In this document: positions 1-51,794 of the stretch, in pieces
How positions within the stretch are numbered: position 1 is the first letter of the stretch
Layout: each line of letters starts with the position of its first letter
Virus record (IMG/VR): IMGVR_UViG_3300005573_000013
Location: 1-51,794 of that record
DNA length: 51,794 nucleotides
Source: a virus
Taxonomy: Duplodnaviria; Caudoviricetes
Reading direction: 5' to 3' (one strand)
Notes under the pieces: model-generated
Told to the model about the DNA's origin: nothing
The model's database searches: none
Seen by the model: only the letters and a program-made list of their open reading frames with translations
Position numbers and translations under genes: made by a program

Positions 1-121
1 ACACGACCCCGTAACTTTGGACGCAAACGCTGATGCTTTTTTGTCTTTATCTACCCAAGAGATTGGTTTAGATGACCAGAATGCCAATCTTGTTTTTGCC
101 TCTCCTGTTGATGCGGCGGGG
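1..121. repeat. Terminal direct repeat, left copy (most likely assembly circularisation overlap)
   Basis: Identical to 51674-51794; lies inside a reading frame that is continuous across the junction. Confidence 0.95.
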
Positions 122-3100
122 ACACCCGCCTTTCGTTCATTGGTAGCCGCCGATATTCCAGACCTCTCGGGAACTTATGCCCCCCTGGCTCACAATCAAG
201 CGTGGTCAACGATTACCGAAACACCCACGACTATCGCTGGTTATGGGATTACTGATGCTTTGGTTTTGGGCGAAACCTCGGTAACCGCCTATCGTGGCGA
301 TAGGGGTAAAACTGCTTATGACCATACTTTTTTAACTAATAATCCTCACTCTGTAACTGCCGCCCAAGTCGGGGCGGTGGCGCTGACAGGTGCGGAAACG
401 ATAGATGGAGTTAAAACCTTTACTTCTTTTCCAGTTACGCCTTCAGCTTCACCAACATCTAATTATCAGGTTGCTAATAAAGCATATGTTGATGCGATTG
501 CTTTGGGACTTACTTGGAAGCAACCAGTTTTAGATAAAGATTTATCCACTCCGCCAGGCTCTCCGAATTCTGGAGATAGATATATTGTTAAATCTCCGGG
601 TGCTGGGGCGTGGTCAGGGCACGATAACGATATTGCCGAATGGAACGGAACGAGTTGGGACTTTGCCGATGCCGTTAATGGTTGGGCGGTAATCACTTTA
701 GACGATAACAAGGGTTGGACTTGGGACGGGACAAATTGGATTCAGTTTACAGCTTCCGAAGTTTATACTGCTTCTTTGGGCGTTGAAAAGGTCGGTAATG
801 ATTTTAGGGCGGATTTATCAGCAACGGGGGCTTTGGGACTGACTGGTAATGAATTAAAAATCAATGTCGATGACTCTTCAATTGGTATTTCGGGAAATGC
901 TCTTTATGTCAAGAATCTCGGAATTACTAATGCGATGCTGGCTGGTTCGATAGACGATACTAAATTAAATACAATCACCACTACCAACAAGGTTAACTGG
1001 TCGGCGGTTAACAAGACGGGTTCGGTTTTAAACGATATCGCCGATGTTAATGCCCCTTCGCCATCGGACAATCAGGCACTCACTTGGGATGCCGCCACGA
1101 GTAAGTGGGTGCCAGAAACCATTTCTGGCGGGGGCGGTAGTTCGTCTTCAACTATTGTGATAGATATTGATGTTATCAGTTATGCCCGAACCACTACAAC
1201 CGAAGTCACTTCCCAGTGGACGAATATGCCTGCGGCAACTACGGAATTATTCGACTCGACTTTTACCCGCTTTAGGTTAGATACGACCAATGCTTCTCAA
1301 TATAGAATCTGGGTTTATCAACAAGTGGCGGGTGCTGCTGGAGCGGATTTCAACTTACAATACTCGACTGATAATGGTTCAACTTGGAATGCCTGCGATA
1401 CTGGAGGGGCGGGTGAACTTGATGTCGGCACGGGAACGGGCTACAAATACGGCAATTTCGCTGATTTAGTTTCGGGAGCAAAGGGCGATTATCTCTTTAG
1501 GATTGTTGGTAAACAAGGTAACGGGACAGCTGACCCCTCGTGGAGACAGATTCACGTCCAATTCAAGGTTCCTGGCGGTGATGCTCTTACTTTTCAAAAC
1601 TCAATCACTAAATCGGGCACGACTGTTAGTTTGGTTAATGATTCGGCTTCGCCTGGAAACTTAAAATACTATGGCACTAATGTTAGTGGCGTTAAAGGAT
1701 TTTTTGACTTGCCCAGCGGCGGTGCGAGTGTCTGGGGGGCAATTACAGGAACGCTTTCTGACCAGACAGACCTAAAGAATGCTTTGGATTTGAAGGCGGA
1801 TATTTCTTCATTGGCGGCCGTCGCAACCTCTGGTTCATATAATGATTTATCGGATAAACCCTCAATTCCCTCACAATACACCGATGAGATGGCCCAGGAC
1901 GCAGTGGGGGGAATTTTAACCGATACGCCCACAATTGACTTTACTTATTCCGATGTGGGCAACACCATTCAGGCCGATGTCAAAGATAGTTCAATCACCT
2001 ATGCCAAAATCCAAAATGTCTCGGCAACTGATAAGATACTTGGTAGGGTTTCGGCTGGAGCGGGAGTAATAGAGGAGATTACCTGCACTTCTTTTGGTCG
2101 TTCTTTAATTGACGACGCCGATGCGGCAACGGCGAGGACGACGCTTGGGCTTGTAATCGGGACTAATGTTCAGGCTTGGGATGCCGATTTGGATACTTGG
2201 GCAACCAAAACTGCTCCTTCAGGAACGGTTGTTGGAACGTCGGATACTCAAACTTTAACAAACAAGACCTTGATAGATGCTTTCACTTATTTTGCTGATG
2301 ATTTAGACAATACCAAAAAACTTCAATTACAATTATCGGGAATCACGACGGCGACGACCCGAACCTTAACAATTCAAGATGTATCAGGAACCGTCTATGT
2401 TTCGGGCGGGACGGATATACCAATTGCCGACGGAGGAACGGGAGCATCTGATGCCGCCACCGCTCGAACCAATCTTGGATTGGGAACAATCGCCACCCAA
2501 AATGCTAACAGTGTCTCCATCACTGGAGGCTCAATTTCAGGGATAACCGACCTGACTGTAGCCGATGGCGGAACAGGAGCGTCAACTGCATCGGCGGCAA
2601 GGACTAATTTAGGATTGGCAATCGGTTCGGATGTTGAGGCTTACCTTGGTAATCCTTCTGCCGATGGCTATGTTTTGTCCTCTACTGCGGCAGGAGTTAG
2701 AAGTTGGGTTCCTCAAAGTGGAGGTGGTGGCGGCGGATATGCCACAATTCAAGAGGAAGGAACTCCTCTTACTCAAAGGACAGTAATGAACTTTATCGGA
2801 GCGGGTATTACCGCTTCCGACGATGCTGCTAATTCAAGAACCAACATTACATTAGATGCCACCTTAAATAGTTTATCTGCTCTTGGAACAGCCGCAAATA
2901 AGATGGCTTACACTACAGATGTAGATACTTGGGCTGAGGCAACAATTACTTCATTTGGCAGAAGTTTAATAGATGATGCTGATGCGGCAACGGCGAGGGC
3001 AACTTTGGGGGCAACTACAGTCGGAGGCAATCTTTTTACTTTGACCAATCCTTCGGCAATAACCTTTTTGAGACTAAATGCTGACAACTCGGTTTCTGCT

Positions 3101-4471
3101 TTAAGTTCGGCTAACTTTAGAACTGCGCTTGGTTTAGGGACAGGAGATAGCCCGACTTTTGCGGGATTGACAGCAACTGGCAAAATTTCTGTTGATTTTG
3201 CTGCTAATACGGCTGATTTGCTCTTTTTAAGAGACTCTACTCCAGGAACCCAACCATTTGCTATTTCCAGACCCGACTCGACAACTTACAGGATGTATAC
3301 TTCAAGTTCATCTAACTTTCTGTTAGACCTGACTAATACAGGCTCGGGTATGTTTTCGTTTAGAACCAAAGGCTTTCTTAATGTTGGAACTAATAACCTT
3401 GCTTCAACAACAGGACATATCGGGGCTGACCGCCTTATCCTCAATGCCAACTGCTACCTTGACGGAGCGGTAAGCGGAGCGGGACTTCTATTCGGCGACT
3501 TCTTCTACGGCGGAAGCACTGTTGCGACCAAGCACTATGCTACCGCTTATTCAGCCACAATAAACGCCAATGACATTCTTCAGATAGGTACGGCAACAAT
3601 CGCAGGCAGTTCTCGGAATGTGACAATAGTTGGCGAGGTCAGGGTTGTCACAAGCCAAAATACGGGTGTTACTCGTTTTGTTTTAGGAATTAGGTCAAAC
3701 ACTATACCGTCAATGTATTTTTCCTTTACCCAAGAGAAGTTAAATCAAGGAGTATCTACGACAGTAACTCCTTATTACAAAGATAATGGTGATGGCACAG
3801 TATCTGTAGTCTTAACCTGTTCCTCGGCTTCGGCTCTTCACAATGTCGGTTGGTCTATTCTGGTGATGGAAAGAAGCACCTATAACTGTTTCCAGAACAC
3901 CACTACTTATACCATTTTTAATCCTTCAGGATATACGCAAGTATCTGAAGATACTACGAGAACTCTTACTGTAAGTGCAGATAGACTACCAAGCGTTGAC
4001 TCTACCTTTGATTTGGGTAGTTCTTCGTTACGCTGGGATAATGGTTACTTCAAACATCTTAATGTAACTGATGAACTTGCCTCGACTATTCATACTTTTA
4101 CTTTTATCTTACCAGGCACGCAATCAGTCGGCACAAACAAACTTGGTTCGCAGATAATCATTCCTTTTGCCTGCACAATTTTGAAAGCCCAAGCAAATGC
4201 GGGAGTTGCTCCGTCTGGGGCGGCTTTAATCTTTGATATCAACTATGACTCAGGTGGCGGGGCGGATGATGGGGGAACAACTATCTGGTCAACCCAAGCG
4301 AATAGACTTCAAATCGCCTCTGGGGCATATACAGCCTCCACCACTACTTTTAATACTACTTCATTGGCACAAGGCGGGACTTTGACAATAGATGTTGACC
4401 AGGTCGGTTCAACAACGGCAGGTTCAAATGTTTGTGTAACACTTGTTTGTAAGAAAGTAGGAGCGGTATAA
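2..4471 (+). CDS. Large S/T/G-rich tail fibre / virion adhesin, 3' part (true start 51342; ~1600 aa)
   Basis: In frame with ATG 51342 across the junction; repeated fibre motifs (TSFGRSLIDDADAATARxTLG x2, ADGGTGASxAxxARTNLGL x2), DUF2793-like segment PPGSPNSGDRYIV..AWSGHDNDIAEW, poly-Gly hinges. Confidence 0.8.
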   Translation, partial: HDPVTLDANADAFLSLSTQEIGLDDQNANLVFASPVDAAGTPAFRSLVAADIPDLSGTYAPLAHNQAWSTITETPTTIAGYGITDALVLGETSVTAYRGDRGKTAYDHTFLTNNPHSVTAAQVGAVALTGAETIDGVKTFTSFPVTPSASPTSNYQVANKAYVDAIALGLTWKQPVLDKDLSTPPGSPNSGDRYIVKSPGAGAWSGHDNDIAEWNGTSWDFADAVNGWAVITLDDNKGWTWDGTNWIQFTASEVYTASLGVEKVGNDFRADLSATGALGLTGNELKINVDDSSIGISGNALYVKNLGITNAMLAGSIDDTKLNTITTTNKVNWSAVNKTGSVLNDIADVNAPSPSDNQALTWDAATSKWVPETISGGGGSSSSTIVIDIDVISYARTTTTEVTSQWTNMPAATTELFDSTFTRFRLDTTNASQYRIWVYQQVAGAAGADFNLQYSTDNGSTWNACDTGGAGELDVGTGTGYKYGNFADLVSGAKGDYLFRIVGKQGNGTADPSWRQIHVQFKVPGGDALTFQNSITKSGTTVSLVNDSASPGNLKYYGTNVSGVKGFFDLPSGGASVWGAITGTLSDQTDLKNALDLKADISSLAAVATSGSYNDLSDKPSIPSQYTDEMAQDAVGGILTDTPTIDFTYSDVGNTIQADVKDSSITYAKIQNVSATDKILGRVSAGAGVIEEITCTSFGRSLIDDADAATARTTLGLVIGTNVQAWDADLDTWATKTAPSGTVVGTSDTQTLTNKTLIDAFTYFADDLDNTKKLQLQLSGITTATTRTLTIQDVSGTVYVSGGTDIPIADGGTGASDAATARTNLGLGTIATQNANSVSITGGSISGITDLTVADGGTGASTASAARTNLGLAIGSDVEAYLGNPSADGYVLSSTAAGVRSWVPQSGGGGGGYATIQEEGTPLTQRTVMNFIGAGITASDDAANSRTNITLDATLNSLSALGTAANKMAYTTDVDTWAEATITSFGRSLIDDADAATARATLGATTVGGNLFTLTNPSAITFLRLNADNSVSALSSANFRTALGLGTGDSPTFAGLTATGKISVDFAANTADLLFLRDSTPGTQPFAISRPDSTTYRMYTSSSSNFLLDLTNTGSGMFSFRTKGFLNVGTNNLASTTGHIGADRLILNANCYLDGAVSGAGLLFGDFFYGGSTVATKHYATAYSATINANDILQIGTATIAGSSRNVTIVGEVRVVTSQNTGVTRFVLGIRSNTIPSMYFSFTQEKLNQGVSTTVTPYYKDNGDGTVSVVLTCSSASALHNVGWSILVMERSTYNCFQNTTTYTIFNPSGYTQVSEDTTRTLTVSADRLPSVDSTFDLGSSSLRWDNGYFKHLNVTDELASTIHTFTFILPGTQSVGTNKLGSQIIIPFACTILKAQANAGVAPSGAALIFDINYDSGGGADDGGTTIWSTQANRLQIASGAYTASTTTFNTTSLAQGGTLTIDVDQVGSTTAGSNVCVTLVCKKVGAV

Positions 4472-5035
4472 ATGTATCTTTCAATGAATTTCTTATCAGT
4501 GGCAAGTCCAAGTTCAACCCATATCGCCAGAGATATTGATGAGTCTGCTTTACCGCCAGCCGCACCGTCTACTTCGGCGGGAAGCGAATTTGCAAGCAGT
4601 GACTACACGGCGATTTCGGCATCAGACGACAGCAGGGTGACAAGTAACGCCGCCACGAACAAATATCCCTGCCATCAGTTTATGTATCAGATACCTTCGG
4701 CGTTTCTTAATTACAAAAAAAGCATTCTGGAAATCAAATGGACATACGAAGGATACGGAGGAAAGAATTTACAAGGAACATATTCATATTCTACCTATGT
4801 CTATATCTGGAACGCCAGCACAAGTGCTTGGGTTCAAATCGCTAATTACACGACTGGAAGCGATGTAACTACTGTTTATTCAGTCACAAGCAACATTTCA
4901 AATTATATTGATTCAAACAACAGAATTTGGCTGAAGGCGATGTCTGGATATTCCGCACCAAGCCAGGGAACTTCCTTTATCATAACCGACTTCGCCAAAT
5001 GCGAATTATTCATAGCCGAAGCACAGATAATTTAA
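4472..5035 (+). CDS. Putative virion/fibre-associated beta-rich protein
   Basis: ATG abuts the fibre stop; S/T/Y-rich 187 aa. Confidence 0.55.
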   Translation: MYLSMNFLSVASPSSTHIARDIDESALPPAAPSTSAGSEFASSDYTAISASDDSRVTSNAATNKYPCHQFMYQIPSAFLNYKKSILEIKWTYEGYGGKNLQGTYSYSTYVYIWNASTSAWVQIANYTTGSDVTTVYSVTSNISNYIDSNNRIWLKAMSGYSAPSQGTSFIITDFAKCELFIAEAQII

Positions 5036-5048
5036 GAAAGGAGATAAA

Positions 5049-5231
5049 ATGACTTTAGAAGAAAAGAAGGCAAAACTTGAGGAGTTAATCCCTCAATGGA
5101 CAAAACTGGGAAACGCTATTGACGCCTTACGCAGAGAAATCAACGAAGAAGAAAACCCGCCCGAAACGAGTGAGGAGTTGGTGGCGGAGGTAGAAAGTGT
5201 TTTGATAACCAAATCAGAGGTTATCGAATGA
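5049..5231 (+). CDS. Hypothetical small coiled-coil protein
   Basis: AAGGAG SD upstream; ATGA overlap with the next gene. Confidence 0.65.
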   Translation: MTLEEKKAKLEELIPQWTKLGNAIDALRREINEEENPPETSEELVAEVESVLITKSEVIE

Positions 5232-5452
5232 TGACTGCCAAGATTATTAAAATCTATTCCACTCCCAAGTGCGCGGAGTGTTTACGAGTTAAAGATTACC
5301 TTGACGAAAAAAGATTATTCTATCAGGAAGTGAATATGACAAAATTATCACCCCAGGATCAAGCAAAATTAAAGATATTCAGCGTGCCTGTAATTGAGGT
5401 CGACGGCAAACGCTACTATTCGTTAAGAGAGTTTAAGGAGAAGTATGAATGA
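5228..5452 (+). CDS. Glutaredoxin/NrdH-like protein
   Basis: IYSTPKCAEC CxxC motif and cis-Pro motif SVPVIEVDG. Confidence 0.8.
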   Translation: MMTAKIIKIYSTPKCAECLRVKDYLDEKRLFYQEVNMTKLSPQDQAKLKIFSVPVIEVDGKRYYSLREFKEKYE

Positions 5453-5651
5453 TTTAGTAAAATTAGCCCAGTATGGAAGTGCTGGGGTGGCAATTGCTTT
5501 AATCATTGCCTTTACCTATATCGTTTGTAAGTTAGTGCCACTTTTCATTCAATCACTGAACGCCAACACCAAAGCGACGATTGAGATGTATGAGTTTTTG
5601 AAAAATCTAAACGGGAAAATTAAGGAAGCAATCAGAAAGAAAACAAAATGA
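5445..5651 (+). CDS. Holin-like single-TM protein
   Basis: One hydrophobic helix, basic C-terminus, upstream of the endolysin. Confidence 0.55.
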   Translation: MNDLVKLAQYGSAGVAIALIIAFTYIVCKLVPLFIQSLNANTKATIEMYEFLKNLNGKIKEAIRKKTK

Positions 5652-5734
5652 TTGACGAAAACATTCCATCAATTATCATCTGGATATTTTTCCTGATTAT
5701 CTTTTTGGGTGTATTATTGTATGTGAGGAGGTAA
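5648..5734 (+). CDS. 28-aa membrane peptide MIDENIPSIIIWIFFLIIFLGVLLYVRR (not in ORF track)
   Basis: ATGA overlap with the upstream stop; exactly fills the gap to the endolysin. Confidence 0.5.
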   Translation: MIDENIPSIIIWIFFLIIFLGVLLYVRR

Positions 5735-5735
5735 T

Positions 5736-6473
5736 TTGACGCTTGATGAATTCATCAAGAGGTATGATGACACCTATCTTGAGTTCGATGGGGCTTTTAA
5801 GTATCAGTGCCAAGATTTGGCGAAGGCTTGGGAGGCGGAAAATGGCTGGCCGATTATCAGAGGGAATGCCAATCAAGTAATTAACAACGCTCCAAAAGAT
5901 TTTTATGAGGTAGTCGATAAACCTCAAAGGGGCGATTTGGTTGTCTGGAATATCGGAGATTATGGTCATATCGCCGTGTTTGTAGAGCCGACGGCTGATG
6001 GCTTCATCTCGTTTGACCAGAATTATCCTGTGGGAACGCCTTGCCATCTTCAAAAGCATACCTACAAAAATATATTAGGTTATTTAAGACCGAAAGGAGA
6101 AACAATGACCGAAGAACAAAAACATCGTGAAGCGGTGGAGTGGGCGTTCCGATCAATTTATATGAAAGAACCCACTAAAGCCAAGATTGACTATATCATT
6201 GCCCAGCCAGATGGCGGAGACATTATGAAAGTCCGCCAAGCAATGATTGACGAGGTGTGTGCGGGAAAGTTAGTCGAACAGGAGAAGCAATTGACCGCCA
6301 AATGCCAAAATCAGTTATTGGAACAGGCTGCCAAGTTAAATGCCGACTGTCAAAAGAGAGTTAATGAAGCTATTGAGATTGGGCAAAAGAGCGTTGTCTG
6401 TCCTGATATTGATAAGTTGGGTGCGGGCGAGTTGATTGCGATGGGATTGAGAAAGTGGTTGGGAATTAAATAA
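5736..6473 (+). CDS. CHAP-domain endolysin with C-terminal coiled coil
   Basis: QCQDL (Cys), GDLVVW, YGHIAV (His), DQNY motifs; GAGGAGG SD before a TTG start. Confidence 0.85.
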   Translation: MTLDEFIKRYDDTYLEFDGAFKYQCQDLAKAWEAENGWPIIRGNANQVINNAPKDFYEVVDKPQRGDLVVWNIGDYGHIAVFVEPTADGFISFDQNYPVGTPCHLQKHTYKNILGYLRPKGETMTEEQKHREAVEWAFRSIYMKEPTKAKIDYIIAQPDGGDIMKVRQAMIDEVCAGKLVEQEKQLTAKCQNQLLEQAAKLNADCQKRVNEAIEIGQKSVVCPDIDKLGAGELIAMGLRKWLGIK

Positions 6474-6490
6474 TTATGTTAACAATATAA

Positions 6491-6561
6491 GGGGGCGGGT
6501 TATGACTATGCCTTACAACAAGGCAATTCCACGGGAGAGTTGCGTCCTCTAACCCGCCCCC
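6491..6561 (+). ncRNA. 71-nt closed multibranch RNA element
   Basis: Perfect 12-bp stem GGGGGCGGGTTA/TAACCCGCCCCC enclosing a TGCCTT/AAGGCA hairpin. Confidence 0.5.
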
Positions 6562-6587
6562 AGAACCTTGACAAAGGAGACAGGAGA

Positions 6588-7340
6588 ATGCGGTATTACA
6601 CGGTTAAGGTTGACAAGCCGAAAATCTATCTTATCCCCTTTTCCGATACTCACTTCGGAAGAAAGGATATCGACGAGAAAGCCATCAGGGATTATGTTGA
6701 CTGGATTAAGCGAACCCCAGAAGCCTATGTCTGGTTGAACGGCGATTTGATTGAGTGTATCCCCAGAGACTCGCCAGGCGACATCTACGACCTCCAGTTG
6801 GTTTCGGCTGATGCCCAGATAGAAAGGGTCAGTGAGGTTTTCAAGCCCATCAGAGGGAAAATCATTGCCATAGTTTCGGGCAATCACGAAAATCGGGTGT
6901 ATGATAAGACTGGCGTTGATGTCAGCCGAGCCATCGCCAAAGAACTTGGCATTCAGAAATACTACGATGGCGTGGCGGTGATGGTGAGGCTCATCGTCGG
7001 CAAGGAAACCTATTATGTCTACGGCACGCACGGCTTCACGCTGGCTCGAACCGTCGGCGCTAAAGCCAATTCCTTTGAGTGGATGATGGGAAATGTTGAA
7101 GCCGATGTCTACATCATCAGCCACTCACACTCCAAGTTGACCTACTCAAGAGAAAGAGTTTATCCCCTGATAAGACCAATGAGGCTTCAGATGAGAAAGA
7201 AGTTGGGGGTGATGTCCAGCAGTTGGTCTTACTGGTATCGCAACAGTTATGTTGAAAGACGACAGTTCATTCCGCCGTCGAGGGGAACGGCGAGAATTCG
7301 CTTGGATGGGCGACGATGGGACGTTCACTGCTCGATTTGA
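6588..7340 (+). CDS. Calcineurin-like metallophosphoesterase
   Basis: SDTHFG, NGDLIE, GNHE, THG and SHSH motifs; AGGAG SD before ATG 6588. Confidence 0.88.
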   Translation: MRYYTVKVDKPKIYLIPFSDTHFGRKDIDEKAIRDYVDWIKRTPEAYVWLNGDLIECIPRDSPGDIYDLQLVSADAQIERVSEVFKPIRGKIIAIVSGNHENRVYDKTGVDVSRAIAKELGIQKYYDGVAVMVRLIVGKETYYVYGTHGFTLARTVGAKANSFEWMMGNVEADVYIISHSHSKLTYSRERVYPLIRPMRLQMRKKLGVMSSSWSYWYRNSYVERRQFIPPSRGTARIRLDGRRWDVHCSI

Positions 7341-7621
7341 GGTTTCTACAGGTTATCTGCGCTCTGCGGAAAAGTCGTCTTTACGAGAGACGACTTTCGG
7401 ACATCTACGGCAAGTGTTACAAACAGAAAATCACGATTGATAGTGAGCTTCATACTGTGATGAAGTTAAGAACCCTTCTCCACGAAGGTCTCCACCTTGC
7501 CTATCCTAACTGGTCGGAGAAAAGAGTCGTCGCCACCGAGAAAGAAATCTGGCGACGAATTACCGCCAGACAGGTAGAGAAATTAGCAAGGATTTACCGA
7601 CGAATTAAGGGGGCGGCTTGA
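7337..7621 (+). CDS. Small HEXXH zincin-like protein
   Basis: TLLHEGLH motif; TTGA overlap with the upstream stop gives the likely start. Confidence 0.6.
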   Translation: MRFLQVICALRKSRLYERRLSDIYGKCYKQKITIDSELHTVMKLRTLLHEGLHLAYPNWSEKRVVATEKEIWRRITARQVEKLARIYRRIKGAA

Positions 7622-7638
7622 GACCGCCCCCACAATCC

Positions 7639-7814
7639 TTAAGGTTCTGGGTGCTGGGTTGGCCCAAAAAGACCCTCGCTATGGGGTTACGGCAGGCTTA
7701 ATCCCCTAAAGGGAAGCGGTCGTTCCTGCCTAAACAATCAAATCAGTAGCAGGCAGGTTATAGGGATTTATCGGCCGTAAAATTTGTCCCTATACCCAGC
7801 ACTGAGAACCTTAA
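7639..7814 (+). ncRNA. 176-nt multibranch structured RNA
   Basis: ~20-bp closing stem 7639-7659/7794-7814 with three internal hairpins; intergenic. Confidence 0.6.
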
Positions 7815-7826
7815 AAGGGGAAAGCA

Positions 7827-7991
7827 ATGGCGACAATCGAGTTGACCCTGAAGTGTCAGAGGTGTGATACGGACTTACAGCCGTATTACATCACCGCCAA
7901 GAGGCGGGTGTTCAGGTGTCCCGCCTGTCATCTCCTTTATCTTGTTGTTATTGAAGTTTGCTTGATACTAGAAAAGGAGGTGAGAACTTGA
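7827..7991 (+). CDS. 54-aa zinc-ribbon protein (not in ORF track)
   Basis: MATIELTLKCQRC...FRCPACH, two CxxC pairs. Confidence 0.65.
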   Translation: MATIELTLKCQRCDTDLQPYYITAKRRVFRCPACHLLYLVVIEVCLILEKEVRT

Positions 7992-8038
7992 GAAAGTTTC
8001 GTCGGTGGCTTCGAAAGAAGCACGCCAGAAAGGGGTAG
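7988..8038 (+). CDS. 16-aa highly basic micropeptide MRKFRRWLRKKHARKG
   Basis: AAGGAGGTGA SD; TTG start overlapping the upstream TGA. Confidence 0.4.
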   Translation: MRKFRRWLRKKHARKG

Positions 8039-8046
8039 TATCAATC

Positions 8047-8117
8047 GGGGCTGGCGGAATTGAACGGCGGCCACTATTCATAAGTGGCACTACCAAATTG
8101 GTGAAGCCGCCAGCCCC
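8047..8117 (+). ncRNA. 71-nt closed three-way-junction RNA element
   Basis: Perfect 11-bp stem GGGGCTGGCGG/CCGCCAGCCCC with inner GCCACT/AGTGGC and CCA-AAT-TGG hairpins. Confidence 0.5.
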
Positions 8118-8135
8118 TAATCTTTTGGGGAAATT

Positions 8136-9596
8136 ATGGAAATAAATAAAATATATCAAGGTGATTGTTTAGAGGTTTTAAAAACTTTTCCTGATGAATG
8201 TGTGGATTGTATTATTACTTCACCGCCTTACTGGGGTTTAAGGGATTACGGGGTTGAAGGACAGCTCGGACTTGAAAAAACCCTTGATGAATACCTTAAC
8301 AAAATGCTTTTAATTACCGCCGAACTGAAACGAGTCCTTAAAAAGACAGGGACGATGTGGTGGAATCACGGGGATTGTTATGGAAGTTCACCAGCAGGAA
8401 ATAACCCTGAAAATGTTGAAAAGTGGGGGGAGAAAGGCGATGGTTTCTATAAACGATTGAGTATTAGACACAGACAAGGAAATAGTAAAAATAAACCTAC
8501 ACCAAAAAGCCAATCAGTTCCTAAAAAATGTCTTGCTCTTCAAAATTGGCGGTTAATTTTACGAATGATTGACGAACAACAATGGATACTTCGCAATGTA
8601 ATTGTCTGGCACAAACCAAACCATATGCCCAGTAGCGTCAAAGACCGCCTGACAAATAGTTATGAACCAGTTTTCTTTTTAACAAAAAGCCGTCGCTACT
8701 TCTTTGACCTTGATGCTATCCGTGTTCCACACAAAACTATGGAAAAGAGACCATTAAGAAGTTTTAATTATTGTGTTCGTGACGCCGAAAAGAAATCAGA
8801 ACAATGTCCGCAATTTAAAGCAACGAAAGAGGAAATTGAGAAATATAAGTTTTTAGGACATCAAAATCCTAATAGGGCAGGTAGAGATTATAAAGACCCT
8901 GAAAAAGCAATTCAGGCAAAGATGAGGTGGTATCAGCATAAAACCCATTATCCCCAAGACCAAGCAGAAAGTTTTGGAAGTCCGAGAGCAAGATATTGGA
9001 GAAAACAAAAATTTATTACCCCAGAGCAACAGAAAGAAACCCAAGAAAAAACTGGTTGGATAGAAGGTAGTGGAAGAATAAGAAGTTTTTTTGATAATTT
9101 TGGTGGACAAACAAATCCTCGTGGTAAAAATCCTGGAGATATAATTTTTCCTGATTTAATAGAAGAATTATCAGCTAAATTTCACGAAATCTATCAAGAA
9201 GAAGCAAAAAGACAGGGAGATGTAAGACATAAAGATGATTATAATGAATTGTCCGAAAACATTAAAGAGTTTGATAGAGTTTTGGCGCGATGGGTATTAC
9301 AGAACTTTCAGATTAAACAAGATATACCTAACGATATTTGGCGAATTCCCACTCAACCCGCCCCACCAGAAGTTAGGGGAAAGCATTTTGCCACCTTCCC
9401 CGAGAAACTCGTTGAGCCGATGATTAAGGCGGGATGCCCATTGAATGGCATTGTCCTTGACCCCTTTATGGGAAGCGGAACAATCGCCGTTGTTGCCAAG
9501 AAGTTAGGCAGGAATTATATTGGAATAGAACTTAATCCTGAATACATAGAGACAGCAAATAAAAGAATAAGTGCCATACCTGAAAAATTGATATAA
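8136..9596 (+). CDS. Orphan beta-class amino (N4-C/N6-A) DNA methyltransferase with long inserts
   Basis: TSPPY motif IV near the N-terminus, HFATFP and LDPFMGSGT motif I near the C-terminus. Confidence 0.92.
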   Translation: MEINKIYQGDCLEVLKTFPDECVDCIITSPPYWGLRDYGVEGQLGLEKTLDEYLNKMLLITAELKRVLKKTGTMWWNHGDCYGSSPAGNNPENVEKWGEKGDGFYKRLSIRHRQGNSKNKPTPKSQSVPKKCLALQNWRLILRMIDEQQWILRNVIVWHKPNHMPSSVKDRLTNSYEPVFFLTKSRRYFFDLDAIRVPHKTMEKRPLRSFNYCVRDAEKKSEQCPQFKATKEEIEKYKFLGHQNPNRAGRDYKDPEKAIQAKMRWYQHKTHYPQDQAESFGSPRARYWRKQKFITPEQQKETQEKTGWIEGSGRIRSFFDNFGGQTNPRGKNPGDIIFPDLIEELSAKFHEIYQEEAKRQGDVRHKDDYNELSENIKEFDRVLARWVLQNFQIKQDIPNDIWRIPTQPAPPEVRGKHFATFPEKLVEPMIKAGCPLNGIVLDPFMGSGTIAVVAKKLGRNYIGIELNPEYIETANKRISAIPEKLI

Positions 9597-9656
9597 GGGT
9601 CTTTCTCGGGGTAGCCGAATAATTGTTTGGCTGTCCCGACGAAAGGAGTTTCGCCG

Positions 9657-10142
9657 ATGTGTATGCTGAAAGCCCAACTGAAACTTCTGTTTGTCTTAAT
9701 CGTCGCCGCTCAGATAAGTTGGGTCAATGCGGACACAAAAACAGAAACCAAAATCAAAATGGTTCAAGGTCAACTTGTCTTGCCTAACCGTGAGGTTCAA
9801 ATTACGACTGGCAGGTCAAGATATGACGAAGACTTGGAGGCACTTTCAAAAGTGGGACAAGTAAAGGTGATTGGTCGGGATAATCGCCAGTGTGTTACTT
9901 ACGCCCGAGCCAAGACGGGCAAGCCTGTCTATGGACTGGCAAGGCTCAATCCAACTAACTCCGCTTATCCTCAAGTAGGGGCGGTAGTTAAGACGAATGA
10001 GTCAAAAAGTGGGCACTTGGCGGTGGTCGTTGCGGAAACTTATTCGACAATCACTATCCGTGAGGCAAATTACAGGCACGGATTTGAGACAGAGAGAGTA
10101 TTGCTCAAGACAGATGGTCGAATCTTGGGCTATGTAATCTAA
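9657..10142 (+). CDS. Secreted CHAP-domain peptidoglycan hydrolase
   Basis: N-terminal signal-like helix; QCVTYAR, PQVGAVV, GHLAVV and EANY motifs. Confidence 0.75.
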   Translation: MCMLKAQLKLLFVLIVAAQISWVNADTKTETKIKMVQGQLVLPNREVQITTGRSRYDEDLEALSKVGQVKVIGRDNRQCVTYARAKTGKPVYGLARLNPTNSAYPQVGAVVKTNESKSGHLAVVVAETYSTITIREANYRHGFETERVLLKTDGRILGYVI

Positions 10143-10159
10143 TGTTTTAGGGAGGATTT

Positions 10160-10393
10160 ATGCCAGATTTAACTTTGGTTGCCTTCATTGGTTCGGCAAT
10201 CGTGGGTGTTGTAGAGGGAATTAAGCGTCTTATTCCTTCCGTTAATGGCTATGTTACCGTTGTGATTGCGGGCATTTTAGGCTTGTTATCGGGTTTTGCG
10301 GGGATTGCGGGAGTAAACTGGTTTTGGGGCTTAATCGCGGGATTGGCTGCCGCTGGTGGCGTAACGATTGCTACCAAAATTGGTGGCAAATAG
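10160..10393 (+). CDS. Holin-like multi-TM protein
   Basis: 77 aa, 2-3 Gly/Ala-rich TM helices, VVEGIK motif, GGAGG SD. Confidence 0.7.
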   Translation: MPDLTLVAFIGSAIVGVVEGIKRLIPSVNGYVTVVIAGILGLLSGFAGIAGVNWFWGLIAGLAAAGGVTIATKIGGK

Positions 10394-10407
10394 TGTATAA
10401 TCAAAGC

Positions 10408-10486
10408 ATTCAATCACTCTTGTCCTGACTGAAGGTGTCATTTTTAGAGAAAGCTATCGCCAATGTCAAGGACAGTGAGATTGGAT
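10408..10486 (+). ncRNA. Long interrupted stem-loop at the end of the late transcript
   Basis: ATTCAATC/GATTGGAT and TGTCCTGAC/GTCAAGGACA pairings. Confidence 0.45.
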
Positions 10487-10492
10487 ATTTAA

Positions 10493-10547
10493 ACAAAGAC
10501 TACCCATACGAGGGGCTTCGGGCCTTAACTCATTGGGTGGTTTTTGT
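10493..10547 (+). terminator. Probable intrinsic terminator closing the late/accessory operon
   Basis: ACAAAGACTACCCA/TGGGTGGTTTTTGT stem ending in a T-tract. Confidence 0.55.
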
Positions 10548-10662
10548 ATTAAAATTGTTAGAGAGGCGTTTAGCGGGTTTTAGAGGGTATTTTCAAGTGA
10601 TTGTTGAAAGCTGGCGTTATTTCCGTTGTTTATAATGCCATTATAATCATCGGATAAAACCC

Positions 10663-10691
10663 TTGACAAAAATAAAAAAGTATGATATAAT
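10663..10691 (+). promoter_or_regulatory. Consensus sigma70 promoter
   Basis: TTGACA-17-TATAAT with extended TG. Confidence 0.85.
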
Positions 10692-10708
10692 AAAAATAAG
10701 ATAAAAAG

Positions 10709-10717
10709 TTATCCACA
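10709..10717 (+). promoter_or_regulatory. DnaA box
   Basis: Perfect TTATCCACA. Confidence 0.65.
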
Positions 10718-10718
10718 C

Positions 10719-10747
10719 TTGACAAAATAAAAAAAGTTTTTTATAAT
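10719..10747 (+). promoter_or_regulatory. Consensus sigma70 promoter
   Basis: TTGACA-17-TATAAT. Confidence 0.85.
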
Positions 10748-10768
10748 AAGGATGTAGGATAAAAAACC

Positions 10769-10777
10769 TGTGGATAA
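10769..10777 (-). promoter_or_regulatory. DnaA box (inverted)
   Basis: TGTGGATAA is the reverse complement of TTATCCACA. Confidence 0.6.
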
Positions 10778-10939
10778 CTCCTCGACAAACCCGCACATCA
10801 AATTGGGTAAAAGTCAAAGGAGGGTCGCAGGTTAGGAGGGGAGGGCTGAAGATAGCCGGAAGGAATCTTCGGCTCGCCCCAAGAATCCGGGGGAGAACCT
10901 TACTTAATAGTAAAAGTTAAAGGAATTGAAAGGAGTAAG

Positions 10940-11113
10940 ATGATTCAAAATGAGGGCGAGTTACTTAAACTAATGGATGCTGACTTTGGCAACACCGACA
11001 AGGGAATAATCAACCGAGTGGAAACGACGGTTGGTGATTGTCTTGAGTTCTGGGATATCCAAGTGGATAGGCTTTGGAGTGAATTGAATGAGAGGAGGAA
11101 AGATGACCAATAA
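10940..11113 (+). CDS. Hypothetical early protein, 57 aa (not in ORF track)
   Basis: AAGGAG SD; MIQNEGELLK...RRKDDQ. Confidence 0.6.
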   Translation: MIQNEGELLKLMDADFGNTDKGIINRVETTVGDCLEFWDIQVDRLWSELNERRKDDQ

Positions 11114-11324
11114 GGACTATGAGATAATTGCTGATGCCATTGTTGCCGTTAAGAGAAAGTATCCATTGACCCACAGGGTAAAGCAAAACCTGATTGATGA
11201 GGTGGTGGGTTCAATTGAATTTGAGTTTGGGATCAATGGAAAACTAAAAAGAGATTGTCCGATGTTGATAACTGACTATGTTTATAAAAAGATGGAGAAG
11301 GAAATGGAGGGGAAAAATGAATGA
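11103..11324 (+). CDS. Hypothetical early protein
   Basis: GAGGAGG SD before ATG 11103 (MTNKDYEIIADAI). Confidence 0.65.
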   Translation: MTNKDYEIIADAIVAVKRKYPLTHRVKQNLIDEVVGSIEFEFGINGKLKRDCPMLITDYVYKKMEKEMEGKNE

Positions 11325-11466
11325 GGAACTTTGGCGAAAAATTATGGCTACGGGTAAAAGAATGGAAAGGGGGATGGTAAATTCTTTCAGTGATGGTGAT
11401 GTTGAGACCATATTGGCAATAATGGATTTCATGGGGGCTACTGAGGTTTGGCCTTCGAGGATTTGA
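11317..11466 (+). CDS. Hypothetical early protein
   Basis: GGAGGG SD before ATG 11317; overlaps the upstream stop. Confidence 0.5.
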   Translation: MNEELWRKIMATGKRMERGMVNSFSDGDVETILAIMDFMGATEVWPSRI

Positions 11467-11520
11467 CCTACCTAGATAGCCATTTGTATAATAAGCATAA
11501 ATTGTTAAGAGTGGCAAGTA

Positions 11521-11549
11521 TTGACAAAATTAAAAAGAAAAAGTATAAT
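11521..11549 (+). promoter_or_regulatory. Consensus sigma70 promoter
   Basis: TTGACA-17-TATAAT. Confidence 0.85.
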
Positions 11550-11566
11550 TAAAAAGGAGGATAATT

Positions 11567-12004
11567 ATTAGTACACTTTTAGCGGCGGTATTGATGTTTT
11601 TCGGAACGCAATCGGCAACCCCACCGCCACAAGGAACTGATTATCTTGAGAAGCCGCTTATAGCGGAAACACAGATAACCCAAGAGAAAACAAATGATAG
11701 AATGGCAATCATACAAGATATCGCCGGCGAAAACTGGAAGTTGGTTTATGCGATAGGTTATCACGAGTCGGGAAACTTCACCTCCGGATTATGTGTGAGG
11801 CAGAATAACTGTTGGGGAAGAAAGTCTGCTTCCGGTGGTTGGGAAAGTTGGCCAACCTTTGAAGATGGGGTTAGGGATCAAGTATCTTACTTGGAACGCA
11901 AATACTTCAGTAAAGGGCTTTATACTCCAAAACAGATAAATCCAATGTATGCGGAAGATGATTCTTGGTATATCAAGGTTCAAAGGATAATTGATAGGAT
12001 TTGA
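11567..12004 (+). CDS. Secreted lysozyme-fold glucosaminidase-like (GH73-like) hydrolase; start uncertain (ATT 11564/11567 or TTG 11591)
   Basis: AIGYHESGN, NNCWG, YAED.W motifs; hydrophobic N-terminus. Confidence 0.7.
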   Translation: MSTLLAAVLMFFGTQSATPPPQGTDYLEKPLIAETQITQEKTNDRMAIIQDIAGENWKLVYAIGYHESGNFTSGLCVRQNNCWGRKSASGGWESWPTFEDGVRDQVSYLERKYFSKGLYTPKQINPMYAEDDSWYIKVQRIIDRI

Positions 12005-12023
12005 GGAGACGAAGGGAGGAAAG

Positions 12024-12101
12024 ATGAAAAGATACTCAGTTCTGATTACGCTTCTGGTTATACTTGCCTTGATTTTAGTTATAGGTTTTCTATTAAAATA
12101 G
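12024..12101 (+). CDS. 25-aa membrane peptide MKRYSVLITLLVILALILVIGFLLK (not in ORF track)
   Basis: GGAGG SD; single TM helix. Confidence 0.5.
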   Translation: MKRYSVLITLLVILALILVIGFLLK

Positions 12102-12111
12102 AAAGGATAAC

Positions 12112-12333
12112 ATGGAAGCTATTGACCCAAACAAATTCTATCGGTATCGAGACATTGCCCGCAACGGCTGGCTTGGACTTGGTGAAATGGGAGTCTATGC
12201 TCTTGTCCGATCCGGAAAACTGAAGTCAGTCAACGTCTCTTCTGGCAACAAGGCGAAACGGTACATCATCCGGGGTGAATGGATTCTGGAATTCTTGAGG
12301 GATAACCAAAGTTCACCGATAAAAAAATTTTAA
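12112..12333 (+). CDS. Excisionase/MerR-like HTH DNA-binding protein
   Basis: VYALVRSGKLKSVNV...RYIIRGEWILEFL pattern. Confidence 0.7.
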   Translation: MEAIDPNKFYRYRDIARNGWLGLGEMGVYALVRSGKLKSVNVSSGNKAKRYIIRGEWILEFLRDNQSSPIKKF

Positions 12334-12337
12334 AAAC

Positions 12338-12366
12338 TTGACAAAAATAAAAAAGTATTATATAAT
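12338..12366 (+). promoter_or_regulatory. Consensus sigma70 promoter
   Basis: TTGACA-17-TATAAT; differs by 1 base from the 10663 promoter. Confidence 0.85.
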
Positions 12367-12384
12367 TAAAATGAGGATGGTAAA

Positions 12385-12636
12385 ATGAAACTTTATACCC
12401 CTAGAAGTAAAACCGAACCCCAAAAAGAAAGAGCAGTGGAGGCCGATTCTTCCCAAGAAGCCTGTAAATTAGTAGACTCGCAAGTTGGGGAAGAGACCTT
12501 ATTAAAGGAAGAGATGATTTGTTCTTGTTGTAATAAGCGGAAACCTATTAGTCAGGGAAAACTATCCTTAGATAAGAAAACAATGCTTTGCTGGGAATGT
12601 GATAAACTTTTGGGTAAGGGTCCGGGATATAAATGA
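12385..12636 (+). CDS. Hypothetical zinc-finger protein
   Basis: CSCC...CWEC; follows a promoter. Confidence 0.55.
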   Translation: MKLYTPRSKTEPQKERAVEADSSQEACKLVDSQVGEETLLKEEMICSCCNKRKPISQGKLSLDKKTMLCWECDKLLGKGPGYK

Positions 12637-12672
12637 TTAAGATTAGAATGATAATTAAATAATGGAGGTAAG

Positions 12673-13410
12673 GTGATTTTAGACCAGGCGTTAGATAGAT
12701 TGATTGCCGATAAGGTTCTCAAAAAGGAGGCGGAAGATAAGTTGAATTATGTGCCGTCTGGCAAACTCTCGGCTTCGATACTTGGGCAGCCGCTTCAATG
12801 GCAAATATTGAAGATTATTGGTGTTCCGCCGAGGGATGTTGAGGAATATGTTTTAAGAAAGTTTATGCGAGGGAATCATGTCGAAGAATGGCTGGTTGAG
12901 CATATGATTGGTCTCAAGGAACGGCAGAAATTCGTCGAATACAAGGATTGTATTGGTTATGTTGACGCCATTGTGGACATGTCGGAATGGGAATCGAAGG
13001 TTGGGACAATTCCTCATGAGGTAAAGTCGGTCTCTAATATGAAGTTTAAGCAAATCGAGAAAAGGGGTGAGGCGGATAGGTCTCATAAACTTCAGGCTTG
13101 CTTTTACGCTATTGCCCTTAGAAGTTCTTATTATGCGATTGATTATGTTGCTTCTGATGATTATCGGATAAAGACTTGGATTTTTGAAACAGATGAATTG
13201 AAAGAGGAAGTCGAAAGAATTATAGATGAAGTCTATAAAACCCTGTCAAAGGGACGTGTCCCGGTATTTAAGCCGATAGAAGACTGGCATAGTGGAAAGA
13301 TGTATAACCCTTATCCCGACTGGAAACAATTAAGTGAAAAAGAGATTGAGAATAAACTAAAGGTCGAATTCTCAAAGCAATATGAAATATTAAAGAAAGG
13401 AGTAAAATGA
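12673..13410 (+). CDS. PD-(D/E)XK Cas4/RecB-like exonuclease
   Basis: SAS, GNHVE, GYVDA, HEVKS and LQACFY motifs. Confidence 0.8.
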   Translation: MILDQALDRLIADKVLKKEAEDKLNYVPSGKLSASILGQPLQWQILKIIGVPPRDVEEYVLRKFMRGNHVEEWLVEHMIGLKERQKFVEYKDCIGYVDAIVDMSEWESKVGTIPHEVKSVSNMKFKQIEKRGEADRSHKLQACFYAIALRSSYYAIDYVASDDYRIKTWIFETDELKEEVERIIDEVYKTLSKGRVPVFKPIEDWHSGKMYNPYPDWKQLSEKEIENKLKVEFSKQYEILKKGVK

Positions 13411-13523
13411 CCGATTTTGTGTATTACATTACCGTCAGTGCTACCATCTTATTGGCTGTCATTGGTATCGCTGGCTGGGCAAGGGTTTACGATTTGAGCA
13501 ACCCGGATGCCAAAAAGAAATAA
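13407..13523 (+). CDS. 38-aa membrane peptide (not in ORF track)
   Basis: AAGGAG SD, ATGA overlap, one TM helix. Confidence 0.5.
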   Translation: MTDFVYYITVSATILLAVIGIAGWARVYDLSNPDAKKK

Positions 13524-13543
13524 GAGAAATAAAGAGGTATGGA

Positions 13544-14140
13544 ATGCCATTCATAATTGACAAGGAATACGAAGGTGAAACTGGACCAAGCAATTTCATG
13601 AAATTGAAGGTCGGTGAGAACAGAATTAGAATTGCCTCCCAGACGTTCCACTTCAAGAAACATGGCTTCAAGTCAGAGGGCAAGTATTCCTCGAAAATCT
13701 GCCAAGGTGAAGGTTGTCCTTACTGCCTACAAGGGAATGAGCCGAAGAACCGATACGCCTGGACAGTGATTGATCGGGAGGATGGACAGGTTAAGATTTT
13801 AGAGGTCGGTTGGCAGATTTACGGGCAGTTACTGGCTTACGCTAAAGATGAGGACTATGGCGAACTTACTGGTTATGACATCAAGATTAAGCGAACCGGT
13901 GAGGGTCTGGAGACGGAATATAGTGTGGTTGCCTCGCCTAAAAAGTCAGAGATAACTGATGAGGAAAAGCAGGCCATAATTGACGCCAAGATTGACCTTG
14001 AGAAAGTATTCAGTGCGGGCAAGTTTGGTAGTAGGGAAAAGCCGGATAATGAAGAAGTGCCGATTGAAGCTTATTCAGATGAAGAACCGATTGAGGAAGA
14101 CCTTGATCTCCTAAGCACTTTTGATCAAGGAATTAAGTAA
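13544..14140 (+). CDS. gp32-like single-stranded DNA-binding protein
   Basis: FMKLKVGENRIRI, C..CPYC, GYDIKIKRTGEGLETEYSV, acidic C-terminal tail. Confidence 0.75.
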   Translation: MPFIIDKEYEGETGPSNFMKLKVGENRIRIASQTFHFKKHGFKSEGKYSSKICQGEGCPYCLQGNEPKNRYAWTVIDREDGQVKILEVGWQIYGQLLAYAKDEDYGELTGYDIKIKRTGEGLETEYSVVASPKKSEITDEEKQAIIDAKIDLEKVFSAGKFGSREKPDNEEVPIEAYSDEEPIEEDLDLLSTFDQGIK

Positions 14141-14149
14141 AAATGGGGC

Positions 14150-14178
14150 TTGATTTTTTGCTTGGTATATATTATAAT
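14150..14178 (+). promoter_or_regulatory. sigma70 promoter of the replication gene
   Basis: TTGATT-17-TATAAT. Confidence 0.65.
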
Positions 14179-14184
14179 ATAATT

Positions 14185-14278
14185 GAGGCATGGTAAGATT
14201 GGACACTTGTATACAAATGTCTGCCCGCCAGTTTTGAGACAATCCTTCTTACCATTGCCTCCTGGCGGGTTTTGTATA
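14185..14278 (+). promoter_or_regulatory. Structured 5' leader with crossing helices upstream of the replication initiator
   Basis: 14185-98/14247-61 crosses 14224-31/14262-69 and 14210-17/14271-78. Confidence 0.6.
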
Positions 14279-14289
14279 AGGAGGAGGAT

Positions 14290-15006
14290 TTGAATGAATT
14301 TGAACTTGAAAAGCGTCTGATAATAATGTCAACAGACACTTATGGTGAATTACTTAAAAAATCGCCAGATGCTATCGCGCTTTACATGTTTTATTATTAC
14401 ACTGCGAAATGGCAAGGGACTAACCAGCCAAAAGCTACACCATCTTATTGCATGAAAGGGCTTAAATGGGGCGAGATTCGATTTGCCAAAGCTGATAAAA
14501 TACTCAAACAGATGGGACTTATTGAGAAAATTTCTGCCAAAGATGAACAAGGTAAGATTATTGGCTGGTATGTAAAGTTAAATTACATTTGGAAGACGCA
14601 GACTGTTAAGAATTTAAAAACCAGAACCCCTTCAAACCCACCCTCTGGTTTTAAAGGTATAAATGCTTTAAATGATAATAATATAAATGCTTTAAGTGTA
14701 ATAGATAAATCTATTAAGCAAAGCTTTGGGGATGACTCAATAAATCAGATAATCTCTTCTTTTAAAAGAGAATTTGGTTCTGAACCTATGCCTCAAAAAC
14801 AGCAAAGGTATTACTGTAAACATTTATTAAATAAGCATACCTTAAATGAAATTCTGAACGCAATTAAATTTGCCCGAATGATAATTGAAGAATGCTATGC
14901 TCCGGTGATAACGACGCCAAAGGAACTCTATTATAAATGGAACCAGCTAAAGGCGTTTTATGCCCGCAAGGTCAAAAATGGACCGAGGGTCATTGAGGAG
15001 GAATGA
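14290..15006 (+). CDS. Putative replication initiator (N-terminal wHTH, low-complexity linker, helical C-domain)
   Basis: Follows the exonuclease and SSB; AAGGAGGAGG SD before TTG 14290; internal DNA repeats as in lambda-O-like genes. Confidence 0.65.
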   Translation: MNEFELEKRLIIMSTDTYGELLKKSPDAIALYMFYYYTAKWQGTNQPKATPSYCMKGLKWGEIRFAKADKILKQMGLIEKISAKDEQGKIIGWYVKLNYIWKTQTVKNLKTRTPSNPPSGFKGINALNDNNINALSVIDKSIKQSFGDDSINQIISSFKREFGSEPMPQKQQRYYCKHLLNKHTLNEILNAIKFARMIIEECYAPVITTPKELYYKWNQLKAFYARKVKNGPRVIEEE

Positions 15007-15533
15007 TGTACTTACTTAAGTTTGCCGGTGGGCTGGTAAAAAAGGTTTCCGATGAGTATGCCAAGAGAATTGATGATTGGTGGAGTGATGAAACGCAAAA
15101 GTCAAAACTTTTGAAATTCAAGGATGGGTCTAAGGTTTTGCTTTCCACTTTAGTTGAGATGTTGCCAGTAGAAGGGCAAGAGACCGCCGAAGATAGGATT
15201 GCCAAAAATAACACCGCAAGGATAGCCGGTTATCTTGCCTCGAGCAAAACAACGGATAAGAAGGATTGGTGGATCCAAAGAATGAAAGAAAATCAGGAGC
15301 GAGTCACGAAGAAATTACCCTGGATTCACTACGATAAACAGGGCAACCAAATCACTAAAGAGGAAGCCAAGAAGATTTACGAACCAAGCCTTTATGAGAT
15401 TGACCCAACTTACCGGAAATATGTCGATGAGAGGCAAGAGAAAAGGACCGAATATTACCGCAGGGAGGATAGGGAGGCGATGGATCACTTGACGAAGGAT
15501 GCTCAAGAAATCTTTGGAGGTAGGTATGACTAA
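15003..15533 (+). CDS. Hypothetical protein (helicase-loader position)
   Basis: ATGA overlap with the initiator; GAGGAGG SD. Confidence 0.6.
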   Translation: MMYLLKFAGGLVKKVSDEYAKRIDDWWSDETQKSKLLKFKDGSKVLLSTLVEMLPVEGQETAEDRIAKNNTARIAGYLASSKTTDKKDWWIQRMKENQERVTKKLPWIHYDKQGNQITKEEAKKIYEPSLYEIDPTYRKYVDERQEKRTEYYRREDREAMDHLTKDAQEIFGGRYD

Positions 15534-15990
15534 CCTACAGAACCAAGAATGGTATACGCAGATGGTTGATGATTGCCGGGCAATCATTACTGAAAGAGTG
15601 ACTAACTCAAAGATTGAACTGATAACCGGTTACGCCGAGGTTGGGGAAAGGATTTACAATGATAAGAATTACCAGAAGTATGGCAAGGGTAATCAGGCAT
15701 TTATCGAGGGGCTTTTCAGAGATATTGGTATTGGGAAGTCAACTGGTTATAAGTGTCTCCAGTTTTATGAGAAATTCATACTTCCACATGGTGGTGTTTC
15801 TAATGGATTACAATCTTTGCCGGAGGGAAAGAATATCTCGTGGTATCGGATTTGTAATAAGTATCTTCCAGAATCTAATGGCGAATCAGTGAAGGAAGAT
15901 GGTTGTGATCATGAAAAGTTAATGTGTGTTCATTGTCATAAGACCTTTACCTGGGAAGAAATCAAAAATGACAGAAATAGTGAGAAATGA
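15526..15990 (+). CDS. Hypothetical protein (DUF1016 N-terminal-like) with C-terminal CxH/CxxC
   Basis: WY..MVDDCRAII...GYAEVGERI...ISW pattern; GGAGGT SD. Confidence 0.55.
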   Translation: MTNLQNQEWYTQMVDDCRAIITERVTNSKIELITGYAEVGERIYNDKNYQKYGKGNQAFIEGLFRDIGIGKSTGYKCLQFYEKFILPHGGVSNGLQSLPEGKNISWYRICNKYLPESNGESVKEDGCDHEKLMCVHCHKTFTWEEIKNDRNSEK

Positions 15991-16058
15991 AAAATATGTT
16001 AATGTACCAATCATCGGTGAGATAAGAGACAAAAGGATAATTTGGTATAAGGATAGGT

Positions 16059-16391
16059 ATGGAAAAGATTTACACGTTCGATCCCCAAAAGAAGAGGATA
16101 GTTTTTGCGGGAATCTTCTACAACCGGAACTTTTTCAAAAAGGTTGATCAAAGGCACTTTATGAGAATGGTTCAGGGGTATGGGATACAAGAAGACGTGA
16201 TTGAGAGGCTGCTTAAACGGGGATGCGAGAAGGTCATACTGAAGACCCCACTTTGCCTGCTGGTCAGTAATTTCAGCGATTGGCTTGAAGAAGACATTGA
16301 TTCGATTGATTATGGAAGCGGAAAGCAAGTATTCCTGCCGGTTAAGAGGATGAAGAGGATAAAATTAGGGAGAAATAAGATAAAAACTTGA
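16059..16391 (+). CDS. Hypothetical protein
   Basis: 110-aa ORF with SD. Confidence 0.6.
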   Translation: MEKIYTFDPQKKRIVFAGIFYNRNFFKKVDQRHFMRMVQGYGIQEDVIERLLKRGCEKVILKTPLCLLVSNFSDWLEEDIDSIDYGSGKQVFLPVKRMKRIKLGRNKIKT

Positions 16392-16416
16392 CAAAATAAA
16401 AAAAATCTGATATAAT
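16388..16416 (+). promoter_or_regulatory. Consensus sigma70 promoter
   Basis: TTGACA-17-TATAAT with extended TG. Confidence 0.85.
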
Positions 16417-16438
16417 AAAAATAAATACGGTAAGAGTT

Positions 16439-16528
16439 TTTTGCCGGTATCCCGATAGGAGGTTCTCCCCTCCTTACCTCCACAAGCCGAGGGTAGCCGG
16501 ATGCCCGGAGCTTCGGGAGCCGGCAAAA
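16439..16528 (+). ncRNA. Four-way-junction leader RNA
   Basis: TTTTGCCGG/CCGGCAAAA plus TCCCGA/TCGGGA closing stem and three inner hairpins. Confidence 0.5.
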
Positions 16529-16548
16529 GGCAAACAGAAAGGATTAGA

Positions 16549-16953
16549 ATGAAATGGAATCGAGGACTTAGGGAGGACACTAAAAGTGAATTTATTAAGG
16601 TCTTGAAGTATCTGTTTGATAATCCTGGAAGGAAGGCAAAGGAAATCACGAAGTTTTTACAGTATGATGATAGTAGAACCTCAATTCATAGTCATTGCTT
16701 GACCCAAATGCTTAAGAGGGAATTAATTAGAAATAATTTTGGGCGATATGAGATAACTGAAAAGGGAATGAGGGTGATAGGATTGAATCCGCTGACTGAG
16801 AGGAAGGCGGGATTGCTGGCAGAAAAGATAGTTAGCAAGGAAAATGAGCAAAGGCAAACTTCGGTCAAGCCAGAGGGAAAAATCGAGACGGGAAAACAGG
16901 AGATAATTGTTGAGCCAAGAAGGCAAATTAAAATTACCATAGAAATCACATGA
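16549..16953 (+). CDS. Winged-helix DNA-binding protein
   Basis: VLKYL..NPG..AKEI...YEITEKG wHTH pattern; AAAGGA SD before ATG 16549. Confidence 0.65.
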   Translation: MKWNRGLREDTKSEFIKVLKYLFDNPGRKAKEITKFLQYDDSRTSIHSHCLTQMLKRELIRNNFGRYEITEKGMRVIGLNPLTERKAGLLAEKIVSKENEQRQTSVKPEGKIETGKQEIIVEPRRQIKITIEIT

Positions 16954-16960
16954 AAGGAAA

Positions 16961-17137
16961 ATGAGAATGATTAGAGAATTAAAGTCTTGTAGATTTGAAT
17001 GGGATGAGCAAAACAAAGAGTTGTGGATTGATAATCATTCGGTCAAATTGAAGTTAAATAAAGTCCAAGCGTATGCCCTATTGAGGTTTTGGGTCAGGGT
17101 GTCGCAGTGGGCTTTTTTAAGAAGTAAAAAACAATGA
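16961..17137 (+). CDS. Hypothetical 58-aa protein (not in ORF track)
   Basis: AAGGA SD; fills the gap; ATGA overlap with the next gene. Confidence 0.5.
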   Translation: MRMIRELKSCRFEWDEQNKELWIDNHSVKLKLNKVQAYALLRFWVRVSQWAFLRSKKQ

Positions 17138-17478
17138 CTAAAAAACAAATCCGCCAATTAGATAAGTTATTTTCTGAAAAAATCCGGGCCAGAGGATATT
17201 GCGAATGGTGCGGAGGGAAGTCAACCAACTTACACTGCGCTCATATCTTCTCAAGAAGATTCCTACATACTCGTTGGTTAGAAGAAAACGCCTTTGCCTT
17301 GTGTCCGAGATGCCACCGCAAGGCTCACGACAGGCCAACCGAATTTACTGACTTCGTTATTAGACAATTAGGACAACAAAGATACAACCAACTTAAGTTA
17401 GAGTCCTATCGTTTAAGCATTGGCGAAGACGAAATAAAATATGAAGAGATATTAAAAAAATTGAAAGGAGAAAAATGA
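17134..17478 (+). CDS. NinG/HNH-like endonuclease
   Basis: LDKLFSEKIR..CEWCG..HCAHIFSR..TRW..N...LCPRCH. Confidence 0.8.
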   Translation: MTKKQIRQLDKLFSEKIRARGYCEWCGGKSTNLHCAHIFSRRFLHTRWLEENAFALCPRCHRKAHDRPTEFTDFVIRQLGQQRYNQLKLESYRLSIGEDEIKYEEILKKLKGEK

Positions 17479-17672
17479 TTTTGAACTTAACCGAACAAGA
17501 AGTCAATCAACTCTTGGCGTTTCTCAACACCTGCCAAATTACCGGAAGAGACGCTTTTACGTTGGCGGTCTTGCAACAGAAGATAACTCAACAACTCCAA
17601 GCCAGCCGAGAGGTGATTGAGAAAGTGGCAGAAGATATTAAGAAAGAAGAGCCGAAGAAGGAGGAAAAATGA
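17475..17672 (+). CDS. Hypothetical protein
   Basis: AAGGAG SD; ATGA overlaps at both ends. Confidence 0.6.
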   Translation: MILNLTEQEVNQLLAFLNTCQITGRDAFTLAVLQQKITQQLQASREVIEKVAEDIKKEEPKKEEK

Positions 17673-17923
17673 AAGAAGCGTGGGACAAAAAGTTTCAAAA
17701 CAAGGCGATTTACAAATTAAGTGGAGGAGTTATTAAAATGAAAGATTGTTATTTAAATAGAGAACTTAAATCCTTCATCTCCTCTCAAATCAAAGAAGCC
17801 GAAGCCAGAGGGGCGAGAAGGATTTTAGAGAGGTTGCCGATTGAGAAGAATAAAGACGAACTAATCAAGTGGCGAGATAAAGAATTAAATAAATTAAGTA
17901 AAGGAGAAGAATTTATGACATAG
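17669..17923 (+). CDS. Hypothetical protein
   Basis: AAGGAGG SD; ATGA overlap. Confidence 0.55.
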   Translation: MKEAWDKKFQNKAIYKLSGGVIKMKDCYLNRELKSFISSQIKEAEARGARRILERLPIEKNKDELIKWRDKELNKLSKGEEFMT

Positions 17924-17973
17924 TTAATGACCCAGGATGAATTTTTTAACCAAGGAAAGATTAAGGAGGAAAA

Positions 17974-18873
17974 ATGAAAGAATCGTGGAAAAAAGTCTTA
18001 GTCACTGGGGTCGCCGGTTTTATTGGATCTAACCTTGCTGATAGATTAGTCAAATTGGGATATGAAGTTATTGGAGTTGATAATCTATCCCGTGGCAGGA
18101 GAGAAAACATAAATCCTAAAGTTAAATTCTATGAGTTGGATATTCGGAACAAGAATATCTGGGGAATCATGGGCGGGGTGGATACGGTTTTTCACTTGGC
18201 AGCATTGGCAAGGATACAGCCATCAATTACTGATCCACTTGAATATCATGATAACAATGTCAACGGAACACTAAATATTCTAAATGCTGCCGCGAATGTG
18301 GGTGTGAGACGGATAGTCTATTCGAGTTCAAGTTCGGTCTATGGCAACCAGAAAAAGATGCCGGAGGTTGAGACGATGCTTCCGAATCCGTTACATCCTT
18401 ATGGAGCGACGAAACTCATAGGCGAGTATTATATGAAGGTTTGGGCGAATTGCTATAAGATTGACACCGTTTCCCTGCGTTACTTCAATGTTTATGGACC
18501 GCGACAGGTAACCGAAGGGGCATATGCGACGGTTATAGGGATATTTCTTAAACAAAAGTCAAATGGTAATCCGATGACGATAGTTGGCGATGGCGAACAG
18601 AGGCGTTCGTTTGCCTATGTTGATGATGTTGTTGAGGCGAATATCAGGGCGATGACTACAAAAAGGAAGCTAAATGGTGAAGTAATTAATGTTGGTTATC
18701 CTAAAAGTTATTCGATTAATGAAGTGGCAAATATAATTGGTGGTGATAAGATTCATGTTAAGCCGAGGCTCTTTGAGGTTAGGGAGACTCTACCGGATAT
18801 TAAAAGGGCGTATACTTGTCTAGCGTGGAAGCCCAAAATAGATTTAAGAGAAGGGATAAGAAGATTAAAATGA
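17974..18873 (+). CDS. NAD-dependent nucleotide-sugar 4-epimerase (extended SDR)
   Basis: GVAGFIGS, SSSSVYG, YGATK, LRYFNVYGPRQ. Confidence 0.92.
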   Translation: MKESWKKVLVTGVAGFIGSNLADRLVKLGYEVIGVDNLSRGRRENINPKVKFYELDIRNKNIWGIMGGVDTVFHLAALARIQPSITDPLEYHDNNVNGTLNILNAAANVGVRRIVYSSSSSVYGNQKKMPEVETMLPNPLHPYGATKLIGEYYMKVWANCYKIDTVSLRYFNVYGPRQVTEGAYATVIGIFLKQKSNGNPMTIVGDGEQRRSFAYVDDVVEANIRAMTTKRKLNGEVINVGYPKSYSINEVANIIGGDKIHVKPRLFEVRETLPDIKRAYTCLAWKPKIDLREGIRRLK

Positions 18874-18970
18874 TTTATAATCGATTTTCTTATGATAAGG
18901 AGGGTTACTTATGTTTAGAAACTTGGTGGAAATTCTTATGGTGGAAGAAATTATTGGGGAAATGTAGATT

Positions 18971-19576
18971 ATGATAATTACTTCTTGGGATGATGGTAGC
19001 GAATATGATAGGCGGATGGCTGATTTGCTTGAGCGATATGAAATACCGGCGATTTTCTATATACCAAACAACTGTCAGTTGACCGTAGAAGATATTGAGG
19101 ATTTATCAGAAAGAAGCTTTGAGATTGGAGGACATACGGTTTCTCATTATCCTGACTTGAAATTATTGGATGATAGAACATTGGAGGTAGAAATAAAAGA
19201 GAACAAAAGGTGGCTTGAGGAAATAATTGGGAAAAAAATAAAAAGCTTCTGTTATCCCCGAGGTCGGTTTGATGAACGGGTTAAGAAGGCAGTTAAGAAG
19301 GTAGGATATAAAGAGGCGAGGACAGTTCGGGTATTCAATACCGGTGAACCAATTGATCCATTCGAAACTGATACGACTCTACACATAACGTATCCAAGGA
19401 AGGAATATGATGGACGAGATGTCTTTAAGTTGGCAAGATGGTATGTTAGTGGGTATAAACTGGGGTATTTTAAGAAGATTCATTTTTGGGGACATTCCAA
19501 AGAAGTTAACGATAGGTCGGAATGGAATGAGGTCGAGTCCCTGTTCAAATATATAAAGGAGAAAGGAATCAAGTGA
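18971..19576 (+). CDS. Polysaccharide deacetylase (NodB/CE4)
   Basis: TSWDDG, GGHTVSH, FCYPRG, FWGHS. Confidence 0.9.
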   Translation: MIITSWDDGSEYDRRMADLLERYEIPAIFYIPNNCQLTVEDIEDLSERSFEIGGHTVSHYPDLKLLDDRTLEVEIKENKRWLEEIIGKKIKSFCYPRGRFDERVKKAVKKVGYKEARTVRVFNTGEPIDPFETDTTLHITYPRKEYDGRDVFKLARWYVSGYKLGYFKKIHFWGHSKEVNDRSEWNEVESLFKYIKEKGIK

Positions 19577-19902
19577 AACAATTAACAAAACAACCAGATG
19601 AAATTTTTTGTCCCTCATGTGGAAAAGCGATTAAAAAGGAGGCAGAATTCTGTATCTACTGTGGTGTTAGGCAGAAGGTGAGTGGACAGGTAATTAAGAA
19701 GAGCAAGACGACGGCAATTCTTTTGGCGGTGTTCTTAGGGGCTTTTGCTTGGTTGTATTGCTGGCGAATTGATTACTGGAAGTTCTGGGTTGGGCTTGCT
19801 ATTGCTTTAATAACTTATGGCTACGGCGGGGTTATTGTCTGGATTTGGGCGGTAGTCGATATGGCCGTGAGACCAAAAGAGTTTTATGAGAATTATACAT
19901 AA
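19573..19902 (+). CDS. Zinc-ribbon plus TM2-like membrane protein
   Basis: FCPSCG..FCIYCG followed by KSKTTAILLAVFLG and TM helices. Confidence 0.75.
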   Translation: MKQLTKQPDEIFCPSCGKAIKKEAEFCIYCGVRQKVSGQVIKKSKTTAILLAVFLGAFAWLYCWRIDYWKFWVGLAIALITYGYGGVIVWIWAVVDMAVRPKEFYENYT

Positions 19903-20802
19903 ATGAAGATTTTTATTGTTGGGAATGAACAACCGGATAAGTTTGGTGGAGGTCCATCTTTTATCAAAAATCTTACGAGAATAACTGAAGACCCGAATTT
20001 TGAGATAACGATGAATCCTGAGGAGTGTGATATCTATTTCATAACTTCGGTATCCCTTTTGGATAAGATGAGCCAGATACCTAAAGGTAAAAAGGTGGTC
20101 CTTCGGATTGATAATGTCCTGAAGGATTCCAATAACCGGCGGATGTATGGTGAGTGGACAGATAAGATAACGAGGATGGAGGCGATGAGACTTATAAACC
20201 AGAAATACGCCGATGCCGTTGTTTACCAGAGCCAATGGGCTTATGACTACCTAAAGCCGTTTCTGGGGGCTTCTAAGGGGTTTGAGAGGGTGATTTTGAA
20301 TGGGTCGGACGATTCGCTTTACAACCCAACTGGTGGGAAAATTCCCAGTGATTATAGACCGGTTTACCTTTATGTCAGGAGTTCGAACCATGACAATAAG
20401 GGATTTCATGTTGCTTGGTGGGAATACCAGAAAATCCAAAGACGAGAGCCGAATGCTGTCTTATGGATTGTTGGACGGTTCAGTCCCGAAAATAATGAAC
20501 ATAACTTTGATTTTTTTCAGGGCGAGAATTATAAATACTGGGGATTTGTCGCTGACCCGGAACAGATGGCGTTGATTTACAGAAGTGCTGATTGTTTACT
20601 GTTTCCGTTTTTCATGGATGCTTGTAGCAATACTTTAATTGAGGCGATTCTTAGTGGTTTAAAGATAAGAGTTCTGATTGGCGGAAACACAGGCGGAACA
20701 CCAGAAATAATTGAGAAGTTTAAACAGCAGGGTAGGGATTACTTTAGATTGGAACGAATGCTTAATGATTACAAATTATGTTTTAAGGAGTTAAATGGAT
20801 AA
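19903..20802 (+). CDS. GT-B (GT4-like) glycosyltransferase
   Basis: GGG near the N-terminus; ADCLLFP..DACSNTLIEA..SG..GGTPEI. Confidence 0.85.
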   Translation: MKIFIVGNEQPDKFGGGPSFIKNLTRITEDPNFEITMNPEECDIYFITSVSLLDKMSQIPKGKKVVLRIDNVLKDSNNRRMYGEWTDKITRMEAMRLINQKYADAVVYQSQWAYDYLKPFLGASKGFERVILNGSDDSLYNPTGGKIPSDYRPVYLYVRSSNHDNKGFHVAWWEYQKIQRREPNAVLWIVGRFSPENNEHNFDFFQGENYKYWGFVADPEQMALIYRSADCLLFPFFMDACSNTLIEAILSGLKIRVLIGGNTGGTPEIIEKFKQQGRDYFRLERMLNDYKLCFKELNG

Positions 20803-21064
20803 AGATGAAAAGATAATTAGGGATCAATTCCAAGGGGTTATTGAGCATTATCATCGATTGAATCCAACCAACCAGATAGACAGGAATTACTGGGACTTTT
20901 TAATGGCGTCTGCTTTAAGTTATGAGGAACGCCGGAGAATGGAGGGTAAGAAGCTTGAGCCGTTGAGTTGTGGGAAAGAGTGGATTCAGACAAGGACTAA
21001 CTACTTTTTTGAGCAGTTAAAATCAAAGAGACCAGAGGAGTTAGTTGAGGAGTTTATGGAATGA
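20795..21064 (+). CDS. Hypothetical protein
   Basis: AAGGAG SD; overlaps both neighbours. Confidence 0.6.
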   Translation: MDKDEKIIRDQFQGVIEHYHRLNPTNQIDRNYWDFLMASALSYEERRRMEGKKLEPLSCGKEWIQTRTNYFFEQLKSKRPEELVEEFME

Positions 21065-21660
21065 GCAGCTATTATCGAATACAACTTGAAGACTATCTAA
21101 AAACGCTGGACGTGAAGGTTGATTCAGTCCTTGATATCGGTGGAAGTGCTTATCCGGTTAAGAATCGGGTTAAAAGTTTTGAGGCCAATGAATACAAAAT
21201 TCTCGATAATGAACTTGAAAGACCATATAAGGAAAAGTGGACAAAGCCAGATATTGTTTTTGACTTAAACGATTATGGTATAAATAACGATAACTTGATG
21301 GGATATGTGAATCATTTTGACTTGATTTTCTGCCTCGAGGTTGCCGAGTACATCTTTGACCCCGTTAATTTCTTACATAATATTTATTTATTACTAAAAC
21401 CAAAGGGGCGAGTAATAATTTCACTTCCCACAATTTACCCCGTCCATAATCTATATCAGAACGACTTTTTACGATACACCGAGTTCGGCATAAGGAAGCT
21501 CTGCGAGAATGCCGGCCTGAAGATTGACAAGTTAATTCCAAGATATGCCAAGAACCCCGATTTATTGATGGCTTTTTATTCGAATGAGCAGATGAGACCG
21601 GCGAAAGAATATGACAAGCACAATTGTGTCGGTTTTATTGTTGAATGCACAAAAAAATAA
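21061..21660 (+). CDS. Class I SAM-dependent methyltransferase (non-DNA type)
   Basis: VLDIGG, FDLIFCLEVAEY, LLKPKG, H...DFLRYT. Confidence 0.85.
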   Translation: MSSYYRIQLEDYLKTLDVKVDSVLDIGGSAYPVKNRVKSFEANEYKILDNELERPYKEKWTKPDIVFDLNDYGINNDNLMGYVNHFDLIFCLEVAEYIFDPVNFLHNIYLLLKPKGRVIISLPTIYPVHNLYQNDFLRYTEFGIRKLCENAGLKIDKLIPRYAKNPDLLMAFYSNEQMRPAKEYDKHNCVGFIVECTKK

Positions 21661-21684
21661 GTTAAAAAATAGAAAGGAGACCAA

Positions 21685-21882
21685 ATGCTAAAAAAGAAAA
21701 TGGCCTTTACGCCGAAGTCAAAACCATTTGACAGGAACAAACTCAAGTGGACATTGATTACTAGTGATTTAGAGACCGGTAGGGAAGTCAGGACGGAAGT
21801 TAGTTCCGACGCTCTTGAGGATGCGACTAGAATGCGGGGCATCAAAAGACAGGCAGAGGAAGCGATTGAAAGGCTGGGATGA
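21685..21882 (+). CDS. Hypothetical protein
   Basis: AAAGGAG SD. Confidence 0.6.
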   Translation: MLKKKMAFTPKSKPFDRNKLKWTLITSDLETGREVRTEVSSDALEDATRMRGIKRQAEEAIERLG

Positions 21883-22128
21883 AAATCTCAATCTTCACTA
21901 CAATCACCGACCCGGAAGCAAGGCAAGACCCATATCTGGAGGCAATCGAGAATTATTTGGACTTCGCCGACGAGGTGGTGGTGGTTGATGGAAATCCTAA
22001 TCCTGAGACTCAGGGGCGGATGGACGAATTGTCCGATTGATGAGTATCCAAAATATATTAAAGATAAAATCAAGAATATATCTAAGGATTGTTTTGGTTG
22101 GGATATGTTTGGAGAAGTTCAACGATGA
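21879..22128 (+). pseudogene. Internally deleted GT2-like glycosyltransferase remnant
   Basis: MKISIFTTIT...DFADEVVVVDG stops at 22040; a C-terminus-like segment in another frame ends at 22128 with an ATGA overlap. Confidence 0.6.
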
Positions 22129-22355
22129 ATAATTTAGAATATCATACAACAGACTTGAATCTTGCTGCAACGCTTCTTTATTACAATTTTACGATGGTTA
22201 GGGTTAACAAGAGTCAGCCGAAGGCAATTTTTATCTTCCTGAAGACCCCTGAATTGATGCAGACGATAGATGACTTCTGGGTTGGGAAGTTGAGGGTTGA
22301 GCCGAAGGCATACTTCGATAAGATATCGGAGGTTAAGGCAAGGATATACAATTAG
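22125..22355 (+). CDS. DUF5659-like protein
   Basis: TTDLNLAATL...FIF...FW.GKLRVEPKAYFD.I..VKARIY pattern (recognised from memory). Confidence 0.7.
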   Translation: MNNLEYHTTDLNLAATLLYYNFTMVRVNKSQPKAIFIFLKTPELMQTIDDFWVGKLRVEPKAYFDKISEVKARIYN

Positions 22356-22377
22356 AATTAGAAAGGAGAAAATTAAA

Positions 22378-23325
22378 ATGACCATTTCAGAGGCAAAGGA
22401 AAAAATCAGGGGAATCATCAAAAACAACCTAAAACTACCGGTGATGCTCTGGGGACCACCAGGAATTGGCAAAAGTCAATGCGTTAAGCAACTTTCCGAT
22501 GAGTTCAAAATTGGCTTCATTGACTTGAGATTGTCCCTATTGAATCCAGTTGACTTAAGGGGGCTTCCGGTTGTCGACCGAGAGGCTCATAAGGCACGCT
22601 GGCTTGAGCCCGAATTCCTTCCGAATGGAAAAGACCAACCAAAAGGAATTCTGTTTTTGGACGAGATTAATCTTGCTCCGCTTTCGGTTCAGGCAGCGGC
22701 CTATCAGTTGATCCTCGACAGGCGATTAGGTAACTATCGACTACCTGATGGATGGCAAATTGTAGCGGCCGGCAATAGGGAAACTGATAATGCCAATGTG
22801 GTCAAGTTTCCGGCACCACTTGCTAATAGATTTATTCATATTGACATAGAACCAGACTTTGACTGCTGGAAGGCTTGGGCTTTGCAAAATAAAATAGATG
22901 AGCGGGTGATATCGTTCTTGACTAAACTTCCGCAACACCTTTTTAGGATGCCGAAGGCGGGAGAGAAATGCTTTCCGACGCCGCGGACATGGGAATATGT
23001 CTCAATCCTTAATAATCCGGAGGATGCTTACTTGGCTGTTGGTGAGGGGGTGAGTGCGGAGTATAATGCCTTTCTGTCTGTTTACAAGAAACTTCCCGAT
23101 ATCGATGGGATTTTGTCGGGTAAGATAAAGCCCGGTTTATTCAAGCGAAATATCCCAAAAGAGAATGATGTCCTGTTTGCTTTGGCGACCGCCTTAGCGA
23201 CGAGATGCAAGCCGAGTCAACTGAAGAATTTCTTCGAGTATATCAGGCATCTTCCAAAAGAATTTGAGGTCTTGACGGTGAGAGCAATGCTAAATGTATT
23301 GAAGGAACATGAGGTGGTAGTTTAG
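22378..23325 (+). CDS. MoxR-family AAA+ ATPase
   Basis: Walker A GPPGIGKS, DLRGLP, Walker B LFLDEIN, AAGN, LANRF, PTPRTW. Confidence 0.9.
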   Translation: MTISEAKEKIRGIIKNNLKLPVMLWGPPGIGKSQCVKQLSDEFKIGFIDLRLSLLNPVDLRGLPVVDREAHKARWLEPEFLPNGKDQPKGILFLDEINLAPLSVQAAAYQLILDRRLGNYRLPDGWQIVAAGNRETDNANVVKFPAPLANRFIHIDIEPDFDCWKAWALQNKIDERVISFLTKLPQHLFRMPKAGEKCFPTPRTWEYVSILNNPEDAYLAVGEGVSAEYNAFLSVYKKLPDIDGILSGKIKPGLFKRNIPKENDVLFALATALATRCKPSQLKNFFEYIRHLPKEFEVLTVRAMLNVLKEHEVVV

Positions 23326-23473
23326 ATTTTAATGTTAAAGATTTGGCGGCTTTGGCGGTTAAAGTAAATGAGACAATTTCATTTGCCAATAATCTTGAAA
23401 TAAAAATTAATCAATTGGAGGCAGATATCATCGAGATTAAGAAGTTAGTTAAGGCATTGAGGGGAGTTAAAAA

Positions 23474-23683
23474 ATGAGTAAAAGATGTGAGTTTTGTAAA
23501 AAACAACACAGCGTAGCTTCCGGTTTACTTTTTGATTTATTAGATGGTTGGTTTAGTACTGATATAGATATTTCTGGAGCTGTAGAGTATCAAGGCAGAA
23601 TAATTTGTTATGACTGTTTAAAAAATTTTCGTAGGTTACAGCATATCAGAGAGCTGATTCCCTATGAGAGTATAAAGAAATGA
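23474..23683 (+). CDS. Hypothetical zinc-finger protein
   Basis: CEFC...CYDC; SD present. Confidence 0.55.
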   Translation: MSKRCEFCKKQHSVASGLLFDLLDGWFSTDIDISGAVEYQGRIICYDCLKNFRRLQHIRELIPYESIKK

Positions 23684-23700
23684 TTATTCGGAGATAAAAA

Positions 23701-24867
23701 ATGAAAATTGAAATCGCCAAGTTCAAACTGTTCCAACAAAATAAGTTTTTCGGTTCGCTTCTTTACTACCTAAAGACTGAAGAATCAAAGGAGTGTCCTA
23801 CTTTGGGGACTGATGGGGAGAAGATTATCTACAACAAGGACTTTTGGGAAAAACAGAGTAATGAGATACAGCTTGGGCTTTTGGCTCATGAAACTCTCCA
23901 CGCCGCACTTGGACATCTTTGGAGGCGGGGGGCAAGAGACCCAATGTTGTTTAATGTCGCCGCTGATTTTGCGATAAACCCTATGATTCCCTATCCTTTG
24001 CCGAGCGGTTGTTTATTCAGTCAAAAGTTCAAGGGCAAATCGGCTGAGGAGATTTATGAACTTCTGAAAAAAAATATGATTGTGGTGGAAAGTGGTGGAC
24101 AAGGAAAACAGGGAAACCTTAAAGATATAAAGGGAGCCGATGGCTCGGGTTCTGATAAAGGTGATGGTAAACGGCTTGTGGGGGCTCACAAGTATTGGGG
24201 GAAGGCCGAGAAGATGTCGAGTAAGGACAAGGCTAAAATGCAGGCCAAGTGGAAACAGAGGATACAGCAGGCGGTCGAGATAGCCGAAAGTTCCAAACAG
24301 AAGGGCGACATCCCTGCTGGATTTGAGAGATTGTTTAAGATGCTCGAACCAAAAGAAGACTGGAAGACACTCTTGGCGGAATATGCCTCAAGTTTCCAGT
24401 CTGACTACGCTTTTAACCCGGTCGATAGGAGATTTTTAGAGGGTGACTTTATTCTACCCTCGATAGATGATGGACAGCAACTTGACTGGATAGCGGTGGC
24501 GATTGACACAAGTGGTTCGATAGATGATGAAACATTACATAAATTTTTAGGCGAATTAAAGGGAATCCTACAAAGTTTTGATAAGGTTAAGGTTAAACTG
24601 ACCTTTTGCGATAGCGAGGCTACTAAGTTTGTGGAGTTGACCGAATTGGATGCCAAGAAGATAGAGCCGATAGGGGGAGGTGGGACTGATTTTGAGCCGC
24701 CATTTAGACTGATAGAGAAAGAAATGAACCCGCCGAAATGCTTCATTTACCTTACTGATGGTTATGGCGATTTTCCTTCGAAAAAGAATTGGGATTTTGA
24801 TGTCATTTGGCTCTTGACCAGCGATGATGTCAAAGTGCCGTTTGGGAAGGAGTTGAGATATGACTAA
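23701..24867 (+). CDS. HEXXH metallopeptidase-like plus vWA protein (DUF2201-like), MoxR partner
   Basis: TLGTDG, HETLH, NVAADFAIN, MIDAS DTSGS, GGGTDF, YLTDGYG. Confidence 0.88.
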   Translation: MKIEIAKFKLFQQNKFFGSLLYYLKTEESKECPTLGTDGEKIIYNKDFWEKQSNEIQLGLLAHETLHAALGHLWRRGARDPMLFNVAADFAINPMIPYPLPSGCLFSQKFKGKSAEEIYELLKKNMIVVESGGQGKQGNLKDIKGADGSGSDKGDGKRLVGAHKYWGKAEKMSSKDKAKMQAKWKQRIQQAVEIAESSKQKGDIPAGFERLFKMLEPKEDWKTLLAEYASSFQSDYAFNPVDRRFLEGDFILPSIDDGQQLDWIAVAIDTSGSIDDETLHKFLGELKGILQSFDKVKVKLTFCDSEATKFVELTELDAKKIEPIGGGGTDFEPPFRLIEKEMNPPKCFIYLTDGYGDFPSKKNWDFDVIWLLTSDDVKVPFGKELRYD

Positions 24868-25021
24868 GTGTTCTATGTGTGGCAAAGTGGTAAAAGAAGA
24901 TTATGATGTAGTAACATATTATTTTGATTCACCTCCTAAATTATATGGTTCAAATCCAGTTGATATTTGTTTAGAGTGTAATAAAGGGAAAAATTTCTCC
25001 GATATTATTATCCTTTATTAA
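24860..25021 (+). CDS. 53-aa zinc-finger protein (not in ORF track)
   Basis: MTKCSMCG...ICLEC; AAGGAG SD. Confidence 0.55.
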   Translation: MTKCSMCGKVVKEDYDVVTYYFDSPPKLYGSNPVDICLECNKGKNFSDIIILY

Positions 25022-25082
25022 GGTTTCGAGAATGAAACTAATTAAAAAAGAATGTTATCAAGTCGGTCAGGAAGGTTAAAAA

Positions 25083-25625
25083 ATGAAAGCTTATCTGACT
25101 TCAATTGGTGAGAGGACGACTGACCTCTGTAAATGGCAACTTGAAAGGTTTGGCTTCGAGGTTGTTTTGCTTGATGAAAAAGAGCCTTGGTTTGAGAAGT
25201 ACCAAAGGTTTTTAAATACGGCGAATGAGGATTGTATCAGGATTGATGCCGATGTTATTCCGAATAAGAAAATTCAAGGGCTGGTTATGTGCGAAGGTTA
25301 TCTGATGGTGCAGAGTTTGGTCTATTGCTTTTATAGAAATGACGTGACCGAAAAAAGCCCAATCCTTTATCGGGCGGAGGCATTGGGGATTATTAGAAGA
25401 AATCTTAATAAACTTGACAGATTCAGACCCGAGACGGGTGCTTGGCGATTGCCGGAAATTGTTAATAGGACATGGACTTTTGAGACTATCGTCGGTTGTC
25501 ATGGCTTTTTCCAGAGAAAGGAAGATATCTTGAGGGGGATTGAAAACAAAGTTAGAATAAGGAACAGGCAAGAAGACAGATGTGATTTCGATTTAGTCAG
25601 GAGGATAATTGAAGATTTATATTAA
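25083..25625 (+). CDS. Minimal GT-A-like glycosyltransferase
   Basis: IRIDADV DxD motif; glycosylation-island context. Confidence 0.5.
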   Translation: MKAYLTSIGERTTDLCKWQLERFGFEVVLLDEKEPWFEKYQRFLNTANEDCIRIDADVIPNKKIQGLVMCEGYLMVQSLVYCFYRNDVTEKSPILYRAEALGIIRRNLNKLDRFRPETGAWRLPEIVNRTWTFETIVGCHGFFQRKEDILRGIENKVRIRNRQEDRCDFDLVRRIIEDLY

Positions 25626-25733
25626 TCTCGGGTGTAACAATGGGGATTCGGTGAGGGATTTTTTTGAAAAGAATATAACATGAGATTGGTGGTTCATGAC
25701 AAGGCAAATGGCATAGCGGAATTGAGAAATGAT

Positions 25734-25762
25734 TTGACAAAGACAAAAAAGTATGATAATGT
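25734..25762 (+). promoter_or_regulatory. Probable sigma70 promoter of the second glycosylation operon
   Basis: TTGACA-17-TAATGT with extended TG; A-rich spacer like the other promoters. Confidence 0.5.
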
Positions 25763-25829
25763 AAGATTAAATTAAAATGAACTATTAAAATGATTCTCAA
25801 TGTCAATTTAGACAAGAGGACTAACTTCC

Positions 25830-27392
25830 ATGAAGATAGTCATGGCAGTTGACAAAATTGGTTCAGCGATACATCGCCTAGCCATTGGGGTTCAGAAGAA
25901 ATTGCCGCATTTGAGGGTGGTTATCTGCGATGTCCATCCTAAAAGACCATCTCCGGATCAGATAGAGAGATTTAAAAGAGAAATTCAAGATGCCGATGTC
26001 ATCTCTATGGAGTACTGGAAGACCGGTCTTTTTTTATTGGACTTGTTTCCCGAAATTAGGAGTAAGCCGAAGATATTGGCACACTACAACCCTTACAATC
26101 TTGAAGAAAATAACTGGTCAGATTTTCAGGCGATAATTGTGCCGAATAGGGAAATGAATAAAGTTCTGCCGAAGGCGAGGTTAATACCACTTGCGATAGA
26201 TTTGAACTTTTTCAAATTCCAAAGGGAAATGCCTGATTCTAATAAGGTTTTGATGGTCTCCTCGAGGATAGAGGGAAAGAAGGGTATCTTGCCGGTGGCG
26301 GAGGTTTGTCAGGAACTTGGCTATCCGATGATTCTTGTAGGGCAGATATCCGACAGGGATTATTTTGATAAGATTATGGCTACTGGAGTGGTGGAGTTTA
26401 GGGAAAGGGTGAGTGAAGACGACTTGCTTAAGGCGTATTACGAATCGGCAATCCATGTATGTAACTCGATTGATGGTTTTGAATCAGGGACACTCCCATT
26501 GCTTGAGGCGATGGCTACCGGTGTTTGTGTACTCACAAGAAACATCGGCTCCGTTCCGGATATCTTTAATGATGAGAATATGGTTGTGAGAAATGGGCAG
26601 CCGGAGGATAAGGAGGAGTTGAAAGTCAAGTTGAGGGAATTGATGGAAGATAAAGATAAGCGACGGAAAATGAGGGAAATCGCTTGGAATTCAGTTAAAT
26701 CAAGAGATAGTGAGAGGCGGGCGGTGATGTATGAAAAGTTATTTTATGAACTCTTATACCCAAATAATGACTTGGTCAGCGTCATAATCCCGACCTTTAA
26801 CCGGAAGAACATTCTGTCAAAGGTAATTGAGGGCGTTACTATGCAGGATTGGCCGGCAAAGGAGATAGTGGTTGTTGATGATGGCTCAACTGATGGAACT
26901 GGGGAGTTTGTAATGGCATTACAAACAAAATCATTTGTTCCGATAAAATATATTAATACTGGAACGACAAACATTTATAACTTGGCTTATGCGAGAAACT
27001 TGGGGGTAATAAGCGCTGTCGGGGACATAGTTGCTTTTCTCGATGACCGATATTATCCCGAAAGGAATTGGCTGTCTGAGATGCTCAAACATCTGACGCC
27101 GAAGACTTGGGTCTACGGTAACAAGGGAACAAGGAAGGATTTTGTCGAGAACATCTCGATGTGCTATCGACAAGAATTGATAGATGCGGGAATGTTCAAC
27201 CAATCCTGTCCCAAGTATGGTTTCCAGTCGCAGGAATTGAGGGTGAGGTTTCGGAGACAAGGGTTTAAGTTTAAGTTTGCTGAAAGTGCCAAGGTTAAAT
27301 CACTGATTGAAACCAAGAACAAGTATAGAAAAAGGGATGAAATTATAAAGTCGAAAAATATCTTGTGGCGAATGAACATGGAGGCAAGATGA
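25830..27392 (+). CDS. Bifunctional GT4-like plus GT2 glycosyltransferase fusion
   Basis: ESGTLPLLEAMATG (GT-B) followed by VSVIIPTFNR, VVVDDGSTD, ARNLG, FLDD (GT2). Confidence 0.92.
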   Translation: MKIVMAVDKIGSAIHRLAIGVQKKLPHLRVVICDVHPKRPSPDQIERFKREIQDADVISMEYWKTGLFLLDLFPEIRSKPKILAHYNPYNLEENNWSDFQAIIVPNREMNKVLPKARLIPLAIDLNFFKFQREMPDSNKVLMVSSRIEGKKGILPVAEVCQELGYPMILVGQISDRDYFDKIMATGVVEFRERVSEDDLLKAYYESAIHVCNSIDGFESGTLPLLEAMATGVCVLTRNIGSVPDIFNDENMVVRNGQPEDKEELKVKLRELMEDKDKRRKMREIAWNSVKSRDSERRAVMYEKLFYELLYPNNDLVSVIIPTFNRKNILSKVIEGVTMQDWPAKEIVVVDDGSTDGTGEFVMALQTKSFVPIKYINTGTTNIYNLAYARNLGVISAVGDIVAFLDDRYYPERNWLSEMLKHLTPKTWVYGNKGTRKDFVENISMCYRQELIDAGMFNQSCPKYGFQSQELRVRFRRQGFKFKFAESAKVKSLIETKNKYRKRDEIIKSKNILWRMNMEAR

Positions 27393-28279
27393 AAGTGCTT
27401 ATTACGGGGATTTCCGGATTCGTGGGAAGTTATCTAAAAGAATTATGTATTAAAAATAAGGATGAGGTTTTTGGGTTTGATATCAAGGATGGACAAGACC
27501 TACTTAACTATGAGCAAATTAGGAACTTTCTTGATAAAGTAAGACCGGATGAAATCTATCATCTGGCTGCCCAAGCATTTGTCCCCGAGTCTTTTAATGA
27601 CCCAAAGAGAACATTTGAGGTGAATGTAGGTGGAACGATAAATCTACTCGAGGCTGTCAAGAATTTGGGTTTGAAGCCTAAAATTCTGATTACTGGATCA
27701 AGTGAAGAGTATGGGTTGGTTGAGTTTGAAGAGTGCCCTATTGATGAAAGTCAACCTTTAAGACCGCAGAGCCCCTATGCGATTAGCAAGGTTGCTCAAG
27801 ATTTTTTGGGAAAATGGTATGCAGATAATTATGGGCTGGATATAGTAAGAACAAGAGCATTTAATCATACGGGAGCTGGGCGTCCGGAGTGTTATGTTAC
27901 CTCGAGTTTTGCTAAGCAGATTGCCCAAATAGAAAAGTACGGTGGGGTTCTCAGGCATGGAAACCTTGATGTAATACGGGATATTACTGATGTTAGGGAT
28001 ATGGTTAGGGCTTATAGGATGGCGATAAACCTTAGGCCAGGTGTATACAATATTGGTCGAGGAGAGGGTTTTCAAATTAAGTATATATTGGATACCTTAA
28101 AAAAAATGTCCACAAAAGAAATTAAGACAGATTTAGATAAGTCAAGAATGAGAAGGACAGAAGTACCAATTTTAATCTGTAATAGTGATAAGTTTAGGAA
28201 GTTGACTAAATGGAAGCCAGAAATCAAGATAAAGAAAACATTATCAGATATGTTGAATTTTTGGAGAGAAAGAGTATGA
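27389..28279 (+). CDS. GDP-mannose 4,6-dehydratase / Rmd-like SDR
   Basis: GISGFVGS, HLAAQAFVPESF, GSSEEYG, YAISK, RAFNHTG, GNLDVIRD. Confidence 0.9.
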   Translation: MKVLITGISGFVGSYLKELCIKNKDEVFGFDIKDGQDLLNYEQIRNFLDKVRPDEIYHLAAQAFVPESFNDPKRTFEVNVGGTINLLEAVKNLGLKPKILITGSSEEYGLVEFEECPIDESQPLRPQSPYAISKVAQDFLGKWYADNYGLDIVRTRAFNHTGAGRPECYVTSSFAKQIAQIEKYGGVLRHGNLDVIRDITDVRDMVRAYRMAINLRPGVYNIGRGEGFQIKYILDTLKKMSTKEIKTDLDKSRMRRTEVPILICNSDKFRKLTKWKPEIKIKKTLSDMLNFWRERV

Positions 28280-29454
28280 TAAAAATTTTCTCGGCATCTT
28301 GGCACTTAAGCCATCAGTTTTCCCTGCTTCAGATACCTAATACCCAGTGGTCTTTTCTGATAAATAATGTTCGTGGTCAATGGAATACCGATGTTAGACC
28401 GCAACCGAAGAACCTTGATTTCGTAGCTAACTATGAATCAGGCGAATACGATTTAGCTGTCCTGGATGTAGACCAGCAATGTGTGGATCCGTTAATCGGC
28501 AAGGGACAACTTTACCGAGACCTTAATGAGGTCATTCAGGATATCCCCAAGATAGTGATAAATCATGGTACGCCATGGTGGCCGGAAAGGTGGGAAACCT
28601 ACGGTCCCGGTAGTTGGGCTCTTCCGTTGGATTTAGCCAAGGCAAAGAGGGAAGACATAGAGAAATTTCAGGTTAACTTTCTGATAAATGGCGGAAAGGT
28701 AGTACAGAGCGGTCAATTGGTTGAGATAGAGGGAATGAAAAAGTTGATCGGAAATAACACGATGGTTGTTAATTCTTATCAGGCGAAAAAAGACTGGGGT
28801 TGGGGAGAAGTTATCATCCATGGCTTGGATCCAAATGACTGGTGGAACTTGCCAAAGGAACCTCGGTGTGTTGTCAGTTTAAGTCCGGGCGGGCTTGACT
28901 CCTATTATGGAAGAGAATTATTGATGAGGACGGGCGAGAGATTATACGAAAAGTATGGGTTAAGAATAATCCACATTGGCAATCCATATAGTTGGGTTAT
29001 CGAGAGACACCCGAGATTCAGGGAGATTGGTGGTTGGGGGGCATATCGGGATTTCTTGGGACGGTCGTTAGTTTACTTCAATCCCACCCAGCACTCGCCG
29101 AACCCAAGAAGTCGCTTAGAGGCGATGCTTAGCGGTTGTTGTGTCCTTTCGACGCCATATCAGGATGCCGATAGTTACTTCAACTTGGACACAAAGTCAA
29201 TCTGGCAGAACTGCGAGGGAGTTAAGGAATACATAGATGTGGTTGATAGGCTTCTGGATGTAGAAGGAATTACTGGAATAATTATCCCCGACAATCCGGA
29301 GCCAATTTCCGCCTTAATCAACCACCTTATTTACAGGCGATTCAAGACGGCCGAGAGAATCGGAGCCGAGGGTCGGAAGTTTGCGATTAAGAACTTCAGC
29401 AAGGAAAAGTTTGACAATGCTTGGTCAAGTCTTATAGAAAGGACTTTGAAATGA
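28276..29454 (+). CDS. GT-B glycosyltransferase
   Basis: VYFNPT..SPNPRSRLEAMLSGCCVLST; ATGA overlap. Confidence 0.8.
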   Translation: MIKIFSASWHLSHQFSLLQIPNTQWSFLINNVRGQWNTDVRPQPKNLDFVANYESGEYDLAVLDVDQQCVDPLIGKGQLYRDLNEVIQDIPKIVINHGTPWWPERWETYGPGSWALPLDLAKAKREDIEKFQVNFLINGGKVVQSGQLVEIEGMKKLIGNNTMVVNSYQAKKDWGWGEVIIHGLDPNDWWNLPKEPRCVVSLSPGGLDSYYGRELLMRTGERLYEKYGLRIIHIGNPYSWVIERHPRFREIGGWGAYRDFLGRSLVYFNPTQHSPNPRSRLEAMLSGCCVLSTPYQDADSYFNLDTKSIWQNCEGVKEYIDVVDRLLDVEGITGIIIPDNPEPISALINHLIYRRFKTAERIGAEGRKFAIKNFSKEKFDNAWSSLIERTLK

Positions 29455-29744
29455 ATTTGTTTAGAAGATTGATGGTTTGGTGGAAGCTTAGGGAACTTCA
29501 GGCCACCGACGACATTCAAAAGTTGATTAAGAAGGGGCTGGAAAGAGTTAAGAAAGAAGAGACGGAGGCTTGTGAACATAAGCGATTGCGGAAGGTCATT
29601 CCCGAAGATATATGGTATCGTTGCACCAAATGCCAGAGGATTTTCATGATACCGCTTGAGATATCTTGGGAAAAGAAGAACTTGGGGATGCTCTTAAGTA
29701 AATTACAAGAAGAGTTAAAATTAAAAGATAAAGATGAAAGTTAA
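29451..29744 (+). CDS. Hypothetical zinc-ribbon protein
   Basis: CEH...CTKC; ATGA overlap. Confidence 0.55.
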   Translation: MNLFRRLMVWWKLRELQATDDIQKLIKKGLERVKKEETEACEHKRLRKVIPEDIWYRCTKCQRIFMIPLEISWEKKNLGMLLSKLQEELKLKDKDES

Positions 29745-30006
29745 TATTATACATCGAGAAAGTGATGAATTATTTCCTGATATGAATATTATTGTGTTAG
29801 ATGTCAAATTTGAGAATGAAAGATTACGTAGCCAAATTGTTGTAACAAGGGATGTATTCGTTAATAAAAATCATTCGGTGTTAGGTGAGCTGAGAAGGAG
29901 ACTGGTAGAGTCAATTTGTCCTCCAATAAAACAGGAAATTGAAAAGCAAATAACTGAGTCAATGTTCCATCCGTTACACGAGGCGTTAGAAAGGATTAAA
30001 AAATGA
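29734..30006 (+). CDS. Hypothetical protein
   Basis: Overlaps both neighbours in the operon. Confidence 0.55.
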   Translation: MKVNIIHRESDELFPDMNIIVLDVKFENERLRSQIVVTRDVFVNKNHSVLGELRRRLVESICPPIKQEIEKQITESMFHPLHEALERIKK

Positions 30007-30890
30007 AAAAATTTAATTGCGGAATTTATGGCTTTGGTTTTGTCGGCAAGGCAATAACTCAGGGGTTGTCCTTAACTCACAATCTTAAGATTTATGATAT
30101 CAAGGAAAAAGTGGACTCATTTGAGGACACTGTTGATAATAGCGAATTCATCTTCATTTGCCTGCCAACCCCGATGACTGATGTTGAGGGTGGCAGGATA
30201 GACCTTTCGATAATTGATGGAGAAATCGATAAGATAGCCACACATCTGAATTATAAGTCAAACAAGATTATCATTATCAAAAGTACAATCATTCCCGGCA
30301 CTACAAGAAGATATCAGGATAAATATCCCGAGTTGAATTTCATTTTCAACCCGGAATTCCTGACTGAGCGGAATGCCCGCCTGGATTTCATCAATACGGC
30401 GAGGATTGTCCTGGGGGGTAAAGGAAAGGATGACCCAAACCTCCGAAGAGTAGAGGAAATGTATCGGGCAAGATTTCTTCATACGCCAATTTTTAAGACC
30501 AATTACGAGACGGCGGAGTTTGTCAAGTATCTTTGCAACAACTTTTTTGCCAACAAGGTGATGTACTTTAATGAGCAGAGACTGGTGGCAGAGAAGTTCA
30601 ATGAACACTGCGACTTGATAAGCGAAAGTGGTGGTAAGATTCATTGGCAGGAGGCGGTTAGGATGCTTTTGGCTGATGGAAGAATTGGCAATTCGCATTA
30701 CGAAGTCCCGGGTCATGATGGACAGCTTGGGTTTGGTGGCAGTTGTTTTCCAAAAGACCTTTGTGCCTATCGGAACTGGGCAAAGGATGTTGGAGCCGAG
30801 ACGCCTATTTTGGATGAGGATTGGGAATATAATAAGAAGATAAGGGAAGATTGGGACTGGGGCAAAATGGAAAGGGCGGTGAGGCGATGA
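30003..30890 (+). CDS. UDP-glucose/GDP-mannose dehydrogenase family protein (short form)
   Basis: GFGFVG, ICLPTP, KSTIIPGT, FNPEFL, catalytic GFGGSCFPKD. Confidence 0.9.
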   Translation: MKKFNCGIYGFGFVGKAITQGLSLTHNLKIYDIKEKVDSFEDTVDNSEFIFICLPTPMTDVEGGRIDLSIIDGEIDKIATHLNYKSNKIIIIKSTIIPGTTRRYQDKYPELNFIFNPEFLTERNARLDFINTARIVLGGKGKDDPNLRRVEEMYRARFLHTPIFKTNYETAEFVKYLCNNFFANKVMYFNEQRLVAEKFNEHCDLISESGGKIHWQEAVRMLLADGRIGNSHYEVPGHDGQLGFGGSCFPKDLCAYRNWAKDVGAETPILDEDWEYNKKIREDWDWGKMERAVRR

Positions 30891-31870
30891 GAAGATTACT
30901 CTTAACCGGAGGGATGGGTTTTATTGGAAGCCATTTGGTGGAAGGTGTCTTAAAAAATACCGATTGGGAAATTATCATTCTGGACAGGCTGGACACTTCC
31001 GGCAATCCCAACCGTTTAACTGATATGGAAATCTGGAATAAGGAAAAGCATCGAGTCAAGTTCATCTGGTGGGACTTGAAGTCGGAATTGAATGACTTTG
31101 TAAAATCAGAAATTGGAGAAGTTGGTTACATTTGGCATGTTGCTGCCTCCAGCCATGTGGATCGCTCCATTGAAAATCCGATGATGTTTGTAATGGATAA
31201 TGTCGTGGGGACTTGTAATATCCTGAATTTTGCCCGAACCATCAAAAACTTGAAATTATTCGTCAATTTTTCCACCGACGAGGTATTCGGTCCCGTTAGG
31301 GAAGGATTAAGCAATGAATACGACCATCACCACCCCAAGAACCCTTATGCGGCCACCAAATCCGCCCAAGAGGCATTAGGTGAATCCTTTGAGAATTGCT
31401 ATAAATTGCCCCTCATCACAACCCATACGATGAATGTGATAGGCGAAAGGCAACATCCCGAAAAGTTCATTCCGTCAACCATTAGGAAAATCCTGAATGG
31501 TGAGACGGTTATAATTCACGCCAACCCCGAAAAGACAAGGGCGGCGTCAAGGTTTTACATTCACGCTCGGAATGTCTGTGATGCCCTGTTATTCCTAACC
31601 GAAAAAGGATTTAATGGGTATGATGAGTTTAATATCGTTGGCGAACAGGAGATAGATGCCTTGAGTTTAGCCCAGAAGATAGCCAAGATAATTGGGATGG
31701 AATTGAAATACGAGATGGTCGATTTTCATTCCAGTCGTCCTGGACATGACCTACGCTACGCCCTTGACGGAAGCAAAATGGCAAAGTTGGGATGGAAGCC
31801 GCCAAAGACTTTTGATGAGTCGCTTGAGAGAACCGTCAAATGGTATCTTAGACATAAGGAGTGGTTATGA
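30887..31870 (+). CDS. rmlB: dTDP-glucose 4,6-dehydratase (RmlB-like)
   Basis: GGMGFIGS, AASSHVDRSI, STDEVFG, YAATK, QHPEKFIP, RPGHDLRYA. Confidence 0.9.
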   Translation: MRRLLLTGGMGFIGSHLVEGVLKNTDWEIIILDRLDTSGNPNRLTDMEIWNKEKHRVKFIWWDLKSELNDFVKSEIGEVGYIWHVAASSHVDRSIENPMMFVMDNVVGTCNILNFARTIKNLKLFVNFSTDEVFGPVREGLSNEYDHHHPKNPYAATKSAQEALGESFENCYKLPLITTHTMNVIGERQHPEKFIPSTIRKILNGETVIIHANPEKTRAASRFYIHARNVCDALLFLTEKGFNGYDEFNIVGEQEIDALSLAQKIAKIIGMELKYEMVDFHSSRPGHDLRYALDGSKMAKLGWKPPKTFDESLERTVKWYLRHKEWL

Positions 31871-32715
31871 ATGGCGGGATCATACTTTTCGAAAAGATTC
31901 ATGGTCAGAAGGACATTGGCTCGTCCCGAATCAGGGGGCATTGGCTGGTCAAGTATTGGCCGGAGCTTGAGGTATACAAATACGGCAAGAAATATGACTT
32001 TCTAATCTTTCAGAAGGCTTACCTGCTTGAGTTGGCTGAAAAGTTTGATGGAATAAAGATAGTGGATATCTGCGATCCGGACTGGGTTGAGTTGCAACCG
32101 ATAAGGGAAATGATTGGTTTCTGTGATGCCGTTACCTGTCCGACCGAGCCGTTGGCGGAGGTCTTCAGGAACCTAACCGACAAGCCGGTTGTTGTAATTT
32201 CCGACCGGATGGATTTGGAACATTACAGAGAGAAGAAACAACACCGGGGCAGGGCGAGGGAGGTCGTCTGGCATGGGTATGCCCATAACTCGTATGCCTT
32301 GAAGAAGACCGTTAGGACATTATTGAGGTTGAATTTGAAACTTTCAATAATCTCGAATGAGTACGTTTCCGTCGCCGGTGAAGAGGGATATGAGGGCAGG
32401 AGGTTGGAGGAGCGGTGGACGAAGTGGGAGTTAAGTACATTTAACAAGGAATTCATTAAGTCAGATATCTTCCTGAATCCGGTCGGCTGGAGACCTAATG
32501 ACAGATTCAAGAGCAACAACCGTGAGTTGACAGCTTGGGCTCTTGGGATGCCGGTGGCAAGGACGGCGGAGGATTTGGAGAGATTAATGGACCCAGTCGA
32601 AAGGCAGAAGGAGGCTGACCGTAATTTAAGAGAAGTGAGGGAGAAGTATGACGTCCGTCAAAGTGTTGGGGAATTTAAGCGGCTAATTGAGGAGTTGAAG
32701 AATGGTAGGCGGTGA
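31867..32715 (+). CDS. Divergent GT-B-like glycosyltransferase
   Basis: SSRIR, IFQK, VDICD, VWHG, KSNNR..AWALGMPV. Confidence 0.7.
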   Translation: MNGGIILFEKIHGQKDIGSSRIRGHWLVKYWPELEVYKYGKKYDFLIFQKAYLLELAEKFDGIKIVDICDPDWVELQPIREMIGFCDAVTCPTEPLAEVFRNLTDKPVVVISDRMDLEHYREKKQHRGRAREVVWHGYAHNSYALKKTVRTLLRLNLKLSIISNEYVSVAGEEGYEGRRLEERWTKWELSTFNKEFIKSDIFLNPVGWRPNDRFKSNNRELTAWALGMPVARTAEDLERLMDPVERQKEADRNLREVREKYDVRQSVGEFKRLIEELKNGRR

Positions 32716-32950
32716 ACTATATGGTGGCAATTTTACGACTACGACGACATCGGAATATGCCGTGGGACCATTGACGGCTTATCCCACCATTTCAGACCAA
32801 AGGTTTGGTTGTCAGTTCTGCGGGAAGACCGAAAAAATCCATCTAATTATGGATAATTCGGCTATCATCGGGATGCTCTGCGAGGAGTGTCTGAAGGATT
32901 TTGTGGAGTGTTTCAAGCAGTTTAAGATGGCCAAGCAAATTAAGAAATAA
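32702..32950 (+). CDS. Hypothetical zinc-finger protein
   Basis: CQFC...CEEC; GAGGAG SD. Confidence 0.55.
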   Translation: MVGGELYGGNFTTTTTSEYAVGPLTAYPTISDQRFGCQFCGKTEKIHLIMDNSAIIGMLCEECLKDFVECFKQFKMAKQIKK

Positions 32951-32967
32951 TAATAGAAAGGAGTATC

Positions 32968-33108
32968 ATGCCAAAACCAAATCCCAATGAATCCAAGGAG
33001 GACTTCATTAAAAGATGTATGGAGCAACTGGTCGGTGAGGAAGGTCGACCGCAAGACCAGGCATACGCGATGTGTCAGTCGTTTTGGGAAGAGCGTGAGA
33101 GGGAATAA
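32968..33108 (+). CDS. 46-aa protein MPKPNPNESKEDFIKRCM...QAYAMCQSFW (not in ORF track)
   Basis: AAAGGAG SD; resembles a short motif seen attached to phage head proteins. Confidence 0.7.
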   Translation: MPKPNPNESKEDFIKRCMEQLVGEEGRPQDQAYAMCQSFWEERERE

Positions 33109-33124
33109 TTAGAAAGGAATAGGA

Positions 33125-33730
33125 ATGGAAATCGTTAATGTTAAAATTAGAGACTTGAAGTTCGCCGAATACAATCCCCGGGAGATAACTGAACACGACT
33201 ACGAAGCACTGAAAAACGCCATTAAGGAGTTCGGGATCGTCGACCCGATAATCGTGAACAAGAAGGAAAACCAGATTATCGGCGGTCATATGCGGGTCAG
33301 GGCGGCGCAGGAACTTGGGATGGAGGAGGTTCCGGTTTACTATATTGATTTGCCGGAAAACAGGGCGAAAATCCTGAACCTTGCCCTCAATAGGATTCAG
33401 GGAAGGTGGAACAGGGAAAAATTAGAAAAGATGATCTATGACTTATCACAAGCAGAGGTAAACCTTCCGCTTACCGGATTTGAGGATTGGGAACTTGAGT
33501 TTTATAATCCCGGACCGATAGATGATAGTAAAAAAGAATGGATTGGGATGCCGGCATTTGAACCGATTGACGATTCCCTTAAAATAATAATTCATTTTGA
33601 GAATGAAGCTAATAGGGATGAATTCATACAAAAATATGCTTTTCGGATAGCTGAAAAGGGAAAAAGAACATGGTCGACGTGGTATCCGTTTAAGGAAAAG
33701 GTAGATGAATCATCAGTTAAATATGAGTAA
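33125..33730 (+). CDS. ParB/Srx N-terminal domain protein
   Basis: AEYNPR, FGIVDPIIVN, IIGGHMR, LNRIQGRW; C-terminal EWIGMPAF motif. Confidence 0.88.
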   Translation: MEIVNVKIRDLKFAEYNPREITEHDYEALKNAIKEFGIVDPIIVNKKENQIIGGHMRVRAAQELGMEEVPVYYIDLPENRAKILNLALNRIQGRWNREKLEKMIYDLSQAEVNLPLTGFEDWELEFYNPGPIDDSKKEWIGMPAFEPIDDSLKIIIHFENEANRDEFIQKYAFRIAEKGKRTWSTWYPFKEKVDESSVKYE

Positions 33731-34610
33731 ATTTAAGCCAAAATATCCGGTATATATTATTTCTAAGGGAAGATACGATTGTTGCCTGACGGCAGATATT
33801 TTCATTAATGATGGAGTTGATTTTAAGTTAGTCGTTGAACCACAGGAACAAGAATTATACCGTAGTAGATATGGAAAAAAGGTAAAGGTTTTACCATTTT
33901 CCAACCTTGGTAAAGGTGGAACACCTGCAAGAAATTGGTGTTGGGAAGATTCCGTAAAGGATGGGTTTAAACGTCATTGGATATTTGACGATAATATACG
34001 CAAGTTCAGGAGGATGTATAAGGGACACAGGATTCCGTGTAATGCCAATGTGGCGATGAGGGTTATAGAGGAATTTACGGATAGGTATGAGAATATTGGA
34101 ATTTCTGGCTTTAATTATAGCATGTTTACGCCACCAAGGACAAAGGTTCCATATAGATTGAATTGCCACGTTTATTCGGCGATGCTTATCAATAATGAGA
34201 TTCCATGGAGGTGGAGGCTTAAATATAATGAGGATACCGACCCTTGTCTCCAGGTTGTTACTCATGGCATGTGTACGGTTCAGTTTACAAGTTTCACTAT
34301 TGATAAGCAAAGAACGATGACGATGAAGGGCGGTAATGCGGAAATTTATAAGGGAAAAGGAAGGTTGATAATGGCAAGATTATTGGAAAAAATTTGGCCA
34401 GAACATGTCAAGGTGGTCTGGAAATTCGGCAGGCCATAGCATTCTATCAATTGGTTAAAATTCAAAAATCGGCTTATAAGGAAAAAGGACATAGATTTCA
34501 ATAATTTACCCAAGGTAGATGACTTTGGGCTTAAGTTGAGGAAAGTCGCCGATGAGATAAAGTCGGACGAGTTAAGGAAGATTTATGACGAGAGCATTAC
34601 GAACAATTAA
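33723..34610 (+). pseudogene. GT-A glycosyltransferase of the TET/JBP-associated (DNA-base) type, interrupted by an in-frame TAG at 34437-34439
   Basis: YIISKGR, ARNW, HWIFDDNI, YNEDTD, MKGGN motifs; frame stays open 56 more codons to TAA 34610. Confidence 0.65.
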
Positions 34611-34993
34611 AGGATTCCATTTATTGTAAAGAATTCTTTAAGGTCAATTTTCGGTAAGTCTTTTTCCCAAATCTTGATGACCCTATATCCCATTAGCTTT
34701 AATTTTAATCGTTTCTTAAGTTCGTTATATTTTCCCAAGAGGAGTTTTCTTTTCCACCACCAGTTAACTTTACGTAAGGTAGAAAGCTTCCTCAAGTGCC
34801 AAAAGTCGCCATCAACGAATAAGGCAGTCTTATCGATAAGAAAATCCGGAGTACCAGGTAAACCATGTGCCTGATAAGTAAATCGCACCTTCAGTCGTAT
34901 GAGCGCTTCCTTGACGAAAAGTTCCGGCTTTGTATCTTTACCCCTAATTTTAGACATTATGTGACTTCGCTGTTCTTTGGTGAATTTATCCAT
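34607..34993 (-). CDS. vsr: Very short patch repair (Vsr) endonuclease
   Basis: MDKFTKEQRSHIMSKIRGKDTKPE, LPGTPDF, FVDGDFWH, IWE. Confidence 0.9.
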   Translation of the reverse strand: MDKFTKEQRSHIMSKIRGKDTKPELFVKEALIRLKVRFTYQAHGLPGTPDFLIDKTALFVDGDFWHLRKLSTLRKVNWWWKRKLLLGKYNELKKRLKLKLMGYRVIKIWEKDLPKIDLKEFFTINGIL

Positions 34994-35002
34994 ATTAAGT
35001 AT

Positions 35003-35031
35003 ATTATATCACTAAAAGAAAAAATTGTAAA
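35003..35031 (-). promoter_or_regulatory. Leftward sigma70 promoter for vsr (near-leaderless mRNA)
   Basis: Minus-strand TTTACA-17-TATAAT with extended TG; -10 ends 9 nt before the ATG. Confidence 0.65.
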
Positions 35032-35054
35032 CAGTTAAAAAGATTGGAAAACGT

Positions 35055-35486
35055 ATGCAACAGAAATACAATAAGGAAGCCGTAAGGGCGTATTTAGAGG
35101 ACGATAAGGACAAGTTAAATAAGATGGTTTTGGAAGCGGAGCCAATCGTGATCTTATTGTTAAGGATTCAAGAGGGAAATTTCTATGAGGATGCCTATGC
35201 CCTTGCGGGAATTCCCGAGTCGACTTTTTATGAATGGAAAAAGAATCATCCGGAGTTTTTGGAGGCAATAAAAAAGGCCGATATCATCTGCAAGTCCTTA
35301 CACATCAAAAACATCAAAAAGCATTCCGATAAGCAGTGGCAGGCATCGGCTTGGTATCTCGAAAGGAGATACCCAAACGAATTCAGGGAACGCAAGGAAT
35401 TCGAGCACAAGGGTAAACTAACTTTGGAGGAGTTTTTAAGTGGAGACGACTTCGATAGAAATGAGACGGGAGCTGATAAGGAATGA
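35055..35486 (+). CDS. terS: Terminase small subunit
   Basis: AGIPESTFYEW HTH, WQASAWYLERRYP; directly upstream of terL. Confidence 0.8.
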   Translation: MQQKYNKEAVRAYLEDDKDKLNKMVLEAEPIVILLLRIQEGNFYEDAYALAGIPESTFYEWKKNHPEFLEAIKKADIICKSLHIKNIKKHSDKQWQASAWYLERRYPNEFRERKEFEHKGKLTLEEFLSGDDFDRNETGADKE

Positions 35487-36843
35487 CGAGAGGCTGTACA
35501 TTGAAAGGGTGCTTGGCAACCGAATATGGTCGAGGCAGGCTGAAATCGTCAAGGCGGTCCAAGAAAACAAGCGGGTGGCGGTCAAAAGTTGCCATAGTTC
35601 TGGAAAGTCTTTCATAGCGGCAAGAATAGCCTTGAAGTTCTTACATTCTTATCCCCATTCGACCGTATTGACGACCGCCCCGACCTGGCGACAGGTCAAT
35701 GATATCCTCTGGAAGGAGATAAACACCGCCTACAACAACGCCAGATACAAACTTCCCGGAACAATGCTTGATGTCCGCTACAATATAGACGAGGACTGGT
35801 TTGGTGTGGGGCTTTCGACGACGGAGTCCGACAAGTTTCAGGGCTATCACTCCAACTACATTCTGGTGATTGTCGACGAGGCAAGCGGCGTTGAGAAGAA
35901 GATTTACGATGCCATTGAGGGAGTGACTTCAACCGGCTTTACGAGAGTCCTTTTAATTGGTAATCCCAACGACCCGACCGGATACTTCGCCGATGCTTTC
36001 AAGTCGCCAATTTGGACCAAGATTACGATAAGCTGCTTTGACACACCGAACTTTAACAGCATCCCGAATCTAGAGGCGTTAAAGAATTCCACCGAGGAAC
36101 AGAGAAGAGAGGCGACCATTTATCCCTACCTGATAACACCCCAGTGGGTTTGGGAAAGGATGCAGGAATGGGGCGAGGATAGTCCGCTCTTTCAGGCAAG
36201 ATGCTTGGGGGAGTTTCCGACCGAATCAACGGATACTTTAATAGCATTGAAATATGCCGAAGCCGCCTTGAGGAATGAAAATCCAAAGGACGGCGATTGG
36301 TTCATTGGTCTTGATGTCGCTCGAATGGGCGACGATAGGACGGCCTTTGTTATTCGTAAGGGAGATGATGTAAAGAGGGTAGAGTGGTTTCAAAAGGAGG
36401 ACACGATGCAGACCGTCGGCAGGGCGATAAACTTTTTACAGGAATATCCGGAAGCCAAGATGAGGATTGATGCCATCGGCGTCGGTGCCGGGGTGGTTGA
36501 CAGGCTAAAGGAATCAGAGTACTCCGACAGGGTTGAGGGGGTGAGTGTCGCCGAGTCCACCGCTTCGGAAGGGGAAATGAAGTATGTCAACATCCGGGCA
36601 AAACTTTATTGGAGATTAAGACAAAAGTTTATGAATGGCGAAATCAGGCTGATTGACAGGGGCACGATAGTGAGCGACTTGACCAACCTGAAGTATCGGT
36701 TCAGGTCAAGCGATGGGGCGGTTCAGATAGAGAGCAAGGAGGAATTAAAAAAACGGGGGTTGAGGAGTCCTGACCTTGCCGACGCCTTGGCACTATCGTA
36801 TGCCGAGGATATCAATCCCCAACCGGATATCTATTTCGTCTAA
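35440..36843 (+). CDS. terL: Terminase large subunit
   Basis: Walker A SCHSSGKS, Walker B VIVDEA, IGNP, GLDVA, DAIGVG, SPDLADA. Confidence 0.95.
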   Translation: METTSIEMRRELIRNDERLYIERVLGNRIWSRQAEIVKAVQENKRVAVKSCHSSGKSFIAARIALKFLHSYPHSTVLTTAPTWRQVNDILWKEINTAYNNARYKLPGTMLDVRYNIDEDWFGVGLSTTESDKFQGYHSNYILVIVDEASGVEKKIYDAIEGVTSTGFTRVLLIGNPNDPTGYFADAFKSPIWTKITISCFDTPNFNSIPNLEALKNSTEEQRREATIYPYLITPQWVWERMQEWGEDSPLFQARCLGEFPTESTDTLIALKYAEAALRNENPKDGDWFIGLDVARMGDDRTAFVIRKGDDVKRVEWFQKEDTMQTVGRAINFLQEYPEAKMRIDAIGVGAGVVDRLKESEYSDRVEGVSVAESTASEGEMKYVNIRAKLYWRLRQKFMNGEIRLIDRGTIVSDLTNLKYRFRSSDGAVQIESKEELKKRGLRSPDLADALALSYAEDINPQPDIYFV

Positions 36844-36847
36844 AGAC

Positions 36848-36875
36848 TTGACAAGACCATTTTTTATGATATAAT
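36848..36875 (+). promoter_or_regulatory. sigma70 promoter of the com-like/head-tail operon
   Basis: TTGACA-16-TATAAT with extended TG. Confidence 0.75.
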
Positions 36876-36886
36876 AGGAGTGAATA

Positions 36887-37051
36887 ATGAACGAATTCCG
36901 CTGTAAGCGATGTGGACATTTGTTGGCCAAAGAAGAAATCATCTTTGGGCAGGTTGAGATAAAGTGTTATGCCTGCAATGAGTTGAATACGATTACGTAT
37001 GATTACAACATTCAACAGACATACACAGCAGAGTTAATTCCAGCAAATTAA
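36887..37051 (+). CDS. Mu Com-like zinc-finger regulator, 54 aa (not in ORF track)
   Basis: MNEFRCKRCGHLLAKEEIIFGQVEIKCYACNELN matches the Com pattern RCxxCxxLL...EIKCxxCxxxN; AGGAG upstream. Confidence 0.8.
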   Translation: MNEFRCKRCGHLLAKEEIIFGQVEIKCYACNELNTITYDYNIQQTYTAELIPAN

Positions 37052-37060
37052 ATAGTTTTA

Positions 37061-37118
37061 GAAGGCTCTCTTGAAGCCCTATTTGAGGACATTAAGTCCC
37101 TGAATAGGGCTTTTTTGT
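37061..37118 (+). terminator. Intrinsic terminator with overlapping alternative hairpin (attenuator 1)
   Basis: GCCCTATT/AATAGGGC plus TTTTTT; the 5' arm overlaps GGCT-CTCTTGA-AGCC. Confidence 0.7.
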
Positions 37119-37148
37119 ATAAAAAAAGGACTAATAACAGGAGTAACA

Positions 37149-38558
37149 ATGACTGAAAAGAAAGAAGAACAAAAGGTGGACTTTAAGACAATTCCCCATA
37201 CCACCGCCTTTGTCGAGGAGATAGAGGAAGATGGGGTAAAGCAGAAGCTGTTTGTGGCCTCCGATGAGGTCGTGGATAGGCAGGGCGAGGTTCTATCTAC
37301 TGATGGTTGGAAACTGGACAATTTTAAGAAAAATCCGGTAATTCTATGGGCTCACAACCAACTTGAACCGGCGATCGGGATAGCCGAGAAAATTGGATTC
37401 AAGACGGTTCAAGGGGTTAAGAAACTGGTCTTTGAGCCGAAGTTTCATCGAAAGTCGGACATATCAAGATTAATCGCTGACTTGGTTGATGAGGGATGGA
37501 TTAAGGCGTCATCGGTTGGTTTCTTGCCGATAGAGCGGGATGACAAGGTTTATAAGAAACAGGAACTTTTGGAAATCTCATTCGTTAATGTTCCGGCTAA
37601 CCAGAATGCTCTTGGATTGGCGTTGAGCAAGGGATATTCACCTGAAGTCATAAAACAGATTATGCCGGATGTTAAGGATGAGGACATTTGCCCGCCACAG
37701 AAGGATGTCGAAGACATCGAGTTTAAGGGAGCAATTCCCTACACCAAGTATCCATTGGCAGATGAGAATGTAGAGTGGGACGCCGGAGCGGAGGTTAGGA
37801 ATGCTGACGTGGACGACCTGAAAAAGATGTGTGCTTGGTATGATTCGGCGAACCCAGACCTTAAGGGTTCATACAAGCTGCCGCATCACCAGTTGAGCGG
37901 TTATAAGACCGTTTGGCGAGGCGTGTCGGCGGCAATGGCAGCTCTGATGGGAGCGAGGGGTGGAGTGCAAATTCCGGACTCGGATCGGATGGGTGTCTAC
38001 AATCACCTTAAGAGACATTATGCCGATTTTGACAAGGAACCGCCAGAATTGAGGACAGCTGACCAGATAATCGAAAAGTATGTTGAGAACAGGTCTGCCG
38101 ACGATTCTGTCAGGGACTTGATTAAGTTGGTCAATACTTATATCGAGGAAGGCAAGGTTGCCGAACTTGGTAAGTCGGTAGAGGAACTGAAGATTGCCAT
38201 AGAGAAGTTTATTGATGATTCAAACAAAGCTAATGCCGAGCAAAAGGCAATCCAAGAGTCAGAAAGAGAAAGCCTTGAGAAAAGAATTAAGGGAATTGAG
38301 CTGAATATCCAGGGATTGTCCGAGGGAATCAAGCCGGGAGACGAGGGCTTGGAAGCAAGGATTGCCGGCATTGAGAGAAATTTTGAAAATCTTACGAGGG
38401 ACATAAAGTCCTTCTTAGATATGCCTGTTAAGGGCACGAATGGTCGAGAACTTAAGTCGGTCGAGGGAGAAGACAAGAAGTCAATGACCCGACGCCACTT
38501 AATCTACAAGGCACTCAATAAAAGTGTTGAGGCCTTAAATCTTTTAGAAAAGGAATAG
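37149..38558 (+). CDS. HK97-type prohead protease fused to an extra domain and a coiled-coil (scaffold-like) tail
   Basis: VDRQGE, NPVILWAH, SSVGF, LLEISFVNVPAN. Confidence 0.9.
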   Translation: MTEKKEEQKVDFKTIPHTTAFVEEIEEDGVKQKLFVASDEVVDRQGEVLSTDGWKLDNFKKNPVILWAHNQLEPAIGIAEKIGFKTVQGVKKLVFEPKFHRKSDISRLIADLVDEGWIKASSVGFLPIERDDKVYKKQELLEISFVNVPANQNALGLALSKGYSPEVIKQIMPDVKDEDICPPQKDVEDIEFKGAIPYTKYPLADENVEWDAGAEVRNADVDDLKKMCAWYDSANPDLKGSYKLPHHQLSGYKTVWRGVSAAMAALMGARGGVQIPDSDRMGVYNHLKRHYADFDKEPPELRTADQIIEKYVENRSADDSVRDLIKLVNTYIEEGKVAELGKSVEELKIAIEKFIDDSNKANAEQKAIQESERESLEKRIKGIELNIQGLSEGIKPGDEGLEARIAGIERNFENLTRDIKSFLDMPVKGTNGRELKSVEGEDKKSMTRRHLIYKALNKSVEALNLLEKE

Positions 38559-38559
38559 G

Positions 38560-39669
38560 ATGGACGAAGACAAAGACAGTTTAGATGAGAAGGTTGAGGA
38601 AGAGGCTGATAAGGAAGCCGAGAAGTTCATGGCCAATATCCAGAAGTTGGTAGAAGCTGAGGTTGAGAAGCTTGTTGGGAAAAAGGAAGAGAAACTTGGA
38701 GATGAGAAAGAGATTACCAAAGAGTCCGTCAAAGAGATGGATGCTCAGACCAGAAGCACGGAGTTTATTCGGGCATTATTGACGAACCAGAAGGAAAAAC
38801 TCCAAGTGCTTTCTGAGGGGACGAATGCCCTTGGTGGATATCTGGTCCCGGCCGTTCTCTACAATCAGATTGTAGAGGAACAGCGGGATGTTGCGGTCAT
38901 CCGTCCACGGGCTACCGTCATTGACCCCTGTCCGAAACAGCTGAACATTGACCAGTTGGCCACCAGACCAAAAGTCTATTGGAGAAGCGAAGCGGCCGTC
39001 AAGTCAACTTCGACGCTTCAATTCAACCAAATCTCCCTTACACCTTATTCATTGGCCGTGATTGTGGTTCTTACTAAAGAGTTGGTCGCCGATGCCCAGA
39101 TTCCGCCTTCAATCATCAATTACGTGATTAACCAGATTGCTACCGCTATTGCCGAAGAAGAGGATAAAGTCTTCATGGTTGGAACCGGATCGGGACAACC
39201 GACGGGGATTGATACTTACTCCTCAACCGTTCACCGCACCGTTACTACCGCTGCTAATGTGCTGACCTATGACTGCTTGGTTGACGCCCTTTACAAGCTT
39301 GGGTCTAAATATCGCAGGAATGCCGTTTGGTTGATGAATTCGAATACCCTCAGGAAGGTGATGCTACTCAAGGACTCGCAGAATAGGCCGATTTTCGTCG
39401 CTGACCCGACGGGTGATTTACCCGGAACCGTTTTGGGACGCCCAGTTCTTGAGCAGAATAACTTGGCAGAATCACACATCTGGCTCATTGACCTTAAGGG
39501 TTACTGGATCGGTGTTCGCGAGGGTATCAACGTGATGCAGTCTGAAGAAGCTTCCGTCGGAGGTTACAGCACATTTGAGCGTAATGAAGTTGCCATCAGG
39601 GTTGAAGAGAGGGTGGATGGTGAGTTAGCCGACCTTGACTGTGCAGTTTGCATTACTGGCACAAACTAA
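38560..39669 (+). CDS. HK97-fold major capsid protein
   Basis: GGYLVP, GTGSGQPTGI, AVWLMN, LKDSQNRP, VLGRPV, RVEERVDG. Confidence 0.95.
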   Translation: MDEDKDSLDEKVEEEADKEAEKFMANIQKLVEAEVEKLVGKKEEKLGDEKEITKESVKEMDAQTRSTEFIRALLTNQKEKLQVLSEGTNALGGYLVPAVLYNQIVEEQRDVAVIRPRATVIDPCPKQLNIDQLATRPKVYWRSEAAVKSTSTLQFNQISLTPYSLAVIVVLTKELVADAQIPPSIINYVINQIATAIAEEEDKVFMVGTGSGQPTGIDTYSSTVHRTVTTAANVLTYDCLVDALYKLGSKYRRNAVWLMNSNTLRKVMLLKDSQNRPIFVADPTGDLPGTVLGRPVLEQNNLAESHIWLIDLKGYWIGVREGINVMQSEEASVGGYSTFERNEVAIRVEERVDGELADLDCAVCITGTN

Positions 39670-39672
39670 CCT

Positions 39673-39758
39673 GATGTCTTGAATACCCTTTGGGAATTGG
39701 TCAAGTTCCGAGGTAATAGCCGGATATTAAGCCAATCCTCGAAGGGATTGAGGACATC
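39673..39758 (+). promoter_or_regulatory. Long stem-loop sequestering the RBS of the connector gene
   Basis: 39673-39700 pairs with 39732-39758, which ends 1 nt before ATG 39759. Confidence 0.6.
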
Positions 39759-40346
39759 ATGTCATTAGTGAGTTATGCCTTAATCTCTTTGGCTGATTTG
39801 AAGGAAGCTTTGAGTATCACCGGAACATCCGATGACGCTCTTTTGACGAACATCATAAATCGGGCGACAGACATAATCGAAAGATACTGTAATGGGCGAA
39901 GGTTTGCCTCAACGACCTACACCAATGAGGAGTATGACGGCACCGGAACTAATTATATCAACTTGAAACATTACCCGATAACAAGCCTGACCGCCTATGA
40001 GAAGAATACTGGAAGCCTTGGTAATCCCAACTGGGAGGCACTTGAAAGCGATTACATTACTTATCTTGGGGATGAGGGACAGGTTTATTACGAACTCGGA
40101 CCGTTTGAGAGGGGTGTAAAAAATTATCGGTTCAGTTATGTCGCCGGCTACTCGACCATTCCCAATGACCTCCAGCAGGCCTGTATTACTTTATGCTCAT
40201 ACTTGAAGAATGTGACTAAAGGGACAGGATTAAGGTCAGAGTCATTGGGGGAATACTCATACACTAAAGAAGAAGATGTGAATGCTACCATTAAGAACTT
40301 GGGATTAGATGAGATACTTGACGTCTATAAGACGCCGGTTATATGA
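39759..40346 (+). CDS. Head-tail connector (gp6-like)
   Basis: SLADLKEAL..DDALL..IERYC..YVAGY..IPNDL..SESLGEYSY. Confidence 0.88.
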   Translation: MSLVSYALISLADLKEALSITGTSDDALLTNIINRATDIIERYCNGRRFASTTYTNEEYDGTGTNYINLKHYPITSLTAYEKNTGSLGNPNWEALESDYITYLGDEGQVYYELGPFERGVKNYRFSYVAGYSTIPNDLQQACITLCSYLKNVTKGTGLRSESLGEYSYTKEEDVNATIKNLGLDEILDVYKTPVI

Positions 40347-40355
40347 GGAGGCACT

Positions 40356-40670
40356 ATCCAATATTTCTTAGATAAGACAATTACCTTGCGTCGGCTGAGG
40401 CACCTTGATGAAAATAGGTCTGTGTTTTCAGCCACGGGAACGGCTGCGGGATACAAGGTTAGTTGGCAGGAGCCGAGTCCGGAAAAGATTGCTCTTTACG
40501 AGGGTGAAATTGGCAAAATGTTTTCGGTATTCGTTGACATATCCTGTCCAGTCCAATCGGGAGACCAAGTGGTCAGGGATTCGGTTCAGTATTCGGTGAG
40601 GGATGTCAAGACGCAGGACTTTGGCTCGATGCAGTATAAACGGCTCATAGTCGTGAAGCAGGACGTATGA
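40356..40670 (+). CDS. Head closure protein (start uncertain: ATC 40356 or TTG 40386)
   Basis: Synteny; VQSGDQV...YSVRDV pattern; SD GAGGAGG at 40345-40351. Confidence 0.7.
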   Translation: MQYFLDKTITLRRLRHLDENRSVFSATGTAAGYKVSWQEPSPEKIALYEGEIGKMFSVFVDISCPVQSGDQVVRDSVQYSVRDVKTQDFGSMQYKRLIVVKQDV

Positions 40671-41116
40671 CGATAAAAGTGGAAATACCCAACTTGCGAA
40701 AGGCACTGGACGCCTTGGCTCAATCTCCCGGAATTATCGGAACGAGACTGAATAACGCCATTAAGAAGTCAATCTACGAGATAGAAAAGGAGGCAAAGCC
40801 GAGAACGCCAGTCGTCACCGGAAGGTTGAGGAGCAGTTATCAAACGGAGTTCAGACCGCTGTATGGAAGTTTAAGTCCGATGGTGAATTACGCGATATAC
40901 GTTCACGAAGGAACGAAGCCGCACATTATAAGCGTCAAGAGGGCGAAGGTTCTGACGGACGGCAAGATATTCTTCGGCAAGGTTGTCCACCATCCCGGCA
41001 CGAAAGCCCAGCCGTTCTTGAGGGAAGGGATAGAGGCATCAATGGATAGTATAAGGAATTATTTTGAGCAGGAAATAAATGCTGGACTTGAGGAGATAGC
41101 AGGGAAAGGAAGTTAA
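40667..41116 (+). CDS. HK97 gp10-like neck protein
   Basis: TPVVTGRLRSS, YAIYVHEGT, HPGTKAQPFL. Confidence 0.9.
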   Translation: MTIKVEIPNLRKALDALAQSPGIIGTRLNNAIKKSIYEIEKEAKPRTPVVTGRLRSSYQTEFRPLYGSLSPMVNYAIYVHEGTKPHIISVKRAKVLTDGKIFFGKVVHHPGTKAQPFLREGIEASMDSIRNYFEQEINAGLEEIAGKGS

Positions 41117-41569
41117 ATGGGTTCAACAGACATCAACAATCTTAAGTCGGTGATAATGAACCGTATTTCGGAAAAGGTTACGACCGTTCAGGATGTTAGT
41201 GATTATGAGAAGACGGGATTTAAGGGCTTTCCGGCAGTGACGGTGGTTTGCTCGGGAAACGAGAACGATTACTGGTCAACAGCGGAAAACCAGCGGCAAT
41301 TCACTTTCATCGTCAGGGTTTATGAGCAGTTGGAGCAGGTTCCGGCGGTTGACGCTGTTTCCGATAATGCGAAACAAAGGGCTGAGGCGATAATTGGTCG
41401 AGTCGTCTCGGAAATCATAGATACATTCGATGAGTTTTTCACATTTAATAATGAGGCTGACTACTGCCGAGCTGTTCCCTCAAGTTGGGGATACGTCAAG
41501 TTAGGAGAAGGCTGGTGTCGAACAGCCGAGATAAAGCTCCAAGTAGTCAAGTCATATACCGTTCAATAA
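41117..41569 (+). CDS. Tail terminator/completion protein
   Basis: Synteny; FPAVTV motif. Confidence 0.7.
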   Translation: MGSTDINNLKSVIMNRISEKVTTVQDVSDYEKTGFKGFPAVTVVCSGNENDYWSTAENQRQFTFIVRVYEQLEQVPAVDAVSDNAKQRAEAIIGRVVSEIIDTFDEFFTFNNEADYCRAVPSSWGYVKLGEGWCRTAEIKLQVVKSYTVQ

Positions 41570-41589
41570 TTTTTTAGAAAGGAGTTACA

Positions 41590-42561
41590 TTGGCTAAGTT
41601 TATTGGTCGCAGAGCGGCCATCGGAATCGGAAAGGAATCTTCAAGGGGAACGGCAGTTGCCCCGACTTATTGGATACCGGCGGCATCCATTGGGTTTGCC
41701 GATAAGGTCGAAAGGGTAGTCCAAGAAGCAGGGTTTGGTCAGATCGCCGACGCCGATTCGTCTTACACCGTCAAACTATTCGGCGAGGGAGAGGTTGAGG
41801 CTGACATCCACGAAAACTGGATTGGTCTTGTCTTGGCGGCATTGGCAGGGGCGGCACCGTCGTCTTCTGGTGGTCCCACTAACTATGTCCATACTTACAC
41901 ACTTCAAAACATCAACAATAAGTTGAGCCTGTCTATTGCTTATCATGACCCGAATCAGAATGTCATTTTTCCATTTGGGATGATTGACTCTCTCAAGATT
42001 GAAGTCAAGCCTGCCTCAATCGCAAGAGCAACAGTTGCCTTTCGTTCGCAGAAGTCGAAGGATTGGGCAACTTTGACTCCGTCTTATACGAACTTGGGGA
42101 ACAAGTATCTCTCAAGGCATTGTGAGTTCAGGTTGGCGGACACCGGAGCTGCATATTCGTCCAACATTGATGCCGCTTCGAAAATCACCCTTGTCTCGCT
42201 GACGCTGACAGTCAACAACAACCTTGCTGATTGGGATACGCTGGGGACAGTGACCCCTTCCGATATTGTTAATCGGCAATTCAGCGTTGATGGGGAGGCG
42301 GAACTGGCCTTCGAGGATTTGACCTACCGCAATTATGTTGTTGATGGGACATACAAGGCCTGCGGTATTAAGTTCAACTATGGCACGAACAACTATCTGG
42401 ATATCAAGATGCCAAAGGTTGACATCCGTAAATGGGAGCCGTCGCTTGACTTGGATGAAGTTGCTACCCAGAAGTTCACATTCAAGGCACTTTATGATAC
42501 TGATAACGCCGTCAATCAAATCGGTGTTTTGACGCTGGCAAATCAAGTGGCAAGTTATTAA
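41590..42561 (+). CDS. Tail tube protein
   Basis: GIGKESSRGTAVAP, YVHTYTL; TTG start after AAAGGAG. Confidence 0.88.
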   Translation: MAKFIGRRAAIGIGKESSRGTAVAPTYWIPAASIGFADKVERVVQEAGFGQIADADSSYTVKLFGEGEVEADIHENWIGLVLAALAGAAPSSSGGPTNYVHTYTLQNINNKLSLSIAYHDPNQNVIFPFGMIDSLKIEVKPASIARATVAFRSQKSKDWATLTPSYTNLGNKYLSRHCEFRLADTGAAYSSNIDAASKITLVSLTLTVNNNLADWDTLGTVTPSDIVNRQFSVDGEAELAFEDLTYRNYVVDGTYKACGIKFNYGTNNYLDIKMPKVDIRKWEPSLDLDEVATQKFTFKALYDTDNAVNQIGVLTLANQVASY

Positions 42562-42568
42562 ATAATAA

Positions 42569-42612
42569 CGGGGGTGGTTGACTTACCTCCGCCACCCCCG
42601 GAAGAGAGGTAA
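42569..42612 (+). promoter_or_regulatory. Putative H-type pseudoknot covering the chaperone SD
   Basis: CGGGGGTGG/CCACCCCCG stem; loop TTACCTC pairs with GAGGTAA 42606-12. Confidence 0.5.
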
Positions 42613-42615
42613 ATT

Positions 42616-42927
42616 ATGGCAAAATTTGTTGTCAAAAAGAGGGTGGACTTGGGATTTTTGGGAGACGACTGGAAGGAATGCTACCTGGAGTTTAACACGC
42701 CGTCCTACGGCGAGGTAAAGGAATTTATTCCCTTGGCCAATGAGAAAGACCAGACGAGGGCCGTTCAGGCGGGACTGGAACTACTGCAGAAACTTTATCT
42801 CGGCGGTAAGGGGTTTGACGGCTCAGCTGTGGTTGATGTTAAGAAGGAAGAGCTTGAAGAACTGCCGGTTGAAGTCCTTACCAAGTCATTCCAGGTAATT
42901 GTGGGAACTCCACCCCCAAACTTGTGA
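42616..42927 (+). CDS. Tail assembly chaperone (G)
   Basis: Between tail tube and tape measure; slippery site at the 3' end. Confidence 0.8.
   Translation: MAKFVVKKRVDLGFLGDDWKECYLEFNTPSYGEVKEFIPLANEKDQTRAVQAGLELLQKLYLGGKGFDGSAVVDVKKEELEELPVEVLTKSFQVIVGTPPPNL
42915..42921 (+). other. -1 programmed frameshift heptamer C CCA AAC
   Basis: X XXY YYZ in frame; the -1 frame is the 42924-43142 ORF. Confidence 0.75.
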
Positions 42928-43142
42928 GGGCGTTGGAAGACGCCATTTTAAGGGATTCGGATACTGTCCCGATGGAGATAATCGAGTTTTTTTATAGGAA
43001 AGAATTTAACCTATCTTATAAGGAACTTTTAGAAGAGCCAATGGAAAAGTTTCAAATAAATTTAGAAATTATGCGACTTAGAAATTTGAGAGAAAAAATG
43101 GAAATGCAAGAAATTGAAAAAAAATCAAGGAGAAATAAATAG
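42924..43142 (+). CDS. Tail assembly chaperone T segment (GT fusion)
   Basis: -1 frame relative to G; no SD; precedes the tape measure. Confidence 0.75.
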   Translation: MRALEDAILRDSDTVPMEIIEFFYRKEFNLSYKELLEEPMEKFQINLEIMRLRNLREKMEMQEIEKKSRRNK

Positions 43143-44966
43143 ATGGCTGATCTTAGATTAAACGCAATAATAAGTGCTAAAGATGAGGCATCAAGCAAAC
43201 TTAAGAGTTTTGGCAATAGTGTAGAAAGTATCGGTAGTAGTTTGAAAAGGGTTGGTGTTGCGGCGATTGCGGGATTTGGAGCTTTAACTTACGGATTGAA
43301 ACAATGCGTAGATGCCTATGCGGAATCGCAGGCCGTCATGGCACAGACTAATGCCGTTCTGGCCTCGACACAAGGGGTTGCCGGGGTAACTGCATCTGCA
43401 GTTACTGGTTTAGCAAAATCTTTACAGAATGTAACGCGGTTTTCTGACGAAACGATTCAATCTGGTGAAAATATACTTTTGACTTTTACTAATATCGGTA
43501 AAGATATTTTTCCAGAAGCAACAGAAACAATGCTTAATATGTCTCAAGCATTGGGACAGGATGTTAAAAGTTCTGCGATTCAATTAGGTAAAGCTCTCCA
43601 AGACCCGATTCTTGGAGTTACTGCTTTGAGACGGGTTGGCGTTAACTTCAATGAAGAATCCAAGAAAACGATTGAAACGATGGTAAAAGAAGGCAGAATA
43701 ATGGATGCCCAGAAGTTTATCTTGAAAGAACTTCAAACAGAATTTGGAAATTCGGCAAGGGCGGCAGGTGAAACATTCGCTGGTAAATTGGATATTTTAA
43801 GGAATAAATTTGATGATATGAAAGAAACAATTGGTAAAGCGGTTGTTGAGGCGATTACTCCTTTTATTGACAAGTTAGTAAAATGGGCTTCAACTGATGA
43901 GGCTCAAAGGAAAATAGAAGATATTGCTAAAAAAATAGGCGAGGTTATCACTAAAATGGTCGAATGGATAGGTAAGATAGCCGAATTTGTCGAGAAGCAC
44001 CCCACTATGGCTAAAGCGATTGCTACTATTGGATTAGCATTGGTTGGACTTTCTGTTCTCCAAATACCACAAGCAATTTTAGCGATTGCTAATCTGGTTA
44101 AGATGCTTGGAGGAATGCCGACACTAATCACTATCGGTATTTTAATTGATACGGCTTTGATATATGAGGCAATCCAAGCCGCCAAAGGCCTAAAATCTGA
44201 CATAGAAGGATTGTCAGCTTCACAAGACCAGTTACGGGCTACCAATGAAAGAATCCAAGCTGAAATTGATAAGGCGATGGCGGCTGGCGATACAAAAAGA
44301 GCTGAAAGATATGCGAAATTGAAAGCGGACAATGAGCAGATGTTGAGAGATAATCAGAGTATTATTGATCGATACGGTGGAGCTTGGGGCTGGGCTTATG
44401 CCACTTGGGATGCAATGATAGGTGGATTTGGAGCAATGTTCCATAATGCTTGGCAGAGAATTAAAGATGACTGGGATGCCTTGATGACAGGTTGGAAAAC
44501 CCAAAATAAAATTTACTTCGACCAATTGAGTTTGAAATGGGAAGAAGCAAAGTTTGTTGCCCATCACCTTTGGGATGGCATTAAGGAAGGTTGGCATAAC
44601 GCTTGGAGCCAAGTAGTTTCAGTGTTGCAGGGCTGGGTTAACAAGGCAATTGGCGTAATCAATCAATTTCTTTTGTCTTATGATAGGGTTGCAAGCAAAC
44701 TTGGTGCTCCTACAGTCGGTTTAATTGGTGGGGTAGGGGTTAAATATACTCCATTACAGGCCGGTGGCATAATCCCAGAAACAGGAACTTATTTAATGCA
44801 CAAAGGCGAGCGGGTTACCCCTGAAGGTTCTTTCACCGGCGGTGGGGGGATAACCGTCAATGCCTACTTTTATGGGAATATAAATCAGGCGGGTGGGGAT
44901 TTGGGAGACATCGGCAGGCAGCTGGCCCGAAGCATAGAGTTGGCCAGGCAAGGGATTGGAGGATAA
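43143..44966 (+). CDS. Tape measure protein (607 aa)
   Basis: ISAKDEAS N-terminus, LGKALQDP..GVTAL, Trp-periodic helical region, AGG...MHKGERV. Confidence 0.92.
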   Translation: MADLRLNAIISAKDEASSKLKSFGNSVESIGSSLKRVGVAAIAGFGALTYGLKQCVDAYAESQAVMAQTNAVLASTQGVAGVTASAVTGLAKSLQNVTRFSDETIQSGENILLTFTNIGKDIFPEATETMLNMSQALGQDVKSSAIQLGKALQDPILGVTALRRVGVNFNEESKKTIETMVKEGRIMDAQKFILKELQTEFGNSARAAGETFAGKLDILRNKFDDMKETIGKAVVEAITPFIDKLVKWASTDEAQRKIEDIAKKIGEVITKMVEWIGKIAEFVEKHPTMAKAIATIGLALVGLSVLQIPQAILAIANLVKMLGGMPTLITIGILIDTALIYEAIQAAKGLKSDIEGLSASQDQLRATNERIQAEIDKAMAAGDTKRAERYAKLKADNEQMLRDNQSIIDRYGGAWGWAYATWDAMIGGFGAMFHNAWQRIKDDWDALMTGWKTQNKIYFDQLSLKWEEAKFVAHHLWDGIKEGWHNAWSQVVSVLQGWVNKAIGVINQFLLSYDRVASKLGAPTVGLIGGVGVKYTPLQAGGIIPETGTYLMHKGERVTPEGSFTGGGGITVNAYFYGNINQAGGDLGDIGRQLARSIELARQGIGG

Positions 44967-45731
44967 ATGGCGAGAAGCATCAGTTTGAACTCATACAATC
45001 TGGACAGCACCAATAACATCACGGTCACCAAGGTCGAGCACGACCAGATGCCCGTCCAAAACTTTACGATTCAGGAATTGGCGAGGCGAGACAAGGCGAA
45101 GGTCGTCTCATCCCAACTGACCCCCAAGAAGATACGGATAGAGGGGCGGATAACCGGCGATGGCATTGATGACTTGGAGGCGAACATTGACCTGTTCAAG
45201 AAGTCGGTCAGTGGCTCGAACATGTCTTTCGAGATTCAGTATGCCTCCGGGACAAGGACTTATTATGTCGAGTTGAATTCCCTGACGATTTCGAGGGATT
45301 CCTATCATATCAATTATGCCCCGTTCACGATGGAGCTGATTGCTGCCGACCCGGCAGGTTACGGGTCAAGTTACGAGAAGACCTGGACAAACATCTATAC
45401 CGGAGTCTACGGTTGCACCCTGACGGCCGTCGGATCCCTTTATCCCGAACCGGTCATCACGATTACGGTGGTTGCCGCGACGAACGTCGGCTCGATTAGG
45501 TTTAAGAACGTTACCACCGGAAAGGAGATAAAGATTGATATGGACTTTACGGCTGGAGACGAGATAATCATTTCGATGGTCACGAATTCGGTTACCGTCA
45601 ATGGTGTCCAGACTGAGTTTTCGGGAAGCCTGCCCGAATTCGTGACGGGCGCGAACAGGATGATAGCGACTTTCACCGGCACGGCGAGGGATTGCGACAT
45701 TAACTTAACTTATCAGGCGAGGTATTTGTAA
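44967..45731 (+). CDS. Distal tail (Dit) protein
   Basis: Follows the tape measure; AADPAGYG, EPVITI, GAN, YQARYL. Confidence 0.8.
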   Translation: MARSISLNSYNLDSTNNITVTKVEHDQMPVQNFTIQELARRDKAKVVSSQLTPKKIRIEGRITGDGIDDLEANIDLFKKSVSGSNMSFEIQYASGTRTYYVELNSLTISRDSYHINYAPFTMELIAADPAGYGSSYEKTWTNIYTGVYGCTLTAVGSLYPEPVITITVVAATNVGSIRFKNVTTGKEIKIDMDFTAGDEIIISMVTNSVTVNGVQTEFSGSLPEFVTGANRMIATFTGTARDCDINLTYQARYL

Positions 45732-47434
45732 TGGCTGAGAAAAAGTTTTTATACAAGGTTTACAACAAGAATGGTGAATTTATCAAGAGTTGGGATGACG
45801 TTGTCAATGACCCGGATTTCTCTTGGAACATAAATGAGGGATTGGGTGAGCTTACCGTAAGGCTTCCGAGGACGTTTGATGTCTTCGGTGAGTCGGATGA
45901 CGTGGCGGTTGGCAACGAGGTCCAGGTCTGGTGCGACAGGGGCGGGACAAAGAATACGCTCGAGGTGGAGCAGTTGAATTACACTACCGGCTCAATCGGC
46001 TGGGGGACTACCTCGCAGGAGAGGATAGCCCAGACGTTCCAACCGACGCACGACTACAAGTTGAGCAGGGTGACCCTTTGGACCGTGAGAAATGGCTCAC
46101 CACATGACAACATCGAGATGGAACTTTGGGCCGGCGATTCTAACAACCCGACCTACAAGATGGCGAATGCCCAAAACAGAATACTCGGGAGCTTACAACC
46201 GACCCAGAACATCAAGACGGCCGACATGCACTTTGACTTTGGTAAAATCCAACTTTACTCCGGACAGACCTATTGGCTGATTATGACGAGGGATGGGGGT
46301 CTTGATAATACGAATTACTATGCTCTTCTGGCTTCCTTCAATGCCACCGATAATTATTTGAGGGGAGGGGCGAAGAAATACACTACCGCTGCCGGATGGA
46401 GCGATTACCTTACGAATTCGGACTTTTGTTTCAAGATTTATTCCGGGGAAGACGATGTTAAGAAGATTTACTCAGGATACATCTCGGCCTATGAGCCGGT
46501 GATTCAGGGCAGAGATGAATATGTAGATGTTCATTGTCTTGGTTACGGCTCGCAGTTAAATAACGAAATCCATAAGTCCGGAAATAGTACGACGGTTGCC
46601 TATAACTCGTGTACCATCGCCAGCATTGTCAAGACGATGATGGATGACTTTAAGCAATATAACTTTAAGGTTAGTTATGGTGATTTGTATAGGTTCCTTG
46701 AGGATACGAATACGGTCGTCAGTTATACCTTCAATACCCAAACCCATAAACAGGTGATTGACAAGTGCCGCGAGATGGCTCCGGCGAACTGGTACTGGCG
46801 GGTTGGGGCTGACAACATTTTGGAATTCAAGCAAAAGAATTCTGAAGCCGACCATTACTTTACTATCGGCAAGGACATCATCTCAATCAGACAAAATAAG
46901 AGGATAGAGGATTTGTATAATGTCGTCTACTTCAAGGGAAAGGATACCCTTTACCGGGTCTACACCCGCTCCGGCTCGATTGCCAACTATGGAAGACGGG
47001 CATACATGATGCAGGATGAGAGGGTGACCCTGGATGCGACGGCCGATGTAATGGCTAATTCGTTTCTCGATGAGCATGATGCTATCGAGACAAGGGTAGA
47101 GGTTGACATCCTGGGGCAGACGGAATCCGGCGGATTGGGTTATGACATTGAGTCGATCTATCCCGGCCAGACTTGCCAGATAAGGAACTTCAATACCGAG
47201 GCTTCGGAATCGTTGTGGGACCAGGCATTATGGGATGTCAATGTCTGGGATTACGACATCTCCTACTTACTTGGAACGGTCCTGCAGATAAAGTCGGTCA
47301 AGTATACACCAGGCAAGGCAACGATATCTCTGTCATCAAGGCCATTGCCGGTGGCAAGCACGATGGAGAACATCTACAGAAACTTGGAAGGTTATAGGAA
47401 TGCGGAGAATCCCGCCACGCCGACGGCGGCATAA
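45731..47434 (+). CDS. Baseplate hub/Tal-like protein with an inserted beta-sandwich domain
   Basis: Synteny after Dit; IYSGYI, SIANYGRR, WDQALWD motifs. Confidence 0.72.
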   Translation: MAEKKFLYKVYNKNGEFIKSWDDVVNDPDFSWNINEGLGELTVRLPRTFDVFGESDDVAVGNEVQVWCDRGGTKNTLEVEQLNYTTGSIGWGTTSQERIAQTFQPTHDYKLSRVTLWTVRNGSPHDNIEMELWAGDSNNPTYKMANAQNRILGSLQPTQNIKTADMHFDFGKIQLYSGQTYWLIMTRDGGLDNTNYYALLASFNATDNYLRGGAKKYTTAAGWSDYLTNSDFCFKIYSGEDDVKKIYSGYISAYEPVIQGRDEYVDVHCLGYGSQLNNEIHKSGNSTTVAYNSCTIASIVKTMMDDFKQYNFKVSYGDLYRFLEDTNTVVSYTFNTQTHKQVIDKCREMAPANWYWRVGADNILEFKQKNSEADHYFTIGKDIISIRQNKRIEDLYNVVYFKGKDTLYRVYTRSGSIANYGRRAYMMQDERVTLDATADVMANSFLDEHDAIETRVEVDILGQTESGGLGYDIESIYPGQTCQIRNFNTEASESLWDQALWDVNVWDYDISYLLGTVLQIKSVKYTPGKATISLSSRPLPVASTMENIYRNLEGYRNAENPATPTAA

Positions 47435-47443
47435 AGGAGAATT

Positions 47444-47761
47444 ATGGAGATAAAAGAGTTTCACTGCCCCATCTGTGGGGACAAATTCATTGAGAAACTA
47501 CCAAACAACAGGGTTAAGTTTTTGCCTAACCATTGGCAATACCAAGTTGAATTGGATACGGGACAGAGGGCTTGGTTTGGGGTCTGCAAGAAACACAAAG
47601 GAGAAATCACCAAGGAATTATCCGATGAGCTCCTGGAGGCACACAAGAGGTTTTGGGGTAAAGAAATTGATTCCAACGGTAAACTTAATGATAAACAGAA
47701 GGAAGTAATGAAATCAGAATATCAAGCATTAACGATTAATAAAGTTTTAGAAAGGATTTAA
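47444..47761 (+). CDS. Hypothetical zinc-binding protein
   Basis: CPIC...CKKH; AAAGGAG SD. Confidence 0.6.
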   Translation: MEIKEFHCPICGDKFIEKLPNNRVKFLPNHWQYQVELDTGQRAWFGVCKKHKGEITKELSDELLEAHKRFWGKEIDSNGKLNDKQKEVMKSEYQALTINKVLERI

Positions 47762-47762
47762 A

Positions 47763-48242
47763 ATGGCGACAGGAGTCACGAATGTCTTTACGCCTAACAC
47801 AAGGATAAAATCTTCGGAGGTTAACCAAGATTTTACTGATGCCTGTACTACCGAGAGGCATACCTTTACTCCGTCCGGAAGGATATCGGCGTCGACACTT
47901 GATGGGGCCCTGGCGGAACTTGATGATGAGAAACCCCACTTGGTTAAGAGACAAGGAGGGAGTTCAACTAACTGGTCAACGGCTGGCACAACTGGGTATG
48001 ATGTTACGGATGCTGTAATTCAGTGTGGAGCAGTTAGCATTGCTGCTGGAGCAACGGCGACAGTTACCTTTCCAACGGCTTTTACGCAAACACCAGTAGT
48101 TGTTTGCTCCTTACTAACAGCGAATCAGGTAACTACGCCACTTAACATCATATCGGTATCTACTACCCAAGTTCAGATAAAACATACCCAAGCTTCACCC
48201 GCCTATACAGTTGTTGCCTTGTGGATAGCGATTGGGAAATAA
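47763..48242 (+). CDS. Short tail fibre/receptor-binding protein (gp53-like/H-lectin C-terminus)
   Basis: FTPNTRIKSSEVNQDF, IQCG, VTFPTAFTQTP, WIAIG. Confidence 0.78.
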   Translation: MATGVTNVFTPNTRIKSSEVNQDFTDACTTERHTFTPSGRISASTLDGALAELDDEKPHLVKRQGGSSTNWSTAGTTGYDVTDAVIQCGAVSIAAGATATVTFPTAFTQTPVVVCSLLTANQVTTPLNIISVSTTQVQIKHTQASPAYTVVALWIAIGK

Positions 48243-48243
48243 A

Positions 48244-48272
48244 TTGACAGAACCTAAAAAGTATGTTAAGAT
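48244..48272 (+). promoter_or_regulatory. sigma70 promoter of the portal operon
   Basis: TTGACA-17-TAAGAT with extended TG. Confidence 0.7.
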
Positions 48273-48284
48273 ATAACCAAGTCA

Positions 48285-48330
48285 GAGGCACTGTGAATGC
48301 CCAAGAGGTTATATCCTTTTGGGCTTTTTG
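48285..48330 (+). terminator. Intrinsic terminator with overlapping alternative hairpin (attenuator 2)
   Basis: GCCCAAGAGG/CCTTTTGGGC plus TTTTT; the 5' arm overlaps GGCA-CTGTGAA-TGCC. Confidence 0.7.
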
Positions 48331-48342
48331 AAAGGAGAAAAT

Positions 48343-50832
48343 TTGAAATTCATTGACTCGTTTATTGAGCGGAAAGTTAGGGCAAAGTGGGGAAGTGTCC
48401 TTGATGAGTTTACTGACCAGCTCAACACCAAGTGGTCGCAGGATAATTGGGCTATCATCAACCCAAGTTGGTTTGGAATACCAGCCCACCAAAAGACGGA
48501 TGCCTTTCTAAGGGAATACATTGGTTGGAATTATGCCAATGTATCCGCGATTGCCGAGGCGGTATCTGACATTCAGATAAAACTTTACAGGTATGACCAA
48601 AAGAAGGAGGAAGTTGAAGAAGTTAAAGAGCATCCATTGTTGGAGCTTCTTTACAAGGTTAACCCGTCAATGACTAAAAACGACTTCTTTTTCATTCTTC
48701 AGGCAAACCTGTTATTGACTGGTGAAGCCCCAATTCGCTTGAGGAGAGTAAGTCAGGCTAATTTGAGCCAACCGCCGTATGAACTTTACCCACTTAACCC
48801 GGCGGATGTGAAAATCTTTATTGGCTCTACGAGTGATGGCTTTGAAATGGTTGAAAGGTATGAGGTTAGGGATAAACAGAGACCAAATGAGTGGATAAAA
48901 CTAAAGCCGTGGGAAGTCATTTTTATAAAAAATGTTAACCCGAATAATCCTTGGCGGGGAGCCGGAGTGGTTGAGGCGGCGGCGAGAACAATTGACACAT
49001 TAAATTATTCGGAAATCTACAATCTGAACTTTTTCAAGAACTCGGCCGTTCCTTACACAGTTCTCTATACGGAAAATAAGCTCAATAAGGAGACGATTGA
49101 TCGACTTAGAAACCTCTGGACATCCAAATATGAGGGACCGGAAAATGCCTATAAGACGGCTATCCTTGACCAAGGACTGAAAATAGAGCGACTCCAGACT
49201 GCCGCCAAGGATATGGACTTCTTGGAACAGCAGAGGTTTTTGCGGGATAAATTGATGGCCATGTATAAGACGACTAAGGTGGTTTTGGGGATAGTTGAGG
49301 ACGTCAATAGGGCAAATGCCGAGGCTTCTGAGTATGTCTTTATGAAAAGGTGCGTTAGGCCGAAGATGAGGAAGTTAGTTGATTATCTTAATGAGTTCTT
49401 AGTTCCGCTATTTGACCCAGATGGCACGAAGGGGATATTCCTTGACTTCGAGGATCCGGTTCAAGAAGATAAGACGACGGAATATACGCAGTTGAACGTT
49501 GCCGTCAATAAATGGATTACGATCAATGAGGCACGAGAGCAACAGGGTAGAGAGCCGATTGATGGGGGAGATGAGATTTGGCAACCGCTGAACCTTGCTC
49601 CGATTGGTCCGATGAAGCCGAAGACCGAAAAGCCGACCGAAAAACCTGAGGAACAGCCTGAGGAAGGAGTTGAAGAGGGACAACCCGAACTGGAAGAAAT
49701 TGGAGGGGGCAAGTATGTCCGTGTCCTTAGGGCTAAGAGGGTAAAGGGAATACCCAAGAGATTTGCTGAACAGATAGCGAAAATGCGGAACAGGAACGTC
49801 ATGATTAAGCAGTTGACAAAGGAAATTGAGGAACAAATTAAGAAGATAGTTAGAGTTAGGGTAGCCAAGAAATACAATAAAGAAAAACCCAAGTATAAAA
49901 ACATCCTTACCAAAGAAACCAAGGAGAAATTCTCGGTCAACCAAATCAAGATTTCGGAGAAGTTTGAGGCGAAAATCCAAGATATCATTGAGAATAAAAT
50001 CTACAAACCTCAACAGGAAGAAATAGCGTCCAACATCAAAAAGATTGGAGTGAAATTTCTGCTCAAGGGAACCGAGAGGCAAAGAATTAAATCAGCATCT
50101 AACTACATGTTTGATAAAGAGAAATGGGTGATTGCCGCTATGGATCTCCTGACGCCAGAAATTGAGGCTATTATAGAAACGCAGGGTCAAGAAGCAATGG
50201 ACTTGCTTGGACAGGGAATGAACTACAGTCTTCTTGAGGCGGCAAGGCAATACCTCAATAAAGAGCCGTTGAAGGCGTCTAAGAGCTTCAATGACACAAT
50301 TTACGAGAAAGTCAGGAACGCCTTGGCTGAAGGATTAGCTAAAGGCGAAAGTGAAACACAGCTTATTGAAAGGGTAAGGGATGTTTATTCTAACTTGGAA
50401 GATTATCAGGCACAGAGGATAGCAAGGACTGAAGTATCGAGAGCAACCAATTTTGCGACCCTTGATGGGTATAGGCAATCAGGGATAGTGAAGGGAAAGC
50501 AATTCTTAACCGCACAGGATGAGCGGGTATGTGAATGGTGCGGTCCCTTAGATGGCAAGATTGTTGGGCTAGAAGAAAACTTTTTTGATAAGGGGGACTC
50601 CTACATGGGTAATGCCGATAGCCCATTGACCTTTGAGTATGGTGATGTTGAAGCCCCACCGCTTCATGTAAATTGCCGGTGTACTATCGTTCCGGTGTTA
50701 GAGGAGGTGAAGTCTGAGGAACCGGAGACAAAAAGCGAAAGGAATTCCAAAGAAGTTATCAAATCGGAGGCTGAGGTGTTACTCGAAAAAATAGAAAAGG
50801 AATTAAATGACGCCGGAAGAGCTCAAAGCTAA
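48343..50832 (+). CDS. HK97-family portal protein fused to a MuF/SPP1-gp7 head morphogenesis domain
   Basis: HPLLELL..VNP, DMDFLE, VNRANAE, ITINEAR, then RIARTE, DERVCEWC, PPLHVNCRC; AAAGGAG SD before TTG 48343. Confidence 0.92.
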   Translation: MKFIDSFIERKVRAKWGSVLDEFTDQLNTKWSQDNWAIINPSWFGIPAHQKTDAFLREYIGWNYANVSAIAEAVSDIQIKLYRYDQKKEEVEEVKEHPLLELLYKVNPSMTKNDFFFILQANLLLTGEAPIRLRRVSQANLSQPPYELYPLNPADVKIFIGSTSDGFEMVERYEVRDKQRPNEWIKLKPWEVIFIKNVNPNNPWRGAGVVEAAARTIDTLNYSEIYNLNFFKNSAVPYTVLYTENKLNKETIDRLRNLWTSKYEGPENAYKTAILDQGLKIERLQTAAKDMDFLEQQRFLRDKLMAMYKTTKVVLGIVEDVNRANAEASEYVFMKRCVRPKMRKLVDYLNEFLVPLFDPDGTKGIFLDFEDPVQEDKTTEYTQLNVAVNKWITINEAREQQGREPIDGGDEIWQPLNLAPIGPMKPKTEKPTEKPEEQPEEGVEEGQPELEEIGGGKYVRVLRAKRVKGIPKRFAEQIAKMRNRNVMIKQLTKEIEEQIKKIVRVRVAKKYNKEKPKYKNILTKETKEKFSVNQIKISEKFEAKIQDIIENKIYKPQQEEIASNIKKIGVKFLLKGTERQRIKSASNYMFDKEKWVIAAMDLLTPEIEAIIETQGQEAMDLLGQGMNYSLLEAARQYLNKEPLKASKSFNDTIYEKVRNALAEGLAKGESETQLIERVRDVYSNLEDYQAQRIARTEVSRATNFATLDGYRQSGIVKGKQFLTAQDERVCEWCGPLDGKIVGLEENFFDKGDSYMGNADSPLTFEYGDVEAPPLHVNCRCTIVPVLEEVKSEEPETKSERNSKEVIKSEAEVLLEKIEKELNDAGRAQS

Positions 50833-51340
50833 ACGTCGTCAGATTCTGATAGATATTCTTGGTAAGTCAGAGACCATAGTTGAACTTAAGGAAATTAAGG
50901 AACTTCTTGCTCAAAAAGAACTTAAATATACCCCAGACACGAAGCTGGTGGAAGCAATTTTGAAGTTGGTTGAAAAGATTGATGAAATGCCGGAGATTCC
51001 CAAGAAGATTGAATCGCCGGTGGTCAATCTGTCTGTCCCCGAAAGGATGAAGGTAGACTGGGAAAATATGCCCAAGACCGAAGTCAAAACAGAGGTTGTT
51101 AAAATTCCCAGTTTCCTTAAGCCGATTGAGTGGTTGAAAAAACAGCTTGAGACTTTTCTCTCTCCGTTCTTGAATAGAATTATATCACTAATAAGCGAAC
51201 CTGATAGGACGGAAATACAGCGTACTCTGTCTGGGAATATAGAATCTATAACTGACTATTACGGTAAGCGAAAGGTAGTATATAAAGTAAGTTATAATAA
51301 TTCAAACGAAATCCAATCGGTGGATAGAAGTGAGAAGTGA
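50807..51340 (+). CDS. Hypothetical protein
   Basis: AAGGA SD; between the portal and the fibre. Confidence 0.65.
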   Translation: MTPEELKAKRRQILIDILGKSETIVELKEIKELLAQKELKYTPDTKLVEAILKLVEKIDEMPEIPKKIESPVVNLSVPERMKVDWENMPKTEVKTEVVKIPSFLKPIEWLKKQLETFLSPFLNRIISLISEPDRTEIQRTLSGNIESITDYYGKRKVVYKVSYNNSNEIQSVDRSEK

Positions 51341-51341
51341 G

Positions 51342-51794
51342 ATGAATGGTAAATCTATCATAAAACATCAGTTAGAGCACGAGGTTCTGAAGGTAGATGA
51401 GAGAATTCGTAAGGCAATGTTTAGTGGCGGTGGAGGGGGGGGAACTGCCGGCGGCGGTGGTGTTGTAACTGAAACCGACCCCATCGTCGGTGCTGTTGAT
51501 GGAATAGTGAAGGCTGACGGAGCGGGAACGATTACGGCAGCCGTTGAAGGGACTGATTATCTTGGGTCTAACCGTATTTCTGATGATGTTTACGGAGCTG
51601 GCTGGGACGGTGTCACTGATGTCGCCCCTTCAAAAAACGCTGTTTATGATGCCATCTCTGGTTTGGGCGGTGGACACGACCCCGTAACTTTGGACGCAAA
51701 CGCTGATGCTTTTTTGTCTTTATCTACCCAAGAGATTGGTTTAGATGACCAGAATGCCAATCTTGTTTTTGCCTCTCCTGTTGATGCGGCGGGG
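51342..51794 (+). CDS. Large fibre protein, 5' part (continues at the window start)
   Basis: MNGKSIIKHQ...GGGGGG...TETDP...HDPVTLDANADAF, open to the end of the window and in frame with 17..4471. Confidence 0.85.
   Translation, partial: MNGKSIIKHQLEHEVLKVDERIRKAMFSGGGGGGTAGGGGVVTETDPIVGAVDGIVKADGAGTITAAVEGTDYLGSNRISDDVYGAGWDGVTDVAPSKNAVYDAISGLGGGHDPVTLDANADAFLSLSTQEIGLDDQNANLVFASPVDAAG
51674..51794. repeat. Terminal direct repeat, right copy
   Basis: Identical to 1-121. Confidence 0.95.

Follow-up and report, generated by a model that had tools for sequence, protein, structure and literature searches.

We propose that a 54-residue Com-like zinc ribbon encoded by an uncultivated tailed phage binds a nascent RNA hairpin, blocks the base of an overlapping intrinsic terminator, and thereby lets RNA polymerase read on into the head and tail genes. 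Judged from sequence, we consider this reading probable; its inferred parts are the binding of protein to RNA, the sign of the effect, and the timing. The DNA analyzed here (the window, 51,794 nucleotides) is a complete genome of 51.8 kb and holds two such leaders. Leader 1 comprises promoter P1, com, box 1, and terminator 1, followed by the protease, capsid, and tail genes, and leader 2 comprises P2, box 2, and terminator 2, followed by the portal gene.

In the proposed mechanism, the Com-like protein would bind the Com box as it emerges from RNA polymerase. The 3′ arm of the box is also the bottom of the 5′ arm of the terminator, so that a protein-held box would exclude the full terminator. 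The terminator stem would then end 3–6 nt short of the U tract, and the polymerase would read through. P1 and P2 should fire at once, giving short transcripts only, until Com protein builds up. The module would act as a late-gene timer set by protein dosage over time.

The com gene and its leader

The features of the first site are as follows.

36848–36875, + strand: promoter P1, TTGACA-16-TATAAT with a TG extended -10, in the 43-nt spacer between TerL and com
36876–36880, + strand: AGGAG ribosome-binding site of com, assigned from sequence
36887–37051, + strand: com-like gene, 54-aa CxxC-N17-CxxC zinc ribbon, PF10122
37062–37079, + strand: Com box 1, proposed protein-binding antiterminator hairpin (AA, 4-bp hairpin at 37064–37078, C)
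37073–37116, + strand: intrinsic terminator 1 (13-bp and 4-bp stems, U6)
37149–38558, + strand: prohead protease/scaffold fusion (PF04586 at 18.6 bits, below the cut-off of 21; PHROGs)
38560–39669, + strand: HK97-type major capsid protein (PF05065 at 186.7 bits; PHROGs)

The com product is, by its sequence, a Com-family zinc ribbon, for which zinc binding is predicted. The unannotated 54-aa CxxC..CxxC reading frame pointed out in the initial annotation (36887–37051) is present, with its cysteines at C6/C9 and C27/C30. It matches PF10122 (Zn_ribbon_Com) at 24.8 bits (cut-off 22.9, E 1.5e-5), and in a six-frame search it was the only PF10122 match of the genome (23.5 bits). Eight other Pfam matches at E ≤ 1, seven of them to zinc-ribbon families, all lie below their cut-offs. 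The PHROG matches are 6417, "translational regulator" (5.2e-5), and phrog_13819, gpCom (3.4e-4). The Com similarity proposed initially thus holds above the curated cut-off, and it extends to the relatives: all 26 sequences of alignment A2 match PF10122 (best E 9.1e-10), with C6, C9, C27, and C30 invariant among the 26. The AF2 model has a mean pLDDT of 86 and four short strands; Foldseek of this model against the PDB returned generic zinc ribbons only (E ≥ 0.33), and a PDB sequence search gave nothing informative (best Tim15, E 0.0047). A profile search yielded 589 representatives at E ≤ 1e-3. A word-indexed protein search, too insensitive for a 54-aa query, found 2 proteins only. Among cultured phages, tblastn of the Com-like protein gave no match at E ≤ 0.01 and the DNA of 35440–38558 gave none; the prohead protease has two distant matches there, in Bacillus phage Flasso and Komagataeibacter phage phiKM1.

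The promoter placed initially at 36848–75 is a perfect sigma-70-type consensus (12/12 in the promoter scan). It is the sole 12/12 match within 30000–49000, and six such sites occur on the + strand of the whole window. P1 and P2 belong to the host sigma-70 consensus type, as do the early promoters of the phage. The + strand has no promoter of at least 11/12 from 36875 to the end of the window, and the 11-kb head-tail operon behind terminator 1, in which head-tail adaptor, tail, and tape-measure genes follow the capsid gene, therefore needs read-through. No Q-like family was found among the 40 ORFs of at least 100 aa compared with PHROGs, com being the one shorter ORF covered. The claim that the phage has no recognizable Q, sigma factor, or late activator stands for these 40 ORFs and for 5 compared with Pfam.

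Box 1 begins 12 nt past the com stop codon and consists of GGCU (37064–67), the loop CUCUUGA (37068–74), and AGCC (37075–78), just where the AGAA-GGCT-CTCTTGA-AGCC hairpin had been described. Terminator 1, given earlier as 37074–37116, has its stem at 37073–37113 and a U tract ending at 37116. It folds with an MFE of −23.5 kcal/mol (z = −3.8), a stability reached by 0 of 200 shuffles. All four nucleotides of the 3′ arm of box 1 pair inside terminator 1, at the base of its 5′ arm; the two hairpins are mutually exclusive, as had been suggested. Box 1 is weak alone (−3.0 kcal/mol) and missing from the MFE fold. Forcing it to fold costs 9.1 kcal/mol, and six unpaired nucleotides then separate what is left of the stem from the U tract. 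Over both sites, the protein would have to supply about 7–9 kcal/mol, unless the box has a kinetic advantage. A search of Rfam returned no family at gathering scores for the whole window, nor any at E ≤ 1 for 36840–37150.

The AGGAG of com sits between the −10 box and the expected P1 start at ~36882, which was derived from the usual 7-nt distance to the −10 box. A com ribosome-binding site upstream of the expected P1 start is a point against the antitermination model. In seven relatives (L052, L007, L012, L013, L010, L034, and the cut L001), a near-consensus promoter lies 7–15 nt upstream of the com start codon, and in L006 the −10 box overlaps the first ATG.

A second leader before the portal gene

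A second promoter–hairpin–terminator leader, which contains no ORF, precedes the displaced portal gene.

48244–48272, + strand: promoter P2, TTGACA-17-TAAGAT with TG, 10/12
48285–48302, + strand: Com box 2, candidate (GA, hairpin at 48287–48301, C)
48299–48329, + strand: intrinsic terminator 2 (10-bp stem, U5)
48343–50832, + strand: portal protein fused to a minor-head-protein domain (phrog_2662, phrog_115)

Box 2 is composed of GGCA (48287–90), the loop CUGUGAA (48291–97), and UGCC (48298–301), and the closing pair is A–U where box 1 has U–A. Terminator 2 has GCC (48299–301) in common with the box, that is, three of the four arm nucleotides. Its MFE is −19.9 kcal/mol, and forcing box 2 to fold costs 6.6 kcal/mol. 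The portal ORF matches phrog_2662 (portal, 6.7e-112) and phrog_115 (minor head protein, 9.6e-28). Box 2 lacks the penultimate G of the strict box pattern, and site 2 was missed by the covariance model described below. A complete 53-kb relative (G005) has the same two-site layout, with an identical 16-mer common to both sites; another relative (G008) has the portal gene without such a leader.

The ORF-less second site bears on the possibility that box and terminator compete in cis only, through a kinetic folding trap or a ribosome at the com stop codon, with Com regulating something else, such as modification genes. The 12 nt between com stop and box in the window, and 7–15 nt in several relatives, are within reach of a terminating ribosome, and the phage has many modification genes, including a methyltransferase and glycosyltransferases. 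We nevertheless regard this explanation as quite improbable. The stop-to-box distance varies, reaching 50 nt in L007 and 153 nt in L034, and there is no translated leader ORF at site 2 or in the loci whose promoter lies inside the com 3′ end. In addition, the box agrees with the target of Mu Com and, over unrelated loci, accompanies com genes; com and the terminator co-occur, and no further box lies beside any modification gene in the window.

Conservation of the box and its coupling to terminators

The initial annotation named conservation of the overlapping hairpin in related phages as a check on its proposal, and the hairpin proved to be conserved, with compensatory changes in the stem. Loci were found with an 8-sequence alignment, the 26-sequence one being too diverse. 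A metagenome scan added four loci, of which only L052 was new and usable, and one Variovorax locus from the genome-contig scan (L056) was discarded as a false positive whose translation is not a zinc ribbon.

Terminators were called by a single-hairpin rule. The overlapping hairpin was defined by four Watson–Crick base pairs, a loop of 5–8 nt, and a 3′ arm beginning 0–3 nt into the terminator; these rules and the six-feature consensus described below were fixed after the first loci were known. A strong terminator lies within 250 nt at 23 distinct com loci, and 11 of these carry such a hairpin, against 0.96 predicted by shuffles; 0 of 200,000 simulations reached 11, although the loci are related to each other and the counts are not fully independent.

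The stems vary in a compensatory manner. The 20 boxes collected, several of them chosen by eye, have 10 distinct stems, and in the seven boxes of equal length, each of the four pairs varies on both sides. These pairs have a covariation score of 0.95; shuffles give 0.49 (0/500 reach the observed value) and slid partners no more than 0.12. Formal pair counting is confined to these seven boxes, since MAFFT of 17 boxes misaligned the arms, whose loop lengths differ. A covariance model made from the boxes of other loci only has box 1 as its top match in the window (18.5 bits, E 0.15); this model (R1, 28 positions) is too short for significance and was replaced by explicit pattern scans.

Presence of com also goes with presence of the other elements. 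Among 65 distinct loci anchored on the protease gene, a terminator occurs in 16/17 with com and 6/48 without (P 1.7e-9), a promoter of at least 11/12 in 15/17 and 5/48, respectively (P 8e-9), and the strict box in 10/17 and 1/48 (P 1e-6). Six of the 16 protease loci with com and terminator do not have the strict overlapping box and show, by eye, 3-bp or G–U variants. In L006, the box ends 7 nt upstream of the terminator. The com–box–terminator unit also stands before portal genes of SU10/P22 type (L015, L025) and before a protease I gene of Mu type (L043).

These data can be set against the idea of a chance arrangement, in which a moron-like promoter–gene–terminator cassette inserted at the terminase–head boundary happens to carry a fortuitous 4-bp complement. 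In the window alone, shuffling the 24 nt upstream produces a box-1-like hairpin in 2.4% of cases, so the significance of box 1 rests on the second site and the relatives; a simple terminator scan of the window likewise shows no enrichment (12 found, 17.1 expected from shuffles). The compensatory changes, the ORF-less second site, the relative with two sites, and the co-occurrence statistics make such a coincidence scarcely credible.

The geometry of the overlap concerns the sign of the effect. In 17 overlapping boxes, 65 of the 66 common nucleotides pair in the terminator MFE structure, and in 17/17 the folded box takes away the terminator base. A protein that stabilizes the terminator or, as autoregulation, protects the 3′ end of the short com transcript, with late genes expressed through processive antitermination loaded at early promoters, appears highly improbable on this evidence. 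It would fit L052 and L068, where a second copy of the box forms the terminator apex and a bound protein would not oppose termination, and the six consensus promoters of the early region could load an unrecognized processive factor. However, no N-, Q-, or put-like element was recognized in the Rfam scans or among the ORFs compared with PHROGs, and such a scheme leaves P2, with only a 50-nt leader behind it, without purpose.

The Com box and known regulatory systems

The consensus Com box reads RA, 4-bp stem, loop C..GA, 4-bp stem, C. Across the 20 boxes, position −1 is A in 19 and position −2 a purine in all 20; the loop begins with C in 15 and ends with A in 19, and position +1 is C in 17. 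The native Mu Com target, given as the 19-mer GAAUGCCUGCGAGCAUCCC in PMC6483171, shows every feature of this consensus and agrees with the Mu target quoted in the initial annotation. Box 1 has the six sequence features of this 19-mer. In the same article, Mu Com is described as binding a short hairpin beside a translation-inhibition structure, with the loop motif CC(N)2-3GAG.

The strict six-feature box was sought from com to 200 nt beyond it at each distinct locus. It was found in 8 of 25 com loci outside the derivation of the consensus, where 0.14 were expected (P 3e-12). The 42 distinct com ORFs together give 16 matches in 15.9 kb, compared with 3 in 449 kb of background, an enrichment of about 150-fold. 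Two other readings of the element were rejected. A role of the CUCCUU of some boxes as an anti-Shine–Dalgarno sequence is contradicted by its absence from box 2 and many relatives. A DNA-binding site formed by the inverted repeat does not fit the variable spacing of 5–8 nt or the G–U pairs (L024), and it is also ruled out because the stems covary and the known ligand of the Com family is RNA.

The protein could also bind the box and act post-transcriptionally, on translation or stability, with the terminators serving as constitutive, partly leaky attenuators. The sole characterized member of the family is a translational activator, according to PMC6483171. Some com loci precede methyltransferase genes: in L023, a D12 methyltransferase gene has its ribosome-binding site sequestered in a hairpin with which the box overlaps, and in L023 and L020 the box abuts a hairpin masking the start codon or ribosome-binding site of such a DNA-modification gene. 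L023 thereby keeps the geometry of the terminator loci but has another kind of inhibitory hairpin, which forms a bridge to Mu. The apex boxes of L052 and L068 are compatible with binding at a 3′ end. For the present genome, we nonetheless consider this mode of action unlikely. The window sites do not have the Mu com–mom layout; the competitor is a U-tailed terminator, and the genes are those for protease/capsid and portal. At both sites, the downstream ribosome-binding site lies outside the competing hairpin (ACAGGAG at ~37138–44 on the protease side; AAAGGAG at ~48332–38, ahead of the TTG start of the portal gene). U5–U6 follows the competing hairpin in 16 of 17 com-positive protease loci. 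A consensus promoter and a strong terminator with no promoter for 11 kb would be an odd design if expression depended on leakage.

Taking antitermination as the preferred reading, the two kinds of loci suggest, with confidence evenly balanced, that Com and its 15-nt box are a portable two-part RNA switch that can be coupled to either kind of inhibitory hairpin, the terminator form being a master late-gene antiterminator. If so, coupling to a hairpin masking a ribosome-binding site would put DNA-modification genes under translational control, as happens in Mu, and coupling to an intrinsic terminator would give transcriptional control. The switch would then serve unrelated lineages of head modules (HK97-type protease/capsid, SU10/P22-type portal, and Mu-type protease I), and it would be a counterpart of lambda Q made from a 54-aa zinc ribbon, with sites that co-evolve with their own protein in each genome. 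For uncultivated tailed phages with no recognizable Q, sigma factor, or activator, the module would offer a concrete, testable answer to late timing. Antitermination would be a second mechanism for the Com family and a new use of known proteins; a full-text literature search with limited coverage of subscription journals found no description of a Com-family antiterminator. The same protein–hairpin pair at translation-type and transcription-type loci would represent a case of regulatory rewiring, and the small parts would suit a compact orthogonal read-through switch in synthetic biology.

The likeness to Mu com–mom includes a small four-Cys zinc ribbon whose gene lies directly upstream of its target (here putative), a GA plus 4-bp hairpin with loop C..GA and a following C, and a bound hairpin that competes with an adjacent inhibitory hairpin. 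The Mu target has a hexaloop and GA contacts. The inhibitory structure masks a start codon in Mu, whereas here it is a U-tailed intrinsic terminator, and the gene controlled encodes a DNA-modification enzyme there and would encode protease, capsid, tail, and portal proteins here. This phage also differs in that its genome has two putative target sites, both with a consensus promoter in front.

The arrangement resembles lambda Q at pR′–tR′ in its strong constitutive promoter, close terminator, and short abortive transcript, and in a small phage protein that would permit read-through into head and tail genes as a late timer. Q, according to 10.1101/651190 and PMC9388147, acts by binding DNA and by a processive modification of RNA polymerase at a pause close to the promoter. 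In contrast, a conserved RNA hairpin lies on each terminator here, with one site per operon, which implies local, non-processive action. Lambda N–boxB and HK022 put likewise use a nascent RNA hairpin near the promoter as the recognition element. They act processively via RNA polymerase and Nus factors and need no terminator overlap; no arginine-rich-motif protein or put-like RNA is seen here (no Rfam match).

In BglG/SacY/LicT–RAT and ANTAR (EutV, AmiR, NasR) systems, a protein stabilizes an antiterminator hairpin that overlaps the 5′ arm of a terminator. By analogy, we propose that the com–box–terminator system works like these leaders, yet is not a member of them. The com ORF has no CAT/PRD or ANTAR domain in Pfam, and the effector would be a phage-encoded 54-aa zinc ribbon with no apparent sensory input. 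The candidate antiterminator similarly overlaps the terminator 5′ arm, by 4/4 nt at site 1 and 3/4 at site 2. ANTAR targets consist of two tandem small hairpins, and two such hairpins in tandem are present in L008, L087, L116, L024, L011, and L019.

Two leader sites in one genome

The virus record is complete (51,794 bp, 43% G+C) and carries direct terminal repeats. Two sites combine a promoter, a Com box (a 4-bp hairpin whose 3' arm doubles as the base of a terminator) and a terminator.

Features of the terminase, head-tail and portal regions
35055-35486, + strand: small-terminase-like ORF
35440-36843, + strand: large terminase
43 nt between large terminase and com, + strand: spacer
36848-36875, + strand: promoter P1, TTGACA-16-TATAAT with TG extension, in the terminase-com spacer
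36887-37051, + strand: com, Com-like ORF of 54 aa
97 nt between com and the protease gene, + strand: spacer
37064-37078, + strand: box 1, GGCU-CUCUUGA-AGCC, after the com stop codon
37149-38558, + strand: prohead protease/scaffold fusion
38560-39669, + strand: HK97-type capsid gene
Downstream of the capsid gene, + strand: adaptor, tail, tape-measure and distal-tail genes
48244-48272, + strand: promoter P2, TTGACA-17-TAAGAT with TG
48287-48301, + strand: box 2, GGCA-CUGUGAA-UGCC, 14 nt past P2
48299-48329, + strand: terminator 2, 10-bp stem plus U5, overlapping box 2 by GCC
48343, + strand: TTG start of the portal gene, preceded by AAAGGAG
48343-50832, + strand: portal fused to a minor-head-protein (SPP1 gp7 / Mu F-like) domain (phrog_2662, 6.7e-112)

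The promoter, small hairpin, overlapping T-tailed terminator and downstream head genes described in the initial annotation are all present in the sequence. P1 is the sole 12/12 promoter match within 30000-49000. Terminator 1 has stems of 13 bp and 4 bp (37073-37113) ahead of a U6 tract; its MFE is -23.5 kcal/mol (z = -3.8), and equally good folds were obtained in 0/200 shuffles. The AGCC arm is common to box 1 and terminator 1. The box 1 hairpin is weak (-3.0 kcal/mol) and absent from the MFE fold; when it is enforced, 9.1 kcal/mol is lost and 6 nt separate what remains of the terminator stem from the U tract.

The portal gene is displaced, being located after the tail genes and not beside the terminase. 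The leader of site 2 contains no ORF, which sets this site apart from a promoter-gene-terminator cassette. Each box has purine-A immediately on its 5' side and C on its 3' side, and a compensatory change distinguishes the closing pairs (U-A in box 1, A-U in box 2). The five-feature box pattern matches both window strands 4 times, against 2.8 expected, and the only matches abutting terminators are the two on the + strand, box 1 and box 2.

The arrangement recurs in G005, a 53 kb relative estimated to be complete, whose portal gene is likewise about 10.7 kb downstream of the protease. There, a promoter, com, box and terminator precede the protease (locus L068), and a promoter, box and terminator precede the portal (L139). 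The identical 16-mer TTGAGGTCTTGAACCC is found at both sites, and its box, GGU-CUUGA-ACC, is unlike the window boxes. Sites are more alike within a genome than at equivalent positions across genomes, as would be expected if sites follow their own genome's protein. The relative G002 has a single site, and its elements run terminase, portal, com, then the terminator and the protease; in G008, no leader separates the portal from the ORF before it.

The Com-like protein and its putative target

The suggested Com similarity of 36887-37051 is borne out by a score of 24.8 bits against Pfam PF10122 (Zn_ribbon_Com), above the curated cut-off of 22.9. The ORF also matches the PHROGs 'translational regulator' and 'gpCom' and is the only PF10122-type gene in the genome. 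A word-indexed protein search returned few close relatives. Searching 1.84 billion representatives with a profile gave 589 matches at E <= 1e-3, of which 16 reached E <= 1e-10. Locus scans yielded 47 viral and 4 metagenome loci; a single bacterial-genome locus was dropped as a false match. The protein is absent from the cultured phages of the collection searched. A window-like protease and capsid lie downstream of com in L006, L007, L008/9, L010, L011, L012, L013/14, L018, L019, L024, L034/35 and L052, and nearly all loci of this kind have the window-type spacer design.

PMC6483171 gives the native Mu Com target as GAAUGCCUGCGAGCAUCCC, in which a 4-bp stem closes the loop CUGCGA, with GA on the 5' side and C on the 3' side. 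The target shape given in the initial annotation (GA, 4-bp stem, C..GA loop) agrees with this printed site. The same paper describes binding to a short hairpin adjoining a translation-inhibition structure, a loop motif CC(N)2-3GAG, and GA dinucleotides protected upon Com binding. All six features of the box consensus are present in the Mu site.

Conserved features among 20 boxes
Position -2: purine, 20/20
Position -1: A, 19/20
Loop, first: C, 15/20
Loop, penultimate: G, 14/20
Loop, last: A, 19/20
Position +1: C, 17/20

A strict six-feature scan of the 15.9 kb next to com genes found 16 boxes, at 15/42 distinct com ORFs, against a background of 3 boxes in 449 kb. Among com loci not used to derive the consensus, 8/25 have a box, with 0.14 expected (P 3e-12). 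The Com box is, on this sequence evidence, the predicted target of the Com family. Two of the loci outside the consensus set, L023 (D12 class) and L020 (N6_N4 class), precede DNA methyltransferase genes, the classical Com context in Mu-like prophages according to the abstract of PMC3299994. At L023 (2629-2662), the 3' arm of the box GAAC-CGAGA-GUUC lies within a hairpin sequestering AGGAG just before the D12 methyltransferase start codon. The window geometry recurs here, except that the partner hairpin masks a ribosome site instead of being a terminator; in this uncultivated phage the arrangement is Mu-like and translational. Boxes of the terminator type are also found ahead of portal genes of the SU10/P22 type (L015, L025), and one precedes a gene for a Mu-type protease I (L043).

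Overlap, covariation and co-occurrence

We defined the terminator objectively as the best of the single hairpins that adjoin a U-rich tract, and the box as four Watson-Crick pairs enclosing a 5-8-nt loop, with a 3' arm that begins 0-3 nt into the terminator. Of 23 distinct loci in which a strong terminator lies no more than 250 nt from com, 11 satisfy this rule. Shuffles of the 24 nt upstream give an expectation of 0.96, and 11 was reached in 0/200,000 simulations; setting the rule after the first examples were known inflates this contrast, but the margin is very large.

The 20 boxes have 10 distinct stems: GGCU/AGCC, GGCA/UGCC, AGCU/AGCU, GACU/AGUC, GAUC/GAUC, GGCG/CGCC, GCUU/AAGC, GGUU/AACC, AGCC/GGCU and GGCU/AGCU. 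In the 17 overlapping boxes, 65/66 shared nucleotides also pair with the terminator 3' arm. Accordingly, the shared segment covaries with two partners, and this is the signature of an antiterminator/terminator pair. Formal covariation was scored on the 7 boxes with 6-nt loops: every cell pairs, two-sided changes occur in 4/4 pairs, and the score is 0.95, compared with 0.49 for shuffles (0/500 reaching 0.95) and no more than 0.12 when partners are slid. The overlapping hairpin is therefore conserved in related phages with compensatory stem changes, as had been anticipated.

Several observations count against the proposed competition between box and terminator. The loci compared are related and do not amount to independent samples. 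A strict box is missing in 6/16 com-plus-terminator loci; by eye, five of these have 3-bp or G-U variants, or a box within the terminator 5' arm. In L006, 7 nt separate the box end from the terminator, and site 2 was missed by a short covariance model of the box. An extra box copy forms the apex of the terminator itself in L052 (1702-1729) and L068 (1250-1261), which could reflect cooperative binding or be evidence against a simple competition model.

A scan anchored on the protease instead of com covered 80 loci plus the window, giving 65 distinct upstream regions.

Elements upstream of the protease, with and without com
Terminator of -12 kcal/mol or better: com+ 16/17, com- 6/48 (Fisher P 1.7e-9)
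Promoter of at least 11/12: com+ 15/17, com- 5/48 (Fisher P 8e-9)
Strict overlapping box: com+ 10/17, com- 1/48 (Fisher P 1e-6)

Therefore, com, promoter and terminator move together as one module.

Promoter layouts and possible antitermination

Promoters of at least 10/12 are present in 16/19 loci examined and of at least 11/12 in 13/19 (background: 28 sites of at least 11/12 in 262 kb). In layout 1 (window-like, com after terminase), the promoter is 7-15 nt before the com start codon, as measured from the end of the -10 box in the window (36870-36889), L010, L013, L007, L012, L034 and L052. In L034/L035 the com-protease spacer is unusually long (231 nt), with about 150 nt extra between com and box. 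In layout 2 (L008, L011, L018, L019, L024, L043, L025), the promoter is inside the last com codons or just after them, 10-44 nt before the box, and promoter, short box leader and terminator form the same unit as window site 2. Two small hairpins are frequent here: the first, further upstream, has a loop of the form C..UAGA or C..UUGA and in many cases encloses the com stop codon, and the second has an A/U-rich loop and overlaps the terminator. Near-consensus promoters occupy the last com codons in L008 (2622-2650), L011 (1145-1173), L019 (2634-2662), L024 (2628-2656) and L018 (2649-2677). By eye, TTGACA...TATAAT falls on the DNA encoding the conserved C-terminal peptide DTFRP..Y[ND] (L011, L019, P0006), making this stretch dual-coding.

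From terminator 1 to the window end, no other + strand promoter of at least 11/12 was found; therefore, the head-tail operon would rely on read-through of terminator 1, and the portal gene on that of terminator 2. P1 belongs to the same sigma-70-type class as the early-region promoters and is therefore expected to fire as soon as infection begins. We consider it fairly probable that the Com-like protein permits this read-through. In the simplest model, the protein would accumulate first, translated from terminase-operon transcripts (AGGAG included) or from a short P1 transcript. Because the -10 box is so near the start codon, the com ribosome-binding site coincides with or precedes the expected transcription start, and transcripts from the com promoter would have almost no leader; this position was counted against the model. 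The protein would then bind the box as it emerges from the polymerase, ahead of the terminator 3' arm made about 35 nt later, so that the terminator loses the lowest 3-6 pairs of its stem. The energy that binding has to supply, 6.6-9.1 kcal/mol over the two window sites, is presumably affordable for a nanomolar RNA-binding protein.

The proposed switch resembles lambda pR'-tR'/Q in function, RAT or ANTAR leaders in mechanism and Mu Com in its parts. A full-text literature search returned no description of a Com-family or zinc-ribbon RNA-binding antiterminator, and no Rfam family was found at this locus. The protein family and the hairpin-competition principle are known; their combination as a late-gene antiterminator would be new.

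The replication/early region contains six consensus or near-consensus promoters (TTGACA-17/18-TATAAT; 10663-12366 and 16388-16416), five of them 12/12, just after a strong terminator (10498-10540); these are probably early promoters. A lone - strand endonuclease gene (phrog_13076, 34607-34993) with its own promoter (35031-35003, 11/12 plus TG) lies just before the terminase genes in a genome otherwise on the + strand. Tail-fibre-like matches were obtained for an open frame of 1,489 aa (2-4471) that runs off the record start, and another open frame (51330-51794) runs off its end; both may be affected by the cut point of the terminally repeated record. A large sugar-nucleotide/glycosyl-transfer gene block (17974-34439) comprises three nucleotide-sugar epimerases, one UDP-glucose dehydrogenase, several glycosyltransferases and a beta-glucosyl-HMC alpha-glucosyltransferase relative adjoining a ParB-like nuclease, which suggests DNA hypermodification or glycan synthesis.

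Follow-up and report, generated by a model that had tools for sequence, protein, structure and literature searches.

How a tailed phage might switch on two separate blocks of virion genes at once is the question raised by a stretch of viral DNA (IMG/VR record IMGVR_UViG_3300005573_000013; 51,794 nucleotides, hereafter the window) in which a promoter and, within about 50 nt, a terminator precede the portal gene, with a similar hairpin and terminator 11 kb away at the head of the protease-to-tail genes. Late-gene control has been worked out in detail for few model phages, in which it relies on Q, N, late sigma factors, or activators of the Ogr, RinA and Alt types, and, to our knowledge, no late regulator has been assigned for the majority of environmental phages. 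A sequence-only reading of the window had described the hairpin before the portal gene as a second copy with no adjacent regulator, and had proposed that one trans-acting protein serves both operons. The features on which the argument turns are these:

36848..36875, + strand: promoter of the com-like gene, sigma-70-type consensus (TTGACA, 16-nt spacer, TATAAT, TG upstream; scan score 12/12)
36887..37051, + strand: com-like gene for a 54-aa four-cysteine zinc ribbon (Pfam PF10122), the proposed trans-acting RNA-binding regulator
37060..37078, + strand: site 1 small hairpin with its AGAA flank (37060-37063), GGCT/CTCTTGA/AGCC at 37064-37078; candidate Com target and anti-terminator
37076..37116, + strand: site 1 putative intrinsic terminator (15-position stem 37076-37110, T6 37111-37116), sharing GCC with the hairpin 3' arm
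37149..38558, + strand: prohead protease/scaffold-like gene, first of the head-to-tail operon (PHROG and Pfam matches; synteny with G001, the nearest complete relative)
38560..39669, + strand: major capsid gene, in the head-to-tail operon that runs on through the tail fibre gene ending at 48242
48244..48272, + strand: site 2 portal-operon promoter (TTGACA 48244-48249, 17-nt spacer, TAAGAT 48267-48272, extended -10 TG; promoter scan 10/12)
48284..48301, + strand: site 2 small hairpin with its AGA flank (48284-48286), GGCA/CTGTGAA/TGCC at 48287-48301; candidate second Com target
48299..48329, + strand: site 2 putative intrinsic terminator (10-pair stem 48299-48324 with 6 G-C pairs, then T5 48325-48329)
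48331..50832, + strand: SD (AAAGGAG 48331-48337) and portal gene (TTG start 48343-48345)

Every feature of the promoter, hairpin, terminator, SD and portal layout that had been read at 48244-48345 was found in place, and the earlier description of site 1 was likewise accurate, down to the exchange of T-A for A-T at the loop-closing pair of the hairpin. Site 1 lies just downstream of the com-like gene and has the same layout as site 2, where, too, GCC is common to the terminator stem and the hairpin 3' arm. The portal gene is identified by a match to phrog_2662 (E 7.9e-112) and carries a C-terminal head-morphogenesis (MuF-like) part; its TTG start at 48343 is in the portal frame and aligns with the ATG start of the G001 portal, while an upstream TTG at 48319 was rejected as the start because it is located within the terminator. 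Downstream of the portal gene are a 177-aa gene, a giant tail-fibre gene that spans the record ends, and an endolysin gene (5736-6473), and PHROG and Pfam gene matches bear out the operon contents that had been claimed, namely protease to tail for one and portal, fibre and lysis for the other. Megablast of 47000-51000 against deposited phages returned no match, and of the sequencing runs listed for 39001-49000, two are of DNA and none is of RNA. At the gathering score, Rfam found no match in the window or in the loci of 16 relatives, other than one tRNA and two group I introns that lie elsewhere, and the hits that fell at both sites had E-values at chance level only; a riboswitch reading of site 2 was dropped, since its leader of ~50 nt is too short and has no Rfam match.

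Given that a hairpin-terminator precedes both virion blocks and that the hairpins have the format of Com sites, one small protein probably turns on all the late genes by preventing termination. Specifically, we favor, as the probable reading of these sequences, a model in which a Com-family protein stabilises an anti-terminator hairpin at the two sites and thereby switches on both virion operons. By default, the RNA at both sites would fold into the terminator, so that transcripts from the com promoter would end after com at site 1, and those from the portal promoter would end as a ~50-nt RNA at site 2. The 54-aa Com-type protein would then accumulate and bind both hairpins, each a weak 4-bp stem that is preceded by GA or GAA, encloses a loop beginning with C and including UGAA, is followed by C, and has a 3' arm that lends the terminator its first three bases, GCC. 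Once bound, the hairpin would keep GCC from the terminator's 3' arm and leave a helix that stops short of the U tract, and RNA polymerase would read through into the protease-to-tail and portal-fibre-lysis operons. We infer both the binding of the two hairpins by the Com-like protein and the read-through that would result.

The candidate regulator scores 24.8 bits against Pfam PF10122 (Zn_ribbon_Com; cut-off 22.9) and 23.5 bits in another search, and its PHROG matches are phrog_6417 (“translational regulator”) and phrog_13819 (“gpCom”). The cysteines C6, C9, C27 and C30 are invariant in eight relatives. An N-terminal CxxC...CxxC zinc ribbon and a profile score over the threshold place the gene product in the Com family. 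Pfam assigned it zinc-ribbon families only, with no CAT/PRD or ANTAR domain, and searching PDB sequences with the Com alignment yielded no hit under E 0.1. A promoter also occurs at the matching position in G001 and at other com loci. The com promoter of the window is of a perfect host type, which leaves late timing without explanation and which we count against a Com switch.

The comparison with phage Mu concerns both the protein and its target. According to one account, Mu Com binds a short hairpin, of 3-4 bp in the stem, with the loop motif CC(N)2-3GAG and a bipartite GAG(N)2CC, beside an inhibitory helix; in the native 19-mer, GA precedes a 4-bp stem that encloses the loop CUGCGA, and CCC comes last (PMC6483171). 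At the level of sequence, the hairpins of the window follow the same format, with GA, a 4-bp stem, a C...GA loop, and then C, and five of the six positions of the native Mu loop recur in the 7-nt loop of site 2. Further, the candidate regulator, a small zinc ribbon with four cysteines, shares its Pfam and PHROG family with Mu Com, and, as in Mu, a hairpin with a 3-4-bp stem, followed by C(C), stands immediately 5' of an inhibitory helix, and, at site 1, the regulator gene lies directly upstream of its target on one transcript. The differences are equally plain. In Mu, the helix hides the start codon, whereas here it is an intrinsic terminator with a U tract, upstream of the SD; the genes under proposed control are virion and lysis genes rather than one for DNA modification; a further target lies, unlinked, at a distance of 11 kb; and the loop-closing pair is U-A or A-U, whereas C-G is invariant in the SELEX motif. 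The loop of site 2 (CUGUGAA, closed by A-U) also departs from the U-CUUGA-A type of the relatives, and a competing mini hairpin (GCC CAAGA GGT, 48299-48309) could form at that site, and both points count against the Com switch, as does the fact that Mu Com is known solely as an activator of translation.

Folding at 37 C places the terminators far below the small hairpins in predicted energy: the MFE is -23.2 kcal/mol for the site 1 terminator (z -3.38) and -19.9 kcal/mol for that of site 2 (z -2.42), versus -4.0 and -3.9 kcal/mol for the small hairpins of sites 1 and 2, and the terminators prevail in folds across 37 to 75 C. In these models, a G-C-rich stem, a U tract, and a fold better than that of shuffles would make both sites intrinsic (rho-independent) terminators. 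Enforcing the small hairpin led to the loss of G-C pairs beside the U tract in 10 of 10 sites folded, and the helix that remains at site 1 does not abut the U tract. At all 17 tabulated sites, 2-4 nt are common to the hairpin 3' arm and the terminator base, and this sharing, together with the terminator as the predicted default fold, is what an anti-terminator/terminator switch would look like. The SD follows the U tract of the terminator by 1 nt at site 2 and by about 21 nt at site 1, and, at the sites of the window, the inhibitory helix does not hide the SD or the start codon as it would in a Mu-type arrangement. A 6-bp pairing between loop and SD was predicted at only two of the four leaders folded.

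Whether such sites could arise by chance depends on how much of the structure is asked for. A genome-wide search for the motif had been proposed as a check, and its outcome is split: the motif alone is near chance, but the composite of hairpin and terminator, in two copies, stands above shuffles. Specifically, GGCW-N7-WGCC alone has five matches across the whole window versus 1.58 expected (at least five in 2 of 100 shuffles), and a fuller format (GA or GAA, a 4-bp stem, a C..GA(A) loop, then C) has three, at 37064, 38742 and 48287, versus 0.86 expected, a count reached in 11 of 200 shuffles. The composite, a definition made after the sites had been seen, requires a format hairpin with a 3' arm that runs into the foot of a stem of nine or more pairs, and then a T tract; the window has exactly two, both on the + strand, versus a shuffle mean of 0.05, with at least two copies in 0 of 60 shuffles. 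If any loop is accepted, six composites are observed versus 2.18 expected, and the search does not discriminate. The earlier remark that there is no third copy holds for the composite throughout the window; the only extra motif match, at 38742-38758, is inside the major capsid gene and without a terminator. Taken on their own, the small hairpins are no more stable in folding than shuffled sequence (z -0.16 and -0.35), and 5.2% of shuffles of site 2 by itself yield a hairpin of 4 bp or more that overlaps the terminator.

The relatives provide the deciding comparison. When com homologues were located solely from their protein similarity, 14 distinct loci proved to have, 3' of com, a hairpin that overlaps a terminator (the window, G001, L075, L070, L071, L073, L101, L103, L104, L107, L118, L120, L069 and L105), with compensatory changes in the stems; the com locus of L109 is without one, and four com loci (L067/L102, L106, L108) are cut off by contig ends. 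The scan for com loci used a four-sequence Com alignment, an eight-sequence one being too diverged, and additional Com searches of the viral collection yielded nothing beyond L118-L120. Like the protein of the window, those of 11 of the 13 relatives scanned exceed the Pfam Com threshold; the Com proteins of G001 (22.4 bits) and L073 (15.6 bits) are below the cut-off, a point against the Com switch. When the upstream sequence was shuffled, a terminator-overlapping hairpin of 4 bp or more was expected at 1.23 of 17 terminators and found at 14, and one that also had a C..GA(A) loop was expected at 0.066 and found at 12. Among the hairpins of eight relatives, a set that does not include the window, pairing holds in 93.8% of cells, all four pairs change on both sides, and the covariation score was reached by 0 of 500 shuffles. 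In a table of 19 hairpin instances, C follows the hairpin in all 19 and GA precedes it in 13, loops start with C in 15 and end with GA or GAA in 16, and the 5' flank and stem often read GAGG. L104 (1883-1895) and L107 (2677-2701) have additional hairpins upstream that stay apart from the terminator. Judged by eye, loop types roughly track Com subgroups. A covariance model built from the eight relatives' hairpins (R1; 25 positions, 4 pairs), which penalises 7-nt loops, gave 13 hits in the window at E <= 10, none of which is site 1 or 2 on the + strand (the best, E 0.21, is site 1 on the minus strand), and, in 72 loci, it recovered only its own training sites and one new hairpin, the L107 one just named (E 0.2). 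Since the model was judged too short, we do not take its miss as evidence against the sites.

The closest parallel for the two-site arrangement comes from G001, a genome of 53,179 bp that is syntenic with the window and whose portal is 50% identical. Its gene order is the same as in the window (terL, com, protease ... hub, promoter and terminator, portal), and its portal promoter, read from the sequence without a promoter scan, consists of TTGACA, a spacer of ~16 nt counted by eye, and TATAAT. At both orthologous positions, one identical 16-nt motif, TTGAGGTCTTGAACCC, whose stem differs from that of the window, stands before a terminator; elsewhere in G001, the motif has only one further copy, at the apex of the site-1 terminator, and the core GGTCTT(T)GAACC has only three copies in the genome, all at its two sites. 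Site 2 is backed by this one other genome: no second site was found in G002, G003, G004 (all three fragments), L118, L119 or L120, each of which has one com-linked site. The G001 sites, the Com family, and the Com-site format together support the suggestion that the second copy, without a regulator beside it, answers to a trans-acting protein that would serve both operons.

Four other readings of these structures deserve consideration. That the terminators are ordinary ones with chance complementarity upstream, and no switch, might seem to follow from the near-chance motif, the unremarkable stability of the small hairpins, the 5.2% of site 2 shuffles that yield an overlapping 4-bp hairpin, and the failure of the covariance model to find the window sites; it is already disfavoured, and we regard it as highly improbable, given the identical 16-nt motif at both orthologous G001 sites, the excess of overlaps at the 17 terminators with or without the loop constraint, the covariation, and the composite count in the window shuffles. 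A processive mechanism of the lambda N/boxB kind, with the protein handed to RNA polymerase so that later terminators would be resisted too and the overlap would be incidental, is unlikely. It would fit the position of the site 2 hairpins, 8-14 nt from the predicted transcript start in both the window and G001, a spacing that resembles that of nut sites, which stand near pL and pR; it would also fit the length of both operons (11 kb and more) and the hairpins of L104 and L107 that are clear of the terminator. However, such a mechanism has no need of the 2-4 nt overlap seen at 17 of 17 sites, scans of the late operons revealed no other convincing + strand terminator, and the protein is a zinc ribbon rather than an arginine-rich peptide.

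The hairpins could, instead, be genuine regulatory RNA with another reader, such as a host factor or, through the GAGG flank, which is SD-like, the 30S subunit; or the ~50-nt terminated RNA might itself act as an sRNA or decoy. The frequent GAGG of flank and stem, as well as the abundant short RNA that the strong promoter of site 2 would yield, speak for such a reader, but com lies directly upstream of a hairpin of this kind in 14 distinct loci, the format agrees with both the SELEX and the native Com site, and the loop types follow Com subgroups roughly, by eye; we consider this reading quite unlikely. Very unlikely, in our judgement, is a post-transcriptional action as in Mu, whereby translation of the first gene is activated, or its mRNA stabilised or processed, and the terminators are ordinary operon ends. 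Translational activation, of mom, is the only Com activity described as demonstrated in the Mu account (PMC6483171), and the predicted folds of the read-through RNA pair the site 1 loop CUCUUG with CAGGAG, the SD of the protease gene (in both MFE and centroid folds), and GGUCUU of G001 site 2 with the portal SD region (MFE only). Yet, at both sites in the window, the U tract precedes the SD and start codon, neither of which falls within the conserved helix; the anti-SD pairing is limited to the two leaders mentioned above; and a promoter that runs straight into a strong terminator, as site 2 has in the window and in G001, would have little point unless termination were regulated.

The proposed Com antitermination has precedents in logic, if not in its parts. 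In the BglG/SacY/LicT systems with RAT, and with ANTAR regulators, a bound protein stabilises a weak hairpin that overlaps the 5' arm of a terminator, and termination is the default; the logic proposed here is the same, and some relatives have two tandem small hairpins, as do ANTAR targets. Unlike those bacterial systems, the carrier is a phage, the targets are late operons, and the protein is a 54-aa zinc ribbon alone, with no CAT/PRD or ANTAR domain and no apparent sensory input. In lambda, PR' and then tR' stand ahead of the late genes, and Q acts through a DNA binding element and a sigma-dependent pause. Site 2 resembles this in its strong, constitutive-looking promoter and in a terminator within ~50 nt before late genes, but what is conserved here is a hairpin of RNA whose stems covary, rather than a DNA element. 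Searches of the complete record with PF06530 and PF03589, Q-type families other than lambda's own, gave 0 matches at E <= 1, and no sigma region 2 was detectable in the window. Lambda N with boxB/nut and the HK022 put RNA likewise place small RNA hairpins at the head of phage operons, and the hairpins here are similarly small and promoter-proximal; however, there is no arginine-rich N-like protein, the hairpin always overlaps a terminator, and nothing indicates Nus dependence or processivity.

If the Com switch is real, a 54-aa protein that frees two hairpin-terminator locks would be a simple and apparently common solution to late control, and it would give Com-like genes their first function beyond mom translation. 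One review states that the general role of Com-like genes remains to be explored (PMC6240691), and full-text searching of the literature outside subscription journals and supplements found no link between Com-type proteins and antitermination. It would also offer a very small, orthogonal, and possibly thermostable protein-RNA antitermination part for synthetic circuits, and an annotation rule, by which a small Com-type ORF with a GA-hairpin and its fused terminator behind it would flag the beginning of a late operon in phage DNA. The model predicts that hairpins match better within one genome than do orthologous sites across genomes, as in G001, and that loop type tracks Com clade. On the wider proposition our judgement is evenly balanced: Com-family zinc ribbons may be widespread and unrecognised phage late regulators, ~55-aa antiterminators made from host-type promoters that read regulons of GA...C..GA hairpin-terminators as one-protein timers, with the com-mom translational switch of Mu as one derived use of a more general Com hairpin that forces apart its neighbouring helix, and with broader variants suggested by distant relatives. 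Small zinc ribbons upstream of portal leaders in L004, L015, L022, L023, L032 and L040 score below the Pfam Com threshold and were not counted as Com. Among the more distant relatives, leader terminators precede 25 of 38 portal genes, and repeated TTTACGAA-type hairpins occur, with small phrog_5602 zinc ribbons upstream.

Two small hairpins, each with its 3' arm overlapping the base of an intrinsic terminator, punctuate the late region of this phage: site 1 downstream of a com-like gene and site 2 upstream of the portal gene. We hold with high confidence that both composites of hairpin and terminator function in regulation and are related to each other. The record is complete (51,794 bp, bounded by direct terminal repeats; 100% complete by CheckV), the two DNA runs holding the phage are labelled as hot springs metagenome, and the + strand carries every late gene discussed, arranged as follows.

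Late genes and regulatory features of the window
35055-35486, + strand: terS
35440-36843, + strand: terL
36848-36875, + strand: perfect sigma-70-type promoter of com
36887-37051, + strand: zinc-ribbon (com-like) ORF, 54 aa, with site 1 next downstream
37064-37078, + strand: site 1 small hairpin, AGAA and then GGCT / CTCTTGA / AGCC
37076-37110, + strand: site 1 terminator, then T6
37149-38558, + strand: prohead protease/scaffold
38560-39669, + strand: major capsid protein, then adaptor, tail genes, tape measure and hub
47763-48242, + strand: fibre-like gene, the last before the site 2 promoter
48244-48272, + strand: portal-operon promoter (TTGACA, 17 nt, TAAGAT, extended -10 TG), with site 2 next downstream
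48287-48301, + strand: site 2 small hairpin, AGA and then GGCA / CTGTGAA / TGCC
48299-48324, + strand: site 2 terminator stem, 10 pairs, then T5
48343, + strand: site 2 translation start, AAAGGAG and then TTG
to 50832, + strand: portal gene fused to a head-morphogenesis part
between the portal and giant fibre genes, + strand: 177-aa gene
51330 to 4471, + strand: giant fibre gene, crossing the record ends, with small ORFs after it
5736-6473, + strand: endolysin

The sequence-only reading had described a second copy of the hairpin and terminator in front of the portal operon, and every feature that it listed for site 2 was found in place. At both sites, one GCC belongs to the 3' arm of the small hairpin as well as to the terminator's 5' arm, and the site 2 loop deviates from the U-CUUGA-A type of the family. 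The TTG at 48343 is the true portal start, because the longer ORF from 48319, which we rejected, begins inside the terminator, and because the portal ATG of G001, the nearest complete relative genome, aligns at the TTG.

The 54-aa ORF scores 24.8 bits against Pfam Zn_ribbon_Com (curated cut-off 22.9; 23.5 bits in a second scan), matches the PHROG families "translational regulator" and "gpCom control of modification", and has four cysteines that are invariant among eight relatives. The Pfam cut-off is passed by 11 of the 13 relatives' proteins scanned, with those of G001 (22.4 bits) and L073 (15.6 bits) falling below it. Among homologues gathered by protein similarity alone, 14 distinct com loci (the window, G001, L075, L070, L071, L073, L101, L103, L104, L107, L118, L120, L069, and L105) continue into a terminator overlapped by a small hairpin; a head gene comes next, in most of them the same protease. 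One com locus, L109, lacks the hairpin-terminator element, and four further ones (L067/L102, L106, L108) end at contig ends.

Shuffled sequence folds as stably as the window's small hairpins. The bare pattern GGCW-N7-WGCC occurs five times, against 1.58 expected (2 of 100 shuffles equal that), and a fuller format (GA or GAA, a 4-bp stem, a loop of C..GA(A), and C) occurs three times, against 0.86 expected, a count reached in 11 of 200 shuffles. The third full-format match (38742-38758: GA, TGCT, CAGACCAGA, AGCA, C) lies within the major capsid gene, has no terminator, and occurs at a frequency compatible with chance. Hence, chance frequency elsewhere, which the first reading had named as telling against it, is nearly what was found for the motif alone, but not for the composite: sites 1 and 2 are the window's only two cases of a format hairpin fused to the base of a stem that has 9 or more pairs and is followed by a T tract (shuffles average 0.05, and none of 60 contains two). 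This definition was written after the sites had been seen, and independent evidence must therefore come from other genomes.

Across the instances tabulated, the stems vary widely (GGCT/AGCC, AGCT/AGCT, GACT/AGTC, GATC/GATC, GCTT/AAGC, GAAC/GTTC, GGCC/GGCC, GGT/ACC, and others) and always pair. In an ungapped alignment of eight relatives' hairpins, from which the window was omitted, 93.8% of cells pair and all four pairs vary on both sides, giving a covariation score of 1.018, compared with 0.321 in shuffles (none of 500 reached the score); the signal was lost when the partner columns were slid. When 17 terminators were each held fixed and the 30 nt upstream shuffled, 14 of the 17 were overlapped by a hairpin of 4 bp or more (1.23 expected), and 12 by one of at least 3 bp with a C..GA(A) loop (0.066 expected). 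G001 site 2 and L105 were scored as misses in both tests, owing to the overlap definition and a G-U pair, as was G001 site 1, with a stem of just 3 bp, in the 4-bp test. Window site 1, G001 site 1, L101, L103, and L075 all keep the loop letters TTGAA, and TGAA aligns between the two site 2 copies. A short covariance model did not recover the window sites.

The 53,179-bp G001 genome (portal 50% and Com 37% identical to those of the window) shares the window's gene order, namely, terL, com, protease, capsid, tail genes, and hub, then portal and the 177-aa gene. Both sites occupy orthologous positions there, even though the proteins are only 31-62% identical. At site 1, TTGAGGTCTTGAACCC stands 3' of com and runs into the terminator; at site 2, 5' of portal, TTGACA, an approximately 16-nt spacer, TATAAT, and 13 nt precede TTGAGGTCTTGAACCC again, followed by a different terminator, an SD, and ATG. 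The core GGTCTT(T)GAACC has three copies in the whole G001 genome, one per site and one in the apex of the site 1 terminator. Within each genome, the two hairpins are alike and the terminators proper unrelated, and the stems differ between genomes (GGU/ACC in G001 versus GGCW/WGCC in the window), a pattern that is the prediction of a genome-specific trans-acting reader. The orthologous sites, the adjacent com gene, and the Com-like site format, all features of sequence, thus lend support to the proposal that one trans-acting protein reads two copies of one switch. G001 provides the one orthologue of site 2, the other relatives being fragments, in which the com-linked site alone is seen.

The hairpins also fit what is reported (PMC6483171) for phage Mu Com, which binds a short hairpin adjoining the translation-inhibition structure of mom mRNA and protects GA dinucleotides upon binding. 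There, SELEX yielded a loop CC(N)2-3GAG and a bipartite GAG(N)2CC flanking a 3-4-bp stem, and the native 19-mer GAAUGCCUGCGAGCAUCCC comprises GA, a 4-bp stem, the loop CUGCGA, the stem, and CCC. Window site 2 (GA, GGCA, CUGUGAA, UGCC, C) has the same flanks, and its 7-nt loop contains 5 of the 6 native loop positions; L104 GAGAACCAAGAGUUCC nearly equals the designed binder RNA I. The sole consistent difference from the SELEX motif is the loop-closing pair, mostly U-A here (A-U at site 2) and C-G in SELEX. Because GA precedes the hairpin in 13 of 19 instances, C follows the 3' arm in all 19, and both fit the Com motif, the preceding AGA is probably part of what is recognized. In L054, a hairpin of textbook Com format, GAGGCCCAAGAGGCCC, lies directly 3' of a portal gene, is fused to a 15-pair terminator (3305-3362 in all), and agrees exactly with the two halves of the bipartite motif; this locus came from a hairpin scan, is not an unbiased instance, and has no com gene in the 6.3 kb examined. 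At site 2, the terminator 5' arm can form a competing 3-bp mini hairpin (GCC CAAGA GGT, 48299-48309), whose loop is identical to those of the L054 and L104 hairpins and whose sequence, GCCCAAGAGG, fits the CC(N)2-3GAG motif as published (PMC6483171); it could be the real Com binding site or a second one. Site 1 also looks Com-like on the minus strand (37059-37083; the best match of covariance model R1, E 0.21), which we take as a by-product of a near-palindromic hairpin, given that no minus-strand gene lies nearby.

How might such composites act? RNA folding at 37, 55, 65, and 75 C returned the terminator as the default each time. The free small hairpin is predicted to contribute only about -4 kcal/mol at 37 C and close to nothing at 65-75 C. 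Enforcing the small hairpin left a helix without its G-C base beside the U tract at all 10 sites folded. That G-C base is an indispensable part of an intrinsic terminator. Since the enforced hairpin strips it away, we propose that the terminated com transcript would be translated, that the Com-like protein would clamp the small hairpin at sites 1 and 2, and that polymerase would then read through. We lean toward this model of late-operon read-through, with moderate confidence. The logic would be that of the bacterial RAT and ANTAR switches, executed here by a Com-type protein, and parallels Mu, in which Com binding opens a neighboring helix. Neither a Q-type antiterminator (PF06530, PF03589) nor sigma region 2 (PF04542) was detectable in the record. 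Counted against the model are the divergent site 2 loop, the single site 2 orthologue, the window sites' absence from the covariance-model matches, the competing mini hairpin, and the com promoter, a perfect host-type promoter resembling five perfect TTGACA-17-TATAAT promoters (10663, 10719, 11521, 12338, and 16388) that have nearly identical A-rich spacers and probably form an early set; the com promoter (36848) is the sole 12-of-12 match besides these. Pairing of the loop with the SD in the read-through RNA, predicted at window site 1 (37068-37073 with 37138-37143) and G001 site 2 (L001 2970-2975 with 3009-3014) and not at the remaining two of the four leaders folded, may add a translational layer.

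Com-like genes ahead of varied cargo genes are already known, and their general regulatory role is still to be explored according to a review (PMC6240691). In the openly available full-text literature, we found no Com-type protein tied to antitermination or virion operons. What we propose as new is the coupling of a Com hairpin switch to intrinsic terminators, with a two-site regulon that would control late genes.

Elsewhere in the window, the sequence between genes at 7600-7830 folds into strong structure (MFE -96 kcal/mol, z -4.99; none of 200 shuffles folds as well), with an 8-bp G-C hairpin at 7609-7631 (loop CTTGAGA) and a stem that closes the region over a long range; nothing in Rfam matches it. 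Next comes another small CxxC...CxxC ORF (7827-7991, 54 aa), which scores just 11-13 bits against Pfam Com and lies immediately 5' of a DNA methyltransferase gene (8136-9596), an arrangement that recalls Mu com-mom. The genes at 33125-34993, just before the terminase genes, suggest hypermodified DNA: one has a ParB-N domain, one encodes a TET-associated glycosyltransferase (PF20691, E 3.7e-42), and one, on the minus strand, a Vsr-type endonuclease. Among more distant portal relatives (L004-L047, 25-40% identity), a terminator-like hairpin lies at most 130 nt from the portal start in 25 of 38 distinct leaders and often has a consensus promoter ahead of it. The leaders of L018, L035, and L045 carry three hairpins with TTTACGAA loops, and CTYAMGRGGAT-type motifs lie within the terminator in L020, L022, L024, L026, and L032. 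Small zinc-ribbon ORFs, none reaching Pfam Com, stand just upstream of the leaders of L004, L015, L022, L023, L032, and L040, with phrog_5602 common to L023 and L040. Finally, L017 carries two group I introns (6268-6485 and 7299-7547; Rfam RF00028, 52.4 and 58.3 bits) downstream of its portal gene.
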